Shown: in pieces, positions 1-64,000 of the stretch
Layout of the letters: every line of letters starts with the position of its first letter
Numbering within the stretch: the stretch's first letter is position 1
Source of the DNA: Kiritimatiellia bacterium
GTDB taxonomy: Bacteria > Verrucomicrobiota > Kiritimatiellia > RFP12 > UBA1067
Reading direction: 5' to 3'
DNA: 64,000 bases
NCBI GenBank assembly: GCA_045656225.1
Contig: JAZOQU010000022.1
Span: forward strand, 4,732-68,731
Notes under the pieces: generated by a model
The model's input: the letters and a program-made list of their open reading frames with translations, nothing else
Databases searched by the model: none
What the model was told of the DNA's origin: nothing
Translations under genes and position numbers: made by a program

Positions 1-107
1 CCATACCGACGATGACCTGGATATTCTTGTTGGCGCTGTCGCGCATATCCATAGCCTTCTGCTTCTCTTCGCGCATCTTGCGCAAATCATCAAGAGTAAG
101 TTTAGCC
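1..107 (-). CDS. NuoF-like / hydrogenase HndC-type NADH-binding subunit, N-terminal fragment (gene continues past the window start)
   Basis: Minus-strand ATG at 107 (MAKLTLDDLRKMREEKQKAMDMRDSANKNIQVIVGM...) sits 20 bp downstream of the nuoE-like gene and runs off the edge. Such an N-terminus typically precedes the thioredoxin-like 2Fe-2S segment of NuoF/HydB-like subunits. Partial, so low confidence. Confidence 0.4.
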
Positions 108-127
108 ATTTTTAAAACTCCTTTTTC

Positions 128-607
128 TTAGCCGCGCTCGCGGTAGATGTTGAGAATACGCGTAACGTCGCCGGTGACGACTTTACCATGAACTTCGCCG
201 TTGACGACGACGGCAGGCGCGAGACCGCAGCAACCGATGCAGCGGACGGCCTCGATCGAGAAAAGCCCGTCGGAAGTCGTAGCGTTTACGCCGACGCCGA
301 GCTGACGTTCGAATTCCTTGATGATGTCATCGCCGCCGCGGAGATAGCACGCGGTACCAAGGCAAACCTGAATATTGTACTTACCGGCCTTCTGAAGACG
401 GAAGAAGTTATAGAATGTAATAACGCCGTAGACCTTGGCGAGCGGAACGCCGAGAATCTCACTCGTCTCGATCGCGATCTCGCGGGGAATATACCCGTAG
501 GTCTGCTGTACGCGGTGCAAAACCATGATAAGGTTACCCGGCTTTGCCTTCCATTCTTCGACGAACGCCCTGAGCTCAGGCGTCATCGTTTCGAGGTTTT
601 TGCTCAT
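128..607 (-). CDS. nuoE: NuoE-like 24-kDa thioredoxin-like [2Fe-2S] ferredoxin subunit (NADH dehydrogenase / hydrogenase HndA-type)
   Basis: 159 aa with four Cys in the NuoE pattern (CLGTAC ... CIGCCGLAP). Followed in the same direction by a NuoF-like start. Confidence 0.75.
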   Translation of the reverse strand: MSKNLETMTPELRAFVEEWKAKPGNLIMVLHRVQQTYGYIPREIAIETSEILGVPLAKVYGVITFYNFFRLQKAGKYNIQVCLGTACYLRGGDDIIKEFERQLGVGVNATTSDGLFSIEAVRCIGCCGLAPAVVVNGEVHGKVVTGDVTRILNIYRERG

Positions 608-778
608 TAGTATTGTCCTTTATTGATTAAATCTAAAAATAGCGATAACGAATTAACTATTTTATATTATCTCATAGTACACACAAGTTAGGCAAGACTA
701 AATTTGGAGTTTTTTGAGATCATTTTATTGATAAATAGGCGTACTATATAAAAACCTGCTAATCAAAAACCATTCCGC

Positions 779-1648
779 TCATTTTTTCACATCTTCAAGA
801 TTGACAAAAACGGCATCATGATCTGAGATTTTACGGGAAGAAACAATCTGCGCCTGAAATTCCGGGGATATCCGCAAACCTCTTATAAAAATGTAATCGA
901 GCGCTGTTCCGCCCCACTTACCTCTTTTAGGGTAGGTTATTCTTTTCTCCGGCGGAAGAAATTCAAGCGGCGTAACGAAACCAGCCTCCGCAAGAATCTC
1001 AAAAATCGTATCCTTCTTGAAATCCTCGGACCATTTGTCCGCATTCAGATCACCCGCTATAATTACAGGAACATTCTTTCGACCGCGACGGGGACGCTCC
1101 TGTTCGACGAGTTGCTCTATCGCGCGGCTTCTTTTAGCGCGATTCAGGCGGGCAGTCTTTTCGTTTGTCTGACCGTAATTGGACTTCAAATGAACCGAAT
1201 AGACCTCGGTCGTGACAGAACCAGGGAATACGACCGTAGCATGCGCATAGCCGCGCGGAGGCGTTTCGGCTTTATAATTCTTCCACTTGGACCAATTGGC
1301 CGCGACGACAGGGAGCGTAGTCAAAATCGCATCCTGCTGCATATCGAAGCGGTCGCGCCTGCGGTAGGCCGTTATAACGGCGCAAGTGAGATTCGTTCTG
1401 CCGATGGCCGCGACAAGCTCATTTACGACTTTGGGCCCGCGCATCTCGTTGAGACAGATGATTACATCGTTCGTCCCGTAGGGATCGACCTTCTTAAGCC
1501 CCTCGCGCAGCATCGCACCAGCTTCGGCGACAGTTCGAGCCTCGATATGGGGCGCCGCTCTGTGTTCTGCCCTTCCCGACGGGAACCATTTCCCGTTCCA
1601 CGAACCTACCGTCACGGCGGCGACGAGAAATGCAGAAGAAAAAGTCAT
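779..1648 (-). CDS. Endonuclease/exonuclease/phosphatase (EEP) family protein, secreted
   Basis: 289 aa with an N-terminal hydrophobic signal, EEP-like motifs ([15 protein letters not shown]), and a 4-bp overlap with cysE. Confidence 0.55.
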
Positions 1649-2391
1649 TCAATCGTTTTTATTACAGGCGCGGGAGGTTTGTTGTAAACGCGTGAAAAAG
1701 GCGGAACGGAATCCTTTATCCATACGTTACCGCCGATTTCAGAGTCGTGACCGATCGTGGTCTCGCCGCCGAGAATCGTGGCGTTTGCGTAGATAACGAC
1801 ATTGTCCTCAATGTTGGGATGACGCTTAAGGCCCTTTACCAGAGCGCCTGAACTGTCTTTCGCGAACGAAAGACCGCCGAGGGTAACGCCCTGGTAGATT
1901 CTAACGTTACGCCCTATAATCGTCGTCTCGCCGATAACGACGCCCGTACCGTGGTCGATAAAAAACCTCTCACCGATGGTTGCGCCGGGATGAATGTCGA
2001 TACCCGTTTTCGAATGGGCGATTTCAGACATTATACGCGGAATGACAGGAACGCCGAGTCTGTAAAGCTCATGGGCGATGCGGTGAACTGTAACCGCATA
2101 AAGTCCGGGATAGGCCATAACGACCTCCATACGGCTCGTCGCCGCCGGATCGCCGTCGTACGCCGCGTCAATATCGGTCTCGACAAGACGGCGGATCTCG
2201 CCTATACGACCGGCAAACTCGGCGGCGATCGCACCGGCGTCCGCATCGGGCATCAAAAGCGCAATTTCGCGCTCCAAGTCCCGCGCCACGTTCGCTGCGG
2301 CGTCTTTAGAGCCGAGCTCGCCGTAGACGCAAGGATGGAGAATCGCGAAGGCGCGTCTTAAAATAGCAGTTATGCGCTGGGGGAGAATCAT
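1645..2391 (-). CDS. cysE: Serine O-acetyltransferase (hexapeptide-repeat acyltransferase)
   Basis: [29 protein letters not shown] hexapeptide core typical of CysE; 4-bp overlaps with the neighbours on both sides. Confidence 0.7.
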
Positions 2392-4163
2392 TTACCCTTC
2401 CTCCTTATACGCGCGACTATCTGGGAAGCTCCGAGATTCTTAAATCCGAGAGCGAGAAGAATCTTGCCGAAGAAGTGGCGTGAAATCGCCTTAATCTCCT
2501 TTATTTCGATACCGTCGGCTTCACAGAGCGCCTTGAAATCCTTAAGCGTTATGCAGTGAATGTTCGGGGTGTCGTACCACTGGAACGGAAGCGCCTTCGA
2601 AACGGGAAGACGTCCGGCAAGTCCGAGAGTAAGACGAATGCGGTACGCCGCGAAATTCGGGAAGGAAACTATCGCTTCGCCCGCAATGCGAAGAGCCTCG
2701 TCGAGAAGACCGCGCGGATTCTTAACCTCCTGAAGCGTATCGGAGCATATCGCGACGTCATAATGATTATCTGGAATCACGGAAAGCCCTTCGTCGGCAT
2801 CTTCCCAGTACGACATGTGACCGTCGGCCAAGGTCTCCTTGAATTTGTCGATATCGATCTCAACACCATCGCCCACGACATTCTTATCTTCGCGCAGGAC
2901 GTTCAGCATCGATCCGTCGCCGCAGCCGATGTCGATAACCTTTGCACCAGGCTTAACCATATCGGTAACGCCTTTGTAGAGACGGCGCTGCCAGTTCATC
3001 ACCTTGGGTTTGCGCGGTCTTAAAAAGCCGCCGATAAGCCCAGAGAGATCGTCGATATCGGTCAAAAACGAATCATGGCCCGTACCCGCTTCAAGATGGC
3101 AGTACGTCACATCCTTTTTATTTTTAAGAAGCGATTCTGTAATTTCCTTTGACTGACGAACAGTGAAAAGTACGTCGTTCTCGTATGAAACGACGAGGCA
3201 CTTCGCCTGAACGCGCGCGCACGCCGCGTCCAAAGAGCCGTATCTGTCGCCCGCGTCAAAAAGATCCATCGAGCGCGTGATATGCAGATAACTGTTTGCG
3301 TCGAAACGCTTGACGAACTTCATCGCCTGATAATCGAGATAGCTCTCGATCTGAAAGTACGTCTTAAAAGCGGCATCACGCTTAGCACGCTCTTCGGCGG
3401 GAGCCTCGACGAAATTTTTCTGAAGCTCGCGGCGGAACTTCTCCTGGAGGAGATCGCACGAAAGGTACGTGATGTGGGCGAGCTGTCTGGCGCTCGCAAG
3501 GCCGATTTTAGGCCCTTTGCCGTCACCTTCAAGATAATAGTCGCCACCCTTCCACGCCGGATCGTCGGTTATGGACGCGCGGCCGACGACGTCAAAAGCG
3601 AGAGCCTGGGTATTTAAAGAGGCCGAAGTCGCGATTAGACAGGCTTTCTCCATCTCATCGGGGCAGCGAGTAATCCAATCCATCACCTGCATTCCGCCGA
3701 AACTGCCGCCTATCAGCGCGGCGAGTTTTTTAACGCCGAGCTGCTTAAGCAAAAGTCTGTACACGTCGACGGAATCGGAAAAAGAATATTGGGGGAACGA
3801 AGAACCGTAAGGCTTACCGGTATCGGGATTTATCGACATAGGGCCCGTAGTCCCGCTGCATCCGCCGAGAACATTCGCGCAGATTACATGATAATGATTC
3901 GTGTCGATCGCTCGACCGGGACCGATCATAAGCTCCCACCAGCCGCTCGGCTTCTCCTCGCCGGGACGGATGCCGGCGACATGCGCGTCTCCCGTAAGCG
4001 CATGACAAATAAAAATCGCATTGTCTTCACGAAGTGGCGCACCGCACTCTTCGTAGACGACTTCGATTTTTTTCAAAACACCGCCCGGCTCGAGCTTAAG
4101 CCCCCCTTGGGGAAGTTCGAGTTCTATCTTCTTTTGTTCGACTATTCCTACACTTTCATTCAT
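2388..4163 (-). CDS. metX: Homoserine O-acetyltransferase MetX fused to a MetW methyltransferase-like domain
   Basis: N-terminal ~380 aa match the MetX alpha/beta-hydrolase (GGSFGGMQ nucleophile elbow). C-terminal ~200 aa match MetW ([12 protein letters not shown] motif, ICSDTLQEV). Confidence 0.8.
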
Positions 4164-4219
4164 ATTAAAATGTTTTGCCTCATATTATACAACAATGTCG
4201 ACACCGAACGCAAACGTAA

Positions 4220-4981
4220 TCACCCCAAGCGAAAGTCACCGGTTGCAACACCGAAATCTAACGCTGCGCGGATGACGCTGAGAGCGAAAATCGCGGCGGT
4301 TTCGGCACGCAAAATCTGCGAACCGAACGAGACGGGACGCGCTATTTCAAGAAGCGCCGAAAGCTCTTCCGGCGTAAAATCGCCTTCGGGACCGATGTAG
4401 ACGGCGTAATCGGCGTTCGGACTTTTAGCCTTGGCCGACATTACCTCTTCTAAAAGATGCTTAGGCGGCGGAGTCATAAGAGCGCCTATGAAACAGTTCG
4501 TTTTCTTAACCAGTTCAAGCGACTCTTTAAAATCGGCTATATCGGCAATCTCAGGGACAAAAACGGCATCGGACTGGCGCGCAGCCTCCTCGACGATGCG
4601 CATCCATCGTTCGCGCTTAACCGGGCGCTCTGCCGCATCCACGCGAACGATCGTTCTCGCCGAAATTACAGGGACTATTCTGTCGACACCGAGTTCAGTC
4701 GCTTTTTCAAGAGTCCAATCCCATCGCGAACCCTTTGTAACGCAGGCGAAAAGCGTAACCGACGATGAAGAGGCCTTGGCATGCCGCGTCAAATCTCCCG
4801 CCGCCTCAAGCTCACGCAAGGAGGCGTTGTAGCGATAAACGCGCGTTAAGCCCTTTCCATCAAAAAGTTCTACCTCCTCACCGTTCTTTGGACGCAGAAC
4901 CTTCAGATGATTCGCCGCCTCGCGCGAGAGGACCGGCGAATCACACTTAAGGGTTTCACTGTCAGCAAGAAGCCTGTGCAT
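4220..4981 (-). CDS. rsmE: 16S rRNA (uracil1498-N3)-methyltransferase RsmE family
   Basis: 253 aa with an RsmE-like PUA plus SPOUT layout (LFACVTKGSRWDWTLEKATELGVDRIVPV). Confidence 0.7.
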   Translation of the reverse strand: MHRLLADSETLKCDSPVLSREAANHLKVLRPKNGEEVELFDGKGLTRVYRYNASLRELEAAGDLTRHAKASSSSVTLFACVTKGSRWDWTLEKATELGVDRIVPVISARTIVRVDAAERPVKRERWMRIVEEAARQSDAVFVPEIADIADFKESLELVKKTNCFIGALMTPPPKHLLEEVMSAKAKSPNADYAVYIGPEGDFTPEELSALLEIARPVSFGSQILRAETAAIFALSVIRAALDFGVATGDFRLG

Positions 4982-4989
4982 CGGAAATC

Positions 4990-6159
4990 CTAAAGCCCCT
5001 TCTTCGCGTACTTAAGGCCGATCTCAAGCCCGCGTAATTCCGCAAGCCCGATAAGTCGGCCGCCGTAGCTGTAGCCGCAATAGCACTTACGCGACTTGTC
5101 GATCTCGAGAAACCGCCCGTGATCGGGACGCACGACGATCTTTTCGCCGCGACGCTTCTCTTCTTTAAGAAACGCTTCGAAGAGCGCGGGGATATCGGTC
5201 TGTCCGACAAGGTGGCACTGCGACTCGTGGAAAACCTTGTCGTCTGTATATTCGAGATTGCGGAAGTGGCAGAAGTAGACGCGCCTGCCGAACTTCTTCA
5301 TAATCTCGACCGCGTCGTTCGCCTTATCTCCGCCGAGAGAGCCCGTGCAGAGCGTAAGACCCACGTGCTTCGACGGGCACTTTTTATACATCTCGGCGAT
5401 ATCCCCGGCGTTTGAAAGAATACGCGGCAGTCCGAAAATCGGATGAGGCGGATCGTCGGGATGGATGCACATATTTACGCCCGTCTCCTCGAGTACCGGA
5501 GAAATTTCGTTCAGGAACCAATACATGTTCTCGCGCAGTTTCTTATCGTCGATACCGTCGTAAGTCTTTAGCTGGGCGAGAAATTCCCCAGGCGTCAGAT
5601 CGTCCACTGTGCCGGGCAGGCCGCACAGGACGGAATCCGCGACGCGCTTGCGGCCCTTAGCGTCGAGCTTCGCCCATACCTTCTTCGCCTTCGAGCGCGT
5701 TTTGGCGTCGTACTCTTTCTCCGCGCCGGGGCGCTTAAGATAAAACATATCGAACGCGGCAAGTTCGTACTCGTTGTATTCAAGACATGTCGAACCGTCG
5801 GGAAGCGCGTACTCGAGATTGGAGCGAGTCCAGTCGAGAACCGGCATAAAGTTGTAGCACACGGTCTTGATGCCGCACTTGGCGAGATTGCGAAGAGTCT
5901 GTTTATAATTGGCGACGTACTTGAGATAATCGCCCGTATGCTTCTTGATATCCTCGTGGATCGGCACCGACTCGACGACAGACCATACCATCCCCGCCTT
6001 TTTAACCTTGTCGGCACGGGACTTGATCTCCTTTACGGGCCACACCTCGCCCGGCTTGCGCTCGTAAAGCGCAGCGACCACGTCCGTCACGCCCGCCTGG
6101 CGAATCTCCTTAAGAGTTATCGAGTCGCCGTCACCGTACCATCTCCAGCCTTGTTTCAT
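4990..6159 (-). CDS. uxuA: Mannonate dehydratase
   Basis: Near-collinear with E. coli UxuA from the N-terminus (MKQGWRWYGDGD..., WSVVESVPIHEDIKKHTG, CYNFMPVLDWTR, HPDDPPHPIFGLPRI). Confidence 0.9.
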   Translation of the reverse strand: MKQGWRWYGDGDSITLKEIRQAGVTDVVAALYERKPGEVWPVKEIKSRADKVKKAGMVWSVVESVPIHEDIKKHTGDYLKYVANYKQTLRNLAKCGIKTVCYNFMPVLDWTRSNLEYALPDGSTCLEYNEYELAAFDMFYLKRPGAEKEYDAKTRSKAKKVWAKLDAKGRKRVADSVLCGLPGTVDDLTPGEFLAQLKTYDGIDDKKLRENMYWFLNEISPVLEETGVNMCIHPDDPPHPIFGLPRILSNAGDIAEMYKKCPSKHVGLTLCTGSLGGDKANDAVEIMKKFGRRVYFCHFRNLEYTDDKVFHESQCHLVGQTDIPALFEAFLKEEKRRGEKIVVRPDHGRFLEIDKSRKCYCGYSYGGRLIGLAELRGLEIGLKYAKKGL

Positions 6160-6181
6160 ATTTATCTCTCCGTAATTGTTC

Positions 6182-7597
6182 TCAATTCATTATACGTTCA
6201 GACGCACCGGGAATTCCGAGAATCTTTCTGTATTTCGCAACTGTGCGCCTTGCTATAGAATACCCCTTTGATTTCAATAGAGACGAAATCCTGTCGTCAG
6301 AATGAGGTTTCTTACGATCCTCAGATTCCACTATCGCCTTCAATGCGTCAAAAACGGCATCCTTAGCAACCAAACCTCCATCGTTCGTCGCGCATCCTGA
6401 AACAAAAAAGCGTCTAAGTTCTATAGTTCCGCGCGGCGTTGAAACGTATTTGTTGTTTACCGTACGCGAAACTGTCGCCGCATGAACGCCTACAACATCA
6501 CCGATTTCCTGCATTGTCAAAGGCTTCAAACCTTTCAGACCCTTTTCAAAGAAATCGCTTTGAGCATCAAAAACGGCCTGTGCGATCGACGTAACGGTTT
6601 CCTCACGTTTCTTCAGCGCTTCGGCAAACTCGTTTACAGACGCTATTTTAGCACGCAAGTACTCTTTCGTTTCGGAGTCGGTCGCGGGATCTTCAAGCAT
6701 CTTGAGATAACGCGGCGAAATCCTTATTTCCGGCAGACTTCTCGCATCTACCCTCGCTGCCCAGCCATTAGCCGTCTTTACCGCATGAATCTCAGGATTC
6801 ACATAGGACACCCCCTTACCCGAACGCGAATACGCCCGCGCCGGACGGGGATCCAGGGTCCGCAAGGCAGAAAGCACATCGGCGTACCGTTCATGGGAAA
6901 TGCCGAGGGTTTTCTCGACATTTGCGAGGCGTCCTTCCGCAACATCCTTCAAAAGCCCATTCTCGAGGAGTTCGCGCACCTCATCCTGATATGGCGAGGA
7001 ATCAAGTTTATCAAGCTGGGCGAGAAGACATTCCTCAAAAGTCGTTGCGCCGCACCCGGGAGGGTCGAACGTCATTATCACGCCAAGAACTTCACGGATC
7101 TTCTCTTCATTTTCCCCGGTCACCATCATGATGTCCGGCATAGACCCGGAAAAATAACCGTCATCATTGAGTTCTCCGATTAAAATTTCCGCCAATTGAA
7201 AATCATCTTCTTTAAGCTCAGAGGTTTTTATCTGTGAACAAAGATGCTCCTCAAGGGTCTCTTCGCTCGTTCGCGACTCGAGAAATCTTTGACGCCGGTC
7301 CATAGCCTCGGCATCGGCTTCATAAAACGAATCCGGCGCGGAATCATCGTCTGGATAATCGTCTTCGCGGGCTCTCTCTCTATCGGCGGTTTCACGCTCC
7401 TTCTGGGAAACGGTATCCTTCTCAAGCGTGCGCTCGACATCGTCGATAACAGGGTTCGTTTCGAGTTCCCGGTTCAATTCGACGCGCAGTTCAGGAAGGC
7501 TCATCGCCAACATGTCAAGCCCGCGGAGCATCCGCGGCGCGAGAACCATAGACTGCGACTGGGACTGCCGCTGCGAACCGGATAATGTCTGAGGCAT
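6182..7597 (-). CDS. rpoN: RNA polymerase sigma-54 factor
   Basis: C-terminal RpoN box ARRTVAKYR, an HTH region and an acidic region II; 471 aa. Confidence 0.9.
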   Translation of the reverse strand: MPQTLSGSQRQSQSQSMVLAPRMLRGLDMLAMSLPELRVELNRELETNPVIDDVERTLEKDTVSQKERETADRERAREDDYPDDDSAPDSFYEADAEAMDRRQRFLESRTSEETLEEHLCSQIKTSELKEDDFQLAEILIGELNDDGYFSGSMPDIMMVTGENEEKIREVLGVIMTFDPPGCGATTFEECLLAQLDKLDSSPYQDEVRELLENGLLKDVAEGRLANVEKTLGISHERYADVLSALRTLDPRPARAYSRSGKGVSYVNPEIHAVKTANGWAARVDARSLPEIRISPRYLKMLEDPATDSETKEYLRAKIASVNEFAEALKKREETVTSIAQAVFDAQSDFFEKGLKGLKPLTMQEIGDVVGVHAATVSRTVNNKYVSTPRGTIELRRFFVSGCATNDGGLVAKDAVFDALKAIVESEDRKKPHSDDRISSLLKSKGYSIARRTVAKYRKILGIPGASERIMN

Positions 7598-9288
7598 TAC
7601 TGCTCCTCAGTAACGCGCATGATTTCCTTGACGCTCGTAACTCCGCGAAAAGCCTTAGACCAGCCGTCTTCACGAAGCGTCTTCATGCCTTTGGCCATGG
7701 AACGGTTGCGGATCTCCGTCGCGTTTTCACGACGGACGATCGCTCCCTCTATGTCTTCATCGACCTCGAGCACCTCGAATAAAGCGCGACGCCCCTTATA
7801 TCCCGTTCGCGAACAGGAATCACACCCTATGGGCTCGAAAACCGTATTCTTTTCGGGCGCGTAATCAAGAGTGTAATACTTCATGTCGAGAGGGACTTCC
7901 TTCATACACTTCGGGCAAAGACGGCGGCATAGACGCTGCCCCATGACGCCGGCAACGGCCGAAGCGATCAGAAACGGCTCAACACCCATGTCGATCAGAC
8001 GCGGGAAAGCGCCTGCCGCATCATTGGTATGCAATGTCGAAAACACCATGTGACCCGTAAGCGATGCGTTAATCGCGATTTCAGCGGTCTCGCGGTCACG
8101 GATTTCACCGACCATGATGATATCGGGATCCTGACGCAGAAACGCTCTCAGTGCGCGCGCGAACGTCATACCGATATCGGCCTGCATCTGAACCTGATTG
8201 ATACCGGCCATATGATATTCGATCGGGTCCTCGGCAGTCATGATTCTCACGTCGATCTTATTGACTTCGTGAAGGAATGAATAAAGCGATGTCGATTTAC
8301 CGGAACCGGTCGGTCCGGTGACCAGGAAAATCCCGTTCGGACGGCGGATAATCCTGTCGACTACGGCAAAATCACGATCATTGAATCCAAGGTCGGCCAT
8401 CTTGACGAAACTGCCGCTCTTGGCGAGAAGACGCAGAGAAATCGACTCGCCGTACGCGGCAGGCATGGTTGAAACGCGGATATCGATATCCTGTCCCGAA
8501 ATTCTGATGCCGATACGACCGTCCATCGGCAGACGCTTCTCGGCGATATCGAGATTGGCCATAACCTTGATACGCGAAATGATCGCCGCCTTCAACCTGT
8601 TCAACTGCGGCGGGACGTCTACCTTGTGAAGCATACCGTCGATTCTATAACGTATCCGAAGTTCGGTTTCCTGAGGTTCGATATGAATATCGGTCGCGCC
8701 TTGACGGTCGGCTTCAACGATGATCTGGTTCACAAAACGGACGATCGACGCTTCCTCGCCCATTTCATTGACGTCGATCTTGGTCATCGTGCTGAATTCA
8801 TCGTCGACGGAATAGCGGTCGTCGTCGATCATTTTTTCAATCGCATCGGCACCGACACCGTAATATTTTTTGACGGCTTTCTCAACCTCGTCCTTGGTAC
8901 ATAGCACCATTTTCATCGGACAGTTGGCGACAAGCCTCAATGAATCCGCCGGAGTCGTATCAAAAGGATCTGAAACGACAATCGTCATCGACTGGCCGTC
9001 GTAACGGTACGGTAAAACATTGTATTGATAAACGGCACTGGCAGGCACTTTAGTCAAAGCGTCCGCTGTAGGTTGATTATGCTCAAGATCGACCACCTCA
9101 AGACCAAGCGCGGAACCGAACGCCCCAAGAACATCGATTTCGCGGTGACCGCCGAACTTGACAGCGGCTTCGCAAAGTCCCATTTCAGGATTCTCAGTCC
9201 TGCCGGAAATAATGCGGGAAATCTGCTCATCGGAAAAAATCCCGGCAGATTTAAGAACAATGTTCGTTAGAGACAAACTTTCACTCAT
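7597..9288 (-). CDS. gspE: GspE/PilB-family secretion ATPase (type II secretion / type IV pilus assembly)
   Basis: N-terminal T2SE_Nter-like domain, Walker A GPTGSGKST, and a tetracysteine CxxC...CxxC motif. The stop overlaps the rpoN start by 1 bp. Confidence 0.8.
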   Translation of the reverse strand: MSESLSLTNIVLKSAGIFSDEQISRIISGRTENPEMGLCEAAVKFGGHREIDVLGAFGSALGLEVVDLEHNQPTADALTKVPASAVYQYNVLPYRYDGQSMTIVVSDPFDTTPADSLRLVANCPMKMVLCTKDEVEKAVKKYYGVGADAIEKMIDDDRYSVDDEFSTMTKIDVNEMGEEASIVRFVNQIIVEADRQGATDIHIEPQETELRIRYRIDGMLHKVDVPPQLNRLKAAIISRIKVMANLDIAEKRLPMDGRIGIRISGQDIDIRVSTMPAAYGESISLRLLAKSGSFVKMADLGFNDRDFAVVDRIIRRPNGIFLVTGPTGSGKSTSLYSFLHEVNKIDVRIMTAEDPIEYHMAGINQVQMQADIGMTFARALRAFLRQDPDIIMVGEIRDRETAEIAINASLTGHMVFSTLHTNDAAGAFPRLIDMGVEPFLIASAVAGVMGQRLCRRLCPKCMKEVPLDMKYYTLDYAPEKNTVFEPIGCDSCSRTGYKGRRALFEVLEVDEDIEGAIVRRENATEIRNRSMAKGMKTLREDGWSKAFRGVTSVKEIMRVTEEQ

Positions 9289-9337
9289 AGTTCTTTTATT
9301 TTACCAAAACATCCGTCTCGTCTCAATGGCAATTTAC

Positions 9338-11146
9338 CTATTCGTGAGGTGTTGCGACAACTTTGAAAAATTGGTCGGTGGCTTCGCGAGTATGCCATGA
9401 CTTTAGATCCTTTGAGCCCTTTATGCTGTAATTCCAAAGCGTCGTGTTTTCTGGAGAGGCGTTAATTACCGGCGCTCCGTTTTTATCCATTTTTATTACC
9501 GCCAAAAGATTCGTCTCGTTCGCATTGTCCGGATCGAGCCCCCGCGCATACGACTGAGAGACTGAGTATCCGTTGGCGGAAACATGATCGGCAAGAGCGT
9601 TATATGAACCGTAGAAATAATCGGTAAAGTAATTGCCGCCCTCCTGAATAGATAGATACCTATCAAGCCACGAAAACGGAACTATCGGCTCGCTGGTCGT
9701 AGTGTAATTATCCTTTTCTTTCTTAGTGTACACCTTGCAACAGAAATATATTCCGTCAACTGACAAATCTTCCCAATACCAGGTTCTATACGAAGAATTG
9801 ATATAGCTCTTACCTTCTTGATCAACAACCTTAGAAAGATAGCCTTCGTAATTCTCCATTACCGCTATCGGGTAATAATTTCCAGGCGTATTAATCTCAA
9901 CACATATCGCGAATGTCTCGCCAGCAAAAACGGAAATCTCCTTATCGAACGGAATTACCTCATAGCCGGCGTCGGTACAAGTCCCAGACTTCACTAAGGT
10001 TTTCGTTCCGCTAAGACTCGAATACCAAGATGAAATTGAAGCATTTGTAACAATATACGCCTTATAAGTCGTTCCCGGCGAAAGTGCGTAAAAACCGAAT
10101 GCATCGAGCGTTTCATCGGCTTTAGCCTTAAAGAAATTAGCTCCTGCGGCCATTGTACTTTGTTCATACCCGTAACTTTTAATATATCCGTAAGGATCAT
10201 GCTGATATACTCGAGCATAATCAGTACCTTTAGACAAGGATGTAAAAACCGCCGAACCGCTCGCCCCTAAAGATGTATCGTAGTAGGAAATATAGTTATA
10301 TCCGTTATCTGTTTTAGACGAATTCGCGCCCCAACTGTTCCGAATTATAAAAGCGCCGTTCCCCGGGGGAGTAATTTTAAAGTTCGACTTATCATAATTA
10401 TCATCCCACCCGACGATTGCAATGGCATGATTTAATACATATGCGCCTGAAGCAACATAATTCGCTCCATTGTAAAAATATGATGCGCCATTGCAATATT
10501 CATCTTTGTGAAAATATCCAGATGAAACTGGCCCGTATTTAAGAACAGCGCTTTTAATCGAATCAAGATCGGGTCTTAACGTAGTTTGAACCTTATCTAA
10601 ATATCCTAAGGCCGAAAGAAATACAATCTTGCGCGGAATGCGCACGCCGCGCTCGCGCCTGCTCTTACCGATATTAGGATACGGATCAAGCGCTTCGGAA
10701 ATTGGAGAATCTTCTCTTAAGAAAACGGCTGACGCCATTTCGTTATTTCCGCCGCCATCGTATCCGAAATCATAGCCGTTTAAGTTAGCTAAATTATTCT
10801 CCGATAAATCAGCATCGATACCCTCATCGCGCCTCATCTGATATTCGATTCCAGCCATCGCCGCGAATGTCCAGCACGTACCATACTTCCCCTGATTGCG
10901 TACGGGAGAAAGATAACTCGTGCCCGCCCCGTCAATATCGCGAAGATCGTACTTCGCTGGGAGCGATGTCGCAGCAGCTCTCATCATGCGCACATTCGAT
11001 GACGCGCTGCTCACCGTATTTGTAAAATGAGTCAACGCATTAGGGTGAGGTCTATAGCCAGCTCGGGGCGCATCAAAGGCAAAAGCCCCTCCTGCAAAGA
11101 GCATACTCACGAAAAAAGCGCTTTTAGCGGCATGATAAAATGTCAT
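9338..11146 (-). CDS. Secreted papain-like cysteine peptidase (C1 family) with a C-terminal extension
   Basis: Signal peptide, catalytic Cys motif NQGKYGTCWTFAA, His motif HAIAIVGWD, and Asn/Trp motif NSWG. Confidence 0.75.
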   Translation of the reverse strand: MTFYHAAKSAFFVSMLFAGGAFAFDAPRAGYRPHPNALTHFTNTVSSASSNVRMMRAAATSLPAKYDLRDIDGAGTSYLSPVRNQGKYGTCWTFAAMAGIEYQMRRDEGIDADLSENNLANLNGYDFGYDGGGNNEMASAVFLREDSPISEALDPYPNIGKSRRERGVRIPRKIVFLSALGYLDKVQTTLRPDLDSIKSAVLKYGPVSSGYFHKDEYCNGASYFYNGANYVASGAYVLNHAIAIVGWDDNYDKSNFKITPPGNGAFIIRNSWGANSSKTDNGYNYISYYDTSLGASGSAVFTSLSKGTDYARVYQHDPYGYIKSYGYEQSTMAAGANFFKAKADETLDAFGFYALSPGTTYKAYIVTNASISSWYSSLSGTKTLVKSGTCTDAGYEVIPFDKEISVFAGETFAICVEINTPGNYYPIAVMENYEGYLSKVVDQEGKSYINSSYRTWYWEDLSVDGIYFCCKVYTKKEKDNYTTTSEPIVPFSWLDRYLSIQEGGNYFTDYFYGSYNALADHVSANGYSVSQSYARGLDPDNANETNLLAVIKMDKNGAPVINASPENTTLWNYSIKGSKDLKSWHTREATDQFFKVVATPHE

Positions 11147-11254
11147 AAAATATCAACAACCTTAAAGTCTATTTGCTCAAATTATAACATATTTCCCAAT
11201 GACGAGATTCACAAACTGTCACAACAAGGGCAAATCTATTTTTTTAACCTATGG

Positions 11255-12757
11255 TTACTTCATGATGTCTCTTAAACGGTTTTTAAGCGAGATGACAAGT
11301 TGAGGATTTTTCGCGGCGATGTCGTTCTTCTCTCCCGGATCATCCGCGAGATTGAAAAGCTTTGGCGAACCCTTTTTAGGACAAATAAGCTTCCAGTCGC
11401 CAGACCTGAAGCCTACCGGCCCCCATCCGGGCTGTTCTACAAGCTCCTTGCGCCCGGCGGAAGCGCCGCCTATCATAACATCCTCAAGGTTTACCGAATC
11501 GGGCATTGATCCGTCCGGAACATCGACGCCGAGAATCGCCGCGAGAGTGCGCGAAATGTCAGTCTGCGATAAAAGCGCCGACGACACGCTCCCTGGCTTA
11601 ACCTGTCCCGGCCACGATACGATAAACGGTACGCGCGTTCCACCCTCGTAGCACCCGTATTTCGTGCCGCTGAACGGATGAGCAGGATTGATGCCATCCC
11701 AGGCAGCGCGGGCGCCGTCTTCATAACCGTCGGAAATCCGCGGACCGTTATCACTCGTGAAGATAAAAAGCGTATCGTCGTAGCCGTATTTCTCAAGACT
11801 CGCTCTTATCTGACCGAGCGCGTCATCCATCTCGACAATCTGATCGCCTCTTATTCCGAGATCGGTCTTTCCCTTAAAGCGCTTATGGGGATCGCGAGGC
11901 ACATGCACATCGCTTGTACAAAAATACAGAAACACATTTTCGCCCGCAGAGTCCCTTAAAAAGCAATCGGCCTGGCGGCATAACGTGTCGCTGATATCTT
12001 GATCATTCCAGCATGCGGACTTTCCGCCGCGCATGTGGCCGATGCGTGAAATGCCGTCGATTATCGTTTTATCGTGCTGCCGGTCACTCGGATGAGCCCA
12101 CGCCTTCAGCTGCTCAGGATTCGTCCGGGCCGTGATCTCTCCGTCCCATTTTTCAGGCGCATTGTCATACGATATCTCTATGGGATCTTTAGGATCCAGA
12201 CCGACAACCTCGCCGTTTCGGAGAAAAACGCAAGGCACCCTGTCAGCCGTAGCCGCGAGAATGAACGAATAATCAAAACCAACCTCGTTCGGACCGGGAC
12301 TGATTTTCTTATTCCAATCGGTAGGTTCATCGCCGCACCCTAAGCCAAGATGCCACTTGCCGATAACTCCGGTACGGTAGCCGGATCGGCGCATCATTTC
12401 AGGCAACGTCAGTTTACCTTCACCCGGAAGCGGGAGAATAAGTTTGGCGTCGCCGTCAAGAATCGTAGTACCTGGACGCCTGAAAGCGTATTCACCAGTC
12501 AACAGAGAATAACGGCTGGGTGTACAGACGGATGTCGGACTGTGAGCATCGGTAAACCGGCATCCCTCAGCGGCGAGTTTATCGAGATTCGGACACGGAA
12601 CACGTTTCTGTCCGTATGTTGACGTGTCGGCGTAACCGAGATCGTCCACATAGAAAACAACTACCGCTTTCGGCTTACGACGTCCGGAAACGGCACCGAA
12701 CGACGGCGCGACTGCAACAGCCGACAAAATCGCCAAAAACTCACGTCTATTAATCAT
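11255..12757 (-). CDS. Sulfatase (arylsulfatase family), TAT-exported
   Basis: Twin-arginine signal RREFL and sulfatase signature CTPSRYSLLTGEY (site of formylglycine modification). Confidence 0.85.
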   Translation of the reverse strand: MINRREFLAILSAVAVAPSFGAVSGRRKPKAVVVFYVDDLGYADTSTYGQKRVPCPNLDKLAAEGCRFTDAHSPTSVCTPSRYSLLTGEYAFRRPGTTILDGDAKLILPLPGEGKLTLPEMMRRSGYRTGVIGKWHLGLGCGDEPTDWNKKISPGPNEVGFDYSFILAATADRVPCVFLRNGEVVGLDPKDPIEISYDNAPEKWDGEITARTNPEQLKAWAHPSDRQHDKTIIDGISRIGHMRGGKSACWNDQDISDTLCRQADCFLRDSAGENVFLYFCTSDVHVPRDPHKRFKGKTDLGIRGDQIVEMDDALGQIRASLEKYGYDDTLFIFTSDNGPRISDGYEDGARAAWDGINPAHPFSGTKYGCYEGGTRVPFIVSWPGQVKPGSVSSALLSQTDISRTLAAILGVDVPDGSMPDSVNLEDVMIGGASAGRKELVEQPGWGPVGFRSGDWKLICPKKGSPKLFNLADDPGEKNDIAAKNPQLVISLKNRLRDIMK

Positions 12758-12853
12758 AAAAAAAGAGATATATGAAGGTTGAAGGTGAAGAATGGTGTTT
12801 TGTGTTTTTCTTTAATTGTGCAAGAGAGGCCTGTCACAGAAACAACCTCCCAG

Positions 12854-13960
12854 CTATCCCATAAGATATTTACCAATGAAAGGTATCTTACGTACGATAA
12901 GGCTTACAACTGACGATGAGATAAACGCTACTGCCGCTACTAAGATAACTGCGAGCGGCATCGGTAAAACGCCCTTGAAATACTCACTAACTGGCGCGAG
13001 CGCAATCATGTGGATTAAATACGTTCCATAGCTCGCCTCAGAGAGCGGTACAATCACGCGGCGATAGATCGCTCCATCTGCTGTAAACTTTCTTATAATC
13101 ATAAATAACCCTACGACGGCAGCTGTTACGCCTATTGAGCAATATTCAATGCTCATTTCAAGATCGACAGCCGTAGCGTATGGAGCGCGAACAGGAAAAT
13201 CCCATCCAGGAAGCCTAAAATAAAATCCACCGGCCATAATAGCGAAACCCGCGACGAAAAGCGGTAGCGCTACAGCTAATGTTTTGCTCCAGGATAGTTC
13301 GCCTACGAACTTGCGGAAATAAAGCGCGATTAACATATACCCGAAAAACCCACTCACATACTGGAATGCGCCAAACTCATTCCAAGGGCATTCACCCCAT
13401 AAATATGCTACCGATCCAAAAGACGGCTCTCCAACGAATGCTAACGATAAACGGCGAAGATATGGGAATAGAGTTGTAAATAACCATACGCAAATCCATC
13501 CGCTAATTTCGCGTCTACTCGCCCTTTCAGCCCAAGGCGAGAGAAGCGGCATTAAAAGATATAGACCAATCAGCATCGGCACAAACCAAAGATGGCCCGC
13601 AGCCATCGGAAAATTAAAAGCCACCTCCTTAATATTGCCGCTAAAATGCCATACATAAAAGAGCGACCAGATAATAAACGGTATTAAAATACGCGAAAAT
13701 CTACGGCTGAAAAACCGCCCGGTCTCAACCTTAAGAGGGAATAATAAATAACATGAAGCTATTACGAATAGCGGTACGCACGAGCGCGCAATACCTTCGA
13801 AGAGACAGACCCAAATCGCGTCAGATTTAGTCGCGATACTTAAATCACCATTGGAAAAATCAAGATAATACGGCTCGACCGCGTGAATCAGCATAACCAT
13901 AAAACAGGCTATAAGGCGAAGGTAATCTAAAAATACAATGCGATCCTTTAGTAACTTCAT
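12854..13960 (-). CDS. Acyltransferase family 3 integral membrane protein
   Basis: About 10 TM helices and the N-terminal motif FLDYLRLIACFMVMLIHA typical of acyltransferase_3. Confidence 0.65.
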   Translation of the reverse strand: MKLLKDRIVFLDYLRLIACFMVMLIHAVEPYYLDFSNGDLSIATKSDAIWVCLFEGIARSCVPLFVIASCYLLFPLKVETGRFFSRRFSRILIPFIIWSLFYVWHFSGNIKEVAFNFPMAAGHLWFVPMLIGLYLLMPLLSPWAERASRREISGWICVWLFTTLFPYLRRLSLAFVGEPSFGSVAYLWGECPWNEFGAFQYVSGFFGYMLIALYFRKFVGELSWSKTLAVALPLFVAGFAIMAGGFYFRLPGWDFPVRAPYATAVDLEMSIEYCSIGVTAAVVGLFMIIRKFTADGAIYRRVIVPLSEASYGTYLIHMIALAPVSEYFKGVLPMPLAVILVAAVAFISSSVVSLIVRKIPFIGKYLMG

Positions 13961-14089
13961 CTTTTTTCTCCTATCGTAAAATCAACACCTGACTATAAAA
14001 CAGCAATATTTTCAATCTAAACAGGAGGACTCATATTAAGAGCCCTCCCTGTAGATGCCTTAATGGATAGATATCTGACGATAAAACGC

Positions 14090-16174
14090 TTAGTCAGCCG
14101 TAAAGACATCGTCGAGCCATTCGCGGCGCATATTCTCAACGATGAAGTTGATATTGAGCATCTTCTCGCCGACGGCATCGTAAGTCTCGAGAACCTCGTC
14201 TTCGGTCATAGCCGGCTTAATCTTCTTAAGATACGGAGTAATCGAATCTACGAGGGGCTTAACCTTAGCGAGATAGAACTTCTGGTCACCGAGCTCGGGG
14301 TCGGACCACTTTTCGATATAACCGTTCTCGCGCGGTGAACAAGACGCGTTAAAGATGTTCCTACCCTTAATAAGGAGCTTACGCTTAATAACAGCCATAG
14401 CCGCCTTATCAAAGCCAGTAAACTTCATCTCAGCGAACGAGGAGCGCGAGTGAACGGTCGTCGAACCGCCGAGACTGTAACCGCCCTTCATCCAGTTGAT
14501 GAACTCGACATACCAAGCGGGTGTCTTATCGCTCGGGATCGAAGCGAAGACGAGTTCCCACGGGAATGTAATGAGCGAGGCTACGCCATCATCAAGATAT
14601 ACGGTATCGATTCTAATGTTGTTCCTGTTAGCGCGATGACCCGTAAAGTTATCGTACTGAGTTAAGAACGAAGCATCCATCTTACCACCTTCTTTAGGCG
14701 AGAACATAAGGCAGTGATAAGGTGAATCAATACCCGTAGCGACATAAGACTCAAATCCGGGAACGCCAGCGAAGCCGTTCTTAACATCATTAATATTATC
14801 GAGGAAGAGTCTCAAAATCATTCTTACGCCCTCACCGTCAGCATACGCGAAGAACTCGGTCGGGCGGAACTTAGCTCCATCATCAACCGTCATCTCGCGT
14901 CCAGTAAGCGCCGCGTCAGTTTCGATAAGGAACTTAAGATTGTCGCCGTACTTCAAATTAAGAAGACCCTTCTTAGCCTTGGCGTAAACGAGAGAGTCAA
15001 CTACGCTCTTAACGTCGCGCGGCGCATCCGCCCACCAAAAGCACTCCGTCTTAACCTGCTTACGCGCAGGAACGACCTTCTCACGCATAGCGAGAACTTT
15101 GCGAAGAGCCTTCTCGTTATGCTTCTTATTGAGCTGTTTAGCGACATCCGAAAGGAACTTCGCGTACTCTACCTTATCGCCCTTCTTATTGATCGACTCG
15201 AGATAATCCTCAGCGATGTCATCAGCATCAGAATAATCTTCGACCGCGTCAACTATCGCGACAAAGCGCTTCGCCTGAACTAAAGCGTTGTCAATGCGCT
15301 TTTGAGCGTGGGGATCCTTAACTGTAATGGGATTAGCGATAAATTCTTTAGCGAACTTATACGTGTAAGAGGCGAGATAGTCGTAATTCGCAGCATAACT
15401 AAAGAGCTGCTGGCTCGTAGGACGCCTCTTGTCAGTGCGCTTAATAAAGAATTCAATCAACTCCTTACGACCCTTAACCGTAGCCGTATAACCCTGGGGA
15501 TTCCAGGTAACGGCGAGATTATTAAATACGGCGAAAAGCGCGTCGGAATTGGGATTAAGCTTAAGGTTATCATCAAGCATCTTCTCAATCTTGGCGAACA
15601 TATCCTTACCGTACGTAGCGTTGCAGAATTTCACATAGTCCGCGGCAAGACCATAGCCATAACCGTGAGGAGCCTTAGCCTTGGCAAAAAGAGCGCTAAA
15701 ATAGGCTTCGTCCTTTTTAGGGGCGGGCTTAGCCGCTGGATCAGGCATCGGCTCAACGCTCGTAATGCGCTTAACCTCAGCGAGTTTCGCCGCGGCTAAA
15801 TCGCGATCAGCACCCTGGAGATTAAGATTCTTAATCGGATATTCCACGGCTGCGATCGCCGCGTTCACATCGCGCGTCGCTTCGAGATGACACCTCGCGA
15901 TCTGGCGGCAGATCTCGATCTTCTCTCTCGGAAGATAAATATCCTTCTGAAGTTCCTCTTCGAGCTTTTTTAGCGCGGCATCAATGTCGTTGTGCCAATA
16001 GTTGGCGAAGCCACCCTTGAAGTTCTTGCTTATAAGGGCGTCGGTAGACTTTTTAAGTGCCCACCAAGCTTCCTGGCTAGCCTTAACGGGATTGACCTTT
16101 TTAGGCGCGGGCGCGGGAGCTGCCACAACCGCAAGAGCCGTCAATACAGAAAATACAAACATCAACTTTTTCAT
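14090..16174 (-). CDS. Hypothetical secreted protein (694 aa)
   Basis: Long ORF with a good signal peptide (MKKLMFVFSVLTALAVVAAPAPAP). No recognisable catalytic motif. Confidence 0.5.
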   Translation of the reverse strand: MKKLMFVFSVLTALAVVAAPAPAPKKVNPVKASQEAWWALKKSTDALISKNFKGGFANYWHNDIDAALKKLEEELQKDIYLPREKIEICRQIARCHLEATRDVNAAIAAVEYPIKNLNLQGADRDLAAAKLAEVKRITSVEPMPDPAAKPAPKKDEAYFSALFAKAKAPHGYGYGLAADYVKFCNATYGKDMFAKIEKMLDDNLKLNPNSDALFAVFNNLAVTWNPQGYTATVKGRKELIEFFIKRTDKRRPTSQQLFSYAANYDYLASYTYKFAKEFIANPITVKDPHAQKRIDNALVQAKRFVAIVDAVEDYSDADDIAEDYLESINKKGDKVEYAKFLSDVAKQLNKKHNEKALRKVLAMREKVVPARKQVKTECFWWADAPRDVKSVVDSLVYAKAKKGLLNLKYGDNLKFLIETDAALTGREMTVDDGAKFRPTEFFAYADGEGVRMILRLFLDNINDVKNGFAGVPGFESYVATGIDSPYHCLMFSPKEGGKMDASFLTQYDNFTGHRANRNNIRIDTVYLDDGVASLITFPWELVFASIPSDKTPAWYVEFINWMKGGYSLGGSTTVHSRSSFAEMKFTGFDKAAMAVIKRKLLIKGRNIFNASCSPRENGYIEKWSDPELGDQKFYLAKVKPLVDSITPYLKKIKPAMTEDEVLETYDAVGEKMLNINFIVENMRREWLDDVFTAD

Positions 16175-16193
16175 TTTTCAAACTCCTTTATTC

Positions 16194-18026
16194 TTACTTA
16201 CCGAGGGCCTTGCGCATTTCCATAATATAGCGAATCATCTCAAGTCGAGCGAGATTTAAATCTACAGACTCGCGATTGAGCATCGCCAAATACATAAGCG
16301 ACTTCTTAGCCGTGATGCGCGCGTCAACATCGCCCTTCTCTAAGCACTCGTCAGCGAGCTGCTTAAGATACGTACCATAGCGGATATCGTCACAAGCTTC
16401 GCGGAAGCCCGCGTACTGAATCGTCTCCATAAGACCCTGAGAGTTGGCGTAAGTTACGACCATCGGGCGATAAAGAACCGCGTAAAGATCGTTAAAATTA
16501 CCGATCGCGAACTCATAGTTAAACGACATAGTAGCGCCATTAAGCCAGCCTAAAAGACCGTGCTGACGACGCGTGAACTGGGGGTTCTCGCTGCCAGTAT
16601 GCTGACAAGCGTAAAAGCCGAGGTAATCAGCACCGATTTCGCGCCAAGGACGCGTAGACTCGTACATATTGTCAGGGCGAGAGCCAATAGGCTGGAACGA
16701 ATAAGCGTATCCTCCCTTATAAAGCAATGCTCCGTGACCCGCGCAACCTAAATGAATACCATACTTCTCATATTCGCGGAACATTTCGCGGTGAGCCGTA
16801 ACGAAGGCAGTACCCTGTTCATCGCCGTGAGGACAAAGAATAGTCGCGCCAGGGAAGTGCTTAGAATAATACTCGTGACACTTTTTAGCGCCCTTCTTAG
16901 CGTCCATAACATTCTGCCAGCTCATGCGACCGCCGAAGTTAAGCGCGTACCAGGGGACGAGGGGACTACCCATAACCACGTCGAGAGGAAATCCGATTTC
17001 CTTAAGCATCGGAATGCACCACTCATTGCTGCCGTTAAAGTAGGGAGCGTGGAACATGGAGTGATCGTAGAGAGACTGAAGCTGCTGCTTAAAATACTTC
17101 ATAGCCTTTTCTTTATCACCACCTAAATTAGCGGTAATGCGACCTATAGACGGCATAGCGCCCATGCACGAATGAACGTACGAAACCTTAGGATTAAGGT
17201 AGCCCTTAGGGAACGGAAGCTCGAATGGAAGAACCTTAACAGCTAAGGGAACAGTGTGAAGGAGCTTACCCTTGCGAGTAACCTTAACTACGCCCTTGTA
17301 AACGCCAGGCTTTTGATCCTTGGCGGCCTTGATCGTAAGGAAGAACTGTTTAAAGGAATTCTTCTCGAGTTTTACCGGCTGAAGCTTATCGGCATCAACA
17401 AAGCCCTCGTCGTACTGATTAAACGATCCCGCGCCTGATTCAGCAGTACGAGGAGCCGTAATCCATAAGAACTTATCCTTGCCGTCATTGCGAACGCGCG
17501 CATAGTTGGCAGGCTCTTCGTCCTTTACGACCTTAATAAGATTTTCATCATGAAGAAGAAGCTCCGGGGTAAGCTTAAGACCAACGTCCTCGAAGTAACT
17601 GACCCAACCGTTGCCGTTCTGGAACCAAAGCTTAACGACGCGAAGATCATTCTCAAGCTTAAGATCTACGTCCAACTCTACATTTTCAAGATTCTTAAAT
17701 GAGAAAAGCTGGAATGAGCAAGCTTCAAATTCACCCTTGGCGAGAACAGTCTTAACGGTACCGTTGAACTGACCATCCTCAGGCCAAGTATCTTCTAAAC
17801 GCATAAGTTCGCTCATCGCGGGAACTGCGAAGTGAACGACATCACCCTCGCCCTTCATAGCCTTAATGCGCTCGGCATTAACCTTCTTAAGCTCCTCAGC
17901 GCGCTCACGCTGAGAATGCCAAACGGATCTATCGACTCTAACCTCGGAGTCGGCAAACGCCGCGCACACCGTCAACTGCATAAAAAGCGCCGAAAGTGCT
18001 ACAGTTTTCAACGAACTTACATTCAT
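16194..18026 (-). CDS. Hypothetical secreted protein, possibly glycoside-hydrolase-like
   Basis: 610 aa with a signal peptide. The function guess is weak. Confidence 0.45.
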   Translation of the reverse strand: MNVSSLKTVALSALFMQLTVCAAFADSEVRVDRSVWHSQRERAEELKKVNAERIKAMKGEGDVVHFAVPAMSELMRLEDTWPEDGQFNGTVKTVLAKGEFEACSFQLFSFKNLENVELDVDLKLENDLRVVKLWFQNGNGWVSYFEDVGLKLTPELLLHDENLIKVVKDEEPANYARVRNDGKDKFLWITAPRTAESGAGSFNQYDEGFVDADKLQPVKLEKNSFKQFFLTIKAAKDQKPGVYKGVVKVTRKGKLLHTVPLAVKVLPFELPFPKGYLNPKVSYVHSCMGAMPSIGRITANLGGDKEKAMKYFKQQLQSLYDHSMFHAPYFNGSNEWCIPMLKEIGFPLDVVMGSPLVPWYALNFGGRMSWQNVMDAKKGAKKCHEYYSKHFPGATILCPHGDEQGTAFVTAHREMFREYEKYGIHLGCAGHGALLYKGGYAYSFQPIGSRPDNMYESTRPWREIGADYLGFYACQHTGSENPQFTRRQHGLLGWLNGATMSFNYEFAIGNFNDLYAVLYRPMVVTYANSQGLMETIQYAGFREACDDIRYGTYLKQLADECLEKGDVDARITAKKSLMYLAMLNRESVDLNLARLEMIRYIMEMRKALGK

Positions 18027-18229
18027 ATGTTTTCCTTTAATTTCGAATATCTTTTCTCTATTTGTAATGATTTAACCGCCTTTAAAACCGACTAAATAAA
18101 AACGTCCGTTGATTTTACTATAAATCGGCGCTTAAATGCAATGAAATTCCTAAGATTTAATGTTTCAGTTGACTGCATGTCTGTGAATAAGATATACTTC
18201 TGTTGGAAAATATCGGCAGAATCGGCAAT

Positions 18230-18928
18230 ATGAAAAAGAACAGAATAAAAGCGGTCATTATTTTAAGCGGCGGTCAGGATTCCGCGATATGTCTTGCGCT
18301 TGCGGTAAAAAAATACGGAGCCGCAGCCGTAGCGGCAATCACCTTTGAATATTCTCAACGCCATGCCGTTGAGACGCAGTACGCTTCAAGACTTGCCAAA
18401 CATTTCAACATTGCCGAACATAAGATCGTCGTTCTTGATTTTTACCGCGAACTCACCACTAACGCCCTTATGACGCCCGGCGCTAAAATCACCCGCGCTA
18501 AAAACGCGAAATGCCCAACGACCGTTGTAGAGGGGAGAAACGCTTTTTTCCTCCTGGCCGCTGCCGTATGGGCCAAGAGCCTCGGTGCGACGATAATATA
18601 CACGGGGGTTTCCGAAGCGGATTTCTCGGGCTATCCCGACTGCCGCAATGACTTTATAAAGGCCCAGCAGAAATCCATGCGCCTTGCACTCGACTGGCCC
18701 GTAAAAATCGAGACGCCCTTCATGCGCAAAACCAAAGCCGAAGAATGGGCGATCGCCGACAAACTCGGAATTATAGACCTCGTCAAAAACGAAACGGTAA
18801 CATGCTACAACGGGGTTCCCGGCGAAGGGTGCAAAAAATGCCCCGCCTGCAAATTACGCAACCGGGGCCTTAAGGAATTTGAAAAGTCGCGCGCTCTTAC
18901 TTCAAAAGCGCGGCGCGGCCGAGGCTGA
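18230..18928 (+). CDS. queC: 7-cyano-7-deazaguanine synthase
   Basis: SGGQDS PP-loop motif and a C-terminal zinc motif CxxC...CKKCPAC. The ORF track starts at TTG 18203; the ATG at 18230 (MKKNR) is the likelier start. Confidence 0.85.
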   Translation: MKKNRIKAVIILSGGQDSAICLALAVKKYGAAAVAAITFEYSQRHAVETQYASRLAKHFNIAEHKIVVLDFYRELTTNALMTPGAKITRAKNAKCPTTVVEGRNAFFLLAAAVWAKSLGATIIYTGVSEADFSGYPDCRNDFIKAQQKSMRLALDWPVKIETPFMRKTKAEEWAIADKLGIIDLVKNETVTCYNGVPGEGCKKCPACKLRNRGLKEFEKSRALTSKARRGRG

Positions 18929-19499
18929 ACGCCTTCTTGTTGATTTCAAGAAGCTTGGCTTTAGGACCGGAGAGAAGTTCCTCCATGGCCTGAAACCACT
19001 GGCCCTCTTCAAACGGACAGTACACGGAAAGCGCACCCGCGATGACCATATTCATCGTCCGCGGATTGCCGACTTCCTCCGTCGCGATTTTCATCGCATC
19101 AAGAAGCTTCAGATCCGCGATGGCGCCCTTGACGCGCTCGTCGAGATTTTCAACATCTGACTGCTGTCCCGACGAAACCGTAACCGGAACGAGATACATG
19201 TCGTTGACGATAGCGCGACCGCCTTCAGCAAGCAAGGACGCGCAGCGAAGAGCCTCAAGCTTATCGAAGCTAACAAGGATGTCGGTCGTGCCCTGCTGGA
19301 TAATCGGAGAGGCGACGCTCTCGCCGAAACGCACCTGGCTGCTGACGCTGCCGCCGCGCTGGGCCATGCCGTGAATCTCGCTCTTTTTTACGTCCATACC
19401 GGCGATGGCGGCCGTCTTCGCGAGAATGTCCGCGGTTAGAATGATACCCTGACCGCCGACGCCCACCAATGAAACATTAACAGTCTTCATCTCAAACAC
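18897..19499 (-). CDS. iorB: Indolepyruvate/2-oxoacid:ferredoxin oxidoreductase beta/gamma-type subunit (IorB-like)
   Basis: VGVGGQGIILTADIL ... SEIHGMAQRGGSV matches the IorB/PorG family. No iorA is adjacent. Confidence 0.6.
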   Translation of the reverse strand: MFEMKTVNVSLVGVGGQGIILTADILAKTAAIAGMDVKKSEIHGMAQRGGSVSSQVRFGESVASPIIQQGTTDILVSFDKLEALRCASLLAEGGRAIVNDMYLVPVTVSSGQQSDVENLDERVKGAIADLKLLDAMKIATEEVGNPRTMNMVIAGALSVYCPFEEGQWFQAMEELLSGPKAKLLEINKKAFSLGRAALLK

Positions 19500-19707
19500 G
19501 CTCTACGGTGATTTCAGGATCGATTTCTCTAAGACCGACTTCGATGCCCTGCTTGAGAGTCATCATCGCGAACGGGCAGCTGCCGCAATGTCCCACGAGT
19601 TTAAGATAAACGGTCTTGCCTTCAATTTTAACGAGTTCGAGATCGCCGCCGTCCGCCTGAAGGCCAACGCGCAATTCATCAAGTTTCGCTTTTATCTGTT
19701 CTTCCAT
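19492..19707 (-). CDS. NifU-like (Nfu-type) Fe-S cluster domain protein
   Basis: 71 aa with the CGSCP motif of NifU C-terminal domains. 8-bp overlap with the iorB-like gene. Confidence 0.55.
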   Translation of the reverse strand: MEEQIKAKLDELRVGLQADGGDLELVKIEGKTVYLKLVGHCGSCPFAMMTLKQGIEVGLREIDPEITVERV

Positions 19708-19807
19708 TTCTTCTCCTTGAATAAAACCAATGACGGTTGATGTCGGTTATTATATCATTTTTTTAACATATAGGTATGTTGCAATTATTATTAATCGGCA
19801 TGGCAAA

Positions 19808-20611
19808 TCAATCGGTGAGACCATCAAGCGCATTTAAATCTATCACGCCTTCAAAAACTTTTTTAACGGGCCCGGTAAGCGTAACGCGCGAAAATTTACC
19901 GTCGTCGAAAATCCCATCGACGGTTAGATCGTAACCATGAACGGTTTTGACGTGAACGGGGAATACGAGCCCGTAATCCCGAACCCCGATCACGCAAGCC
20001 GATACGGCTCCTGTGCCGCATGCGCCGGTCTCGGCCTCCACTCCACGTTCATACGTCCTTATGTGCACGGAATTCGGCTTTTTATAGCAGACAAAATCCA
20101 CATTCGTTCCTGACGGAGCGAACTCATCACTCATTCTAATTGACATCCCTTCTCTCGCAATGTCCACCTTGGCGAGATTTTCAACCGGAACTATCTTATG
20201 AGGAACTCCGACAACGACAAAATCATTGCGGAAGTCTTTAGGTTCCGGCATCACTATCTTAACAAGATTGCCGTTGAGAACCTCCGCGTCTATCACACCT
20301 GCCGCCGTCTCAAAGCGCATGGAGTCACATCCGACGGCTCCCGTTTCACGGGCGAACGCCGCTATACATCTTGCTCCGTTGCCGCAAAGTTCAGCCTCTG
20401 TTCCGTCGGGATTAAAAAACATCATCCTGAAATCGTAAATCTCCGATTTCTGAAGAATTATCACTCCTTCACACCCTATGCCGACATGTTGCGACGCCAT
20501 CATCGCAATGCGGCGGTGATCGTGAACAGGAAACTTCTCATCACGGTCATCAATTAAAATAAAATCATTCCCGGCACCGTGCATCTTTGTGAATTTCACC
20601 ATATTCATCAC
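19808..20611 (-). CDS. dapF: Diaminopimelate epimerase
   Basis: FTKMHGAGNDFIL N-terminal motif and a second catalytic Cys region (GACGTGAVSA). Confidence 0.85.
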   Translation of the reverse strand: MMNMVKFTKMHGAGNDFILIDDRDEKFPVHDHRRIAMMASQHVGIGCEGVIILQKSEIYDFRMMFFNPDGTEAELCGNGARCIAAFARETGAVGCDSMRFETAAGVIDAEVLNGNLVKIVMPEPKDFRNDFVVVGVPHKIVPVENLAKVDIAREGMSIRMSDEFAPSGTNVDFVCYKKPNSVHIRTYERGVEAETGACGTGAVSACVIGVRDYGLVFPVHVKTVHGYDLTVDGIFDDGKFSRVTLTGPVKKVFEGVIDLNALDGLTD

Positions 20612-20636
20612 CCCTCCCGCAAAAGAATAAACATGC

Positions 20637-22796
20637 TTAAAGATTATTCAAAAGAAGTTCCATCCAGTTGATCTTCGCGGCTGGAAGCTCTTCACCCCTT
20701 GTCATCGTGACAAGATCGGCAAGAACCTGAAACGCCTCCTTTAAAACGACATCATTTTTCCTGTCTATTTTGGAGAACGGGGCTCCTTCTGCATTGTCTT
20801 CGTTCTTCCGCCGATCAATGGAACGGTCCTGTTTCATCATTTTCCGGCGGGCTTCAAATTCAAGCGGCACCTCCTTGCGGTTAAAAATATCCTCGGCGAT
20901 ATTTACGGAGCTGATGTGCTTTATGTAATCAGCATCAACCTTTGTACGCGTCTCTGACCGTTTCACAAGTTCTGGAATATATGTATTGAGGTTCCATATT
21001 CTGCGGTGCGGGGTCAGTTTAAGCTTCGAGAACGGCAATGCGTTCGGAAGCTTGTCCTCTCCTATATCAAGATGATCCAGGAACGACGGAAGATGTATGC
21101 TCGACTCGACCCCCCTGACCTGTGTGGAATATCCGTTGATCCTGTAGAATCTCGCCGTGGTAATCTTAATCGAACCGAAATTCTCGACATCGTTCCTGCG
21201 GCCGATTTCCATTAAAGTCTGCACGGTTCCCTTGCCGTGGGTGCGCACATCACCGAGAACGACCGCTCGTCCTGAATCTTTGAGAAAGCCGGAAACGATT
21301 TCCGAGGCCGAGGCGCTCGCCCTGTCAATAAGAACAACAACAGGTTTTTTAAAAGCCACGGGGTTGCCGTGCGGAATGGACAGCGGCATAGCGCCGGTTC
21401 TGTCCTGAATGAACACAACAGGGCTTGACGACGAGAAAAGCGCCGAAAGAACCACCGCCTCCTTTAAGCTGCCGCCTCCGTTTCCGCGCATATCAAGCAC
21501 AAGACCTTTGACATCTTCGGCATTGAATTCGGCGATATATTTCGCCACATCCTGCGCGCAGCTCAGAAAACCTTCGTCATCGGGATTCTTGTCCATGGTT
21601 CCGTAAAAACTCGGCAGGTAAACGTATCCAAGTTTCATTTCGCGGGAAGCTGCACTGACGCGCTCCACATGCCCTGTGGCGGCCTGTTCGTCAAGTTTTA
21701 TCTCGTCGCGCACAAGTTCGATCTTCTTGCGCGATGCGCCGGAGGGATCTCCGCGAGGAATGATTTCAAGTGAAACGCGAGTACCCTTTTCGCCGCGGAT
21801 CTTTCGTACGGTCTTGTTCATGGGCTGCCACATGATATCTTCCCATTCTCCGTCGCCCTGTCTTATCGAGACAATCTTATCGCCCTTCTTTATACGTCCG
21901 TCCACATCCATCGGGCCGCCCGGCATGACCTCGGAAATCTTTAGAGCTCCGTCATCCATCTGAAGTACCGCGCCGACACCGCAAAGCTTCAGATTCATGC
22001 CCATCTGAAAATCCTCTTCACTCATCGGAGAAAGATAATCGGTATGAGGATCATAGGCTCTGCAGGCGGCCGAAAGATAATACTGCAACACATTCTCCTC
22101 GTCGGGTTCGGTCATCGCACGATAATACTGAAGATATTTTTTCACAAGAGAAGCGCTTACCGTAAGCTCAGGTTCTCTGTAATCATCGTCGCCGGATTTC
22201 TCCGCGCCGGCAGGCACTTCCGTTCCGGGTTTGCCGCCGTCGCCGTTTTTCTTTGCGGCATTCTCCTCGGCATCGAGTTCTCTGGACAACGTCATTGCGA
22301 GATATTCGTTTTTTAATCTTTTGCGCCAAAGCTCCTCCGCCTCCTCCCGCGTTTCAGGCCAAGGCGCATCCTTGCGCTTCATGGAATAGGTTTCGTTTTT
22401 TGTAAAATCCCATTCGGCATTGGCAAGAAAGTTCGTAGCGAACTCAATACGTTCGGCAAGACGCTTCGAATAAAGCGCGTGAACCGTATATCCGAACGAC
22501 ACATCGGCCGCTTTCAATTCATCGTCGATGGTAAACATCCGCGATGAAAGTCTGTCTAAATCGGATTTCAGGAATATGGTGTGGTCAAAATCGTAAAATG
22601 TCACGAGATTCGTCCACGCCCTTTGAGACATAGCGTCGTTAAAAGGCTGATTCAGGACATGATAACGCGGAAGCATCGCGGCGACACGTCTGCCGATTTC
22701 GCCGTAATGGGGTCGGGGCTTCAGAATCCGGTCGCCGTACGATGAAAACGCCGCGAGCGAGACGGCTGTTAAAACACCAAAAACGCTTTTTTTCAT
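20637..22796 (-). CDS. prc: Tail-specific (C-terminal processing) protease, S41 family
   Basis: 719 aa with a signal peptide, a PDZ region, and an S41 region (GNGGGS, DRASASASE). Confidence 0.75.
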   Translation of the reverse strand: MKKSVFGVLTAVSLAAFSSYGDRILKPRPHYGEIGRRVAAMLPRYHVLNQPFNDAMSQRAWTNLVTFYDFDHTIFLKSDLDRLSSRMFTIDDELKAADVSFGYTVHALYSKRLAERIEFATNFLANAEWDFTKNETYSMKRKDAPWPETREEAEELWRKRLKNEYLAMTLSRELDAEENAAKKNGDGGKPGTEVPAGAEKSGDDDYREPELTVSASLVKKYLQYYRAMTEPDEENVLQYYLSAACRAYDPHTDYLSPMSEEDFQMGMNLKLCGVGAVLQMDDGALKISEVMPGGPMDVDGRIKKGDKIVSIRQGDGEWEDIMWQPMNKTVRKIRGEKGTRVSLEIIPRGDPSGASRKKIELVRDEIKLDEQAATGHVERVSAASREMKLGYVYLPSFYGTMDKNPDDEGFLSCAQDVAKYIAEFNAEDVKGLVLDMRGNGGGSLKEAVVLSALFSSSSPVVFIQDRTGAMPLSIPHGNPVAFKKPVVVLIDRASASASEIVSGFLKDSGRAVVLGDVRTHGKGTVQTLMEIGRRNDVENFGSIKITTARFYRINGYSTQVRGVESSIHLPSFLDHLDIGEDKLPNALPFSKLKLTPHRRIWNLNTYIPELVKRSETRTKVDADYIKHISSVNIAEDIFNRKEVPLEFEARRKMMKQDRSIDRRKNEDNAEGAPFSKIDRKNDVVLKEAFQVLADLVTMTRGEELPAAKINWMELLLNNL

Positions 22797-23470
22797 ATAT
22801 TGTTCTCCATAAGACTGACAAGTCGGCCTAATTCATCAGCGGCTATTACGATACGCTCGGTAGAGAAGGCTTTCACTATCTCCGATGAATTCATGATGAC
22901 GACACCGTTCAGTTCGGCCATGCGGGCAACAAAAGAATCGGATGCGAAGACAAGGAGCGGTGTCACAGCCCCCTTCCATCCGGATTTTTCAAGCGAAGAC
23001 TTGAGAATCGAAGCCTCCCGCTGCACCTGCAGCAGCGGCGAACGGTTCGGTTTTGCGCCGTTGACAAGTATACGGGAATCCTCTATCGTAACTCTTCCGC
23101 GCCAAAACTTGGTCTCTACAGCAAAAACGCCGGCAGGTCCCACGACGACATGATCGATATGAAGCGAGCCTGCGACAAAATCATTGAAAACATGATACTT
23201 GTCGGGAAGTGCGGAAAGAAGATGCGAAACCCGCTCCTCTCCTCTGGCGCCGACAAAATGACGCTCAATGCGCTTGAAGCCGTTAAACAACCCTATGCAT
23301 CCGGCCCCAAGCGACAGAAGAAGCATCGTCATGCCGGCTATATAATGACCCAATAACGCCGTCGCCACGGAAATTCCGACGACAAAAACGGCGGCAAAGA
23401 CCGGCAACAGTCCGACGAGCGTTCCCTTCACACGGGCCCATTCGCCCGCTATTCCGTGAATTTCAGCCAT
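22793..23470 (-). CDS. Membrane-anchored NERD (nuclease-related) domain protein
   Basis: Two N-terminal TM helices then a NERD-like core (VVGPAGVFAVETKFWRG). 4-bp overlaps with prc and dxs. Confidence 0.55.
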   Translation of the reverse strand: MAEIHGIAGEWARVKGTLVGLLPVFAAVFVVGISVATALLGHYIAGMTMLLLSLGAGCIGLFNGFKRIERHFVGARGEERVSHLLSALPDKYHVFNDFVAGSLHIDHVVVGPAGVFAVETKFWRGRVTIEDSRILVNGAKPNRSPLLQVQREASILKSSLEKSGWKGAVTPLLVFASDSFVARMAELNGVVIMNSSEIVKAFSTERIVIAADELGRLVSLMENNI

Positions 23471-25217
23471 TCATATTCTCCTTGGATATTCTTTTAAAGC
23501 CTGCGTTTTCAAGCCGTGAAGCAATCGATTCCACATCGAAGGAATACGCTTTTTCAAGACTCGCAACGTCACCGTGAGGTATAAATTCGTCCGGCCAGGC
23601 AAAAATGAAATCAGCACCGACCGTCTCTCCGAGACCGCCTAATGCAGAGCCGTTCTCTATAGTCGCAATCTTAATCCCCTTGGATTTGAGTTCGGCGATT
23701 CTGGCCTTGTCAAAAGGCTTGATATATCGGGCGTGAACCACTTCAGCTCCGAACATATCGCCCAACAGGGACGCTTTGACATATTCATCGCCTGTTGCGA
23801 AAATCGCAAGTTCGGCATTCGGCCGATCGGGACAGACCGCGACTTTCTCGGCAGCGACCCCGCGAGGGTACCGGATGATGGTGGGGCCCGAGCGTTCCAA
23901 AGCCTCGTCGAGCAGCGATTTGAAGTCCTCGGCATCGCGAGGCTGGCAGATTGCGAGATTAGGGATCGCCTTAAGCATTGATATATCGTAAAGGCCTTGA
24001 TGGGTAACACCATCGGCACCGACGAGTCCCGCACGGTCGACACAGAAGACAACGGGAAGATTCGCTATCGCGACATCGTGCATAACCTGATCTGCGGCAC
24101 GCTGCAGAAAAGTTGAATACACGGCGACAACCGGTCTCATTCCTCCCGCGGCAAGTCCAGCCGCGAACGACACCATGTGCCCCTCCGCTATACCGACATC
24201 GAAGAACCGATTCCTGAAACGCGAGGCAAATTCGGACAGCCCAGTACCTTCTGACATGCCGGCGGTAAGCGCCACTATACGCGGATCCTTCTCGGCAGAG
24301 GCGACAAGACAGGACCCGAACACATCGCTCCAGGTGCGGGACGATGCACGGGCTGATGTCTGATGCGATTTCGCCGCTTCGATATCGAACGGCCCGACTC
24401 CGTGCCAGTATGTCGGCGACTTTTCCGCAGGGGCGAACCCCTTGCCTTTCTTTGTGACGACATGCACGATGACACTGCGTTTATCCTCTTTGGCGACGGT
24501 AAACGCCGATTTAAGAGCCTGTATATCATGTCCGTCGACAGGTCCTATATATCTCAATCCGAACTGTTCGAAATAACGGTTGCCGAGAAAAAGCGATTTA
24601 AGACGGCTTTCAAAATTGTGGTAGACACTGCGGAGAAAAGTCAATTTCATCACATGCCCCGCCTTTTCGGCCGCGGCCTTGACGCGATTATACCTTACAC
24701 CCGAAATCAACCGTCCGAGGAAACGGGAAAAACTGCCGGTAGGCTTGGATATGCTCATCCCGTTGTCGTTGAGAACGAGAATCACCTTGGCGGTTGCAGC
24801 GCTGCAATTGTTCAAGGCCTCGAAACTGGTACCGTTTACAAGCGACGAATCTCCGACAACCGCGACGACATTCTCGGAAGAACCGCGAATGTCGCGAGCA
24901 GCGGCATAGCCTTCGGCGACGGAAAGCGCAACTCCCGCGTGTCCGGCAACAGCAGCATCGCAGGGAGACTCAGCGGGATTTGGAAAGCCGGACATCCCTC
25001 CGAAACGCCGGAGAGTGGAAAACGATTCGGATCGCCCCGTGAGAATCTTCCACGCATACGCCTGATGACCGACATCCCATACGATACGATCAACCTCAGG
25101 ATCGAACACTTCTGAAAGAGCGATTGCAATTTCAACGGCTCCGAGCGGAGACGCAAGATGACCGCCGTTCCTGGAAACGGTTTGAATGATTTTTTCACGT
25201 ATTTCGTCAGGCGTCAT
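23463..25217 (-). CDS. dxs: 1-deoxy-D-xylulose-5-phosphate synthase
   Basis: N-terminal GGHLASPLGAVEI ... DVGHQAYAWKILTGR (TPP-binding) and transketolase-like middle and C domains. Confidence 0.9.
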   Translation of the reverse strand: MTPDEIREKIIQTVSRNGGHLASPLGAVEIAIALSEVFDPEVDRIVWDVGHQAYAWKILTGRSESFSTLRRFGGMSGFPNPAESPCDAAVAGHAGVALSVAEGYAAARDIRGSSENVVAVVGDSSLVNGTSFEALNNCSAATAKVILVLNDNGMSISKPTGSFSRFLGRLISGVRYNRVKAAAEKAGHVMKLTFLRSVYHNFESRLKSLFLGNRYFEQFGLRYIGPVDGHDIQALKSAFTVAKEDKRSVIVHVVTKKGKGFAPAEKSPTYWHGVGPFDIEAAKSHQTSARASSRTWSDVFGSCLVASAEKDPRIVALTAGMSEGTGLSEFASRFRNRFFDVGIAEGHMVSFAAGLAAGGMRPVVAVYSTFLQRAADQVMHDVAIANLPVVFCVDRAGLVGADGVTHQGLYDISMLKAIPNLAICQPRDAEDFKSLLDEALERSGPTIIRYPRGVAAEKVAVCPDRPNAELAIFATGDEYVKASLLGDMFGAEVVHARYIKPFDKARIAELKSKGIKIATIENGSALGGLGETVGADFIFAWPDEFIPHGDVASLEKAYSFDVESIASRLENAGFKRISKENMNG

Positions 25218-26746
25218 TCCGGCAATCCATCCTTTCCATAACGGAGAAAAAGAAGAGTTGTCGCATTTTGTCCGAAACGCTCAATTCCGCCGACGTACGA
25301 ATACCGTGACTTCAGGATATTCCAGAATTCAACCTGTTCTTCCAAGGGACGCTCACCGCATACAGGCGGATCTATGGCGAACGTGTACCCCGAAAGCGCA
25401 GCTATCGGAATATCGGTCGTAAAAAGAAGCCTGCGCCATTCATCATCGCTCAAAATACTGAACGGTCCCATTTCAAGCCCTTCCGGCACCTTTCTCCCGG
25501 TCTCAACGGCAAGATAAACATCCTGAGTCAACAATTCCCTGCCGCCGGGATCAAGCCGTTCTATTTCTCGCGCCGCATCTCGAAGAAGCGCCATTTCGGA
25601 TTTTTCCTTAAGTACAGGCCAAAATCTGTCCTGTCCGTCGCACATCCATTCCTGAAGAAGTGGAGAACCGAATGAAACGGCAAAAGAAAGCCCCGCAACG
25701 AGCAAAACGGATTTGCGGGAATCGAAAACCGGACGGTTCGTCGAAAAAGAGAAAAATGCGGCAACAGACACTACGGCAGCGAGCCCCATAAGAGGAACCT
25801 GATAATCATCGTAAGGACATGGGGCCGTCATCTGGAGCGTGACGACAGCGAGAGCGCCGAAAAGCATTGCGGCGACGCCTGCACGTACATGACGGGGAGC
25901 ATTGCAAAGACACACCTTCATGCCGCCGAATAAAACAGCTGATCCGGCTATAACGAAAACAGGCAGATACCACCTTACAAGACGACTTATACTGCCGACG
26001 ACGAGAAAGAACGAAGAACCGCCTCTGGCCGTATGATACCGTTGAGCGGCAAGCAACCCCTCAAAAGCCCCGCTGTCGCAAAGAAAGACACCGTAAACTA
26101 CCATAAGTCCTGCAAGACCGCCCAAACCAAAAAACAGAAAACTCCATCTGAAGCTTGAGAAATTCAAGAGAAGAACCAATCCGCATACAGGAAGAAGAAG
26201 AAGAAGACTGATTCTTGCACCGGAGGCGAAAGCAAGCAAGACGGCGCTTAGAGCAATCATGGAATAACGGATCTTCGGGCTGTCTGACCTGAGAGCGCCA
26301 ACAAAATACCAGAACCCCAGCGAAATAAAAAGAGTTGCAAGCGCATATGTCTTAGGAATCGAGAGGTAATAAACATGATACAGATTGCACGCAAGAATAA
26401 GAAACACCGATAATCGCGCAACTTTTGATTTTTCAGGCGGAACAAGACAACCTGCAATCCGTGATGCGATGAAAATCCCCGCTACACCTATCAGCGCCGT
26501 AAAAATACGGGCACCCAACAAACCGGCCATATCCCATACAAACTTAAATGGCGAATAAACAACGGGAAGAAGAGGTCCTTGGGTGTAAAAAAAGTCCCGA
26601 TACGGCATCTTGCCTTCGGAAACAAGATTTGCCGCATAAAGATACCAGCCTTCGTCCTGATTCAACCCACCGAGCCAAACAGCAGCTCCGACAAGAACAA
26701 AACAGGCGAAAGTCGCTAAAAACCAATATTTTTTTAAAGATTCCAT
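25214..26746 (-). CDS. Polytopic membrane protein, putative GT-C-type glycosyltransferase
   Basis: 510 aa with at least 10 TM helices and a C-terminal soluble domain. Only a general resemblance to ArnT/PMT-like membrane glycosyltransferases. Confidence 0.35.
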   Translation of the reverse strand: MESLKKYWFLATFACFVLVGAAVWLGGLNQDEGWYLYAANLVSEGKMPYRDFFYTQGPLLPVVYSPFKFVWDMAGLLGARIFTALIGVAGIFIASRIAGCLVPPEKSKVARLSVFLILACNLYHVYYLSIPKTYALATLFISLGFWYFVGALRSDSPKIRYSMIALSAVLLAFASGARISLLLLLPVCGLVLLLNFSSFRWSFLFFGLGGLAGLMVVYGVFLCDSGAFEGLLAAQRYHTARGGSSFFLVVGSISRLVRWYLPVFVIAGSAVLFGGMKVCLCNAPRHVRAGVAAMLFGALAVVTLQMTAPCPYDDYQVPLMGLAAVVSVAAFFSFSTNRPVFDSRKSVLLVAGLSFAVSFGSPLLQEWMCDGQDRFWPVLKEKSEMALLRDAAREIERLDPGGRELLTQDVYLAVETGRKVPEGLEMGPFSILSDDEWRRLLFTTDIPIAALSGYTFAIDPPVCGERPLEEQVEFWNILKSRYSYVGGIERFGQNATTLLFLRYGKDGLPE

Positions 26747-26867
26747 CTTTATTCCTTAAAAGGAATATAATTATACCAAAATCATTGCAAATATGGGTAT
26801 TATTTTTGGATAAATAGTACTAAAAATTAAGATATCGCAGTGCGATTGCTACTACGCAGATTCAAGA

Positions 26868-27779
26868 CTAAAATGTCGCAGTAAGTGAAAGACCGCCAAC
26901 GAAATTCCAGGTCTTGTCTTCGCCCGCGCCCCACTCGCCGTTATACGCAGCAGCGGCTTCGCGCATTTTGCCGTCAAAGAGGTAATCGTAATATGCGACA
27001 TAAGCGCCAAGTGTGAGCCAGTCGTTGATCGCGTATTCGAGATCGACCTTGATCGTCGTATCCATTAAACCAGCGTGATCGAAGCCTTCGACTTTTTCAA
27101 GGTCGCCGAAGTAGCCCTTAGTTCTAAGAGAATTGCCGAAGCCCTGACCAATCGCAGGACGGAGAGTAAGTCCGTCACAGATTTCAAAGGTATGGCCAAG
27201 CTCGAAATTAACATACGTTCCATTATCAGCCATAATGTCACGCTCAAAAGCGAGCTTCGGCTCGAGCCAATGACCACCTAATGAAAGCTCAGCCGTAAAG
27301 TACTGGGTGTCGCCAACTTCGCCCTGATAACGCGGCAGATACTCGTACATATAGCCAACGTCTACCCCGAGAGTTCCGATTTTTTCGCCTAAGTCAAACT
27401 CGTGCGCGAGGCCGACAAACGCATCAAGAGTAGTGTACTTAAACCCGCGCTTGCCGTAACCGCCGCGCTTACCGTTACCATCGGTTACGTCAAAGATCGA
27501 CTCTACCCCGATATACGCCCAATCGAAAAATGTTGCAGTCGCACCGGGAGTGAAAATTGGATCCTTACCGTCGATTACACCGTATGTCATATAACGCGAA
27601 TCTAACGAAAACGAAACCTCCGTACTTACAATCGGCGTTTCATCAAATGACACCCCTTCTCCCGCCGCCCATGTAAATTTAGACGACTCAGTCTCAGACG
27701 CGAAAAGACCAAATGCCAACCCAGCCAAAAGTATGATACACATTGTTTTGATATTGTTCATTACTGCTCTATTGCTCAT
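26868..27779 (-). CDS. Outer-membrane beta-barrel protein (porin-like), unknown function
   Basis: Signal peptide, alternating amphipathic beta-strand pattern, C-terminal Phe (...LSLTATF). Confidence 0.5.
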   Translation of the reverse strand: MSNRAVMNNIKTMCIILLAGLAFGLFASETESSKFTWAAGEGVSFDETPIVSTEVSFSLDSRYMTYGVIDGKDPIFTPGATATFFDWAYIGVESIFDVTDGNGKRGGYGKRGFKYTTLDAFVGLAHEFDLGEKIGTLGVDVGYMYEYLPRYQGEVGDTQYFTAELSLGGHWLEPKLAFERDIMADNGTYVNFELGHTFEICDGLTLRPAIGQGFGNSLRTKGYFGDLEKVEGFDHAGLMDTTIKVDLEYAINDWLTLGAYVAYYDYLFDGKMREAAAAYNGEWGAGEDKTWNFVGGLSLTATF

Positions 27780-27869
27780 TGCTGTTTTTCCTTATATTAT
27801 TTTCGTTTAAAACTTTGCTTGAGCTAACTTCAACTCTACATTTCTTTTTCTCAACATTCCACTCATTCG

Positions 27870-27946
27870 CTAACGACTAACCACTAACAACTAATCACTA
27901 ACTCCTAGCCCCTAACTCCTGACTACTGCCCCCTAACCACTAAATC
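27870..27946. repeat. Tandem heptanucleotide array (CTAACNN)x11 on the plus strand
   Basis: Eleven consecutive 7-mers: ctaacga ctaacca ctaacaa ctaatca ctaactc ctagccc ctaactc ctgacta ctgcccc ctaacca ctaaatc. It lies between the feoB stop and the outer-membrane-protein gene start. Confidence 0.8.
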
Positions 27947-30219
27947 ATATCAACTCTATGCTTCTTACCGTAAAGCCAGAACCCTCCGAACATCGCTACG
28001 AGAATGCTCGTTCCGATAATAAGCCACATTCCGCTGCCACTGACCATTACTGCGTGGTAGATCGTCGCGACGCTCCAACCGAGCAATGTTAAGTAACCTA
28101 CAAAAATCGTTCCATAGAGCTTACCGATTTCGCGGAATACTACACCAGTCGCTGCTAAGCACGGGATATAGAGTAAGACAAAGAGAAGGAACGAATACAT
28201 CTGATGAACGCCCTTGGGGAAATGACGCTTAAGCGAATCTATCGCCGCAGAATTTTCAGGCTCTTCGGTAGACGCTTCCTCTTCGGCACCAGATAGCCCA
28301 AGAGGATCAACAAGACCTTCCCAGACACCGGAAAGGTTCTCAGGTATCGAAGCGAACGCTTCCTTAAGTCCGCCGACAAGAGAATATTCATCCTCTTCTT
28401 CTGTCTCGTTATGATTCGCATCATCTTGACCGTAAAGCCCCTTCATTGTGCCGATAACCGATTCCTTAGCGAAAAGCCCGGTGAAGATCGAAACGCTCGC
28501 TGGCCAATTATCCTTCTCAACGCCAATCGGCTCAAATACGGGCGTAATCGACTTACCTACGACAGAGAGGAGCGACTCCTTTTTATCCTCGTGGCCGATT
28601 GACCCGTCGGTGCCGACCGTATTGAGGATACCGAGAACTAAAACCATCGGAACGATGAACTTACCCGCTCTCCAGATGAAGATTTTAAGCCGCTCCCACG
28701 TGTGAAGGAAGATGTGACGAGCACGCGGCAAATGATATGGGGGTAGCTCCATGATAAAGTGCGTAGGCTCGCCTTGGAAAAGCGTATGCTTAAGGATAAG
28801 ACCCGTTACAATACCAAGGACAATACCTGTAATATATATAAAGAAAACTAACTTACCGGGATTCTGCGGGAAGAACGCGGCAGCGAACAAGACCCAAATC
28901 GGGAGCTTAGCTCCGCAGCTCATAAACGGCGTCATAAAGACTGTTAAGAATCTGTCGCGCTTCGATTCTAAGGTGCGTGTAGCCATAATAGCGGGAACAG
29001 TGCACCCGAAACCGACGAGCATTGGAACGAAACTCTTGCCGGGCAGACCTATCCAACGCATAAAGCGATCCATAACGAACGCCGCGCGCGCCATATATCC
29101 CGAATCTTCAAGAATCGAAAGGCATAGGAACATAAATCCTACGGGCGGCAAAAACGTTCCGACGGTCTGAAGCGCAGTGCCGACACCGTTCGAAATAAGA
29201 GCGACGACCCATTCAGGAGCATTAACCATACCGAGTAAATGCGCGGTTCCGCTCACAAAGAGCGTATCGCCCGCAATATCAAAGAAATCGATAAACGCCC
29301 CTCCCACAATCTGGGTAATCCAAAATACGAGATACATCATCCCAAGAAAGATCGGAATGCCGAGAAAGCGGTTAATTACAATCTTATCAATCTTCTCTGA
29401 GAGAAATACCTTATCGGCTACTGTGCGCACTACATCCTTAACGAGACCTGCGATAATACCATAGCGAGTTTCGGCCAAGACTACGTCGGGCGGATCGCCG
29501 AGAACGTCGGTACAACGCTTAATCGCTCCGTCAATTACCTCGGGCGCCATGTCGCGATGGCGCTCTAACTGACGGCGAATTAGAGGATCGCCCTCAATCG
29601 CCTTCATCGCGACCCAACGCGCATCAACCTTATAATGTTCAGCCGTTTTAACCGAGGCTGAAGCTAAAATATCGACCTCCTGCTCAAGCTCATTAGGGAA
29701 CTCAACATGAATGCGCGGCAATTTAGGCGCGGCGATCGTCTCGTCGAGCATCGTGCGAAGGCGGGCAATATCGCGCGAATCCGTAGCGTTTACGCCGATT
29801 ACAGGAACGCCAAGATGCTTAGAAAGATGATCTAAATCTATAACCGTGCGGCGCTGGCGGGCGACATCCATCATCGTCACTACAATCACCATCGGTACCT
29901 TAAGCTCGCACATCAAAAGCGTAAGATACAAATTGCGCTCAATGGCGGTCGCGTCGATAATATTGATATAAAGTTCAGCTTCCTGCGAAAGGACGTATTC
30001 TAAACTCGCCTTTTCGTCTTCACTCGCGGCAGTAAGCGAATAAATGCCGGGAAGATCAACTATCTTAACCGCGCCGAACTTAGGAAGCGAAAACTCGCCT
30101 TCCTTTTTCTCAACCGTAACGCCAGGCCAGTTACCGATATGCTGATGAGAACCAGTTAATGCATTAAAAATCGTAGTTTTACCGCAATTAGGATTACCTA
30201 TTAAACCGATGGTCTTCAT
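27940..30219 (-). CDS. feoB: Ferrous iron transporter B
   Basis: N-terminal G-protein domain (GNPNCGKTTIFNALTG) followed by a polytopic membrane domain. Confidence 0.9.
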   Translation of the reverse strand: MKTIGLIGNPNCGKTTIFNALTGSHQHIGNWPGVTVEKKEGEFSLPKFGAVKIVDLPGIYSLTAASEDEKASLEYVLSQEAELYINIIDATAIERNLYLTLLMCELKVPMVIVVTMMDVARQRRTVIDLDHLSKHLGVPVIGVNATDSRDIARLRTMLDETIAAPKLPRIHVEFPNELEQEVDILASASVKTAEHYKVDARWVAMKAIEGDPLIRRQLERHRDMAPEVIDGAIKRCTDVLGDPPDVVLAETRYGIIAGLVKDVVRTVADKVFLSEKIDKIVINRFLGIPIFLGMMYLVFWITQIVGGAFIDFFDIAGDTLFVSGTAHLLGMVNAPEWVVALISNGVGTALQTVGTFLPPVGFMFLCLSILEDSGYMARAAFVMDRFMRWIGLPGKSFVPMLVGFGCTVPAIMATRTLESKRDRFLTVFMTPFMSCGAKLPIWVLFAAAFFPQNPGKLVFFIYITGIVLGIVTGLILKHTLFQGEPTHFIMELPPYHLPRARHIFLHTWERLKIFIWRAGKFIVPMVLVLGILNTVGTDGSIGHEDKKESLLSVVGKSITPVFEPIGVEKDNWPASVSIFTGLFAKESVIGTMKGLYGQDDANHNETEEEDEYSLVGGLKEAFASIPENLSGVWEGLVDPLGLSGAEEEASTEEPENSAAIDSLKRHFPKGVHQMYSFLLFVLLYIPCLAATGVVFREIGKLYGTIFVGYLTLLGWSVATIYHAVMVSGSGMWLIIGTSILVAMFGGFWLYGKKHRVDMI

Positions 30220-30470
30220 TTGCCGCTCCCCTTCTCAATCAAATTCACTTTAATTACGCTTACTTCATCACGTCTGAGAGAAAGATGAAATCCTCTAACC
30301 GCCAATTCAAATGGATCGCCGAGAGGAGCAACATTTATAATCTTAACCTTAACTCCACGAGTCATCCCTAAAGCGAGTAACTTGGCACGATAAGCGGCAT
30401 TACCGAGTTTATACCCTGTAATTTCGGCAATCTGCCCTTTCTTAAGTTGATCTAATGTCATTACGAACAC
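30216..30470 (-). CDS. feoA: Ferrous iron transport protein A
   Basis: 84-aa SH3-like FeoA domain immediately upstream of feoB with a 4-bp overlap. Confidence 0.8.
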   Translation of the reverse strand: MFVMTLDQLKKGQIAEITGYKLGNAAYRAKLLALGMTRGVKVKIINVAPLGDPFELAVRGFHLSLRRDEVSVIKVNLIEKGSGK

Positions 30471-30481
30471 TCTTTCTAAAT

Positions 30482-30512
30482 GTTAGATGCGGTAAAGTTT
30501 ACCAAATCTAAC
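30482..30512. promoter_or_regulatory. Nested palindrome in the feoAB upstream region (candidate metalloregulator operator)
   Basis: GTTAGAT gc GGTAAAGTTTACC aa ATCTAAC: a 7-bp outer inverted repeat enclosing a 13-bp inner palindrome, about 15–40 bp upstream of the feoA start. Confidence 0.4.
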
Positions 30513-30609
30513 TTTCAATGTCAACCGCGAATTTGACCGAAATAACCGCGCCTCTTCCCTTTTGATTTCATTCATTCTACGGTACAAAAGGTATGGATAT
30601 TTGGAGAAC

Positions 30610-31362
30610 CTATCCTAAAATGCTTTGAAGTACAAGAACAACAAGAAACCCGGCTATCAACGCGAATGTAGCGCCCTTCTCAAACCCGTGAGCGTGGGTT
30701 TCGGGAATAATTTCATCGCTGATGACATAAAGCATCGCGCCTCCCGCCGCCGCGAGAAGAAACGGCAGAACGCCTGTAAATACCGACACGAGCGCATAGC
30801 CCCCAAGGACAGAACAAATGCTTACAGCCCCTATGCCGAGTGAAATCGCGATTATGCGCGGAGATCTAACCCCGATAGCGAAAAGCGGCGCGACGATAAC
30901 GAACGCCTCGGGAATATTCTGAAGCGAAATCGCCATGGTTATTGTCATAACATCGCCGATATCGCCCGTACCGAAACTGACGCCGACCGCAAGCCCTTCA
31001 GGTATTTTATGGATCGCAAGCGCCGCAACAAAAAGCAGCGATTTACTGATCGAACCGTTTGAACTGTGTTTTTCAAATTCCACACCGGCAATTCTATGCA
31101 GATGCGGAATAAACCGGTCAAGAAGACTTATAACCGCCGCACCGGTAAGCGCACCTGTGACAGCGAGCAAAATCGATTGAAAATCAGGCGTAAACGCACC
31201 CGCCAAAAGGCCCACGGTAGCAGCCGCAAGCATTATGCCGGCCGAAAAGCCCATGACAATGTCGTTGAGCTTATGCGGAAGCACGCGAACTAAAAGCCCG
31301 CCAGCTACACCAATCGTCGTCGATAAGCCGACTGAAAAAAGAACTGTCAGTAATACCTTCAT
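30610..31362 (-). CDS. ZIP-family divalent metal transporter
   Basis: HKIPEGLAVGVSF ZIP signature helix and 8 TM segments. Confidence 0.8.
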   Translation of the reverse strand: MKVLLTVLFSVGLSTTIGVAGGLLVRVLPHKLNDIVMGFSAGIMLAAATVGLLAGAFTPDFQSILLAVTGALTGAAVISLLDRFIPHLHRIAGVEFEKHSSNGSISKSLLFVAALAIHKIPEGLAVGVSFGTGDIGDVMTITMAISLQNIPEAFVIVAPLFAIGVRSPRIIAISLGIGAVSICSVLGGYALVSVFTGVLPFLLAAAGGAMLYVISDEIIPETHAHGFEKGATFALIAGFLVVLVLQSILG

Positions 31363-31369
31363 TTAATGA

Positions 31370-32206
31370 TCAAGTTCTTTTAAAAGCGTCAGATTCGATT
31401 TCAAAAAGCCATTCATCTCTGCAGACATCGGCTACAATCGCGCGCGAATGCCGGCGCGGATATTCACTGTGCGCTTCAAGCCACCGCTCCCAATTCTCGC
31501 GATAGCGCTCTTCCTTCAAATAAACAAGCGCCCCGGAAACATCCTTAAGAGACATGCCGCGAGAGCGGTAAATCGCATCAACCGCATTCATCGTGCAGTT
31601 TATTTGAGCGTCAATATCGCCGATATGAGCCACCTCATGACTATCAGGCTTAATCGAGGCCGTTCCCGAAACGATGACGCGCTTCCACCCCGATGTGCGA
31701 ACCTCGGCTGCGCGCGAGAAACTCGAGCCATATTCCAGCGCGGGGCACTGTAACGGGCTCGGCAGCGCCTCGAATTCGACAGACCTTGGAAATTTCGGAG
31801 ATACCGCAAAAGCGCCGACCACAAGCTTTACACCAAGACCGTTCGTCCACCCGATTCCCGTCGAAGCGGGGACGTAGCGGTCGTAGACGCCGCGAGACGT
31901 AAAAAAAACGTTTCGCGCTCTATTAAAGTCTGCATACCAATCGAGAATATGATCGGCATAAATCCAAGTTCGTACAACATTTACAAATGTCATGCCCGCC
32001 TCAAATAATTCACTCTCAAGGCGCTCAAAAGCCGAAAGCGTCTGATCATACGGAGAAGAAACGGAATTACCCGGCGCAATTCCTTTCAAGAGAGCATAGC
32101 GCCCCCATTCATCCTCCGAGACGACGCCGTGCTCAAGCGAAGAGGCGTTAGACCCCGGAACAGCAAAATCTATTTCTGGAAAATCTGCCAACACTGATTT
32201 AAGCAT
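31370..32206 (-). CDS. RidA/YjgF-like protein (possibly tandem domains)
   Basis: Weak resemblance to the endoribonuclease L-PSP/RidA fold in two halves. Low-confidence family call. Confidence 0.35.
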   Translation of the reverse strand: MLKSVLADFPEIDFAVPGSNASSLEHGVVSEDEWGRYALLKGIAPGNSVSSPYDQTLSAFERLESELFEAGMTFVNVVRTWIYADHILDWYADFNRARNVFFTSRGVYDRYVPASTGIGWTNGLGVKLVVGAFAVSPKFPRSVEFEALPSPLQCPALEYGSSFSRAAEVRTSGWKRVIVSGTASIKPDSHEVAHIGDIDAQINCTMNAVDAIYRSRGMSLKDVSGALVYLKEERYRENWERWLEAHSEYPRRHSRAIVADVCRDEWLFEIESDAFKRT

Positions 32207-32318
32207 CCTTTGTATAACTTAATTTCATTTCTAATTTTAACAAATACCCACTCCAAAAACAAGTGACATAACTGGAATATCCATAGATGCAACAAGAATA
32301 ATTTGATACAATTACGGT

Positions 32319-34691
32319 ATGAAAAAAATCTCATTTATCAATAAATCCGTCCTTACCTTTTTAGCAGGATGCTCCTTTGTCTCCTTAAACGCCGCGGCCG
32401 AAGAATGGCCCGTAGTAAAACACTTCGATTCTGAACACACTTTGCGCGTCGCTCTTCCGATGGGCGGCATCGGTACAGGGGCTATCTCGCTCTCCGGGCG
32501 CGGCGAAATCGTCGACTGGGAAATCATGAACAGGCCCAACAAGACGATGAGCGAACTTGAGCGCCAAGCCGACTCGCGGACCTTCTTTGCCATCCGCGTT
32601 AAGGGTAAAACCCATGAATCGGTAACAATGCTCGCGGGCCCTCTTCATCCAACCGAACTTTACGCGGACGAAGGTAATAGCGTTCCTCAGGCGGGTCTGC
32701 CGCGCTTCAGAAACGCGACTTTCGATGGGGCTTTCCCGTTCGGAACAGTTTATTTAAGCGACAAAGACCTGCCGGTAAAAGTAAATATCAAAGGCTTCTC
32801 GCCCTTTGTTCCCGGCGACAGCGCGGCAAGTTCGCTCCCCGTCGCATCGCTCGAATATGAAGTGGAAAATCTCTCTGACGAACCGCTCGAAGTTTCCATC
32901 GCCGCGTTCGTAAGAAACACTGTCGGCAACGACGGTAAAATGACCGGCTTTACATGGCGCCGTCTTACACGCACAAGCGGAGAGAAAGACAATAGAACAG
33001 TCTACTTCGACGAGGCGGGGCTTAAAGGCGTCATGTGCCTTTCTGACGGCGTTGAGACTAATTCGACGGCGTGGGGAACATTCGCGCTCTCCACCCCCGA
33101 AACCAAAGCAGACATCTCTTACAAAACAAAATGCGCCGAAAACAGCTGGCGCAGAACAATCCTCGAATTTTGGGACGATCTCTCAGACGACGGAAATCTT
33201 AAGACGATAGATAACGAAGAGAAGACGACACCCCACGGCGCTCTTTGCGTAAAGAAGTCCTTAAACGCCAAATCAAAGGACTCCTTCCGCTTCGCCTTTA
33301 CATGGAACTTCCCCAACCGTCAGGCTTGGGAGGACGATAAAACGATCGTCGGAAACTGGTACTCTAAACACTACATCGACGCGAAAGACGCCGCGCTTAA
33401 AATCGTCCCGCGACTTAAAGACCTTGAAAAGCGCTCACTTGCTTTTACGCGTAAAATCATCGCGCTTGATGCGCCTGACGTGATTAAGGAGGCCGCGCTC
33501 TCCAATCTCGCCGTATTAAAGAGCCAAACCGTCTTTCGCATCCCGAGCGGCCACTTTATGGGTTGGGAAGGCTCGTTCCATCACGAGGGCTCCTGCCACG
33601 GAAGCTGCACGCACGTCTGGAATTACGAGAACGCCGTAGCATGTCTCTTTCCCGATCTTGCGCGTTCGATGCGCGATGTTGAATTCAATTATTCGATGAA
33701 TCCTAAAACAGGAGCGATGGACTTTAGAACGCCCCTTCCGCTCGGCTCTGAACTTAAGGGCGCTGTAGCAGCCGACGGTCAGATGGGAACGATCATGAAA
33801 GTCTACCGCGATTGGAAAATAAGCGGAGACGACGAGTGGCTGAAATCAATTTGGCCGAAGGTAAGAAAAGCGCTCGAATTCGCATGGTGCGGCGAGGGAG
33901 TCCACAAATGGGATAAAGAATGGCAAACGGTCGGGTGGGACGCTAAAAAATCTGGCCTTATGGACGGCGAACAGCACAACACGATGGACGTAAACTACTA
34001 TGGTCCCAATTCTCAGATGGGCTTTTGGTACTTAGGCGCTCTCAGAGCGGCCGAAGAAATGGCGAAAGCGACGCGCGATAATGATTTTGCAGCCGAATGC
34101 CGCGCCATTTTCGAGAAAGGCTCCAAACGCATTGACGAAGAACTCTTTAACGGAGAGTATTACGAACAGAGAATCCCCGAGGGACGCGGAGAACTGAGAT
34201 ACCAGCTCGGCAAATGCTGTCTCGTCGATCAGCTCGTCGGTCAGCAGATGGCCCACCTTTGGGATTTAGGCGATCTCGCGAAAAAGGACAACCTTAAAAC
34301 CACGTGCCGTTCAATCATGAAGTATAACTTCCTGGCCGACTTTACGCATCACTTCAACAATATGCGCTCATACTGCGTCGGCGACGAGGCGGGTCTTCTT
34401 ATGGGCAGCTGGCCCCGCGGTCGCGAGAAGATACCCTTCCCCTATTTCGGCGAAGTCATGACAGGCTTTGAATATGTCGCCGCCGCCGAAATGATATTCC
34501 AAGGCTTTGACAAAGATGCGCTTACAGTAATAAAGGCTATTCGCGATCGTCACGAAGGTCTTAAGCGCAATCCCTTCAACGAGCCTGAATGCGGCCACAA
34601 CTACGCGCGTTCCATGGCAAGCTGGAACTGCCTCATAGCATGGCTTAAGATGCACGGCGGCGATGTTAATGAGATCATCTGCCGCCGTTGA
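32319..34691 (+). CDS. GH116-family beta-glucosidase (GBA2-type glucosylceramidase-like), secreted
   Basis: Signal peptide, GBA2-type N-terminal domain motif GGIGTGAISLSGRGEIVDWEIMNRP, and a C-terminal (alpha/alpha)6 catalytic domain. Confidence 0.8.
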   Translation: MKKISFINKSVLTFLAGCSFVSLNAAAEEWPVVKHFDSEHTLRVALPMGGIGTGAISLSGRGEIVDWEIMNRPNKTMSELERQADSRTFFAIRVKGKTHESVTMLAGPLHPTELYADEGNSVPQAGLPRFRNATFDGAFPFGTVYLSDKDLPVKVNIKGFSPFVPGDSAASSLPVASLEYEVENLSDEPLEVSIAAFVRNTVGNDGKMTGFTWRRLTRTSGEKDNRTVYFDEAGLKGVMCLSDGVETNSTAWGTFALSTPETKADISYKTKCAENSWRRTILEFWDDLSDDGNLKTIDNEEKTTPHGALCVKKSLNAKSKDSFRFAFTWNFPNRQAWEDDKTIVGNWYSKHYIDAKDAALKIVPRLKDLEKRSLAFTRKIIALDAPDVIKEAALSNLAVLKSQTVFRIPSGHFMGWEGSFHHEGSCHGSCTHVWNYENAVACLFPDLARSMRDVEFNYSMNPKTGAMDFRTPLPLGSELKGAVAADGQMGTIMKVYRDWKISGDDEWLKSIWPKVRKALEFAWCGEGVHKWDKEWQTVGWDAKKSGLMDGEQHNTMDVNYYGPNSQMGFWYLGALRAAEEMAKATRDNDFAAECRAIFEKGSKRIDEELFNGEYYEQRIPEGRGELRYQLGKCCLVDQLVGQQMAHLWDLGDLAKKDNLKTTCRSIMKYNFLADFTHHFNNMRSYCVGDEAGLLMGSWPRGREKIPFPYFGEVMTGFEYVAAAEMIFQGFDKDALTVIKAIRDRHEGLKRNPFNEPECGHNYARSMASWNCLIAWLKMHGGDVNEIICRR

Positions 34692-34702
34692 AAATAAAAC
34701 TA

Positions 34703-35368
34703 TTAATCCTCTTTCTTCGAAATGCGGCGCTCGATCCCCTCGCGAGGTTCGGCTTCCGGCGGAATTTTAAGAGGTTCTAAATCGTATTCTGGAATATCGA
34801 GCGACTTCCACGCCGCGCTGTAGACGGGGAGGCCCTGCGAGCGGAACATCGTCTCAAACTCCGTCCATACCTCTTTAGGCCGCGGCATCGGATCGACGCG
34901 CTCAAAGCGCTTATCGAGCGAAAAACATTCGCATACGGTCTCGAAATATTCCTTATGGTCGGTCGCGAACTCGAGTTTACCGCCGACCTCAAGACGCTTC
35001 CAGAGCGCGTTTAAAAAGAGCGGCCCAAAAAGCCTATGCGAATGATGCTTTTTCTTAGGCCACGGATCGGGGAAGAAAACATATACCGTTCGCGCGTGGT
35101 GATCGGGCAGAAGATAGTGGAAGGTATAGAGAGCTTCCAACCTTAAAACGCGCGCGTTCGTAAGCCCGCCCCTTTTGCACTTCCCGGCGAAAAGTCTCAC
35201 GCGCTCAAGCATACGCTCGATACCGAGAAAATCACAATCTGGATTCTCCTTCGCGCGCTTCGCCAAAAACTGCCCTTTACCGCAACCGACCTCAATTTCC
35301 AAAGGTCGATCAAGATTTATGTCTAAAGGCTTACAGGGATCGGTAACGGTTATGATATGATCTGTCAT
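34703..35368 (-). CDS. trmB: tRNA (guanine46-N7)-methyltransferase
   Basis: EVGCGKGQFL SAM motif and YVFFPDPWPKK motif. Confidence 0.85.
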   Translation of the reverse strand: MTDHIITVTDPCKPLDINLDRPLEIEVGCGKGQFLAKRAKENPDCDFLGIERMLERVRLFAGKCKRGGLTNARVLRLEALYTFHYLLPDHHARTVYVFFPDPWPKKKHHSHRLFGPLFLNALWKRLEVGGKLEFATDHKEYFETVCECFSLDKRFERVDPMPRPKEVWTEFETMFRSQGLPVYSAAWKSLDIPEYDLEPLKIPPEAEPREGIERRISKKED

Positions 35369-35841
35369 TTGAAAAATAGAAGATAAATAGTCCAGTTAAT
35401 CGCGAGCGAATAAAGATTGGCGAAGAAGTCGTCAATCACAATCCCGAACCCACCGTGAAACGCCTGAAGCTGGCGCGCAGGCGGCGGCTTAACGATATCG
35501 ACAAGGCGGATTACCGCGAAGAAAACCGCCATCGCCGTCCAAGGGAGCTCAAGAATCGGAATCCCTATGAGAGCGATCGGATAAAGCATCCATTCATCGG
35601 CTGTTATGCGCCCGTCGTCCTTTACGCCGAGCGACTTCTCGGCAACATCGCAAAAACCGACAGCCGAGAGCGTAAGCCCAAGACAAGCGACAATTTGCCA
35701 AGTAAGCCCAAGGTGCGCGAGCGCATACGCGAGCGCGACACCTGGCAGACTACCGAACGTTCCGGGAGCGAACGGAACGAAAAGCCCGATCCCAAAACCT
35801 GTCGCTACGAAAAGGCAGAATTTCTCAGCGAGCGATCTCAT
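35365..35841 (-). CDS. pgpA: Phosphatidylglycerophosphatase A
   Basis: GFGIGLFVPFAPGTFGSLPG motif; 158 aa; 4-bp overlaps on both sides. Confidence 0.8.
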   Translation of the reverse strand: MRSLAEKFCLFVATGFGIGLFVPFAPGTFGSLPGVALAYALAHLGLTWQIVACLGLTLSAVGFCDVAEKSLGVKDDGRITADEWMLYPIALIGIPILELPWTAMAVFFAVIRLVDIVKPPPARQLQAFHGGFGIVIDDFFANLYSLAINWTIYLLFFK

Positions 35842-36656
35842 TTCGACGAGACGCCCATCTTATAGCCGTTGAAGCGATGCGTATTATAGAGCTTCTGCTT
35901 CTCGTCGACGGGTAGACCGAGCGACTTGCGAATCGCGAGGAAGTCCTTAACGCTCTTAGGCCCGACCTGATTGAGCTTAGCGCCATGGCCGCTCGCAAGA
36001 AGAAGAACCTGGCAGTAGGAGTCTGCGTTCTCTGCAAACCATTCGGCCTCTTCAATGTCGCGCGCACCGCAGACGATACCGTGATTTTCCATAAAGACGA
36101 CATTCGACTTTTTGGACATCTTAGCGACGTTCGCTGCGACCTCGTCAGTTCCAGGCGTTCCGTACGGAGCGAGAGGAATCTGATTAAAGAAAATATCAGC
36201 CTCGGGATTGATGCCGTTCGGCGGAACCTGACCCGCGAAAAGAAACGCGTTGCAGTGCGGAGGATGGCAGTGAACGCAGGCATCCCAGCCGGCGGTTTTC
36301 ATCATCGCGATGTGAACCTTGACCTCGCTCGTGCGCGGACGGTAGCCGCAGAGCTGCCCGGCGTTCATGTCGACAAGGCAGATATCCTCTTCCTTCATGA
36401 AGCCCTTGCAGCACAAGGTGGGCGAGCAGAGAACGAGATCCTCGCCGACGCGGACGGAGAGATTGCCGCCGTTGCCGTCGGTGAAGCCGCGCGCATAGAT
36501 GCGGCGACCCATCTCGCACATGTCGGCCTTAACCTTGCGGATAGCGGGCGAGTTGAAGAACTTGTCGAGCTCCTTGCGCGTTTTAGGCTGGGGACCGTTT
36601 TTCCAGTCGTAAGCGCGATTAACGAGCGGGGGATTGATATAAAGTTTTTTATCCAT
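35838..36656 (-). CDS. Class II aldolase/adducin-family protein (possibly rhamnulose-1-phosphate or fuculose-phosphate aldolase)
   Basis: GNLSVR, HCHPPH and ENHG motifs of class II aldolases. Located in the rha gene neighbourhood. Confidence 0.65.
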   Translation of the reverse strand: MDKKLYINPPLVNRAYDWKNGPQPKTRKELDKFFNSPAIRKVKADMCEMGRRIYARGFTDGNGGNLSVRVGEDLVLCSPTLCCKGFMKEEDICLVDMNAGQLCGYRPRTSEVKVHIAMMKTAGWDACVHCHPPHCNAFLFAGQVPPNGINPEADIFFNQIPLAPYGTPGTDEVAANVAKMSKKSNVVFMENHGIVCGARDIEEAEWFAENADSYCQVLLLASGHGAKLNQVGPKSVKDFLAIRKSLGLPVDEKQKLYNTHRFNGYKMGVSSK

Positions 36657-36661
36657 TTTTC

Positions 36662-37459
36662 TTAACCTCTCTGTCGTAAAACTTCGTAAAGCGTGATCGC
36701 CGTAGCGACACCGGCGTTAAGCGATTCAAATCCGCCCGGCATCGGGAGCTCGGCGATGAAATCGCAGTTCTCTCTTACAAGGCGCGAAATGCCGTTACCC
36801 TCGGCGCCGACGACGAGACCGGTTCTGCCGCGAAAATCTATGTCTGTATATGTTTTCGCGTCCTCGCCCCAATCAAGCCCCGTAAACCAGACGCCCGCGT
36901 CCTTCAGGTCCTGCATCGCGCGAACGAGATTCACAACGTGAGCGACCTTGACGTATTCGGTGCCACCGGCTGAAGCGCGGGCTACCGCGGGCGTAATGCC
37001 GCAGGCTCTATCTTCGGGAATGATTACGCCCGTTACGCCGACGGCGCTCGCGGTGCGCAAAATCGAACCGACATTCTGAGGATCTTCAAGATGATCGAGA
37101 ACGATTACCGTCGCATTTTCGTCGGCTTCAACCGCCGCGAGAATTTCCTCAAAACCGACATAAGGATAACCCGTCGTTTTTAAGGCGACTCCCTGATGAT
37201 GCCCAAAGCGCGTAAGCTTATCGAGCTGATTGCGCTCCATCGTGCGGATCACGAGACGACGCGCTTTAGCTTCGTCGCGGATTCGCTGGAGCTGATCGTC
37301 CTCATCGGGAAACGCGGGAGGGAGAATAATCTCGTTCGCCGTGCGGCGCCCCGCGGCGAGCGCCTCTTCGACAGGATTGCGCCCGTAAATCCACTCGCCC
37401 CCCGTAAGCATTTCGCGGGGGCCTTTGGCGTGGTGACGTGTATTTTGATAATTACCCAT
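36662..37459 (-). CDS. rlmB: 23S rRNA 2'-O-methyltransferase (SpoU/TrmH family, RlmB-like)
   Basis: SPOUT motifs GAEGNGIS ... LNAGVATAI. Confidence 0.75.
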   Translation of the reverse strand: MGNYQNTRHHAKGPREMLTGGEWIYGRNPVEEALAAGRRTANEIILPPAFPDEDDQLQRIRDEAKARRLVIRTMERNQLDKLTRFGHHQGVALKTTGYPYVGFEEILAAVEADENATVIVLDHLEDPQNVGSILRTASAVGVTGVIIPEDRACGITPAVARASAGGTEYVKVAHVVNLVRAMQDLKDAGVWFTGLDWGEDAKTYTDIDFRGRTGLVVGAEGNGISRLVRENCDFIAELPMPGGFESLNAGVATAITLYEVLRQRG

Positions 37460-37462
37460 AGT

Positions 37463-38698
37463 TTAGCGCTTAAGAAGAACGTCCTTTTCGTATTTCTGAA
37501 CGAGCTTAAACCACTCTTCACCTGCGGGAACGCCCATGCGCTTGCAGAACTCTTCCCAGACGGCTTCGAACGGATAGTTCTTATACTCCTCCTGGAGAAC
37601 GAGCTGGGCCGTAAATTCGCCAGCGTCCTGAAGAGCCTTAAGCTGGGCGTTAGGAGTGAGCATAGCCTTCATAAGCTCCTTCTGCATATTACGCATACCG
37701 AGAACCCACGCGGCGACGCGGCAGATCGACGCGTCGAAATAGTCGAGAGCGATGATAAAGTTCTCAGGTCCCATTCTCACGATTTCACGTGCGGCCGCGG
37801 CGAGATCGTCATTCTGACGCAGAACATGATCGGAATCCCAACGGACGGGACGCGAAATGTGAAACGCAACCTTACCGAAGAACATTAAGAACGAGCTGAT
37901 CTTATCGGCGACATTCTCGCTGATATGGAAGTGGCCCATATCGAGAAGCGCGAGAATCTTGCGGCTCTGGGCGTAGCCCATAACGAACTCGTGGGAGTTT
38001 ACCGTATAGCTCTCAACGCCGATACCGAAAAGCTTCGATTCGAGAGTAGGAATAACAGCCTTCTTATCGTACTTCGTCTTGAAAATCTTATCGAGAGAAT
38101 CAGCCATTCTCTGACGCGGACCTAAACGATCGGAAGGATCATCCTTAAAGCCGTCGGGCGCCCAGAAGTTGATGACAGAGGGCGACTTAAGTTCCTTACC
38201 GAAATACTCGGCGATCTTAAGGCACTGAATACCGTGCTTAACCCAGAACTTGCGGATCTCAGGATCGGTCGCCGCGAGGGTAAGTCCGTCGACAACATTG
38301 CCGTGAGAGAAGAACGTCGGGTTAAAGTCGAGGCCTACTCCGCGCTTTTTAGCCCACGCGACCCAGGGCTTAAACTGCTCGATCGAAAGCTGATCGCGAT
38401 CGACAACTTTATCCTTATGAATACCGTAGCACGCATGGAGATTAAGGCGATGCTTACCGGGAATAAGCGACATCGCGAAATCAACGTCGGCCATAAGCTG
38501 TTCGGGAGTCGTAGCCTTACCGGGATAGTTACCTGTCGTCTGAATACCGTTCGACGCGCCGCCGACAGATTCAAAACCGGTTACATCATCGCCCTGCCAG
38601 CAATGCATCGAAATCGGAATTTTAGAAAGCTGCGCGATCACCTTCTCGGTATCAACACCAATCTTAGCATATTTCTTTTTAGCTTGTGCGTAACTCAT
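37463..38698 (-). CDS. rhaA: L-rhamnose isomerase
   Basis: N-terminus collinear with E. coli RhaA (PISMHCWQGDDVTGFE ... TGNYPGKA). Confidence 0.85.
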   Translation of the reverse strand: MSYAQAKKKYAKIGVDTEKVIAQLSKIPISMHCWQGDDVTGFESVGGASNGIQTTGNYPGKATTPEQLMADVDFAMSLIPGKHRLNLHACYGIHKDKVVDRDQLSIEQFKPWVAWAKKRGVGLDFNPTFFSHGNVVDGLTLAATDPEIRKFWVKHGIQCLKIAEYFGKELKSPSVINFWAPDGFKDDPSDRLGPRQRMADSLDKIFKTKYDKKAVIPTLESKLFGIGVESYTVNSHEFVMGYAQSRKILALLDMGHFHISENVADKISSFLMFFGKVAFHISRPVRWDSDHVLRQNDDLAAAAREIVRMGPENFIIALDYFDASICRVAAWVLGMRNMQKELMKAMLTPNAQLKALQDAGEFTAQLVLQEEYKNYPFEAVWEEFCKRMGVPAGEEWFKLVQKYEKDVLLKR

Positions 38699-38723
38699 CT
38701 TGAGGTTCCTTTCTTAAAATTTA

Positions 38724-39746
38724 TTAAAGACTTTTAGCGACGACGGCAATCGCGATCGAAGACGCGAGGGTCGCGAGTCCCAGCCCGAGCGCCGTCTTCG
38801 TTTTAGCGCCCGTCCCCCTCCATTCGCCGAGCATAACGCCCAGAAGCGAAGAGAAAAGAACGCAGCTACCCATAACTACCGCGAACGAAATATACGCCAT
38901 ATCACCCATCGCAGGCTCGCCTACCTTCTGACAGGCGAACTGCATCGCCCAGATTACGCCTGCAAGCGCGGCGAAAATCCAGTTAACAGGTTTAAACGAA
39001 AGATAATCGCCGAAGGAGCGGTTCTTAAAATTCTGCCAGAGACACCACGCGGCGTTTACCGCGAAGCCTCCCCAAAGAACGACAACAAGAACGCTCATAC
39101 CGACCCACTTTGCATCAGTCCCCATCTCCTTTGCCGCCATCTCCATAGCGCCGCCCGACTGAAGACCGAAGTTCATGCCCGCCGAAGCGATACCGCTAAA
39201 GAGCGCGACTATCATGCCCTTTTTGAAATTAAATTCGGCGACGGCTTTCTTTTTAGCCTCTTCATCGAGTTCGCCTTCTTTAAGCTTACCAGCTAAGCCA
39301 ACAAGAACAATACCCAAGAGAGAGACGATAACCGAAACGAGCGTAACGACAGCAGGCGTATCCTTAACGAGATCGGCGGCCTTACCGGTAACAATCGGTG
39401 GAATTAAAGTACCCGTCGCCGAGCAAAGCCCGCACCCGATCGCTAGCCCGAGCCCGATACCGAGATAGCGGATCATAAGCCCCCACGTTAAACCACCGAC
39501 ACCCCAGAGCGCGCCGAAACCGAAACACGCCGCGAGAGTCTTGGGCTCGGCGCTGGAGATAACGCCAAAAAGATCGTTATTCGTGGTAAGCGCTAGCGCG
39601 AGCGGAAAAACGATCAACCCCGCAATCGCATAAACGAACCATCCCGATTCGTACTTCCAACCTTTAACGCCTCTAAAAGGAAGCGCGAAAACCGCCCCCG
39701 CCAAACCGCCGAGAGCACAAACAAGCGTACCAAGTGTAATATTCAT
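38724..39746 (-). CDS. rhaT: L-rhamnose-proton symporter
   Basis: 10-TM RhaT-like protein (N-terminal VFALPFRGVKGWKYE). Confidence 0.8.
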   Translation of the reverse strand: MNITLGTLVCALGGLAGAVFALPFRGVKGWKYESGWFVYAIAGLIVFPLALALTTNNDLFGVISSAEPKTLAACFGFGALWGVGGLTWGLMIRYLGIGLGLAIGCGLCSATGTLIPPIVTGKAADLVKDTPAVVTLVSVIVSLLGIVLVGLAGKLKEGELDEEAKKKAVAEFNFKKGMIVALFSGIASAGMNFGLQSGGAMEMAAKEMGTDAKWVGMSVLVVVLWGGFAVNAAWCLWQNFKNRSFGDYLSFKPVNWIFAALAGVIWAMQFACQKVGEPAMGDMAYISFAVVMGSCVLFSSLLGVMLGEWRGTGAKTKTALGLGLATLASSIAIAVVAKSL

Positions 39747-39788
39747 AATTGCTTATATTATATCAAAAATGCTTTAAGATTTCCGCAC

Positions 39789-40508
39789 TCAGTCGAGAGA
39801 GAGGAATTCTTTAGCCCGCTTAACTGCCGCGTCATCGGCCGGTAGAACACCTTCAAGCGGATACCTTAAGCCGAGATTGCGCCATTTTTCAACGCCGAAA
39901 TCGTGATAAGGTAGCACCTCTACACGCTCGACGTTTTTAAGGGAGCTGATAAACTCGCCCATCTTCTTAAGGTCGTCCTCGCCGTCAGTCAAGCCTGGAA
40001 CGATCACGCGCCTAATCCAAGTCGAAACACCCTTTTCCGACAGATAACGGGCGAAATCTAAAATCTGCGAATTGTCCGCGCCGGTAACTTCACGATGAAG
40101 TAAAGGATCAAAAGCCTTGATATCCAATAAAACCGTATCTGTCGCGGCGATCAAACGCTCAATCGCCGCGTCACCGCGCTTAAACGAACCGCCTGATGTA
40201 TCAAGACAAGTCGTGACCCCTTCTGCGTGGGCGAGCTCAAAAAGTTCAGCTACAAATTCCGCCTGCAAAAGCGGCTCTCCCCCCGAAAGCGTTATGCCGC
40301 CCTTTTCGCCCCAATAATCGCGGTAACGCAAGGCGCGCTTCAAAACTTCTTCGGGAGAAAATTCCATCGCAGGCTTTTCGTTCGCCCACGTATCGGGATT
40401 ATGGCAATATACGCATCGGAGCGGACAGCCGTGCAGAAATACGATAAAGCGTACTCCAGGGCCGTCCGCCGCGCCGAACGATTCAAAAGAATGAATCTTA
40501 CCTGTCAC
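39789..40508 (-). CDS. pflA: Pyruvate formate-lyase activating enzyme (radical SAM)
   Basis: [15 protein letters not shown] radical-SAM motif. Confidence 0.9.
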
Positions 40509-42760
40509 AAGCTCTTGTGGCAGGTGCGCCTGATCACGTCGAGCTGCTGCTCGCGCGTAAGATCGATGAACTTAACGGCGTAGCCGCTTACACGAATCGT
40601 AAAGTTAGCGTATTCGGGCTTTTCGGGATGCTCCATCGCGTCGATAAGCTTCTCCGTACCGAAAACGTTGACGTTAAGATGGTGAGCGCCGCGCGAGAAA
40701 TAACCGTCCATGATCGATACGAGCGTCGAAACGCGCGTTTCGGGATCGTTGCCTAGCGCAGAGGGATGAATCGTCTGGGTATTGGAAATACCGTCGAGCG
40801 CGTATTCATACGGAAGCTTAGCGACGGAATTGAGCGAGGCGAGAAGCCCGTTCTGCTCGGCGCCGTACGCAGGATTCGCGCCAGGAGCGAGCGGTTCGCC
40901 CGCTTTGCGACCGTCGGGCATCGAGCCCGTCGCCTTACCGTAAACGACGTTGGAGGTAATCGTAAGAATCGAGGTCGTCGGCATCGCGTTGCGATAAGTA
41001 TGATGGCTCTTAATCTTACGCATAAACTCCGTCAAGAGCCACTCGCCGATCGCATCGGCGCGCTCATCGTCGTTGCCGTAACGCGGGAAGTCGCCCTCAG
41101 TCTCGTAACCGACCGCGAGCCCCGTCTCATCGCGCACGACGCGCACTTTAGCGTACTTGATGGCCGAAAGGGAGTCGACCGCATGCGAGAATCCGGCGAT
41201 ACCGGTCGCGAACGAGCGCTTAACGTCAGTATCGATAAGCGCCATCTGAGACGCCTCGTAATTATAGCGGTCGTGCATAAAGTGGATGATGTTAAGCGTA
41301 TGGACATAGAGCCCAGCGAGCCAATCCATCATTCGCTCGTATGCGTGCAACACTTCGTTGTAATCAAGAACGTCGCCAGTTATAGGGCGAAACTCGGGGC
41401 CGACCTGTACGCGCGTCACTTCATCGACGCCACCGTTGATGGCGTAAAGAAGACACTTCGCGAGATTGGCGCGTGCGCCGAAGAACTGCATCTCCTTACC
41501 GGTCTGGGTAGCCGACACGCAGCAGCAGATGGCGTAGTCGTCGCTCCAGACGCGGCGCATCACCTCGTCGTTCTCGTACTGAACGCTGCTCGAATCGATC
41601 GAAACCTTAGCGGCGTAATCCTTAAACGCTTTCGGGAGACGCGGCGAATAAAGGACTGTGAGATTCGGTTCGGGCGAGGGACCCATCGTTTCGAGCGTAT
41701 GGAGAATGCGGAAGTCGGTCTTCGTTACCATACTGCGCCCATCGCCGCACATACCGGCGAGGTTGATCGTCGCCCAGACGGGATCTCCGCTAAAAAGCTC
41801 ATTGTACGCCGGAATTCGCGCGAACTTAACCATGCGGAACTTCATCACGAGGTGATCGATAAGCTCCTGAGCCTGAACCTCAGTAAGAACGCCGCGCTTA
41901 ATATCGCGCTCGATATAAATATCGAGGAACGTCGAAATGCGCCCGATCGACATCGCAGCACCGTTCTGAGTCTTAATTGCGGCGAGGTAACCGAAGTACG
42001 TCCACTGAACGGCCTCGCGCGCATTCGTCGCGGGACGCGAAATATCGTAGCCGTACGAAAGAGCCATCTCCTTCATCGCCTTAAGAGCGCGAATCTGGGC
42101 GGTAACCTCTTCGCGTCCGCGAATTACGTCTTCGGGCATGGAACCCGCGCCGACCATCGGCAAATCGTGTTCCTTCGCCGCGATAAGACGGTCGATACCA
42201 TAGAGAGCCACACGGCGATAATCGCCTACGATTCGCCCGCGACCGTACGAATCGGGAAGGCCCGTAATAATCTTATTTTTACGGGCTATGCGCATCTCAG
42301 GGGTGTACGCATCAAAAACGCCCTGATTGTGAGTCTTATGATACTCGGTAAAAATGCGGTGCAATTCCGGATTAGGCGTATAGCCGTAAGTGCGAAGAGC
42401 TTCTTCGGCGAGCTTTATACCACCATAAGGCATAAACGCACGCTTAAGAGGTTTATCAGTCTGAAGACCGACAACCTTTTCGAGATCCTTGTCGAGATAG
42501 CCGGGCGCATGCGAGGTAATCGACGAGACGATGTCGGTATCCATATCGAGGACGCCGCCCTTCGCGCGCTCCTCATGCTGAAGCTCCTGAAGCTTACCCC
42601 AAAGAACATTCGTCGCCTCTGTAGCATCGGCGAGAAAATCCGGTCCGCTCTCGTAAGGGGTATAGTTAAGACGTACAAAAACGGCTACGTCGATATCTTT
42701 TTGCCATTGGCCACCGACGAAACCGTCCCATCCAGGCTCATTGATTTCTTCTAAGTTCAT
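40505..42760 (-). CDS. pflB: Formate C-acetyltransferase (pyruvate formate-lyase)
   Basis: Glycyl-radical C-terminus RVSGYAV, typical PFL length. The start was moved to [14 protein letters not shown] (42760); the track's 42856 start adds 32 non-conserved residues across the leader. Confidence 0.9.
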
Positions 42761-43060
42761 ATCCACAACCTTATTTTGAAGAATAAAGCCCAGGCGAACG
42801 ACACACTCGAGTCCCCTCGACAGCGGTCCACGTGGTAAACTCCACTTCAGGCACACGCCCGTAATCGCCAGTCCCGCTTGAGAGATATTATATCATAAAA
42901 TCTATGATAATCCTACGTCCCGCCTCCGAGTTCTGCTCTCGGAGCTCCATCGCCGAGCCCCGTCCTTTTCGTCCTACACCGCACTCCCCGTCCTGACCTT
43001 GGCGCTCCTGCGCCAAGCCTATCCCTAACGCCCGTCCATCCTGCGCCGAGGCGAGAATGC
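42761..43060 (-). promoter_or_regulatory. pflB 5' leader and promoter region: long, structured, purine-rich on the coding strand
   Basis: A 300-bp gap. It has a TATAAT-like element (rc of gatattatatcat) and several 7-bp hairpins (CTCCGAG...CTCGGAG; TTGGCGC...GCGCCAA). Confidence 0.4.
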
Positions 43061-43061
43061 C

Positions 43062-43424
43062 TTATTGGCCGCGTTCTGCCCGATGAACAATCTCGCGCCA
43101 CAAGTTCTGAACCCATTGATCGTACTTACGAACAGGAATATTACTTTCCACTGGCAATATGGAAAAACTCTTTTCTCCATTCATGACAACATCAACCACG
43201 CAACGATTTTTTCGCTGAATAATCGTCAACCGATATGTCTTTTCGTCTGTTTTCTTGGGCAGCCATCTTCGCCTTTGCGCCGCAGAAACTATTGCTCGTT
43301 CCAACGAATATCCTTCCGCAACAAAAACTGGCACATCAACCACAGGCTCACCCACCCCAATCGCAACCGATTTGCATCCGGAAACTGCTGCGAGAAGACC
43401 TAATATTATAATAATCTTTTTCAT
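43062..43424 (-). CDS. Small lipoprotein, unknown function
   Basis: Lipobox MKKIIIILGLLAAVSGC; the gene is lower in GC than its left flank. Confidence 0.5.
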   Translation of the reverse strand: MKKIIIILGLLAAVSGCKSVAIGVGEPVVDVPVFVAEGYSLERAIVSAAQRRRWLPKKTDEKTYRLTIIQRKNRCVVDVVMNGEKSFSILPVESNIPVRKYDQWVQNLWREIVHRAERGQ

Positions 43425-43457
43425 TGTATTAAATTCCTTTCTTTATATCACAAATCG

Positions 43458-43560
43458 CCTTATAGGAAAAATAAACTATGTTATCATACCACAACACGCC
43501 TTATAAGGTCAATTAGAAGCCCATCTTTATAACTGTAGCCACTAAGAATCCAAAATCATA
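43458..43560. repeat. Direct repeat copy 1 (~100 bp) carrying two CCTTATAAGG-type palindromes
   Basis: Aligns with 44499..44600. The core ccttataaggNcaattagaaNcccatcNttataaNtgtagccactaagaatccaaaatcata is near-identical in both copies. Confidence 0.8.
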
Positions 43561-43628
43561 ATGCCCCAATATCATGTCTGCATTGGATGCAGCCCCTTAC
43601 CAGCGCTTTTATATAAATGCGGTGGTCG

Positions 43629-44108
43629 CTACAGCCTCTCAACTGCAGCGAAAACTTTTGCCGCGAGAGAGTCTGATAGCTGCCACATACCGACATTGCC
43701 GCGGCATGGGATGGGTTCGGGTAAGCGCCTTACGTTCGAGAGGTCCCACCAGAACCGATAGCCTTCATCCCATTTCTGCTTTGGCGTTGGCTTGGACTTA
43801 TAGACACCATCCTCCAACACTAGATTTAAGCCATCCCGCGCCTTGTAGTCACAAACTGCAATAATCTTACCAGGCCAATCCTTAACCTCGCGCCAAGAAG
43901 GAAGCTTCTCAAAATCCTCGTCCGAAAGCTCATGCGCAGCCATCGCCATAAACATCCCATATTGCTCCTTGCAAAACGACTTCGAACACGAAATCGCCAC
44001 CCGCCCTTCCCTCGGCTCTGGCATCATACTGCGATTCTCCGTCCGCTTGATTCCGTAAAGAATCATAATCGCATACGATCCAGTACAAGTAAAGGCGTTC
44101 ATAATCAA
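43629..44108 (-). CDS. ASCH-domain protein
   Basis: ASCH signature GxKxxExR present as GIKRTENR. About 70% amino-acid identity to the N-terminal half of the ASCH–RadC fusion at 49492..50319. Confidence 0.6.
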   Translation of the reverse strand: MIMNAFTCTGSYAIMILYGIKRTENRSMMPEPREGRVAISCSKSFCKEQYGMFMAMAAHELSDEDFEKLPSWREVKDWPGKIIAVCDYKARDGLNLVLEDGVYKSKPTPKQKWDEGYRFWWDLSNVRRLPEPIPCRGNVGMWQLSDSLAAKVFAAVERL

Positions 44109-44171
44109 GTATTCACAAAAACTGATTTAACATCTTTTAAAACACGTTCCGCTGTTCCGATTGCAAATCGA

Positions 44172-44492
44172 TCAGCAAGCTGCATAAGATCCCTTCTTAG
44201 TTTTACGCCCCGCCCTCTGCCGTTTCTTTTCAATATCTCTTCTCTTAAACAGTGATTCATCTATCTCAGGCGGTGCAATAGCCATAAGCCAATCCACCTT
44301 ACCGAGAGTACGGCAGTATGCAAGAAGCGAAAGAGTTGAAGAATTTTCCCCTAACTCAAGATTACGAATAGCCTTAAGCGACACGCCGCTCCTATCAGCA
44401 GCAGTTTGCTGTGATATATTAGCGGCAAGTCGCTGCGCCCTCAAGTTTTCACCCAGAACCTTGAGCATTTCTTCTTTTGTTCGATATATCAT
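44172..44492 (-). CDS. XRE-family helix-turn-helix transcriptional regulator
   Basis: Classic HTH_XRE: LRAQRLAANISQQTAADRSGVSLKAIRNLELGE. Immediately upstream of the ASCH gene. Confidence 0.6.
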   Translation of the reverse strand: MIYRTKEEMLKVLGENLRAQRLAANISQQTAADRSGVSLKAIRNLELGENSSTLSLLAYCRTLGKVDWLMAIAPPEIDESLFKRRDIEKKRQRAGRKTKKGSYAAC

Positions 44493-44498
44493 AAATCA

Positions 44499-44600
44499 TC
44501 TTATAAGGAAAATAAACAGCAATATTATAGCATAAGATTCCTTATAAGGCAATTAGAAACCCATCCTTATAATTGTAGCCACTAAGAATCCAAAATCATA
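44499..44600. repeat. Direct repeat copy 2 (~100 bp) carrying two CCTTATAAGG-type palindromes
   Basis: See copy 1. It lies directly upstream of the HTH gene start. Confidence 0.8.
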
Positions 44601-44848
44601 CAACTGCCCTGCGAGAGTTTTAAATTTCAACAAATCAAGCGTCGTTGTCCATAGTTTGCTTTCCTATGGCTTTAGCATAGACGACCTGGATGGATAGACG
44701 CTGAAATACTGTCTTGATTGCACATTAGAATTTTCCGCACAAGATTCTCATTTTCTCAAACGAAAGAAGATAACTCAAGATATTTGCCAGAAACACGAGA
44801 TTTTTGATTGCCTGCGCGGAGCTCGGCCCTAAGAAAGCACAAGATAAA

Positions 44849-44881
44849 AGTTGCAAAGTTGGTCAGACCTACTTTGCAACT
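44849..44881. repeat. 33-bp near-perfect palindrome AGTTGCAAAGT-tGGTCaGACCt-ACTTTGCAACT
   Basis: Inverted repeat read directly, with one mismatch pair. Homologous to the 45-bp palindrome at 45147..45191. Confidence 0.8.
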
Positions 44882-45146
44882 ATTATTACATCTAAGACTC
44901 CCATCACAACTTTGCCAATAGTGCAGCTGTACAATCTTACGATACGCTGTCCTTCGTGGAGAAGGCGAACTTGCGAATTGCGATTTTCGCTTTTTTGTGT
45001 TACACTACTCACCGTCTTAGGGAATTGGCCTTGCGACTTGTCGTATTGAGTCATCAAGCCCTGAGACATTTCTTTTGTTTCGGTTACATCGCAACAAACC
45101 TGACCATTTTCATTGTTTCACATTTAATCCGAGAATACAAATACGC

Positions 45147-45191
45147 ACCAAAAGTTGCAAAGTAGGTCTGACCTACTTTGCAACTTTTGGT
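45147..45191. repeat. 45-bp perfect palindrome (accaaaagttgcaaagtaggtc-t-gacctactttgcaacttttggt)
   Basis: 22-bp arms around a single central T, followed by TTATTT. Candidate bidirectional terminator, protein-binding site or MITE-like end. Confidence 0.8.
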
Positions 45192-45526
45192 TATTTCTTC
45201 GCTCCTCCGCATTTTGCGAAATCCGGCAAGCAAGGGATTGCGATAATCATTTACAAACAGGAAATTATCGGGATTTGCGCGACCGAAAAGCCCTCAGAGA
45301 TTGTGGATTGAGAAAGTTCGCAATCATACAATTACAATATCTTCTCAGCATTCGAAACAGAACTCTACCGCCGCATTTTGAGAAATGCGGCGGTAACTAC
45401 AGACAGCAGAATGCCGCGTAAATATGCCGCTGGACACAGTTTGCAAACTATGGATTAGCAGACGCTATTTAATAAGTCGGTGATGGTGGTGTCGAATGGC
45501 ATTGTAGCATACAATCATCTTTTAGT

Positions 45527-47533
45527 TCAATTGCCAAGCAGTCGCGAAAGCAGCGATCTTGACTTAAAGTCAATATCAAAGAAGTCTTTCGCCGCTGCCA
45601 AATCCATGATGACACTATCACGAGAACGTTTTGCACAAAGATTCTCCGGCAGCTCCTTCATCAATCGGTCAGCGTCCCAGTTTTCGCCAGCAACATATCG
45701 AAGTGTATTCATCCTCTTGTTTACTTCGAACGCATTGGGATTTGCTTGCCACGCCGTTTTAATTGTCTGTATGGCATATTTACCAGTGACCTTCTCACTG
45801 AAATAATCCTCCAAAGACAACTCCCGTATGAATGTAGGACAATTTGACAAATTTTCACTAAATATGGAACGCAAGATTACCGACGAAGCCTTAAGTATAT
45901 CTGGCGACTCTGATTCGGGGTTATCATCCTTGAGCGCCTCCATCAATTCAAGAACAGAATCAAGCATCCTACGAAGATACTCACGATAAAGCGCCGTTCC
46001 GATTTTTTGCTGAACAGATCGGACGATATTGCTTTTCATTACCTCCGTATTTGTAAGTCCAGCCTGAACGCGACAAATTACAGTTCGCCTTATAACTTCC
46101 TGTGCGACAGCCTTCACATCCTCATTTGCACTAATTACTACAGCGGGATAATTGAGAAGATGCTCAAGCGAACCGAAATCATCATTCTTAATCGTCTCAA
46201 TTGCGTGTTGATTAAACCTTGTATTAGTCAAATCGTCAACAATGATGGGCGCCCCTTGCACAGTACGTCGAAGCCCATCAATTGTCGTACGAGTAAACTC
46301 AGGCGCACTTATTTTCACCTTTTGTCCAATCATCATCTTAAGTAAGGTTTCCAGAAATGACGTCTTTCCAGCCTTAGACTGTCCATAGATGAGACCAAAC
46401 ACAGGATACGGAAGGGTTTTCTGATCATAACGCAAAGCTGTATCACGCATTACAGCCATAAAAGGCGAACAGAAGAACCAGTTCGCGAACTCGTAGTACC
46501 TATATTGCATCCCTTCGCAGTCACCATGGAATCTCTCAAAACCATTCATGTAACGAATAAAAAGTTCAACGTCAGATTTAATTTCATCTTGAGTAGGATG
46601 CAAATCAAGCGTAACACCATTAAGCAGCACACAACTCTTTTCAACATCAACGGCGAGCTGCGGATATTCACTCCTCAGTTCCTTCTCATGTTCGCTTTCC
46701 TTCACTTGCTGCCGTTTTACCTTCTGTATGACATCAGGCGTTACAAGAACTTTTCCTTTCCGCTTTTCTTCCTTTGAAATAGATATTGACGGCGCAATGC
46801 GTTTTGCCAAATTGCGAGTATCAAGAATAAAATTAACGTCCTCTTCCACATCCTTGACTGGCTCAATATAAATCGCCTTCTCAACCCTCGCAGTTTCAGC
46901 GATAGGTAATGCGTCTACATTCTCCGTGCTATCCGATATTTCAATAGCCTTTTTCGTTATAGTATCTACACTATCCTGTTTCAAATCCTCATAAGCCTCT
47001 TCAAACCGTTCGTATGCCTCCTGAGAATCAATATAACATATAATCTCTCTCTGTCGCCCGCCAAAAGCATTGAATGACATGTTTGCTGAACCGAATACAA
47101 CCCGAGCCCGTCCATCTTCCGCCTTGAGCAAATACAACTTTTCATGCGATAACCTTCTGCGCGCGACAAAAAGCCGCACATCACCACGCTCAACACGCGC
47201 AATCATCTTCTCCTTTGATGTAGAATCCGTCTTACGAATACGCTCCATTAACTTCGCCTGATAAGCCATTATCTCTTGAAGAGTATACGACATAACCTCT
47301 TCACATCCGAAAATAATTTCAGCGTCTTTGAACAAGTCAAGCAGTTGATATACAAAACCTATCCCCGATGAAAACGTAATTGCTTTGATTGAATTGAAAC
47401 CTGAAAAAAGTTCTTGCCACGTAATACTTTCTGAATAAACATAGTCCATCTTAACTACATCTATCTTGCTCATTCCACCATTTGACATCCCGTCAGATGA
47501 TGAAAATAAATCATCGCCAAAGTCTTTTGCCAT
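45527..47533 (-). CDS. Fused PLD-family nuclease and SF3-like P-loop NTPase (668 aa)
   Basis: N-terminal single HKD-type motif HEKLYLLKAEDGRARVVFGSANMS (HxK...D...GSxN). C-terminal Walker A GQSKAGKTS, Walker B IIVDDL, and a downstream VVISANE that resembles SF3-helicase motif C. Confidence 0.55.
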   Translation of the reverse strand: MAKDFGDDLFSSSDGMSNGGMSKIDVVKMDYVYSESITWQELFSGFNSIKAITFSSGIGFVYQLLDLFKDAEIIFGCEEVMSYTLQEIMAYQAKLMERIRKTDSTSKEKMIARVERGDVRLFVARRRLSHEKLYLLKAEDGRARVVFGSANMSFNAFGGRQREIICYIDSQEAYERFEEAYEDLKQDSVDTITKKAIEISDSTENVDALPIAETARVEKAIYIEPVKDVEEDVNFILDTRNLAKRIAPSISISKEEKRKGKVLVTPDVIQKVKRQQVKESEHEKELRSEYPQLAVDVEKSCVLLNGVTLDLHPTQDEIKSDVELFIRYMNGFERFHGDCEGMQYRYYEFANWFFCSPFMAVMRDTALRYDQKTLPYPVFGLIYGQSKAGKTSFLETLLKMMIGQKVKISAPEFTRTTIDGLRRTVQGAPIIVDDLTNTRFNQHAIETIKNDDFGSLEHLLNYPAVVISANEDVKAVAQEVIRRTVICRVQAGLTNTEVMKSNIVRSVQQKIGTALYREYLRRMLDSVLELMEALKDDNPESESPDILKASSVILRSIFSENLSNCPTFIRELSLEDYFSEKVTGKYAIQTIKTAWQANPNAFEVNKRMNTLRYVAGENWDADRLMKELPENLCAKRSRDSVIMDLAAAKDFFDIDFKSRSLLSRLLGN

Positions 47534-47662
47534 ACATCCTCCTTAAATTAAACTTTTGATGAAAATGTTGTAATCTCCATTTCTATTAGCTCAAACCGAG
47601 AAAGTAGGTCAGACATAACTTCTTAATTAAAAGTGTTAACATAAGCATCTTTACCTAATATC

Positions 47663-49465
47663 TCACAAAGCCTCATAATATTTCCTGATTTTTTCAGCCA
47701 TCATTTTACGACGCTTCGGCAAGAAGCACGTCTCAAAATCCTCAACACCCATCGTTATCACATCCTCTGGAACGCAATTCATTTCCATTGTCTGCTTCAC
47801 CATATCAATATCCGTCATTGATCCTATGACCGGACTCTTCGTTTCGCATTGCTTGAAAACACATCCGAAATACTCAGCGGGCGACTTTTTGCCGATTGCG
47901 ATGTTTATCGGAGTTTCTAAATAGGTGAAATTCGCCACCTGATTATACTGCGTAAACCGAAGCCCATTGTTCTTGAGGAATTCCTTCGGGAAAATATGGT
48001 GTACATCTCCATTATCAATAAGATTAGCAACCGCTGTTACCGAAAACAGGGACTGATCTCTAAAAAATACCTGTGCCGCCTTAAATACATTTAACGCAGG
48101 GCATTTAGCCGCCGACGTTTCCAGCTGTTGCACAATATTTACCGTCCAGAATGATTCCCCTAATTCTGCCGCTTCAATATCTGCAAGACACTTACGCACG
48201 CCTTTCTCTGCGATTGCGCGTAAATCTCGATCCATCTGAGATTCTGGAGACCCAGAATAACGCCCTGTCAATGTACTTAAGACGAACCACCTTCTGACAA
48301 ACGATTTAATTTCTGTAGCACCAACTTCTTTTGTCTCATTCAAGAGAAGATGCAATGTATAAGCGAAATCAAGCGACATTTGTGAGCGTAAGAGCTTAGA
48401 GGAAATAAACCCAGCCGACTCAATAGCCTCCACAAACTGCTTAAAATGATATTCCTTCACGAAGTTGTGAACACCAGACTCTAACTTGGCAAAGCTCTCC
48501 TGCATAATTTCGTCTTTAAAAGTACGATCCTTGAAATCACGTCCTGAAAGCAAACTGACAAGATCCTTCAATCTGCCGCGTCCGAACTTATGCATCATTG
48601 CCACTCGGAGCATATCACTATACTCAGGATCATAAATATCCTTGCGGTCATCCTTGAGCCATTTCATTTCGCCAGCATACGGCGTCGCCATAAACTCTAC
48701 ATCTTTCTCGACACTTGAATAGAACGCAGGATCAACCGCCAAATGACAAAAATAATCAATCGCCTTGCGCAAATCATTGCCTCCATAACGATTATCTGCC
48801 GCAATCTTCGACATTGCAAAATCAGCCTCATTAAGAATCTTACCTTGCGAATTTATGCGTACGAAAATCTCGGTAACCTCATCAATTCCAATATCCTGAC
48901 TAAGCTGAATTACGCCAATCTGACGCTGTTCAATGCGTAGCAACTCTCGAATCTTGGCATTTATCGCCTTGCGCTCCACGCCTAGGTTATCAGCAACATA
49001 CTGTTCTATAAATTCATAATCATCAAAATCCTTCTTAAAGAGAACGGAGATATCTGCAATCCAGCGCTTATCCTTTATATGAACCGGTGTCTGCACCTCA
49101 AAAGAAGGCTCTTCATCCGCCGCCCACGGATTAAATGCTATCTTGATCTGCTTAGATGAATAATCATCCCGCAAAACAGATCGCCCATCAATCGCCGTCA
49201 TAATAGCTGTGACGCGCTGCTGACCATCAATAAGAATCTTCTTCCCAAGCGACAACGATCCGTCCTTAAGCTTAACATCAGGATTTTGCCAGACAATAAT
49301 ATACCCTGCCGGATATCCACGATAAAGCGAATCTATCAAATCGCGGACCTGCGCACCGCTCCAAACAAACGGGCGCTGAATCTCCGGAATAGCAATCTCT
49401 CCATTCCTTACAAACCCAAGAATGTTCTCAATTGTCTTCTGCTCTATCGAATATTTCTCTGCCAT
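47663..49465 (-). CDS. GmrSD-family type IV restriction endonuclease (DUF262 plus DUF1524)
   Basis: N-terminal DUF262/ParB-like motif IPEIQRPFVWSGAQVRDLIDSLYRGYP. C-terminal DUF1524 His-Me finger motif DNGDVHHIFPKEF. 600 aa. Confidence 0.7.
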   Translation of the reverse strand: MAEKYSIEQKTIENILGFVRNGEIAIPEIQRPFVWSGAQVRDLIDSLYRGYPAGYIIVWQNPDVKLKDGSLSLGKKILIDGQQRVTAIMTAIDGRSVLRDDYSSKQIKIAFNPWAADEEPSFEVQTPVHIKDKRWIADISVLFKKDFDDYEFIEQYVADNLGVERKAINAKIRELLRIEQRQIGVIQLSQDIGIDEVTEIFVRINSQGKILNEADFAMSKIAADNRYGGNDLRKAIDYFCHLAVDPAFYSSVEKDVEFMATPYAGEMKWLKDDRKDIYDPEYSDMLRVAMMHKFGRGRLKDLVSLLSGRDFKDRTFKDEIMQESFAKLESGVHNFVKEYHFKQFVEAIESAGFISSKLLRSQMSLDFAYTLHLLLNETKEVGATEIKSFVRRWFVLSTLTGRYSGSPESQMDRDLRAIAEKGVRKCLADIEAAELGESFWTVNIVQQLETSAAKCPALNVFKAAQVFFRDQSLFSVTAVANLIDNGDVHHIFPKEFLKNNGLRFTQYNQVANFTYLETPINIAIGKKSPAEYFGCVFKQCETKSPVIGSMTDIDMVKQTMEMNCVPEDVITMGVEDFETCFLPKRRKMMAEKIRKYYEAL

Positions 49466-49491
49466 ATAAATTCTCCTTATTGCTTACGGTT

Positions 49492-50319
49492 TTAAAGTTT
49501 GTCCATCACTGACACATACCCTCGCCCTTCATCGCAATCAGGCGAACCAAGGATGAGGTGGTCAAGAAACTTGATACCAAGCAGTTGGGCGGCGGATTGC
49601 AATGCTTTAGTAATCTGCAAATCAGCCCTGCTCGGCGTAGGATTGCCGCTTGGATGATTGTGAGCGACGATGATTGCATCTGCCTGCGCCTTGAACGCCG
49701 CACGAAAGACTTCTCCCAAGTCCACGGTTGTTGTGCCTTGCGTGTGTCCGAGAGATACAAGCACAGGCAAACCAATCGGGCGACACTCCGCGTCAATCGG
49801 CAACACAAAGAAACCTTCCTGCTCACCCGCAATCGGAATTGCCACACGAAACAGCGGATAGGCGTCATCTGCCGTCTCAATGCGCGAGTTCAAAGCACAT
49901 TCAGCCGCAGACACTTTTGCCGCAAGATCGGACGGCATCTGCCACATGCCGACGTTGCCGCGGCAGGGAATCGGTTCGGGTAAACGCACAACGTTCAACA
50001 AATCCCACCAATACGGATAACCCTCGCCCCAAGATTCGGCTTTCTGCCTTTGCCGCGCCTTGTAGTCGCACACGCCAACAATCTTGCCCGGCCAGTTCTT
50101 CACCTCGCGCCACGCGGGCAGTTTCTCGAAATCCTCTGGCGACAGGCTCACCGACGCCCACGCGATGAACTGCCCGTACTCTTCTTTGCAAAACGACTTC
50201 GAACACGAAATCGCCGCCCGCCCCTCGCACGGCTCCGGCCACGCGCTGCGGTTCTCCGTGCGCTTGATTCCGTAAAGAATCAATATCGCGTATGCTCCAG
50301 TGCATGTAAAGGCGTTCAT
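49492..50319 (-). CDS. ASCH domain fused to a RadC-like JAB/MPN domain
   Basis: N-terminal ASCH (GIKRTENR) paralogous to 43629..44108. C-terminal JAMM-type motif VAHNHPSGNPTPSRADLQIT typical of RadC. Confidence 0.7.
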   Translation of the reverse strand: MNAFTCTGAYAILILYGIKRTENRSAWPEPCEGRAAISCSKSFCKEEYGQFIAWASVSLSPEDFEKLPAWREVKNWPGKIVGVCDYKARQRQKAESWGEGYPYWWDLLNVVRLPEPIPCRGNVGMWQMPSDLAAKVSAAECALNSRIETADDAYPLFRVAIPIAGEQEGFFVLPIDAECRPIGLPVLVSLGHTQGTTTVDLGEVFRAAFKAQADAIIVAHNHPSGNPTPSRADLQITKALQSAAQLLGIKFLDHLILGSPDCDEGRGYVSVMDKL

Positions 50320-50606
50320 AACTTACTTTGTGAGACTGCCGCGAATAATGGCAAATCAGTTTCTGAATCAACAAGTTCTATATTCTCGTTGTTCTCTCCA
50401 TAGAACTCAAATTTATGCTCGCGGCGAGAAATGCAAACGCCGCGTTTTTTCAATTCAACTGCAAACCACCGCCGTAATGACTGCGGCGTTGCTGCGAATT
50501 CATCAATAGAATCGAAATCTTCCCAACCGACATTTCCGTCAGCATCAGAAAATGGCTTGATTTTTAAAAGTTCATAGGTCATATTGACAGGACTTTTCAT
50601 TGACAT
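50316..50606 (-). CDS. Hypothetical protein (96 aa), first gene of the ASCH–JAB/GmrSD operon
   Basis: ATGA overlap with the downstream ASCH–RadC gene. No recognisable motif. Confidence 0.4.
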   Translation of the reverse strand: MSMKSPVNMTYELLKIKPFSDADGNVGWEDFDSIDEFAATPQSLRRWFAVELKKRGVCISRREHKFEFYGENNENIELVDSETDLPLFAAVSQSKL

Positions 50607-50780
50607 TCTGTTTTGATGCTATTCATCTCAGTTGTATAATTATCCTTACATAATTGGTATTCACAACGGAAGAAATCACTAGCACCATCATCATTCGTAT
50701 TCTTCATGAAGTGATAATTTTCCCCATGTCGTAAGCAAGATTAATCAACAGTTCTGTCGCCTTCACATAACAACACTTCA

Positions 50781-51779
50781 TTATCCCTTGAAAACATATT
50801 GACGATGATATTCCATGTATTTCTCTCTTTCATCATCTAATGGAAGTGCTTGAATATACGAACCCGTCTTGATATTACATTTAGCTTGGTTTGTGGGAGA
50901 TATCCAATTGGAGACTAACATACACTTCTTTTCATCAAAGGAAATAAACCCCTGATCAAACAAACGGTCATAAAGCGGAGATAATATGAATCCGTTTTTA
51001 GGATCAAATGCTTCATCGTCTTCTGATACAGAATATGGTTTTATATGACTCGCAACCAATAGTCTTTCATCAGAAATCTTGGTTATTGGACAATAGGGAC
51101 ACTCTTCCAAAAGTTTATCTCGATATCTCTTTTGGGCAACCGCATCACGATTACTTGTTTTTACAGATGTTTGTATCTCTTTCTCCTGTTTAGCGGCATT
51201 GTTATCACTAACAGAAGCTGTACCTTTCCCATAAGTAAACACTTGTGGAGTTAGCCCTCTTTGTTTTAATGCATCGAAATCCACGAAAAGTTTCCAGTAA
51301 TAACGAATCATCCCTTTGGGATCAGATAATCTCATAATAGAGATATAACTTATCAATGGAAGAGAAAGGGTTCTAAAAAGCTTGTATGCAAGATCATTGG
51401 AATTGATATATCCACGAGGTCCCGCAATTTGTGTTTGGACATGTACTTTAAATTCAATAATATCAGGCATCTTCAACAACGACCGAACACGCTCTTCCCA
51501 CAATTCGGGCATTTTGGATTTGCCTGCATAATTTTGAGTGGGGAACTTGTATTCCTTCTCGGCTGTCTGCATGTATTTCAATAAATCACTTTTCAAGAAA
51601 AAGCAATCTATAGTAGACGCGCCAAGAACGAACGAATGTAAATCAGATTTTGATCCGAAGTAGAATTTAGCCTCTCCGTTCCCTGTACCAAGTTTATTAG
51701 GTCCAAGAACATTGCAATCTGGAACTGTCAGAATGCGTGAGACATCTTGAAATTTATAAGTCTTTCCATCAATTCTCAT
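50781..51779 (-). CDS. HNH_2-type (His-Me finger) endonuclease, putative restriction enzyme partner of the adjacent methyltransferase
   Basis: C-terminal CPYCPITKISDERLLVASHIKPYS...NGFILSPLYDRLFDQGFISF, an ASHIKP...N...H-type HNH_2 core. 4-bp overlap with the methyltransferase stop. Confidence 0.6.
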   Translation of the reverse strand: MRIDGKTYKFQDVSRILTVPDCNVLGPNKLGTGNGEAKFYFGSKSDLHSFVLGASTIDCFFLKSDLLKYMQTAEKEYKFPTQNYAGKSKMPELWEERVRSLLKMPDIIEFKVHVQTQIAGPRGYINSNDLAYKLFRTLSLPLISYISIMRLSDPKGMIRYYWKLFVDFDALKQRGLTPQVFTYGKGTASVSDNNAAKQEKEIQTSVKTSNRDAVAQKRYRDKLLEECPYCPITKISDERLLVASHIKPYSVSEDDEAFDPKNGFILSPLYDRLFDQGFISFDEKKCMLVSNWISPTNQAKCNIKTGSYIQALPLDDEREKYMEYHRQYVFKG

Positions 51780-53848
51780 TTCTCGACCTCCTCCTTAAAC
51801 AATTCGGGAATAACATTTTTGATAGAGTCAAGTATCGCAACAAGCACATCAACGACAATAGCATTTCCTGCTTGCTGATACATTGGAGTGTCCGGAACAA
51901 CAATTTTAAAAGTATCGCTAAATCCCATCAGCCTGAGACATTCTCTCGGCGCTAATTTTCTAATTCTACCTTCCCTAGTTATGTAATTATCAACACCAGC
52001 TCTGTGCATTTTATGCATAGAGGTTAACAAAGGTCTTGCTATCTCCAAGTCAGTTTTGGGTCGAGAATAAAAGGTTTTAGTTCCTGTAGAAAGAACGTAC
52101 TTTCTCACCTTTTCAGAGAGAAAATATTTTTCAAGTTCAGGCATTCCAAAGCTCTTGGCAGTCTCTTCATCAACGAAAACAAAATCTCCGTGCCAATTAA
52201 ATTGCTGATTCTTCTTTTGACATAGCTGAACCTTGCCGTCAACTTGTGTATACCGCTTTGTAAGATTTCCCTCATCAAGAACAAATCGAACACCTTTTTC
52301 TGGAAGATAGTATTTACCTGGAACGACATCAAGTAAATAATCTTGCATCGTCGTTTTTAGTTTCTTCGGTGCTGGAAATTTGAAGCTTCCACCGATTTTT
52401 AAATCCTTACGAAACCCAACAACAAAAACACGTTCCCTATTTTGTGGTATTCCATAATCCTTAGAATTTAACACTTGATAATGCCAGTCATAACCTAAAT
52501 CTGTAAAAATCTTTGAAATAGTAGCCCATGTTTTTCCACCATCATTACTCAACAGTGCACGAACATTTTCATATATGAAACATTTTGGCTTAATTTCTGA
52601 TACTAAACGAGCATACTCATAAAACAATGTGCCACGAGTATCAGATAATCCCATCTGCTTGCCTACAAGACTAAACGATTGGCATGGGCTTCCTCCAACA
52701 AAGAGATCGACTTCATTTTTGTATGGCGCCCCCTCAAGAAATGTAACATTCCAATGAAATCTATCATCTGTAACCGGGTAATTCGCCATATATGATTGGC
52801 GAACCTTATTTCGAGGAAGCATTGGTCGATAAAGCATATCGACTAACTTCTTTCTTTCTTGCCAATCCTTTTCCGATTCCCAACCAACTCTAAATTTGTA
52901 AAATCCAATTGCTTCATGAAGCATTTGAACGCGGTCTTTTAACTCACGCTCAGGTCGCTTACTCATAGCTGGCGCACCGTCTAACAATGCCTGAATATTA
53001 TTGCGCTGATTTACAATCAACTCATAGGCCTGTTGAAGGCTTTCGCTGTTTGGCTTTAACTCGTCAATGCGCTCGCATAATTCCTTAAACGCCGCCACAC
53101 ATTCAGACCATTCTTTAGCACCACAAACAAAAGGAGTTTGGTCGCCATTATCACAAGCAAAAACAATTTCATGAGCGACATGAGTACGCAACAATGCTTG
53201 TTCAATAGCTCCTATCCCGCTAAAAACTGTCGCTAGTCTTAATTTTTCGCCTTTGGCTGATAACGCTTGTGCAACAACAGGCATTAAGCCATCGAAGAAA
53301 TCCAACTGTACTGGATTAAACGTTGTAGCTGAATGCCATTTCTTGAAATATGGTTTTAGTTTGTCAAAGATGTACGGCATTGACTTTCCGCCAGTTTTGG
53401 GGTAGGGCTTAGCGTAAAATGCCGCGTCAATCTTTACATTAGGACAACGCTGTGACGAAACAAAAACGTCTGCCGCGGAATCAGAAAGTGTCGCGGCAAA
53501 AGAAACCTTCTCTCCAAGTTCATATAGCGCGTATGCTGAACCATGCGCTTTATCTGCCGCGGCAACTTTATAACCATTTTCTTTGAGCCACGCGGCATCT
53601 ACAACTTCACGAAACTTTGCTTCGTAAGCTAAAGGAGTAAATCCATCAGCGATTAGAACGATTCGTGATATATTTTCATGAAACGCAACTTTCCCACAAG
53701 GCGGCAATGGAAGATTATAGAACTTCTTCTCCTTAATCCATTCCGCATTTTCCTTGCGAAAAGTCCCAACAAGAACAGCTGTATTAGCTTTATTTTCCCT
53801 TTTCTTTCCCATCTTCAATTCACTTTCTTTATCGCTCATATCATCCAC
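51776..53848 (-). CDS. DNA (cytosine-5)-methyltransferase with a ~200-aa N-terminal extension and a ~100-aa insertion between motifs I and IV
   Basis: Motif I ATVFSGIGA, IV GGSPCQSFS, VI ENVRALL, VIII QNRERVF, IX RKLAPRECLRLMGF, X GNAIVV. The likely true start is MSDKESELK at 53839, with AGGTGG 5 nt upstream. Confidence 0.85.
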   Translation of the reverse strand: MDDMSDKESELKMGKKRENKANTAVLVGTFRKENAEWIKEKKFYNLPLPPCGKVAFHENISRIVLIADGFTPLAYEAKFREVVDAAWLKENGYKVAAADKAHGSAYALYELGEKVSFAATLSDSAADVFVSSQRCPNVKIDAAFYAKPYPKTGGKSMPYIFDKLKPYFKKWHSATTFNPVQLDFFDGLMPVVAQALSAKGEKLRLATVFSGIGAIEQALLRTHVAHEIVFACDNGDQTPFVCGAKEWSECVAAFKELCERIDELKPNSESLQQAYELIVNQRNNIQALLDGAPAMSKRPERELKDRVQMLHEAIGFYKFRVGWESEKDWQERKKLVDMLYRPMLPRNKVRQSYMANYPVTDDRFHWNVTFLEGAPYKNEVDLFVGGSPCQSFSLVGKQMGLSDTRGTLFYEYARLVSEIKPKCFIYENVRALLSNDGGKTWATISKIFTDLGYDWHYQVLNSKDYGIPQNRERVFVVGFRKDLKIGGSFKFPAPKKLKTTMQDYLLDVVPGKYYLPEKGVRFVLDEGNLTKRYTQVDGKVQLCQKKNQQFNWHGDFVFVDEETAKSFGMPELEKYFLSEKVRKYVLSTGTKTFYSRPKTDLEIARPLLTSMHKMHRAGVDNYITREGRIRKLAPRECLRLMGFSDTFKIVVPDTPMYQQAGNAIVVDVLVAILDSIKNVIPELFKEEVEK
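53802..53841. repeat. 40-bp perfect direct repeat (copy 1) covering the methyltransferase start codon
   Basis: tttctttcccatcttcaattcactttctttatcgctcata is identical to 54965..55004 and encodes MSDKESELKMGKK on the minus strand. Confidence 0.85.
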
Positions 53849-53866
53849 CTATCATGCGCCCTGCCA

Positions 53867-55003
53867 TCAGTCGCATTTCCCTTTCTCAGAAAGACGATTT
53901 CGTGCAGCCTCTATCGCCAAACGGAACTTCGCCTCCAGCACCTTCTTCGGCGGCAATTCCGTCATATATGACGCGACCCTTATATTGCTACGCCCCAACT
54001 CCAACAATTCAACATGTTCCTCGTTCTTCCCAGCGCACAAAATTAATCCGATTGGCTTGTTTTCACCTTTGCACATCTCATTCTTCTCAAGCCATTTCAA
54101 ATACAACTCCATCTGACCTTTGTACTCAGCTTTAAAAGTATCTATTTTGAGGTCGATAGCCACAAGCCTGCGAAGACGCCTGTGGAAAAACAATAAATCA
54201 AGATAATAATCTTCGTTGTCCACGCTGATACGCTTCTGTTCTGCAAGAAACGCCATATCACCACCAAGCTCAAGTATAGCGTTCCTCATGTCTGCAACAA
54301 GAGCCTTCTCAAGTTCCTTCTCCGAAAAATTGCCGCGCAGCCCAAGAAAATCTAAAACATACGGATCTCGAAAGGCAAGGTCGGCAGACATCTTGCCTTC
54401 TTCACGCAGTGCTTCCAAATCCTTTTTTATAACTGCCTTAGGCTTTTTTGCTATTGCTGTACGTTCATACATCATCGAAGCGATGCGTCCTTGCAATGTA
54501 CGCGTCCCCCAATGTTCCGTTGCGCACATTTCAAGGTAGAACTGCCTCTTAAGAGAATCTGAAATGTAAGAGAGCGTCTTGATGTGCGTCCACGACAATT
54601 GTCTCCGCAATGCGGAGAGAATCTCATCCTCGCCGAAAGTCTCCGCGGCGCGGAGACAATGCCTCAACGTCTTCTCATCCCATCCACCCCCATGAAAAAG
54701 CATAAGACGAGATGCCAACCCCTTGACAACCTTCTTACCATACTCAGCGCGACCGCAACCGAGAATTTCTCTATTAATGCAGTTGCCAACATTCCAATTC
54801 AATTTGGTCAACTCAGTATTAACTCCAACAGCCACGCGCTCCCTTGCCGCTGTTATCAATGATGATATTTCGTTGAAGAGCCTGGTAATCGCATCATCTA
54901 CAAAATTGACACCTGATGATGATTGTCCTAAAACATCATTTTTCTCTTTAACTTCAGAACTCTTTTTCTTTCCCATCTTCAATTCACTTTCTTTATCGCT
55001 CAT
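53867..55003 (-). CDS. YhcG/DUF1016-family PDDEXK nuclease-like protein
   Basis: YhcG-like N-terminal motifs (LSWTHIKTL) and a C-terminal PDDEXK-like core (VAIDLKIDTFKAEYKGQMELYLKWL). Start set to MSDKESELK (55003); the track's 55048 start crosses the upstream HTH gene. Confidence 0.6.
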   Translation of the reverse strand: MSDKESELKMGKKKSSEVKEKNDVLGQSSSGVNFVDDAITRLFNEISSLITAARERVAVGVNTELTKLNWNVGNCINREILGCGRAEYGKKVVKGLASRLMLFHGGGWDEKTLRHCLRAAETFGEDEILSALRRQLSWTHIKTLSYISDSLKRQFYLEMCATEHWGTRTLQGRIASMMYERTAIAKKPKAVIKKDLEALREEGKMSADLAFRDPYVLDFLGLRGNFSEKELEKALVADMRNAILELGGDMAFLAEQKRISVDNEDYYLDLLFFHRRLRRLVAIDLKIDTFKAEYKGQMELYLKWLEKNEMCKGENKPIGLILCAGKNEEHVELLELGRSNIRVASYMTELPPKKVLEAKFRLAIEAARNRLSEKGKCD

Positions 55004-55004
55004 A
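54965..55004. repeat. 40-bp perfect direct repeat (copy 2) covering the YhcG-like start codon
   Basis: See copy 1. Confidence 0.85.
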
Positions 55005-55013
55005 GTCTTCGCC

Positions 55014-55217
55014 TCATTCATGCACAACGTCCATAATATCGCCAACATTGCAATTTAGCACCTTGCATATTCTCGTCATCAGATCAAACGAGATATACTC
55101 ATCTTTAGATAACTTTGCAAAGGTAGACGAAGACGCGCCGACAGCTATTCGCAGATCTGTCCGCGTCATTTCTTTATCTATAAGAAGCTTCCACAATTTC
55201 TTATACGAAACACCCAT
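55014..55217 (-). CDS. Small HTH (XRE-like) DNA-binding protein, candidate R–M controller (C-protein-like)
   Basis: 67 aa from MGVSYKKLWKLLIDKEMTRTDLRIAVGASSSTFAKLSK. AGGAG RBS 7 nt upstream. Extended -10 element TGgTATAAT about 35 bp upstream. Confidence 0.55.
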   Translation of the reverse strand: MGVSYKKLWKLLIDKEMTRTDLRIAVGASSSTFAKLSKDEYISFDLMTRICKVLNCNVGDIMDVVHE

Positions 55218-55344
55218 ACCATCTCCTAATTGACGTGTAATATTATACCAAATCACATCCTAAACATACAAATATAACCTTTGACTTTTCAAAGGTGGAC
55301 AGATATGAAAAAACTGCATTTTATACCTTATTTCATACCCAAAC

Positions 55345-55400
55345 AGTGCGCATCTCTCACTTGAAAAGTGCGCACTTCTCGACCAAGAGGTGCACACTTC
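55345..55400. promoter_or_regulatory. Three direct repeats (a)GTGCGCAcTTC phased at 22 bp
   Basis: agtgcgcatctc at 55345, agtgcgcacttc at 55367, ggtgcacacttc at 55389. They lie between small ORF copy 1 and the HTH promoter. Confidence 0.6.
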
Positions 55401-55457
55401 TTTTCTTGGAGCTTACGACACCCCATCAACCGCTTTGCGCAATCGCCGCTTGTCGGA

Positions 55458-55619
55458 TTACGCTTTCAGCAGCGCAAGAATACCGCATAAAATGATTATC
55501 CCGAGAAACCACACAACACACTCGAGGCACGACTGCGTGCCGTCGCATGAATCATCCGGTCCGGAAGGCATCCTTAAGCCTCTCTCAAACTCCTCTTTAA
55601 ATTTTTCCCATCTAGTCAT
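55458..55619 (-). CDS. Small tail-anchored Cys-rich membrane protein (53 aa), copy 1; below the ORF-track size cutoff
   Basis: MTRWEKFKEEFERGLRMPSGPDDSCDGTQSCLECVVWFLGIIILCGILALLKA, with RBS AAGGTGA 4 nt upstream. Lies inside a ~180-bp repeat (55444..55627). Confidence 0.45.
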   Translation of the reverse strand: MTRWEKFKEEFERGLRMPSGPDDSCDGTQSCLECVVWFLGIIILCGILALLKA

Positions 55620-55758
55620 AATCACCTTTTATCATAAAATATAAACCACACCTACCCCAATCCTGTTAATCCTGTCAAAAAAACTTTATCCACAAATCTG
55701 CACATATCGACACAAATCAATTTGTGGAAATTTGTGACGATTTGTGGACTCCAACTCC

Positions 55759-56160
55759 CTACCCGAACAACTTCTCAACCAGCTCTCTATCCGCAGGACA
55801 AAAATCAATATCGCGCATTTGATCTACCGTTACCCAGCGAATCTCCTGATGTTCCAATGCTTGCGGCACAGCCCCATTTTTCGGATTACATTCGATCAAT
55901 GTAAGACGAATTGTCTTTTCGGGATATTCATGCACAACAGAATCGATAATTCGCTCGTTTTCAATCTCTAGCGCCAGCTCTTCAAGACACTCTCGCTTAA
56001 GCGCCTTTTCAGAAGTTTCGCCAGGCTCGATCTTCCCACCCATAAACTCCCATAATCCACCCTGCGACTTATGCGCCGGCCGCTGCCCGATAAGATACTT
56101 ATCACCATCTTTGATGATGGCTCCAACAACCTCTATCACATTATCATTATACATTTTCAA
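55759..56160 (-). CDS. NUDIX hydrolase (MutT-like)
   Basis: Nudix box GGKIEPGETSEKALKRECLEELAL. Confidence 0.8.
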   Translation of the reverse strand: MKMYNDNVIEVVGAIIKDGDKYLIGQRPAHKSQGGLWEFMGGKIEPGETSEKALKRECLEELALEIENERIIDSVVHEYPEKTIRLTLIECNPKNGAVPQALEHQEIRWVTVDQMRDIDFCPADRELVEKLFG

Positions 56161-56182
56161 TTATCGCAAAACTTTTTTGTTA

Positions 56183-56917
56183 TTATAACGCATCTATCGC
56201 ATCCCGAGCAGTCGCATTTCTTCGCGCATCAATTCGCTTAGCTTTTTCAGCATCCAACTCAGCCTGCTCTTTTTTTGCCTGCGCATATCCCAAAGAATCA
56301 ACTAGAGAAACAGAACTATTACCATAACTACCAAGAACAGAAATCCTCCTTATTCTATCTCGGTACGTTCCATCCAATTCACACCTAAAAACCATATTAG
56401 ATTTCTTTACCATTTCCGCATCGAATTTCTTCTCAATTGCTTTCTTGGCTAAAATCGGCAATTCGTTGACTTCTGAAGATTTCGGCAACGGAAATGCGTC
56501 TTGCATCGCTTTATCCTTGATCAAAAACTTACTAGTTATAGCGCACGCCACAATCTTATAGACAAGATGCGTTTTCGGGGTTACACACACGTAATAAACG
56601 TTATAGCCGAGAAATTGTTTTTCAGGAATAAAATAAATCTTCGATTCCGCTGACAAATCAGATGGAACATCCTCTATTTTTTCCGCAATTTTCTTACCGA
56701 AAAGTCCGTTAAATTGATTATACAACCGATTCGATATTAATGAATTTTTAGACTGAGAAGCTCTTTGTCCACCCCTATTTTCTGATATACGCTGGCTTCT
56801 TCTTGTCAGTTTTGGGCTATCCATTGTATAAGAACTAGCCCTTACATCAAAGCAACATATGGACATAGAAGTTATGATAGTTGATAAGATCAATGTTCTT
56901 ATATAATCAACCTTCAT
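56183..56917 (-). CDS. Hypothetical secreted protein (244 aa), AT-rich gene
   Basis: Signal-peptide-like N-terminus. Upstream promoter with TGgTATAAT extended -10 at about 57075. Confidence 0.45.
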   Translation of the reverse strand: MKVDYIRTLILSTIITSMSICCFDVRASSYTMDSPKLTRRSQRISENRGGQRASQSKNSLISNRLYNQFNGLFGKKIAEKIEDVPSDLSAESKIYFIPEKQFLGYNVYYVCVTPKTHLVYKIVACAITSKFLIKDKAMQDAFPLPKSSEVNELPILAKKAIEKKFDAEMVKKSNMVFRCELDGTYRDRIRRISVLGSYGNSSVSLVDSLGYAQAKKEQAELDAEKAKRIDARRNATARDAIDAL

Positions 56918-57126
56918 TTTTATTCTAACCTTTTTTATTATTGCGCTATTTCTGCCGATTATGATAATTTTCCAGATTTCCGTATTAGGAGCGTTAATGC
57001 GCTTTTTAGTTCTCTACGCGAGCTCCTTTCCACGCGGCAACAAGGCATTTCACCGCCTCGTCTATATGCCAATATTATACCAAATCCCATACCCCAAAAA
57101 AACACTTTGATAATAGCTATTCTCTC

Positions 57127-57148
57127 CTTCACATATTGCAATATGTGA
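57127..57148. promoter_or_regulatory. 22-bp perfect palindrome ttcacatattgcaatatgtgaa upstream of the 56183..56917 promoter
   Basis: Read directly. About 40–60 bp upstream of the extended -10 element. Confidence 0.6.
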
Positions 57149-57292
57149 AATAAACCTCGATGAACAGCCCCTCGGCTATTCTGAGACAGGATCAACAGGA
57201 TTGGAATTGCAGTATTTTCAACCACGAAATACACGAAAACTAACGGGGACAATCCCCTCGGCAATTACCCAGAATAATGGTTTATTTTACTT

Positions 57293-58615
57293 TCACGCCT
57301 TGCAATCTAAACACCCTAAAACGCGCATTGATTCGTTGCGCGCGTCAACGAGATAGATTTTATATGTATCTCCCCCTGGCGCGACCTTAACGACAACATG
57401 CACACCAAAACGCGTCGCCTCAGGTATGCCGCTAAAACGCCCTTCCTTTTCAAATCTCGTCTTGCGCGAGATCGGATAAATAGTCGGTATGACAATCGGC
57501 AGCTTATCGTTATGCATTTCACGCGACATCATACGCGAAAGCGTTTCTGGCGCTACTTGTCCCGGGCACCAAATGCACGAGATGTAATTCTGCGCCTGGA
57601 CGGCGCGAACAAAACCCTCGCTCATTGCGTCCGCACATCCGTGATGATTCGCCTTGCATACGCTGACACGCCCAGCGAGACGCCCAACAACTCCTTCATA
57701 ATCGACAGACGACCCATCCTCGCGTTTCAAGACTCCGCTCAAATCGCCGCCGGCGAAGTACCCAAACTTGCCGTAACGCACAACAAAAGCGAGAGAACGG
57801 ACATTTTCATTGACGACATCTCCGCCAGTAGCCTTCTCGTGAGCGGACAAATAATCGCAGGATCCTTTTTCGCCATCCCAGGCGACACCGTTCGCGCACA
57901 GATTGCGAACGGAAAAAACACCTCTGAACCTGGAAGCGTCGTTCCGCAACATCTCAATCTGATTCAATGCACCAATTTTGAAAGGCTCGACGACAAGCCC
58001 TTTCTTCGATTCGCGCTCGAACCAAGGCTTCACGGCAGCGCTGAAGCTCAGCCAATCGTTAGACTTAAACTGTCCCTGTCTGGGATACTGATGATCAAAA
58101 TACCGCCTGAACGAAAAATCCTGCGCCACGCTCACTATGCCATTTCCGGAAAGTCCATCCGGATATTTGCGATAGCGAAAGTGAGCTCCGGGAGTTTTTT
58201 CACGATCAATGGGGCCCGTCCCGGTATGGTCGGCATGCCAATGCGAAAAAACGAGATAATCAATCGTCTTCTCGGGATAAACGCGCTGAATATACCGACT
58301 GACCCATTCTCCCCCAATCCTGTCTGAAGACGGGAGAAGCGGAATTTCACCCAAATCGCGCGGACGGTAAAAATCACCTACATCATTCAGCATCGAAGTT
58401 CCGTCGGGGAATCGGTAAAAACAGTTCTCGCCGCAACCCGTATAAATAAAATGGAGTTCCAGCTCACCAGGTTTCCACTCCGGCAAAACAGATCCCGTTT
58501 CCGGCGATTCAACAGCTCGAGCGAGCCATGGAGGCAAAGTCCCGCATGCCATTGCAACTCCGGCGAACGACGTTTTCAAAAATTCTCTTCTGTTCATAAT
58601 ATTTCTTCTCTCCAA
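57293..58615 (-). CDS. TAT-exported MBL-fold metallo-hydrolase
   Basis: Twin-arginine signal NRREFLKTSFAG and metallo-beta-lactamase motif HWHADHTG. Confidence 0.75.
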   Translation of the reverse strand: MERRNIMNRREFLKTSFAGVAMACGTLPPWLARAVESPETGSVLPEWKPGELELHFIYTGCGENCFYRFPDGTSMLNDVGDFYRPRDLGEIPLLPSSDRIGGEWVSRYIQRVYPEKTIDYLVFSHWHADHTGTGPIDREKTPGAHFRYRKYPDGLSGNGIVSVAQDFSFRRYFDHQYPRQGQFKSNDWLSFSAAVKPWFERESKKGLVVEPFKIGALNQIEMLRNDASRFRGVFSVRNLCANGVAWDGEKGSCDYLSAHEKATGGDVVNENVRSLAFVVRYGKFGYFAGGDLSGVLKREDGSSVDYEGVVGRLAGRVSVCKANHHGCADAMSEGFVRAVQAQNYISCIWCPGQVAPETLSRMMSREMHNDKLPIVIPTIYPISRKTRFEKEGRFSGIPEATRFGVHVVVKVAPGGDTYKIYLVDARNESMRVLGCLDCKA

Positions 58616-58659
58616 ATCTTCTAATCTCCAAGCAACGAAAGTATCAGCCGCTTGTCGGA

Positions 58660-58821
58660 TTACGCTTTAAGCAGAGCAAGAACAACGCACAAAACGATTA
58701 TCCCGAGAAACCACACGACACACTCAATGCACGACTGCGGGCCGTCGCATGAATCATCCGGTCCGGAAGGCATCCTTAAGCCTCTGTCAAACTCCTCTTT
58801 AAATTTTTCCCATCTAGTCAT
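58660..58821 (-). CDS. Small tail-anchored Cys-rich membrane protein (53 aa), copy 2
   Basis: MTRWEKFKEEFDRGLRMPSGPDDSCDGPQSCIECVVWFLGIIVLCVVLALLKA, with RBS GGTGA. Lies inside repeat 58644..58827, 30 bp downstream of the GH gene stop. Confidence 0.45.
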   Translation of the reverse strand: MTRWEKFKEEFDRGLRMPSGPDDSCDGPQSCIECVVWFLGIIVLCVVLALLKA

Positions 58822-58850
58822 AATCACCATCGCTCCACACTTGCAGAAAT

Positions 58851-60956
58851 TTATCTTATGTATTTTCTTATGTATTTCAGGGTTACAGGCCCGATAAGTC
58901 CAGAAGGTCGAACACGATATTTAGCGGCATCAAGCGGCAGATAATTACTGCCGACCATATTTATGTCATTAAAAATTTTCCACTTAACGCCCGTCATGTC
59001 ATTCCAACGCAGACGGTTCGCTCCAAGATTCGTAACTTCGACTTCAAGAACATTATCCGTAGCTTTCAAATTAGCGATAAAGCTAAGGTATTTGTAAGGC
59101 GGCATAAACCTGACGCCGATATCCCGCCCATTCAATTTAACGCGGGCGATTTCGCAAACTTCACCAAGATCCACATAAATAACAGTGCGGCCCCACTTAA
59201 GTTCGCCTCGCCGATGCTCATCAACATCGAATTTTGCGGTATATCGCATCGTTCCCGAAAAAGCTTCATCCCACTTATGCCAGGACTCGAGCGATGAGAG
59301 TTTTCTTGCCTCCGGCATAACCGGACCGCCGCAAACAGGTTCAACCTTCCACTCGCCGATTTCAATTTCAAGGCTCCGTTCAACCGCGTTCGTCAACACT
59401 CTCGTGCGAATATTCGCCGCGTCGGCGATAAAAAGCGAGTGACCAGGCTCAATGTCAACTCTAAGCTCCCTTCTTCTGATACTGCCATCAAGAGGATTCA
59501 TGATTACAAAGGCCTCTTCGGGCTCAGACGAATCATGCTCAATACGAACTGGATTGACTCCCTGATTGACGACGAAATACATGGTATGTCCGTTCCTCTT
59601 CCAACGCGTCGCCGAAAGTCCACTCTTGGGATCGAACGGACTCTTTCGCGCCTTAAGAGGTTTTGAAACAAGTGCGGGATCAATGACTTCGGCATATTTT
59701 TCTCCGAGTCCTTGCGCGAGCATACGCCGTGAAATATAATCAAAAAAGTACCCTTCAGCATACAGTTTTTTAGCGACCTTGCCGATCGGTTCGCCATAAA
59801 ACCACTCACGTCCGTGAACACTCATTTGCCTGACTTCATTAGGCTTTTTCTTGCGGAACGAATCAGGATCCCACACAATAGCAAGATCATTGTCGCTCTC
59901 CCATGTCTGAAAAATCGACTGACAGCGCGTAATGTAATCGTTAAGCGCCTTCACTTCGCGCCAGATAGGATTTCGAGGATTCATCTCCAACGATGCGTAA
60001 AAGCACCACCCCGGCCAAGGCGCATCGACAGGCGAATAATTAAGCCCGTGATAAAATACATGATTGACACCTGCGAGAAAAAGTCTGTCGATAAACTCCT
60101 TTATTTCCCGAGGCCGCTCGCAAAAATGCTCATCGATCCATGTGCAGCTTTCCGCAGAGACTAGACGCGTACCTTTAACGTGCGCGACCGAAGAGGCGAA
60201 TTTAGAAATGAGAATATCGCGATCGCCCTTGCCGAACATTTCAGTTTCGGGAATATCCGCCAAAGCGTAAAAGTCGAGCCAGTTCGACGGCGCACCATGC
60301 GCCTCATTACGCGTTATATAACCGTTTCTACGACACCAATCTGTCCATACGCTAAACGTCGCAAGCTGAAGTTCGTCTATATCGCCTCCGTTTTTAGGAC
60401 GAGCGTTGTAATACTCGTAGCTGTCATGATAGAATGCGCGGGGCTTTTCAGCTGAACCGTTGAGGCCGAACGCGGCCTCGAAGCGCTCGACGTGATTCGA
60501 CATTGCCCCCGGCGAAAACGGGTCGATCATATAGCCCTCGCCGCCGAGACCGGCGCGCTTTACCTTCATCTTTGAACTCGCGGCATCCGACTCCGTCACC
60601 CACGGCCCTCCGAAACACCATCCCGCTCCCATAGTAAGATCGACATTAAGATCGTATTTGCGAGCAGTCCTTACGGCCATGTTCCACGCGTCGATCCATT
60701 CGGGCGAAAGAAGCGAACGATACTGTTTCTCATACCCTTTGACGCCGTATATTGGAATTACATGAAAACCGCCAAATCCTTTATCAGCCAATTCGCGACA
60801 CTGATATTCAATGCCTTCTTGATCGACAGCCGAACCCATCCACCAGTTGTAAACCCAAGGCTTCATCTCCTGAGTAGGCTCAGGCCACCTAAACACATCG
60901 CCAAAGCTCGCGGCAACAACACCCAAACAACTAAAAATTAAATATACCCTTTTCAT
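58851..60956 (-). CDS. Secreted glycoside hydrolase, possibly GH106-like alpha-L-rhamnosidase
   Basis: Signal peptide from MKRVYLIFSCLGVVAASFG (start moved to 60956). The family guess rests on general resemblance and the rha gene context. Low confidence on family. Confidence 0.5.
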   Translation of the reverse strand: MKRVYLIFSCLGVVAASFGDVFRWPEPTQEMKPWVYNWWMGSAVDQEGIEYQCRELADKGFGGFHVIPIYGVKGYEKQYRSLLSPEWIDAWNMAVRTARKYDLNVDLTMGAGWCFGGPWVTESDAASSKMKVKRAGLGGEGYMIDPFSPGAMSNHVERFEAAFGLNGSAEKPRAFYHDSYEYYNARPKNGGDIDELQLATFSVWTDWCRRNGYITRNEAHGAPSNWLDFYALADIPETEMFGKGDRDILISKFASSVAHVKGTRLVSAESCTWIDEHFCERPREIKEFIDRLFLAGVNHVFYHGLNYSPVDAPWPGWCFYASLEMNPRNPIWREVKALNDYITRCQSIFQTWESDNDLAIVWDPDSFRKKKPNEVRQMSVHGREWFYGEPIGKVAKKLYAEGYFFDYISRRMLAQGLGEKYAEVIDPALVSKPLKARKSPFDPKSGLSATRWKRNGHTMYFVVNQGVNPVRIEHDSSEPEEAFVIMNPLDGSIRRRELRVDIEPGHSLFIADAANIRTRVLTNAVERSLEIEIGEWKVEPVCGGPVMPEARKLSSLESWHKWDEAFSGTMRYTAKFDVDEHRRGELKWGRTVIYVDLGEVCEIARVKLNGRDIGVRFMPPYKYLSFIANLKATDNVLEVEVTNLGANRLRWNDMTGVKWKIFNDINMVGSNYLPLDAAKYRVRPSGLIGPVTLKYIRKYIR

Positions 60957-60957
60957 A

Positions 60958-62601
60958 TTAAAACTCCCTGATTTCAAGAGGCTTAAGTTCCACTGTTTTT
61001 TCATAGTAAGGCAGCCGATCTATCGGAACATTCTTTAATTTCAGCGTTACAGGCCCTGCATGGATCTGACCGAGATCGTCCCGCCAATTTCCAGGAGGTA
61101 AGCGCACCGTTCGCGAATCGCTCTGCGAGAGAACGGGGGCAACTATCAAATCGCCACCCAAGCACCATTGGTCGCGAATCTCTTCAAAGCCGTTACCGGG
61201 AAACGCATATTCCATGTGCGCAGCGATTGGCTCTCCAGTTTTAGCCGACGACTTAGCTAACGCAAGTATCTTATCGGCGTACTTAGAGCGTATTTTCGCC
61301 GCCTTCGAAATCGCATCTAGATACTTTTTATCTTCTTGCCTTGTCATCACGCGCCATGGATTAAGCGAGAATTGCATCATAGGCATAAGCGCCTGCATTT
61401 GAGCCGAACGCGCGATAACCTTGAAATTAACTTTCTTTATCGCATCGCCGTGAAAGACCATCCACTGCCCGCCACCGATCATATCGGGACAACAAAACGG
61501 ATATCCCATCACGCCACATGCAAGGATGTCGCTTACGCACTGCTTAAGATCGTGCCAGCCGTTCCCCTTATCCTGAAGACGCTGAGCGAGCGGACGACCC
61601 GCCAACTGCCACACCGTGCGATATTCATTCAAGGAATAGCGAAGACCGAATTCGCCATAAGCCTTTGATTGACCGTGAGCCGTAGAGCCTTCAGGAGTAT
61701 GGGCCTTAAATTTAAACGCATAAGCCGACATATCACCGGCATCGAACTTAAAGCCGTCAACACCGTATTCTTTTTGAAGAAAATCCAATTTGCCTGCAAA
61801 CCACTTTTGTCCCATCGGGCTTGAAAAATCAACACATGCGGATTGTCCGTTCCACCAATGGAAAACGGCAAGATTGCCCCATTTATCGCGAATGCACCCG
61901 CACCCGTCTTTCGTCCAAAGTTCCTGGCGTATCTCCCAGGTATCTAAACCTACATAAGGACAAACCCAAAGCATCACCTTAAATCCCATTTTATGAAGTT
62001 TATCACACATCGCTTTAGGATCGGGAAAGCGCTTGAAGTTAAAATCCCAAACGCCGTATGCGTGCTGCCACGTATCATCAACCATAAGAACACCTGGTTT
62101 GAAGCCGTTTTTCACGATTGATTCGGCGTATGCAAGGATATCCTTCTGATTCTGATTGTAGGTCAATTCAACCCAAGTATTCCATTGAGGGGCCGTAAAA
62201 AGAAGTTCGTCCGGCATTTTTCCGTCGGCAGGGAAAAAGCGTTTTGACGCTTCGCGAAATGCTCCGCGCAATGTCGTATCCTCAGAACTCCCCATAACGA
62301 ACTTACCGCTTCCATTATCCTTCGCTTTGAATACGCCGTTAGTGAACTCAAAAGAAAAAGGTTCATCGTTCCACAACCACCGTCCCTTTGAGGAAAGCAA
62401 CAAGCCAGAAGTCTGATTATACGAATTATTATTTATCAAATTATCCTTAAAAGGCTTTTCCGCCGAGTATGGCATCGACCTTCCTTTAAAAGAATGACCT
62501 CCCCACCAATACTCGTTCTCCAATAGCTTGAATTCCGTTTGATCTCCCGAGGCGATTAACGCCATAAAAGACAATGCGATTACAGAAGATTTCTTAATCA
62601 T
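60958..62601 (-). CDS. Secreted TIM-barrel glycoside hydrolase, GH31-like
   Basis: Signal peptide. GVDGFKFDAGD resembles the GH31 nucleophile motif GVDxFKxDFGE. Also VLMVDDTWQ. Confidence 0.5.
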   Translation of the reverse strand: MIKKSSVIALSFMALIASGDQTEFKLLENEYWWGGHSFKGRSMPYSAEKPFKDNLINNNSYNQTSGLLLSSKGRWLWNDEPFSFEFTNGVFKAKDNGSGKFVMGSSEDTTLRGAFREASKRFFPADGKMPDELLFTAPQWNTWVELTYNQNQKDILAYAESIVKNGFKPGVLMVDDTWQHAYGVWDFNFKRFPDPKAMCDKLHKMGFKVMLWVCPYVGLDTWEIRQELWTKDGCGCIRDKWGNLAVFHWWNGQSACVDFSSPMGQKWFAGKLDFLQKEYGVDGFKFDAGDMSAYAFKFKAHTPEGSTAHGQSKAYGEFGLRYSLNEYRTVWQLAGRPLAQRLQDKGNGWHDLKQCVSDILACGVMGYPFCCPDMIGGGQWMVFHGDAIKKVNFKVIARSAQMQALMPMMQFSLNPWRVMTRQEDKKYLDAISKAAKIRSKYADKILALAKSSAKTGEPIAAHMEYAFPGNGFEEIRDQWCLGGDLIVAPVLSQSDSRTVRLPPGNWRDDLGQIHAGPVTLKLKNVPIDRLPYYEKTVELKPLEIREF

Positions 62602-62616
62602 TTTTCCCTTTCTAAA

Positions 62617-64000
62617 TCAATCAACCGTTTTATTAAGAACCTTGTCGGACTCTTCTCGAATCTCTGTAAAATATGACGCTTTTTTCCATAATGCCTTTTT
62701 GGCATCGAAAAGTTTTACAACCTTATCAAGTTCGTCATCACATTTACCCTCAGCACGAAGAAGTTTATATTTCTCTGCCGCCTCCAAGCCGTTTTGCAAC
62801 ATCAAGAGACGAATCGAGGGTGAGCCGTCCGGATAAACAAGAAAAGTGTCACCGGCAAAAAGCCCGGCGTAATCCGCATTCTCTATTGGCTTGGGCGGCC
62901 ATGAATTGTACGCCCAGCGAAGTAGCCCATCAAGCCCGGCAACCGCAGGATAAAGCCCAAGCCAATACCCTTCATCGGGCGAGGAAAATACAAAAGTATT
63001 GGGCGACAAGGGACTGTTGCAAACGTAAAACGTCGTCTTTAGCCCCTTTGCCTTACGAGTGGCAACATCTTCAAAAAACCTCTTTGAAACATGTTCCATA
63101 CTCTGCGAATAAACGTCCGGCTCAATTCCAACAAACGCATCGAAAGCGCGATTGCCCGCAAGCTTCAATCTAAGCCCAGGCGCTACACGGCGAACAAGCT
63201 CAGCCGCCGCTTTCGTCTCTTCGGGGCTGCGCTCATCGAGAGCGACCGTCGTTTTTTCAAACCATCCTTTATCTTTCAGATGCTTGGCAAAATCTTCAAG
63301 AAACGGCGACCAGTATTCTTCATATTCCTTTGACCCGGGTTTTGCCCGCATAGAGTGATGTTTGCCGTCTGGCGTTTCCCACCAGATACGCCCTCCATCC
63401 CACGGACAAATTGAATAACACGCGATTTCCGGCCCAATTCCGCACGAGAGAGCGAATGCAACATACTCGTCAAAAATCGTGTAATCAAATTTCCAGCTCC
63501 CGTCATCCATCTTGATGTGACGCACCATCGTGTCGTATGCATCAGTGCATTGGCGACTCCATGGGTATCGTACTATCGTTGTCGTAATCACCTTTTGACC
63601 AAGAGAAGCAAGCTCACACCAAAAAGGACGCATCGCCTCATAATGCTCCTTTGAAAACGGTTTCGTATTGCTCGTTCTTGCTATCGCCCACGGATGTTGC
63701 CAGATATCAAGATGGTAGGTTCGCTTCGAAACAGGTGTTATTGTTCGATTTAAAACTTTTACGCGAAGGTCTCCAAACTTATAAACGCCCGATTTTATCT
63801 TCCGCGGCACATTCACTTGGACAACACGAGCGGTTGCAGCATTGTCACCCCAAACGACACGATCAAGAGCATTGGAAAATGTCTTTCGCCAGATTTTAGG
63901 AGCCTGGCTGTACTGAACGCCTTTAAGGGCGCCAACTTTTATCTGAAACCCGTTGCGATCCCGACCAACCTTCTCTCCGTCAGGAAGAAACGCATTGACC
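62617..64000 (-). CDS. Hypothetical protein, possibly glycoside-hydrolase-associated; 5'-partial (continues beyond the window end)
   Basis: The track starts at GTG 63816, but the reading frame stays open upstream to position 64000 (...FQIKVGALKGVQYSQAPKIWRKTFSNALDRVVWGDNAATARVVQVNVPRK...), so the true start is outside the window. Confidence 0.5.
   Translation of the reverse strand, partial: VNAFLPDGEKVGRDRNGFQIKVGALKGVQYSQAPKIWRKTFSNALDRVVWGDNAATARVVQVNVPRKIKSGVYKFGDLRVKVLNRTITPVSKRTYHLDIWQHPWAIARTSNTKPFSKEHYEAMRPFWCELASLGQKVITTTIVRYPWSRQCTDAYDTMVRHIKMDDGSWKFDYTIFDEYVAFALSCGIGPEIACYSICPWDGGRIWWETPDGKHHSMRAKPGSKEYEEYWSPFLEDFAKHLKDKGWFEKTTVALDERSPEETKAAAELVRRVAPGLRLKLAGNRAFDAFVGIEPDVYSQSMEHVSKRFFEDVATRKAKGLKTTFYVCNSPLSPNTFVFSSPDEGYWLGLYPAVAGLDGLLRWAYNSWPPKPIENADYAGLFAGDTFLVYPDGSPSIRLLMLQNGLEAAEKYKLLRAEGKCDDELDKVVKLFDAKKALWKKASYFTEIREESDKVLNKTVD

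Follow-up and report, generated by a model that had tools for sequence, protein, structure and literature searches.

The closest described counterpart of the locus reported here is insertion with long target duplication, known from restriction-modification (R-M) genes through work of the Kobayashi group (Furuta et al., 2010, PMC2853133; the original report, on Helicobacter pylori, is reference 37 of that paper). The criteria that Furuta et al. use are flanking direct repeats longer than 30 bp and an inserted unit containing both the R and the M gene, and gene fusion in the course of such insertions was noted. Also comparable are the genes of the YhcG/DUF1016 family, defined by the Pfam families PF17761 and PF06250 and by the PADLOC model PDC-S02 (a candidate defence system), which are enriched next to Type I R-M systems, BREX and inverting loci (PMC9881135). 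Their placement between core hsd genes has already been described; the papers found on DUF1016/YhcG defence genes report no flanking direct repeats, start-codon capture or mobility mechanism, and our literature search found no paper in which mobility of DUF1016/PDC-S02 genes, repeats flanking them or palindromes inside them are described. Further points of comparison are: type II R-M operons with a controller (C) protein, such as PvuII and Esp1396I, in which a small helix-turn-helix gene heads the operon; homing endonuclease genes, which home without target duplication; and integron cassettes, which require IntI and attC hairpins.

In a 64,000-nucleotide stretch of a Kiritimatiellia bacterium contig (the window), a YhcG-type nuclease gene and the adjacent Dcm methyltransferase gene begin with the same 41 bp. 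We consider it probable that this repeat is the duplicated 5' end of the methyltransferase gene, its two copies bracketing an inserted YhcG nuclease gene. The features of the locus, in the order of transcription, are:

55263..55292, minus strand: sigma-70-like promoter match TTGAAA-18-TATGTT upstream of the HTH gene, a consensus match alone
55014..55217, minus strand: HTH_26 (Cro/C1-type) regulator, 67 aa (Pfam PF13443, E 6.7e-18)
54964..55004, minus strand: repeat copy 1 (L1), perfect 41-bp repeat, now the start of the YhcG gene
53867..55003, minus strand: YhcG-type PD-(D/E)XK nuclease gene ('YhcG-A'), 378 aa (Pfam DUF1016_N and YhcG_C)
53887..54963, minus strand: exchangeable slot body, delimited by blastn breakpoints, absent from L086 and replaced in L099-L107
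53841..53886, minus strand: conserved tail and spacer, 46 bp, made up of the last YhcG codons (..EKGKCD and stop) and a 26-nt intergenic stretch
53800..53840, minus strand: copy 2 of the 41-bp repeat (L2), with which the Dcm methyltransferase gene starts
51776..53839, minus strand: C-5 cytosine DNA methyltransferase (Dcm), 687 aa (Pfam PF00145, E 2e-67)
50781..51779, minus strand: HNH_2 endonuclease, 332 aa (Pfam PF13391; PADLOC HNH / REase_II)

The HTH_26 gene is the first of the operon and ends 10 nt ahead of copy 1; its product resembles VanU, with a score below the cut-off. Both domains of YhcG-A are nearly full length: DUF1016_N with E 5e-35 and 120.9 bits (cut-off 32.8), and YhcG_C with E 3e-45 and 154.5 bits (cut-off 32.5). 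The protein also matches PDC-S02 with E about 5e-114, occurs in identical form on 7 independent contigs, and gave 0 matches in a sequence search of the Protein Data Bank. The methyltransferase bears an extra N-terminal domain of ~210 aa, and its stop and the HNH_2 gene overlap by 4 nt; the HNH_2 endonuclease is presumed to be its restriction partner. The sigma-70-like site is the sole such match on the minus strand between 53600 and 55800, with none between YhcG and the methyltransferase, and a triple repeat of ~22 nt lies at 55345-55398. As in the C-protein R-M operons, an HTH gene heads a methyltransferase and a nuclease, with a tandem repeat upstream of a promoter-like site; unlike in those, the regulator is of the HTH_26 type, without a match among the PADLOC control-protein models, and the order is C-M-R, with the nuclease last. 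YhcG is the sole ORF of the insert, which contains no transposase or integrase gene and has no terminal inverted repeats at its ends; no recombinase gene was seen among the ORFs of 90 aa or more at 41-50 kb and of 40 aa or more at 50-59 kb, the family-library scan covering the genes near the slot.

An earlier note on this DNA had described a 40-bp repeat at the two gene starts. This 40-mer does occur exactly twice in the window, at 53801-53840 (given there, one base off, as 53802-53841) and at 54965-55004, and had 0 matches in 100 dinucleotide-preserving shuffles with 3 mismatches tolerated; the identity runs 1 base further, giving a perfect direct repeat of 41 bp at 53800-53840 and 54964-55004 with a start-to-start spacing of 1164 bp. 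On the coding (minus) strand both copies consist of 1 nt, the ATG, 12 codons and 1 nt (MSDKESELKMGKK), reading T-ATG-AGC-GAT-AAA-GAA-AGT-GAA-TTG-AAG-ATG-GGA-AAG-AAA-A, with a second, internal ATG as codon 10. The YhcG and methyltransferase ORFs both bear out the shared start codon and first 13 codons followed by divergence: beyond codon 13 the two sequences are unrelated, the predicted N-terminal peptides being MSDKESELKMGKKKSSEV.. and MSDKESELKMGKKRENK... The extension of the identity to the ribosome-binding context, also claimed, does not hold: 5' of the ATG the perfect repeat includes 1 base only, leaving the ribosome-binding site outside; the Shine-Dalgarno-like stretches differ (GAGGCGAAGACT for YhcG vs TAGGTGGATGAT for the methyltransferase, 8/11 positions alike by manual count); and the 80 nt upstream of each copy show no significant similarity (127/2000 shuffles score as well). 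A candidate reading of the spacer as a decayed duplicate of the 3' end of the HTH gene, the remnant of a longer original duplication, was dropped on the same count of shuffles. The repeat is purine-rich, A-rich protein-coding sequence and not a tRNA or att site; it is unstructured (MFE 0 kcal/mol), its site has no inverted-repeat or hairpin structure, and the folding z-scores of its flanks are near 0. Rfam has no family for it, the sole match lying elsewhere and far below threshold.

The closest YhcG-free relatives (L086-L088; 5 contigs in all) show the order HTH_26, 8-bp gap, Dcm693 and HNH_2, and carry the shared start once; they have the M-HNH pair of the window, Dcm693 being a protein 95% identical to the window methyltransferase. 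By blastn, the counterpart of window 55296-54964 is L086 6711-7040 and that of window 53850-50772 is L086 6992-10086, the single segment 6992-7040 aligning to both window copies; relative to the YhcG-free operon the window has 1,164 additional bases, namely the YhcG body, the 46-bp tail and spacer and the second start copy. The closest methyltransferase homolog, P0001 (95% identity), has the N-terminus MSDKKSGVKMGKK, and the Dcm relatives in L101 and L106 natively begin MKMGKKK/MKMEKKK; close YhcG relatives begin MK.K.KK... from their own ATG, with N-termini that differ from that of the window YhcG. These comparisons support a start region native to the methyltransferase lineage, and since the YhcG relatives use their own ATG and the YhcG-free operon has one copy, YhcG is the gene with a grafted start, in support of a recombinational origin. 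Gene conversion or recombinational grafting had been proposed for the shared 5' end: the grafting of the YhcG start is retained here, and slot insertion or replacement with duplication of the target 5' end appears to describe the locus better than conversion between two pre-existing genes. As the identity between L086 and the window is only 88-92%, L086 is not the window's immediate ancestor. The index of the sequence collection places the exact HTH_26 protein in 192 blocks, and a leader-starting gene follows the HTH_26 gene after 8 bp in 8 of the 10 loci listed. HTH-YhcG is by far the commoner arrangement; recombination between the copies may therefore have generated L086 by deletion, in which case its site was once occupied.

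Comparison with other assemblies shows repeated use of the slot, by different inserts at the same boundaries: it holds a different YhcG paralog, YhcG with further genes, an ORF6N gene, or is empty. The paralog in the slot of L099-L107 (YhcG-B) is unrelated to the window body; between the window and the YhcG-B modules homology is lost at 54963 and regained at 53886, and the inner edge of copy 1 (54963/54964) is the blastn limit of homology both to L086 and to the modules L099, L101, L106 and L107. Homology of the window to the YhcG of L007 and L074 is limited to 54903-53883. On the other side, homology to modules with other downstream genes stops 22-41 nt into copy 2, with which the tail-spacer segment travels. 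This segment is also found after YhcG-B in L099 and L104 and after an unrelated 278-aa gene in L093, and L089 and L103 carry isolated 40-bp remnants of it; the case of L093 and the remnants fit equally well as scars of deleted YhcG genes or as an independent recombining tail-spacer-leader unit. The second start copy precedes at least 6 unrelated downstream genes, either as an in-frame fusion or through an upstream ORF of 8 codons, the stop of which overlaps the ATG of the following gene (ATGA). What is kept ahead of these genes is the Shine-Dalgarno-like site and the initial 22-27 nt of this copy, and the comparison shows spacer and second copy to serve unrelated defence genes downstream as a portable translation start.

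Start copies bracket the inserts of L002 (~51 nt, roughly 88%, agreeing at 36/41 positions of the repeat), L101 (YhcG-B and DUF6119; 37 nt) and L106 (YhcG-B, Dam and AAA_21; 27 nt), with 0/2000 shuffles in each case. In L001-L006 the upstream copy is as in the window and the downstream copy is truncated; in L089-L092 the second copy is partial. L007 has two adjacent YhcG paralogs with a common 84-bp, 93% repeat including ribosome-binding site, ATG and 19 codons, which appears to be a second case of the same kind as the window. An exact 20-mer scan of JGI metagenomes gave one match (L085), within an unrelated gene, which was judged to be chance.

The best reading of the locus is insertion with long target duplication, here of a single nuclease gene capturing a start codon; we infer both the direction of the event and its mechanism. 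The base unit is a type II R-M operon of HTH_26 regulator, Dcm methyltransferase and HNH nuclease, in which a promoter-less YhcG coding sequence stands in frame right after methyltransferase codon 13, with the 41 bp holding the methyltransferase start on both sides of it. In this way each gene keeps a start codon: the upstream copy gives YhcG its start codon and first 13 codons, the first in-frame ATG after the repeat being only near residue 112, and the downstream copy, with the Shine-Dalgarno-like AGGTGGA of the 26-nt spacer 7 nt ahead of the methyltransferase ATG, restores an intact methyltransferase start. YhcG has, on this evidence, apparently lost its own ATG and is predicted to be read from the start codon of the methyltransferase. 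A single promoter upstream of the HTH gene would drive both genes, and recombination between the identical copies could delete YhcG precisely, giving back the HTH-M-R operon. More speculatively, the duplication might arise via fill-in of a staggered break or via homology-anchored illegitimate recombination.

The perfect identity of the copies invites another account, in which older imperfect copies already flanked the slot, as they do in the YhcG-B modules, and a recent short-patch conversion put the methyltransferase-side version onto the YhcG-side copy, perfect identity ending where the old homology ends. In the YhcG-B modules and L089 the upstream allele (MSDKKSGVKMG..) differs from the downstream one (MS[DS]KESE..), a downstream-type allele stands at both positions only in window-type modules, and the edges of perfect identity coincide with those of the leader common to all bodies. 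Because the window's upstream copy is of a sequence type seen only downstream in other modules, it points to a secondary event, conversion or body swap, and not to one clean insertion. However, over a tract of only 41 bp, and with the closest modules diverging by 1.5%, a recent duplication would equally leave zero mismatches; the existence of two copies is left unexplained by conversion; and since the downstream copy of L001-L006 is truncated, only a window-like locus can have donated the full 41 bp. As the whole explanation, conversion is a tentative possibility; conversion between older imperfect copies may account for the perfect identity, and could be an extra step atop the insertion, not a replacement for it. 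A shared cis-acting element, which the earlier note had raised, fares less well: it is improbable, in our estimate, that selection keeps the 41 nt identical as a translation-initiation or regulatory element coupling the expression of nuclease and methyltransferase, be it as an unstructured A-rich leader or as the target of the HTH protein or an sRNA. What stands of this suggestion is the reuse of copy 2 and its Shine-Dalgarno-like site ahead of unrelated genes, together with a purine-rich composition and zero folding energy that favour initiation; against it are the lack of structure and of an Rfam match, the several positions at which the copies differ in most modules while the arrangement is kept, and the unrelated sequences of the YhcG-flanking repeats in other phyla, and the segment's place at the edge of a recombining module would itself explain its conservation.

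That many gene sets occupy the same two boundaries, that the breakpoints of downstream replacement cluster within ~20 nt inside copy 2, and that in one plasmid case YhcG and a tyrosine integrase gene overlap would all suit a site-specific recombinase acting in trans on the 41-mer (or spacer and leader) as an att-like cassette site, as in integrons. We nevertheless hold this to be very improbable: there is no recombinase gene in or beside the window slot, the site lacks an inverted repeat or hairpin, the breakpoints are nested with no single fixed position, and the lengths and unrelated sequences of the YhcG repeats elsewhere do not fit one att site. That the locus is an assembly artefact, in which the 41-mer joined two strains or a read path that was collapsed or duplicated, is barely credible. 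No other assembly was found with the exact window junction (YhcG-A beside this Dcm); the methyltransferase itself (Dcm687) has no exact match on record, and exact matches of the HNH come from two short contigs alone, neither of which reaches the junction. Yet the two-copy architecture recurs in the independent assemblies L002, L101 and L106 (and partially in L001-L006 and L089-L092), both reading frames are intact, and 41 bp falls short of the k-mer length on which current assemblers settle their final contigs.

Insertion with target duplication being the preferred reading, the window agrees with the described cases in several respects: a transposase- and integrase-free segment lies between direct repeats longer than 30 bp (41 bp, 100% identical), the repeat is single-copy at the unoccupied site of a relative (L086-L088; 88-92% identical and possibly a secondary deletion), repeat length varies from case to case, and the context is one of restriction-modification. 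It differs from them in that the insert is one PD-(D/E)XK nuclease gene with the methyltransferase as target, and not R and M cargo; that it lies inside an existing R-M operon and is translated from the duplicated start-codon region; and that the slot is re-used by different inserts. Like the DUF1016 defence passengers, the window YhcG has full-length DUF1016_N and YhcG_C and sits inside an R-M operon, and a Nostoc plasmid locus (L096) places a DUF1016 gene between core hsd genes as in the literature description; flanking repeats and start-codon capture set the window YhcG apart from the DUF1016 literature found. With free-standing homing endonuclease genes it shares a selfish-looking nuclease gene in or between host genes, using host expression signals; unlike in homing, the target is duplicated. 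As in integron cassettes, promoter-less genes stand behind one common expression head with several alternatives per position, but the window has no integrase and no attC-like structure. Classical transposons and insertion sequences differ by their transposase, terminal inverted repeats and short duplications of fixed length, where the repeats around YhcG genes run from 33 to 239 bp, and att integration is at odds with an unstructured repeat, flanking repeats that differ between loci and the lack of a nearby recombinase gene.

Among 78 unrelated genomes, direct repeats of 30 bp or more tightly flank 11/39 YhcG ORFs vs 2/375 other ORFs (Fisher p 8.5e-11). These YhcG-flanking repeats are unique, 33-240 bp long and specific to their locus: some are Bacteroidales promoter boxes, others the 3' ends of adjoining genes or the 5' end of another Dcm gene. 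By eye, the ends of the repeat-flanked inserts show no conserved terminal motif or inverted repeat, and for the repeat-flanked YhcG genes of other phyla no empty site was obtained. Flanking direct repeats are absent around yhcG of E. coli K-12 and around both plasmid YhcG loci examined, which makes such repeats frequent but not universal; the presence/absence polymorphism of E. coli yhcG gave no clean empty site. A covarying, conserved 25-nt palindrome lies inside nearly every gene of the YhcG clade. It is a doubtful, though not negligible, proposition that YhcG/DUF1016 (PDC-S02) genes are autonomous single-gene mobile elements inserting with long, variable target duplications. On such a reading the PD-(D/E)XK nuclease would make widely staggered breaks or promote homology-anchored illegitimate joining, possibly acting via the palindrome; insertion would often be at promoters or gene starts, where the duplication would give the insert expression signals and leave the host gene active.

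In an R-M operon, loss of the methyltransferase would be lethal; the locus shows a route by which a gene without promoter or start codon may enter an operon with the essential gene unbroken, and a puzzling shared start gets a concrete, checkable history. It ties DUF1016/YhcG (PDC-S02), a candidate defence gene that is widespread but uncharacterised, to the kind of gene movement described for R-M systems, of which the repeat-flanked YhcG genes in many phyla would be a simple one-gene model. The 'head' of HTH_26 and leader with its exchangeable genes is a compact example of defence islands rebuilt by recombination at a shared 5' adapter, and the covarying palindrome, which constrains the protein sequence, is a lead to what these nucleases recognise. 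If true, autonomous mobility of YhcG would represent a new class of bacterial mobile element and supply the mechanism that 'insertion with long target duplication' has long lacked.

The YhcG-type nuclease gene of the window and the adjacent methyltransferase gene begin with the same sequence, a direct repeat which we term the leader. The 40-mer described in the earlier note is indeed doubled, with exactly two matches in the window: 54965-55004 and 53801-53840, the latter placed one base off in that note. No third match was found in the window with up to three mismatches allowed, and none in 100 shuffles. The full perfect identity spans 41 bp, one base beyond the 40-mer, and the two copies are spaced 1164 bp start to start. 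On the minus strand either copy comprises T, ATG, 12 codons and A (MSDKESELKMGKK). The local arrangement is as follows:

54964-55004 and 53800-53840, minus strand: leader copies 1 and 2
55014-55217, minus strand: HTH_26 regulator, 67 aa, first gene of the order
53867-55003, minus strand: YhcG, second gene, 378 aa, DUF1016_N and YhcG_C (Pfam), opened by copy 1
51776-53839, minus strand: C-5 cytosine methyltransferase (Pfam), third gene, 687 aa, opened by copy 2
50781-51779, minus strand: HNH_2 endonuclease, its start overlapping the methyltransferase stop
Beyond HNH_2: RadC/ASCH fusion, DUF262-type protein (GmrSD-like by motif) and others

The YhcG protein matches PDC-S02, a candidate single-gene defence system of PADLOC (E 5e-114), and the region at ~43.5-57 kb, with a G+C of 0.38-0.44 vs ~0.50, looks like a defence island. 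The sole promoter-like match on the coding strand in 53600-55800 lies 5' of the HTH gene. An RBS context common to both genes had also been proposed; this fails because the perfect repeat holds one base 5' of the ATG, the Shine-Dalgarno-like stretches at the two starts differ, and the 80 nt 5' of copy 1 have no significant similarity to those 5' of copy 2. The suggested recombinational origin is broadly right, most likely in the specific form of a duplicated start region on either side of an inserted YhcG nuclease gene that is exchangeable.

The nearest methyltransferase homolog, P0001 (693 aa, 95% identity), starts MSDKKSGVKMGKKMENK; hence, the common N-terminus belongs to this methyltransferase lineage. 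N-termini differ in remoter homologs. The native starts (MKMEKKK/MKMGKKK) of cytosine methyltransferase (Dcm) genes in loci L101 and L106 from other assemblies again place the origin of the leader in a methyltransferase gene. P0001 is encoded by five contigs (L086-L088 shown) with the order HTH_26, 8-bp gap, methyltransferase, HNH_2, and YhcG is absent from them. By blastn, L086 6711-7040 matches window 55296-54964 (92%), stopping at the inner edge of copy 1, and L086 6992-10086 matches window 53850-50772 (88%). As these alignments overlap on L086, its single leader corresponds to both window copies. The window exceeds L086 by 1164 bases, which comprise the body of YhcG, the tail/spacer of 46 bp and an added 41-bp copy. 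The window YhcG carries a borrowed start: its close relatives (P0122-P0127, L074) begin with their own methionine, e.g. MKVKSKKSVCIQASPSVATVDDAIDRLFNEIS, and the matching window stretch, ..SSEVKEKNDVLGQSSSGVNFVDDAITRLFNEIS, is without the ATG and follows the 13 repeat codons in frame. At the nucleotide level the YhcG genes of L007/L074 are homologous only from 54903/54902 onward, and the L007 match ends at 53883.

The same head is found before varied occupants. The exact 67-aa HTH protein occurs in 192 indexed blocks of the contig collection, and organism names on the related loci are from Kiritimatiellae of rumen and gut metagenomes. Of the 10 loci shown, 8 have a leader-started gene 8 bp after the HTH gene, and in 6 of them it is DUF1016_N + YhcG_C by annotation. 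The closely read loci carry not the window's gene, YhcG-A, but a paralog, YhcG-B (MSDKKSGVKMGKKKCVAVNAEAGFYEQVRDVF..). The window and the YhcG-B modules are homologous over 55447/55442 to 54963 and again from 53886 on, with the body in between unmatched; therefore, YhcG-A and YhcG-B occupy the same frame. They are alike in the first 13-14 codons, the last codons (..GKCD*/..GKCG*) and the spacer. The slot holds: YhcG-B and DUF6119 in L101; YhcG-B, Dam and AAA_21 in L106; an ORF6N gene and a YhcG-B 3'-end remnant in L103; nothing in L086. Second leader copies are present at the next Dcm start in L101 (37 nt, 2.8 kb downstream) and L106 (27 nt, 3.7 kb downstream), each with 0/2000 shuffles. In L074 (RUG12190; 6194-7654) and L103 (4213-5756), the HTH_26 head precedes RhuM-like (by motif) and ORF6N genes and a hybrid of the two YhcG paralogs, the break lying ~22 nt past the internal palindrome described below. 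Hence, DUF1016, RhuM and ORF6N genes appear interchangeable behind this head.

Copy 2 likewise serves as a start for different systems. The identical YhcG-A protein is encoded on seven contigs; the window is 98.5% identical to L001-L006 over 55447-53819, and sequence beyond diverges. Downstream of YhcG-A lie a Dcm386 / HATPase_c_3 / Z1 system in L001, L003, L004 and L005 and a Dcm368 / AAA_5 system in L002; L006, a 1.3-kb contig, stops short of this point. L089-L092 have a 94% identical version, followed by a 458-aa gene and then Dcm and BpuJI_N genes. Homology breaks off within copy 2: 22 nt in (L001), 26 nt (L089) and ~41 nt with five mismatches (L002). There are two modes of attachment. The in-frame fusion is seen in the window and in L002 and L093 (MS[DS]KESEMKM[DG]KENKKLNVVS), other members of whose Dcm family start M.K...LNVVS. 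The other is an 8-codon ORF with a stop overlapping the next ATG: VSDKESEK* (L001) and MSSKESEI* (L099). In L093 the tail-spacer-leader segment comes after a 278-aa gene unrelated to YhcG, and 40-bp remnants of it are present in L089 and L103. These varied genes and remnants make it a frequent recombination junction; it is a common 5' adapter for expression too.

The perfection of the window pair has two explanations, both of which fit. In YhcG-B modules, L089 and L086, a 'K' allele (..AAAAAGAGTGGAGTGAAG..) stands at the upstream position, and every downstream copy is an 'E' allele (..AAAGAAAGTGAA[A/T]TGAAG..); the alleles differ at 4/41 positions (L086 vs window, hand count), and E stands at both positions only in window-type modules. 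Either the body of YhcG-A came into a window-like locus together with a new duplication of 41 bp, or an older imperfect pair was made uniform by conversion. The absence of mismatches says little between these, as the repeat is 41 bp and the closest modules are 1.5% divergent.

Further repeats lie in and around the module. A 182-bp, 94% direct repeat (55445-55626 and 58647-58828) holds a small ORF of 55-56 aa (MIMTRWEKFKEEFERGLRMPSGPDDSCDG..), whose product has no Pfam match and is hydrophobic at its C-terminus; one copy adjoins, by its inner end, the conserved HTH-YhcG module at that module's left edge (55442-55447). A DnaA-box-like motif cluster (by reading; window ~55687-55748, L089 909-961, L103 4929-5000) has a perfect TTATCCACA and inverted TTTGTGGA/TCCACAAA repeats (29-nt arms, 79% complementary), is kept at 97-100% in other assemblies, and in L089/L103 adjoins the 40-bp remnant of YhcG 3' end and spacer. 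Three tandem ~22-nt units at 55345-55398 (AGTGCGCATCTC.. / AGTGCGCACTTCTC.. / GGTGCACACTTCTT..) lie 5' of the HTH operon's promoter-like site and are possible operators at which the HTH_26 protein acts. Paralogous genes at 43629-44108 and 49492-50319, of which one is short and one continues into a RadC JAB domain, have a common ASCH-like (by reading) N-terminal region (MNAFTCTG.YAI.ILYGIKRTENRS..). The 5' ends of the pair make up a direct repeat of 105 bp (83%) with a spacing of 6.2 kb, which brackets two island genes, the DUF262-type one and one of 668 aa.

Beyond these loci, single YhcG genes are recurrently bracketed by repeats. In L007, a Kiritimatiellae MAG, adjacent YhcG paralogs both start MQKRV(K/T)RESLKVKK(E/A)TGAVV; an 84-bp, 93% repeat containing RBS, ATG and 19 codons brackets the first, whose stop codon falls in the second repeat copy. 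Across YhcG loci of 78 species from many phyla, ~14 have a single YhcG gene tightly bracketed by direct repeats of 33-239 bp, with unit lengths of mostly 1.07-1.45 kb (2.0 kb in L018). An identical test on all ORFs >=300 aa in the surveyed loci finds tight flanking repeats at 11/39 YhcG ORFs vs 2/375 others (Fisher p 8.5e-11). The repeats are unrelated in sequence between loci: that of L035 corresponds to the opening 101 bp of a further Dcm gene, others are 3' ends of upstream genes, and several in Bacteroidales end in what we take, by reading, to be TAnnTTTG-type promoter boxes before housekeeping genes, presumably pheT, rfbA and queD from their N-terminal sequences. From this pattern we infer target duplication at these repeat-flanked loci.

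One of just two positive non-YhcG ORFs is a 449-aa gene directly 5' of YhcG in Candidatus Brocadia pituitae (L019, AP021856.1, 6409-7758), itself tightly enclosed by direct repeats of 64 bp (94%). On the Citrobacter freundii plasmid pC50_001 (L095, NZ_CP042479.1, 1769-4032), a 4-nt overlap joins a YhcG homolog (48% identity) to the 3' end of a site-specific integrase gene, suggesting that the two form one unit; such plasmids, large and conjugative, make up a family in Enterobacteriaceae, some with two YhcG copies.

The YhcG genes themselves contain a palindrome (54594-54618 and 54640-54660 in the window gene; same gene position in L007-L083). A 25-nt DUF1016_N stretch, encoding I-[VWL]-x-x-[LV]-x-x-[QK]-L directly before SW[ST]H, is near-perfectly palindromic (>=9/12 positions paired) in 55/55 in-register genes of 59 examined. 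Its arms vary by lineage via compensatory changes, e.g. ATTGTGACACCACTGGTGTCACAAT, ATTTGGACACCAGTGGTGTCCAAAT and ATTCTCTCCGCATTGCGGAGACAAT. Among 34 sequences, 91% of cells are paired vs 68% in shuffles (0/500 as high), the covariation score is 0.53 vs 0.15, and 7/12 pairs have double changes; slid controls are 27-50% paired. G·T (14) and A·C (13) mismatches are about equally common, which favours a DNA-level palindrome over an RNA hairpin formed by the sense strand. In the window and in L007 a further palindrome, its arms identical to those of the first, lies 39 nt upstream in a different reading frame, and E. coli yhcG (L094; 8129-8233, 8969-8995) has three tandem copies and one past the stop. 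The E. coli yhcG query region (L094:7400-9300) is covered at >=80% in 3,438/5,426 complete E. coli genomes; the lowest-coverage rows sampled match the nanQ end only, from ~50 bp past the yhcG stop and just past the external palindrome copy. An IS element interrupts yhcG in several E. coli genomes.

The closest known process is 'insertion with long target duplication', defined for restriction-modification (R-M) units by inserts without mobility genes and length-variable repeats >30 bp that are single-copy in a related genome; double-strand breakage was suggested there as a common factor (Furuta et al., PMC2853133). The window shows all these features except that its insert is a lone nuclease gene inside an R-M operon rather than an R-M unit. 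DUF1016 genes are enriched beside R-M, BREX and inverting loci (PMC9881135), and have been recorded between hsd genes; we found no report that describes repeats around them, capture of a start or mobility. Each of the transposon, integrase/att, integron and structured-RNA models is at odds with a feature that defines it.

Building on the established duplication, single-copy relative, captured start, common slot boundaries and reuse of copy 2, we propose that the promoter 5' of the HTH gene would drive all genes, with YhcG translated from copy 1 and the methyltransferase from copy 2 via the spacer AGGTGGA. Selection would favour arrangements in which expression of the methyltransferase is maintained. 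Recombination between the copies could excise YhcG precisely; their 41 bp exceed the minimum of roughly 25 bp for RecA-dependent exchange in E. coli. More speculatively, the duplication might arise by fill-in after nicks 41 bp apart, or by homology-facilitated illegitimate recombination with the leader as anchor, and YhcG itself might be the catalyst. The finding gains wider interest from the repeat-flanked YhcG genes across phyla and the strongly covarying palindrome within the gene.

Follow-up and report, generated by a model that had tools for sequence, protein, structure and literature searches.

In the window, the 64,000-nucleotide stretch of a Kiritimatiellia bacterium contig analyzed here, a small open reading frame (sORF) found twice on the minus strand is a genuine protein-coding gene under purifying selection. 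Its 53-aa product is predicted to cross the membrane once and belongs to a family not previously described. The two copies are differently truncated versions of a module of ~540 nt, overlapping only in a core formed by the ribosome-binding site (RBS) and the ORF. The best reading, which we regard as moderately probable, is that of a moron-like gene for a small membrane protein, shuffled together with defence cassettes.

The repeat pair and its coding status

The repeat homology extends from a GGTGAT 7 nt before the ATG to 14 nt after the TAA. The two copies, each of 182 nt, are 94% identical, while the sequences flanking them are unrelated and give no alignment. The features of the pair are as follows.

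55445..55626, minus strand: repeat copy 1 (RBS GGTGAT, sORF and 14 nt), from repeat search and alignment
55458..55619, minus strand: sORF-1, 53 aa plus stop, MTRWEKFKEEFERGLRMPSGPDDSCDGTQSCLECVVWFLGIIILCGILALLKA, from the ORF list, coding signal and structure model
58647..58828, minus strand: repeat copy 2, from repeat search and alignment
58660..58821, minus strand: sORF-2, 53 aa plus stop, from the ORF list

The initial annotation was right that a repeat exists and that both minus-strand ORFs, with the 53-aa sequences it quoted, are present (ATG at 55619 and 58821), but it shifted the coordinates of copy 2 by ~1-3 nt and put the identity at ~90%. The 182 bp are homologous; they do not, however, form a natural unit, being the overlap of the two truncated modules. 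A 26-nt probe from the repeat matches at both copies only, with 0 matches in 100 shuffles. Between the two ORFs 11 nucleotides differ; by Nei-Gojobori path counting about 5 of these changes are synonymous and 6 are replacements (E12D, T28P, L32I, I43V, G46V and I47V). The dN/dS estimate between the copies, proposed earlier as a check, gives a dS of 0.16, a dN of 0.05 and an omega of 0.30.

Further copies of the sORF were sourced mostly from ENA and Logan contigs. Across 16 distinct copies the variant alleles at codon positions 1, 2 and 3 number 17, 16 and 32, and in the sORF frame 34 are synonymous and 31 non-synonymous, where a synonymous fraction of 0.25 would be expected. The resulting omega is ~0.31 (p=2.6e-6, with variant alleles that are not phylogenetically independent), and the constraint on the frame from which the initial annotation had argued for a real protein is borne out as purifying selection. 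The antisense shadow frame gives a weaker ratio of 27:38 synonymous to non-synonymous alleles and the other four frames an omega of about 1.2-1.5. The antisense ORF on the plus strand was rejected as a gene of its own: its product is of low complexity, its synonymous excess is the weaker one, and it has third codon positions in common with the sORF.

At L007 and L020 the ORF stays open through re-framed N-termini and alternative starts, and the same holds, judging from the protein sequence, for P0011. Frameshifted copies, which the initial annotation had said would speak against coding constraint, do occur, though most copies are intact: the copy at L003 has a 2-nt deletion, a 1-nt deletion removes the transmembrane (TM) helix in the P0015 lineage (13 contigs), and only a fragment of the sORF is left at L004. 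In the alignment of this divergent remnant, a tally by eye over 36 codons gives 9 changes that are synonymous and 4 that are replacements. With broken copies in three lineages, the gene is dispensable, whatever its function.

It is highly improbable that the repeat is a non-coding REP- or MITE-like element, or a recombination site, in which the ORF is fortuitous. Frameshifted and partial copies speak for such an element, the antisense frame is also open, conservation of the 14 nt past the stop and of the 57 upstream nt equals or exceeds that of the ORF, and hairpin A and the TTGCGCAAC and GTGCGCAC hairpins of the module described below are non-coding repeats also found without the sORF. Yet the synonymous excess is specific to one frame, N-terminal indels are offset by new start codons, and in relatives at 35-59% protein identity the ORF persists together with its motif pattern and hydrophobic helix. 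For one of these relatives (P0031, loci L029-L031) the nucleotide match covers only 113 nt, at 73%. The alignment showed neither terminal inverted repeats nor target-site duplications at the module ends, on which grounds a transposon or MITE was also rejected.

That the locus produces a structured small RNA or cis-regulatory RNA instead of a protein is hardly credible. The 501-nt region around copy 1 is more stable than its shuffles (z = -4.3), but this stability stems from the flanking hairpins, and the variation tracks codon positions. This candidate was dismissed because no Rfam family is matched at threshold and covariation is negligible, the RNAalifold covariation term of the 182-nt core being only -0.88 kcal/mol, with compensatory change in 2 of 52 predicted pairs.

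An undescribed family of small, predicted membrane proteins

A profile search against 1.8 billion representatives recovered relatives of 60-76 aa (35-59% identity, two over-long gene calls excluded), so that homologues with a conserved ORF, distant ones among them, are present elsewhere. Their common plan is an amphipathic N-terminal helix, a GPDG..GP linker running into SCxEC, whose CxxC lies at the membrane boundary, and one TM helix; F7, K8, F11, G14, L15, GPDG, GP, SC, E33 and the hydrophobic character of the helix are conserved, and in longer relatives it is followed by a GLPWDP tail, likewise conserved, at the C-terminus. The AlphaFold2 model of the 53-aa protein (mean pLDDT 84) places helices at residues 3-16 and 26-52. 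The charged N-terminal part and single hydrophobic helix first described are therefore recovered, and by prediction alone the latter qualifies as an inner-membrane segment (19-residue Kyte-Doolittle mean up to 2.6, within the continuous helix 26-52). The label "Cys-rich" is an overstatement: in the wider family conservation is confined to C31 and, for the most part, C34, a CxxC pair, and does not extend to C25 and C45. "Tail-anchored", with the N-terminus inside, is not established, as the flanks are acidic on both sides of the helix and the longer relatives continue into GLPWDP. Pf3-coat-like and tail-anchored bitopic proteins do share with the sORF product an acidic soluble N-terminal part of ~33 residues ahead of one C-terminal TM helix, which ends in a very short tail; they have no sequence relationship to it and differ from its longer relatives in the added GLPWDP tail.

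Small proteins are routinely under-annotated. This well-supported family, from the poorly studied gut phylum Kiritimatiellota, has 0 matches in the curated libraries searched (Pfam, NCBIfam, PHROGs and PADLOC), and the best hit of a profile search of the PDB, with an E-value of 0.6, is no match. An exact 23-mer scan gave no match in genome contigs, a degenerate protein-pattern scan of the same contigs gave four loci only, all in Kiritimatiellae/Kiritimatiellia MAGs, and a JGI metagenome scan 3 loci only. The family has been seen only in four such MAGs, from yak and water deer, and in metagenome contigs, with no phage homologues in IMG/VR (three queries) or among GenBank phages (tblastn, two queries).

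The intergenic module and probable exchange between copies

The module consists, in order, of a hairpin, a conserved upstream region, the RBS and sORF, and terminator-like hairpins. This order is complete in L005, L018, L019 and L021, with partial versions elsewhere. Beyond the shared core, the window holds these parts.

55684..55749, minus strand: hairpin A, an imperfect palindrome of 60 nt with a trailing T-run, after the NUDIX gene; from inverted repeat search and folding
55620..55676, minus strand: conserved upstream module, ACAGGATTA direct repeats, GGGGTAGGTGTGGTTTATATTTTATGATAAAAGG, then the RBS; from conservation
55346..55419, minus strand: downstream module, GTGCGCAC palindromes forming a hairpin, then TTTT; terminator-like; from alignment and folding
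58610..58646, minus strand: opening 37 nt of the module's "TGATAC" tail segment; from blastn to L005, L018, L019, L020 and L021

The 57 nt upstream of sORF-1 are 92-100% identical in 8 other copies that lie in different gene contexts, and are presumed to be the promoter and 5' leader of sORF-1. Upstream of the sORF, inspection by eye yields no more than a weak TTGGGG-18-TATGAT match, and on that strand no strong sigma-70 site came out of the consensus scan. Hairpin A is likewise terminator-like and recurs at L002, L005, L018 (in several copies), L019 and L021. Downstream of copy 1 the GTGCGCAC..GTGCGCAC hairpin with its TTTT has the form of a factor-independent terminator; it follows most other copies as well and is absent at copy 2. 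Copy 2 has no upstream module of its own, and is the only one in the window to keep the 37-nt "TGATAC" piece, which stops at the start region of the MBL gene. The downstream GTGCGCAC hairpin was also flagged on the opposite strand in the consensus scan.

These signals bear on whether the sORF might be a leader peptide or upstream ORF whose translation regulates downstream defence genes in cis, for which we see only a very slight chance. Wherever a downstream gene is visible, the prophage locus described below excepted, the sORF does lie upstream of variable defence genes and is co-oriented with them. Terminator-like hairpins and separate putative TGGTATAAT-type promoters nevertheless stand between it and the next gene, the gene that follows copy 2 is an MBL-fold one, the copy in the prophage runs antisense to the genes around it, and a leader peptide would not need the conserved amino-acid sequence and TM helix.

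The two copies bracket a segment whose NUDIX, hypothetical and MBL genes are as first described.

55627..58646, minus strand: bracketed segment, from the ORF list and domain search; absent in L003
55759-56160, minus strand: NUDIX gene, PADLOC match to PDC-S07 (candidate)
56183-56917, minus strand: 244-aa secreted protein with no family match, from the ORF list and domain search
57293-58615, minus strand: MBL-fold protein (weak metallo-beta-lactamase-fold match), from domain search

On L003, a related MAG contig, the GH106 flank is followed by one hybrid sORF copy and then by the copy-1 downstream flank, without the 3.2-kb segment. Recombination between the repeats fits this arrangement, which lends some support to the earlier suggestion that they act as a recombination substrate; from L003 alone one cannot tell a deletion from an insertion of the segment. 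By the distance matrix, the 3' halves of copy 1 and L003 show 0 differences; the nearest relative of copy 2 is a copy on a different contig, L005, with 5 differing positions, compared with 12 between copy 2 and copy 1. The copies were probably brought in with different cassettes through homologous recombination instead of arising by duplication in place, and as direct repeats they would allow the 3.2-kb segment to be gained or lost, L003 representing the single-copy form.

Defence-island context and possible roles

Both window copies lie in or beside low-GC DNA rich in defence genes, and not in a prophage.

43000..57000, no strand: low-GC defence island holding copy 1, from domain search, PADLOC and GC

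Genes of the island encode a PLD nuclease, GmrSD, RadC, HNH, a C5 methyltransferase, DUF1016 (PADLOC match to PDC-S02), HTH_26 and NUDIX. Copy 1 was initially said to abut the HTH gene, an overstatement, as it lies ~200 nt upstream of the HTH_26 gene; copy 2 is indeed close behind the glycoside-hydrolase gene, beginning 29 nt past the GH106 stop codon. Given this gap and the lack of an upstream module, sORF-2 is probably co-transcribed with GH106. Across loci the sORF neighbors HTH with DUF1016, NUDIX, GmrSD with a methyltransferase and AAA_5, a methyltransferase with NgoBV, HATPase, RhuM, PDDEXK, GIY-YIG, PLD-helicase and, three times, MmeI, and in other Kiritimatiellia contigs the module separates restriction-modification, GmrSD, DUF1016, NUDIX and further defence genes from one another. 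No conserved partner gene emerges: in L008, L028 and L031 the sORF is followed by small ORFs that are mutually unrelated. In addition, tRNA-linked integration was set aside, the window containing no tRNA genes. The single homologue among prophage genes, the distant P0019, has tail genes of a Mu-like prophage on both sides and a weak tape-measure match as a neighbor; it is antisense to the tail genes and has no visible Shine-Dalgarno sequence.

We would compare the ~540-nt unit to a phage moron, an independently transcribed add-on gene. Like the morons HK97 gp15 and P22 SieA, it encodes a small membrane protein in a compact unit bracketed by terminator-like hairpins, placed among genes unrelated to one another in acquired DNA of low GC. 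HK97 gp15 occupies a tail-gene position beside a tape-measure-like gene (PMC3594210) comparable to that of the P0019 homologue. In contrast to gp15 and SieA, the sORF product is similar to no PHROG family, its copies are mostly in chromosomal defence islands and not prophages, and the P0019 copy is on the strand opposite the tail genes. By analogy, the protein might insert in the inner membrane and block phage infection there, as gp15 and SieA do, a tentative proposal that we think rather unlikely; small genes of unknown function accumulate in variable regions anyway, so that a place in the island says little in favor of an anti-phage role. The position at defence-cassette edges, with one copy among prophage tail genes, does make the protein a candidate small membrane-level anti-phage factor. 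If it has no phage-related role, the sORF would be an ordinary lineage-specific accessory gene.

An alternative drawn from the toxins is improbable: a type I toxin-antitoxin-like pair in which the sORF encodes a membrane-damaging toxin, its translation curbed by an antisense RNA from the conserved flanks. In known type I toxins the TM helix is usually near the N-terminus and the C-terminus is short and polar. The sORF resembles Hok, Ldr, Ibs, Fst, TisB and ZorO in a product of <60 aa (53 aa) with one predicted hydrophobic TM helix, in its multiple copies, in its intergenic location within variable regions, and in the inactivating frameshifts of some lineages, and its conservation reaches past the ORF into the ~540-nt module. 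Small size, a TM helix, multiple copies, intergenic location and conservation beyond the ORF are the search criteria for new type I toxins (PMC2887945). Unlike these toxins, the sORF has no evident antisense RNA gene: no convincing antisense promoter was seen by eye on the plus strand of the module, promoter-like sites in the consensus scan are no more numerous than in shuffled sequence, and Rfam matches are lacking, with little covariation. Copy 2 is without the flanking module and probably shares a transcript with GH106, an operon arrangement hazardous for a toxin; the protein has a conserved soluble N-terminal part of 33 residues with a CxxC, and no toxin family of Pfam or NCBIfam is matched.

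The moron-like reading can be extended to a lineage-specific cassette-boundary system, made up of the sORF unit and its companion hairpins, whose product is a new superinfection-exclusion-type factor; we hold this to be doubtful. Repeated modules of ~0.5 kb between co-oriented defence genes would permit the swapping, gain and loss of anti-phage cassettes in gut Kiritimatiellia by recombination, with no dedicated integrase, and the sORF product would be a membrane-acting anti-phage factor common to prophages and defence islands. The mosaic of common intergenic modules offers, in any case, a testable picture of defence-island rearrangement in these bacteria. It recalls integron cassettes with attC sites, where co-oriented variable genes are also separated by recurring imperfect palindromes; in L018, for instance, four blastn matches to hairpin A flank both the RhuM gene and the sORF unit on either side. 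Inspected by eye, the hairpin A ends GGTCCACAAATC...GATTTGTGGA depart from the attC consensus RYYYAAC/GTTRRRY, and no integron integrase was found among the island ORFs scanned, all of them beyond the first 39 kb of the window. In contrast to integron cassettes, the sORF modules carry promoter- and terminator-like signals, and exchange here is apparently by ordinary homologous recombination.

A small gene in two copies, under selective constraint

A search of the window for direct repeats recovered, as one 182-nt direct repeat with 94% identity, the duplication that the initial annotation had described, and a 26-nt repeat probe matched these two sites only, with no match in 100 shuffles. Each copy carries, as had been claimed, one 53-aa minus-strand ORF (the sORF), and the genes bracketed are those originally listed, encoding a NUDIX hydrolase, a 244-aa protein for which no family match was found, and a weak match to the metallo-beta-lactamase fold (MBL).

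Repeat copies in the window (direct-repeat search)
55445-55626, copy 1: minus-strand ORF, ATG at 55619; HTH_26 gene about 200 nt downstream
58647-58828, copy 2: minus-strand ORF, ATG at 58821; GH106 gene 29 nt upstream

On the minus strand the homology starts at GGTGAT, 7 nt ahead of the ATG, and ends 14 nt past the TAA, at ...TCCGACAAGCGGC; outside both ends the copies are unalignable. The two ORFs differ at 11 nucleotides, counted by the Nei-Gojobori method as approximately 5 synonymous and 6 replacement changes (E12D, T28P, L32I, I43V, G46V and I47V), giving a dS of 0.16, a dN of 0.05 and an omega of 0.30.

A word-indexed protein search returned 15 clusters at 77-89% identity, every one unnamed or "hypothetical", and 16 distinct DNA copies were gathered, drawn from the window itself, from four MAGs of Kiritimatiellae/Kiritimatiellia (yak, water deer) and from contigs of ENA, JGI and Logan. 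Across codons 8-53 of these copies, variant alleles at codon positions 1, 2 and 3 number 17, 16 and 32, respectively. Read in the sORF frame, 34 alleles are synonymous and 31 non-synonymous, where a synonymous fraction of 0.25 would be expected (omega ~0.31, binomial p = 2.6e-6, the allele counts being phylogenetically non-independent); the ratio is 27:38 in the antisense frame that has third positions in common with it, and omega is ~1.2-1.5 in the remaining four frames. Where an allele occurs in several copies it is usually synonymous or a V/I/L exchange, radical changes being mostly singletons, and the open frame is kept through differing N-termini and start codons in two DNA copies (L007 and L020) and likewise in the homologous protein P0011. 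This synonymous excess, specific to the sORF frame, together with distant protein relatives, bears out the proposal of a real, constrained gene: the sORF is a translated-looking small gene under selective constraint that encodes a predicted single-pass membrane protein. A structured-RNA reading of the repeat is unsupported, with no Rfam family at threshold and covariation at 2 of 52 predicted pairs.

For the initial annotation, frameshifts or stops in further copies would mean a lack of coding constraint. Such damage does occur in three lineages, most copies being intact. Codons 6-7 of the sORF at locus L003 carry a 2-nt deletion that leaves M17 as the first in-frame start; the P0015 lineage (13 contigs) has lost the helix through a 1-nt deletion at W37; and L004 retains residues 6-41 alone. 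The gene is therefore dispensable.

Protein family and predicted membrane topology

Searching 1.8 billion representatives with a profile, and then running a second indexed search, brought up distant relatives at 35-59% identity, which are 60-76 aa long once two over-long gene calls are left out. These relatives share the pattern M-[GS]-A-W-[ED]-x-F-K-E-G-F-E-x-G-L ... G-P-D-G ... G-P-x-S-C-x-E-C, after which comes a hydrophobic helix that often leads into G-S-G-L-P-W-D-P. Because DNA-level similarity falls to 73% across 113 nt at the loci of the homologue P0031 (L029-L031), conservation of the family lies at the protein level. The sORF protein has no matches in Pfam, PADLOC, PHROGs, NCBIfam or PDB profiles, and no paper bearing on the family was found in the literature. 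Absent from the curated libraries searched, it appears to be a new family of a familiar kind of gene, namely the small membrane-protein add-on gene of prophages and defence islands, set in repeated intergenic modules.

AlphaFold2, run on the family alignment, predicts helices at residues 3-16 and 26-52 with a mean pLDDT of 84, and the Kyte-Doolittle 19-residue mean reaches 2.6. Only two cysteines are conserved family-wide, C31 and, mostly, C34, and they form a CxxC where the long helix begins; C25 and C45 show no such conservation. Of the tail-anchored topology first suggested, the hydrophobic helix stands, but an N-terminus-inside orientation is not established because both helix flanks are acidic, the N-terminal 33 residues carrying 5 positive and 8 negative charges. 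The Pf3 coat protein has an N-out orientation, and by analogy a similar arrangement of the sORF product is possible.

A modular unit between defence genes

A canonical sORF unit of ~540 nt emerged when the copies were aligned together with their 220-nt flanks and the sub-modules were mapped by blastn.

Parts of the canonical unit, in order
1. Hairpin A: a 60-nt imperfect palindrome, then a T-run
2. Upstream region: ACAGGATTA repeats (2 or 3, varying among copies) and a nearly invariant GGGGTAGGTGTGGTTTATATTTTATGATAAAAGG
3. RBS and sORF
4. "TGATAC" segment
5. TTGCGCAAC hairpins
6. GTGCGCAC hairpins, then TTTT

The complete unit is found at L005, L018, L019 and L021, each with a different gene context. 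In copy 1 the middle segments are missing, whereas hairpin A, the upstream region, the sORF and the GTGCGCAC part are present. Copy 2, between the GH106 and MBL genes, retains only the sORF and, of the TGATAC segment, the first 37 nt; the 182-bp repeat is the overlap of the two differently truncated versions of the unit. Hairpin A and the tail segments are also found where there is no sORF (several in L018, L001 590-692 and L006 2173-2353), and are general intergenic modules of these islands. The unit is probably an independent transcription unit, with a putative promoter drawn from conservation alone and a terminator predicted from sequence alone. The motif that precedes the sORF of copy 1, GACAGGATYAACAGGATTGG, is also present in inverted form at window 57185-57204 (+), between the MBL and 244-aa genes.

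GC content is 38-44% at ~43-57 kb of the window (43000-57000) versus 48-56% in flanking CAZyme and PFL genes, as would fit a defence island acquired horizontally; the GC content of the MBL gene (57.3-58.6 kb) is core-like. The island encodes a PLD nuclease, GmrSD, RadC, an HNH nuclease, a C5 methyltransferase, DUF1016/YhcG, HTH_26 and NUDIX, with DUF1016/YhcG and NUDIX matching PADLOC entries PDC-S02 and PDC-S07, respectively. The unit recurs between defence genes elsewhere as a modular element.

Co-oriented neighbours of the sORF at other loci
L001: HTH_26, DUF1016
L002: C5 methyltransferase, 785-aa ORF
L008-L017: GmrSD, methyltransferase, AAA_5
L018: RhuM, NUDIX, PLD-helicase
L019: HTH_26, methyltransferase, RE_NgoBV
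L020: NUDIX, GIY-YIG, DUF1016
L021: PDDEXK_3, HATPase_c_3
L022: BNR sialidase

The GH106-then-sORF junction recurs at window copy 2, L003, L006 and L008-L017, followed each time by different cargo. In the metagenome contig L006 (1-790), GH106 consists of its last 68 codons only, there is no counterpart to window 60873-59090, and the following sORF is intact. Distant homologues follow MmeI-family restriction-modification genes at three loci, with 0 (L033), 2 (L028) or 3 (L032) intervening genes. At L031 (347-508), the long-form homologue is followed by a 53-aa ORF starting MTADELEKIISRHEMQSLELKESF, which we take to resemble the start of an AlbA_2/Schlafen-type domain; this ORF could be a truncated defence-type gene. 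The corresponding ORF in L029 has no Pfam or PHROGs family.

The distant homologue P0019 (L024) lies between Mu-like prophage tail genes (Portal_Mu, Mu Gp36 and Mu-like protease), on the opposite strand and adjoining a weak tape-measure match, a setting that recalls HK97 gp15, a moron (an independently transcribed add-on phage gene) in the tail operon. HK97 gp15 and P22 SieA are described models for action against incoming phage at the inner membrane (PMC3594210). By analogy, the sORF protein might act there in the same way, a tentative proposal that we consider rather unlikely. The main rival reading makes the sORF a type I toxin: by published search criteria for such toxins (PMC2887945), it would fit in its size, its helix, its presence in multiple copies and a conservation that extends past the ORF. 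An antisense RNA gene is not visible at the sORF, though, and copy 2 stands naked within a probable operon.

Recombination and rearrangement of the island

Copy 2 differs at 5 positions from L005 and at 12 from copy 1. In its 3' half copy 1 shows no differences from L003 and 10 from copy 2, and only 2 differences separate the 5' halves of the two copies. Copies 1 and 2 therefore represent different allelic lineages shared among genomes, with a 5'-half exchange between them possible. The match of L003 to the window runs unbroken from GH106 across a single sORF copy, after which the copy-1 downstream sequence (window 55626-55275) follows, without MBL, the 244-aa gene or NUDIX. As the expected single-copy arrangement lacking the bracketed segment, it gives some support to the earlier idea of a recombination site. 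L003 would be either what recombination between the two direct repeats leaves behind or the arrangement that preceded a Campbell-type insertion, and is itself compatible with both directions. We infer that the 3.2-kb segment can be gained or lost through the two window copies, and that sORF units spread and rearrange through homologous recombination. There are no tRNA genes in the window, no integrase was found among the scanned island genes, and no terminal inverted repeats or target duplications were seen at module ends in the copy alignment. The proposed membrane anti-phage factor, as a new one combined with a recombination-based cassette-boundary system, makes an improbable whole.

A 41-nt perfect direct repeat (window 53800-53840 and 54964-55004) comprises the start codon and first 13 codons (MSDKESELKMGKK) of the unrelated C5 methyltransferase and DUF1016/YhcG nuclease genes, and the same 5' piece also stands at the front of two further genes, one of 455 aa in L001 (2718-2744) and one of 92 aa in L019 (1271-1303). 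These shared gene starts suggest cassette swapping via recombination.

Towards the left edge of the island, the RadC-like gene is partially duplicated in its 5' part (window 43645-44104 and 49904-50321, 74-78% identity), and this duplication may mark an island boundary or older insertion. A 51-nt repeat pair (43510-43560 and 44550-44600, 94% identity) and a pair of 39-nt palindromic units (44846-44884 and 45150-45188, 92% identity) are placed on the same side, in a ~1.4-kb stretch (44.1-45.5 kb) without an ORF of at least 120 aa. A ZMP/ZTP (pfl motif) riboswitch at 42781-42885 (-) scores above the Rfam gathering threshold. It covers the region of the GTG annotated as the start of the pyruvate formate-lyase-like ORF (40505-42856), and the actual start of this ORF may be further downstream. 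A 22-nt perfect palindrome, TTCACATATTGCAATATGTGAA, is found at 57122-57150, ahead of the 244-aa gene; the motif occurs five times in L002 (2050-3789) and looks like an operator or a REP-type element. The extended -10 type promoter sequence GATTTGGTATAATATT is repeated ahead of the HTH_26 and 244-aa genes (55239-55258 and 57071-57090), and the similar TTTTGGTATAATAT precedes the first island gene in L008-L017.
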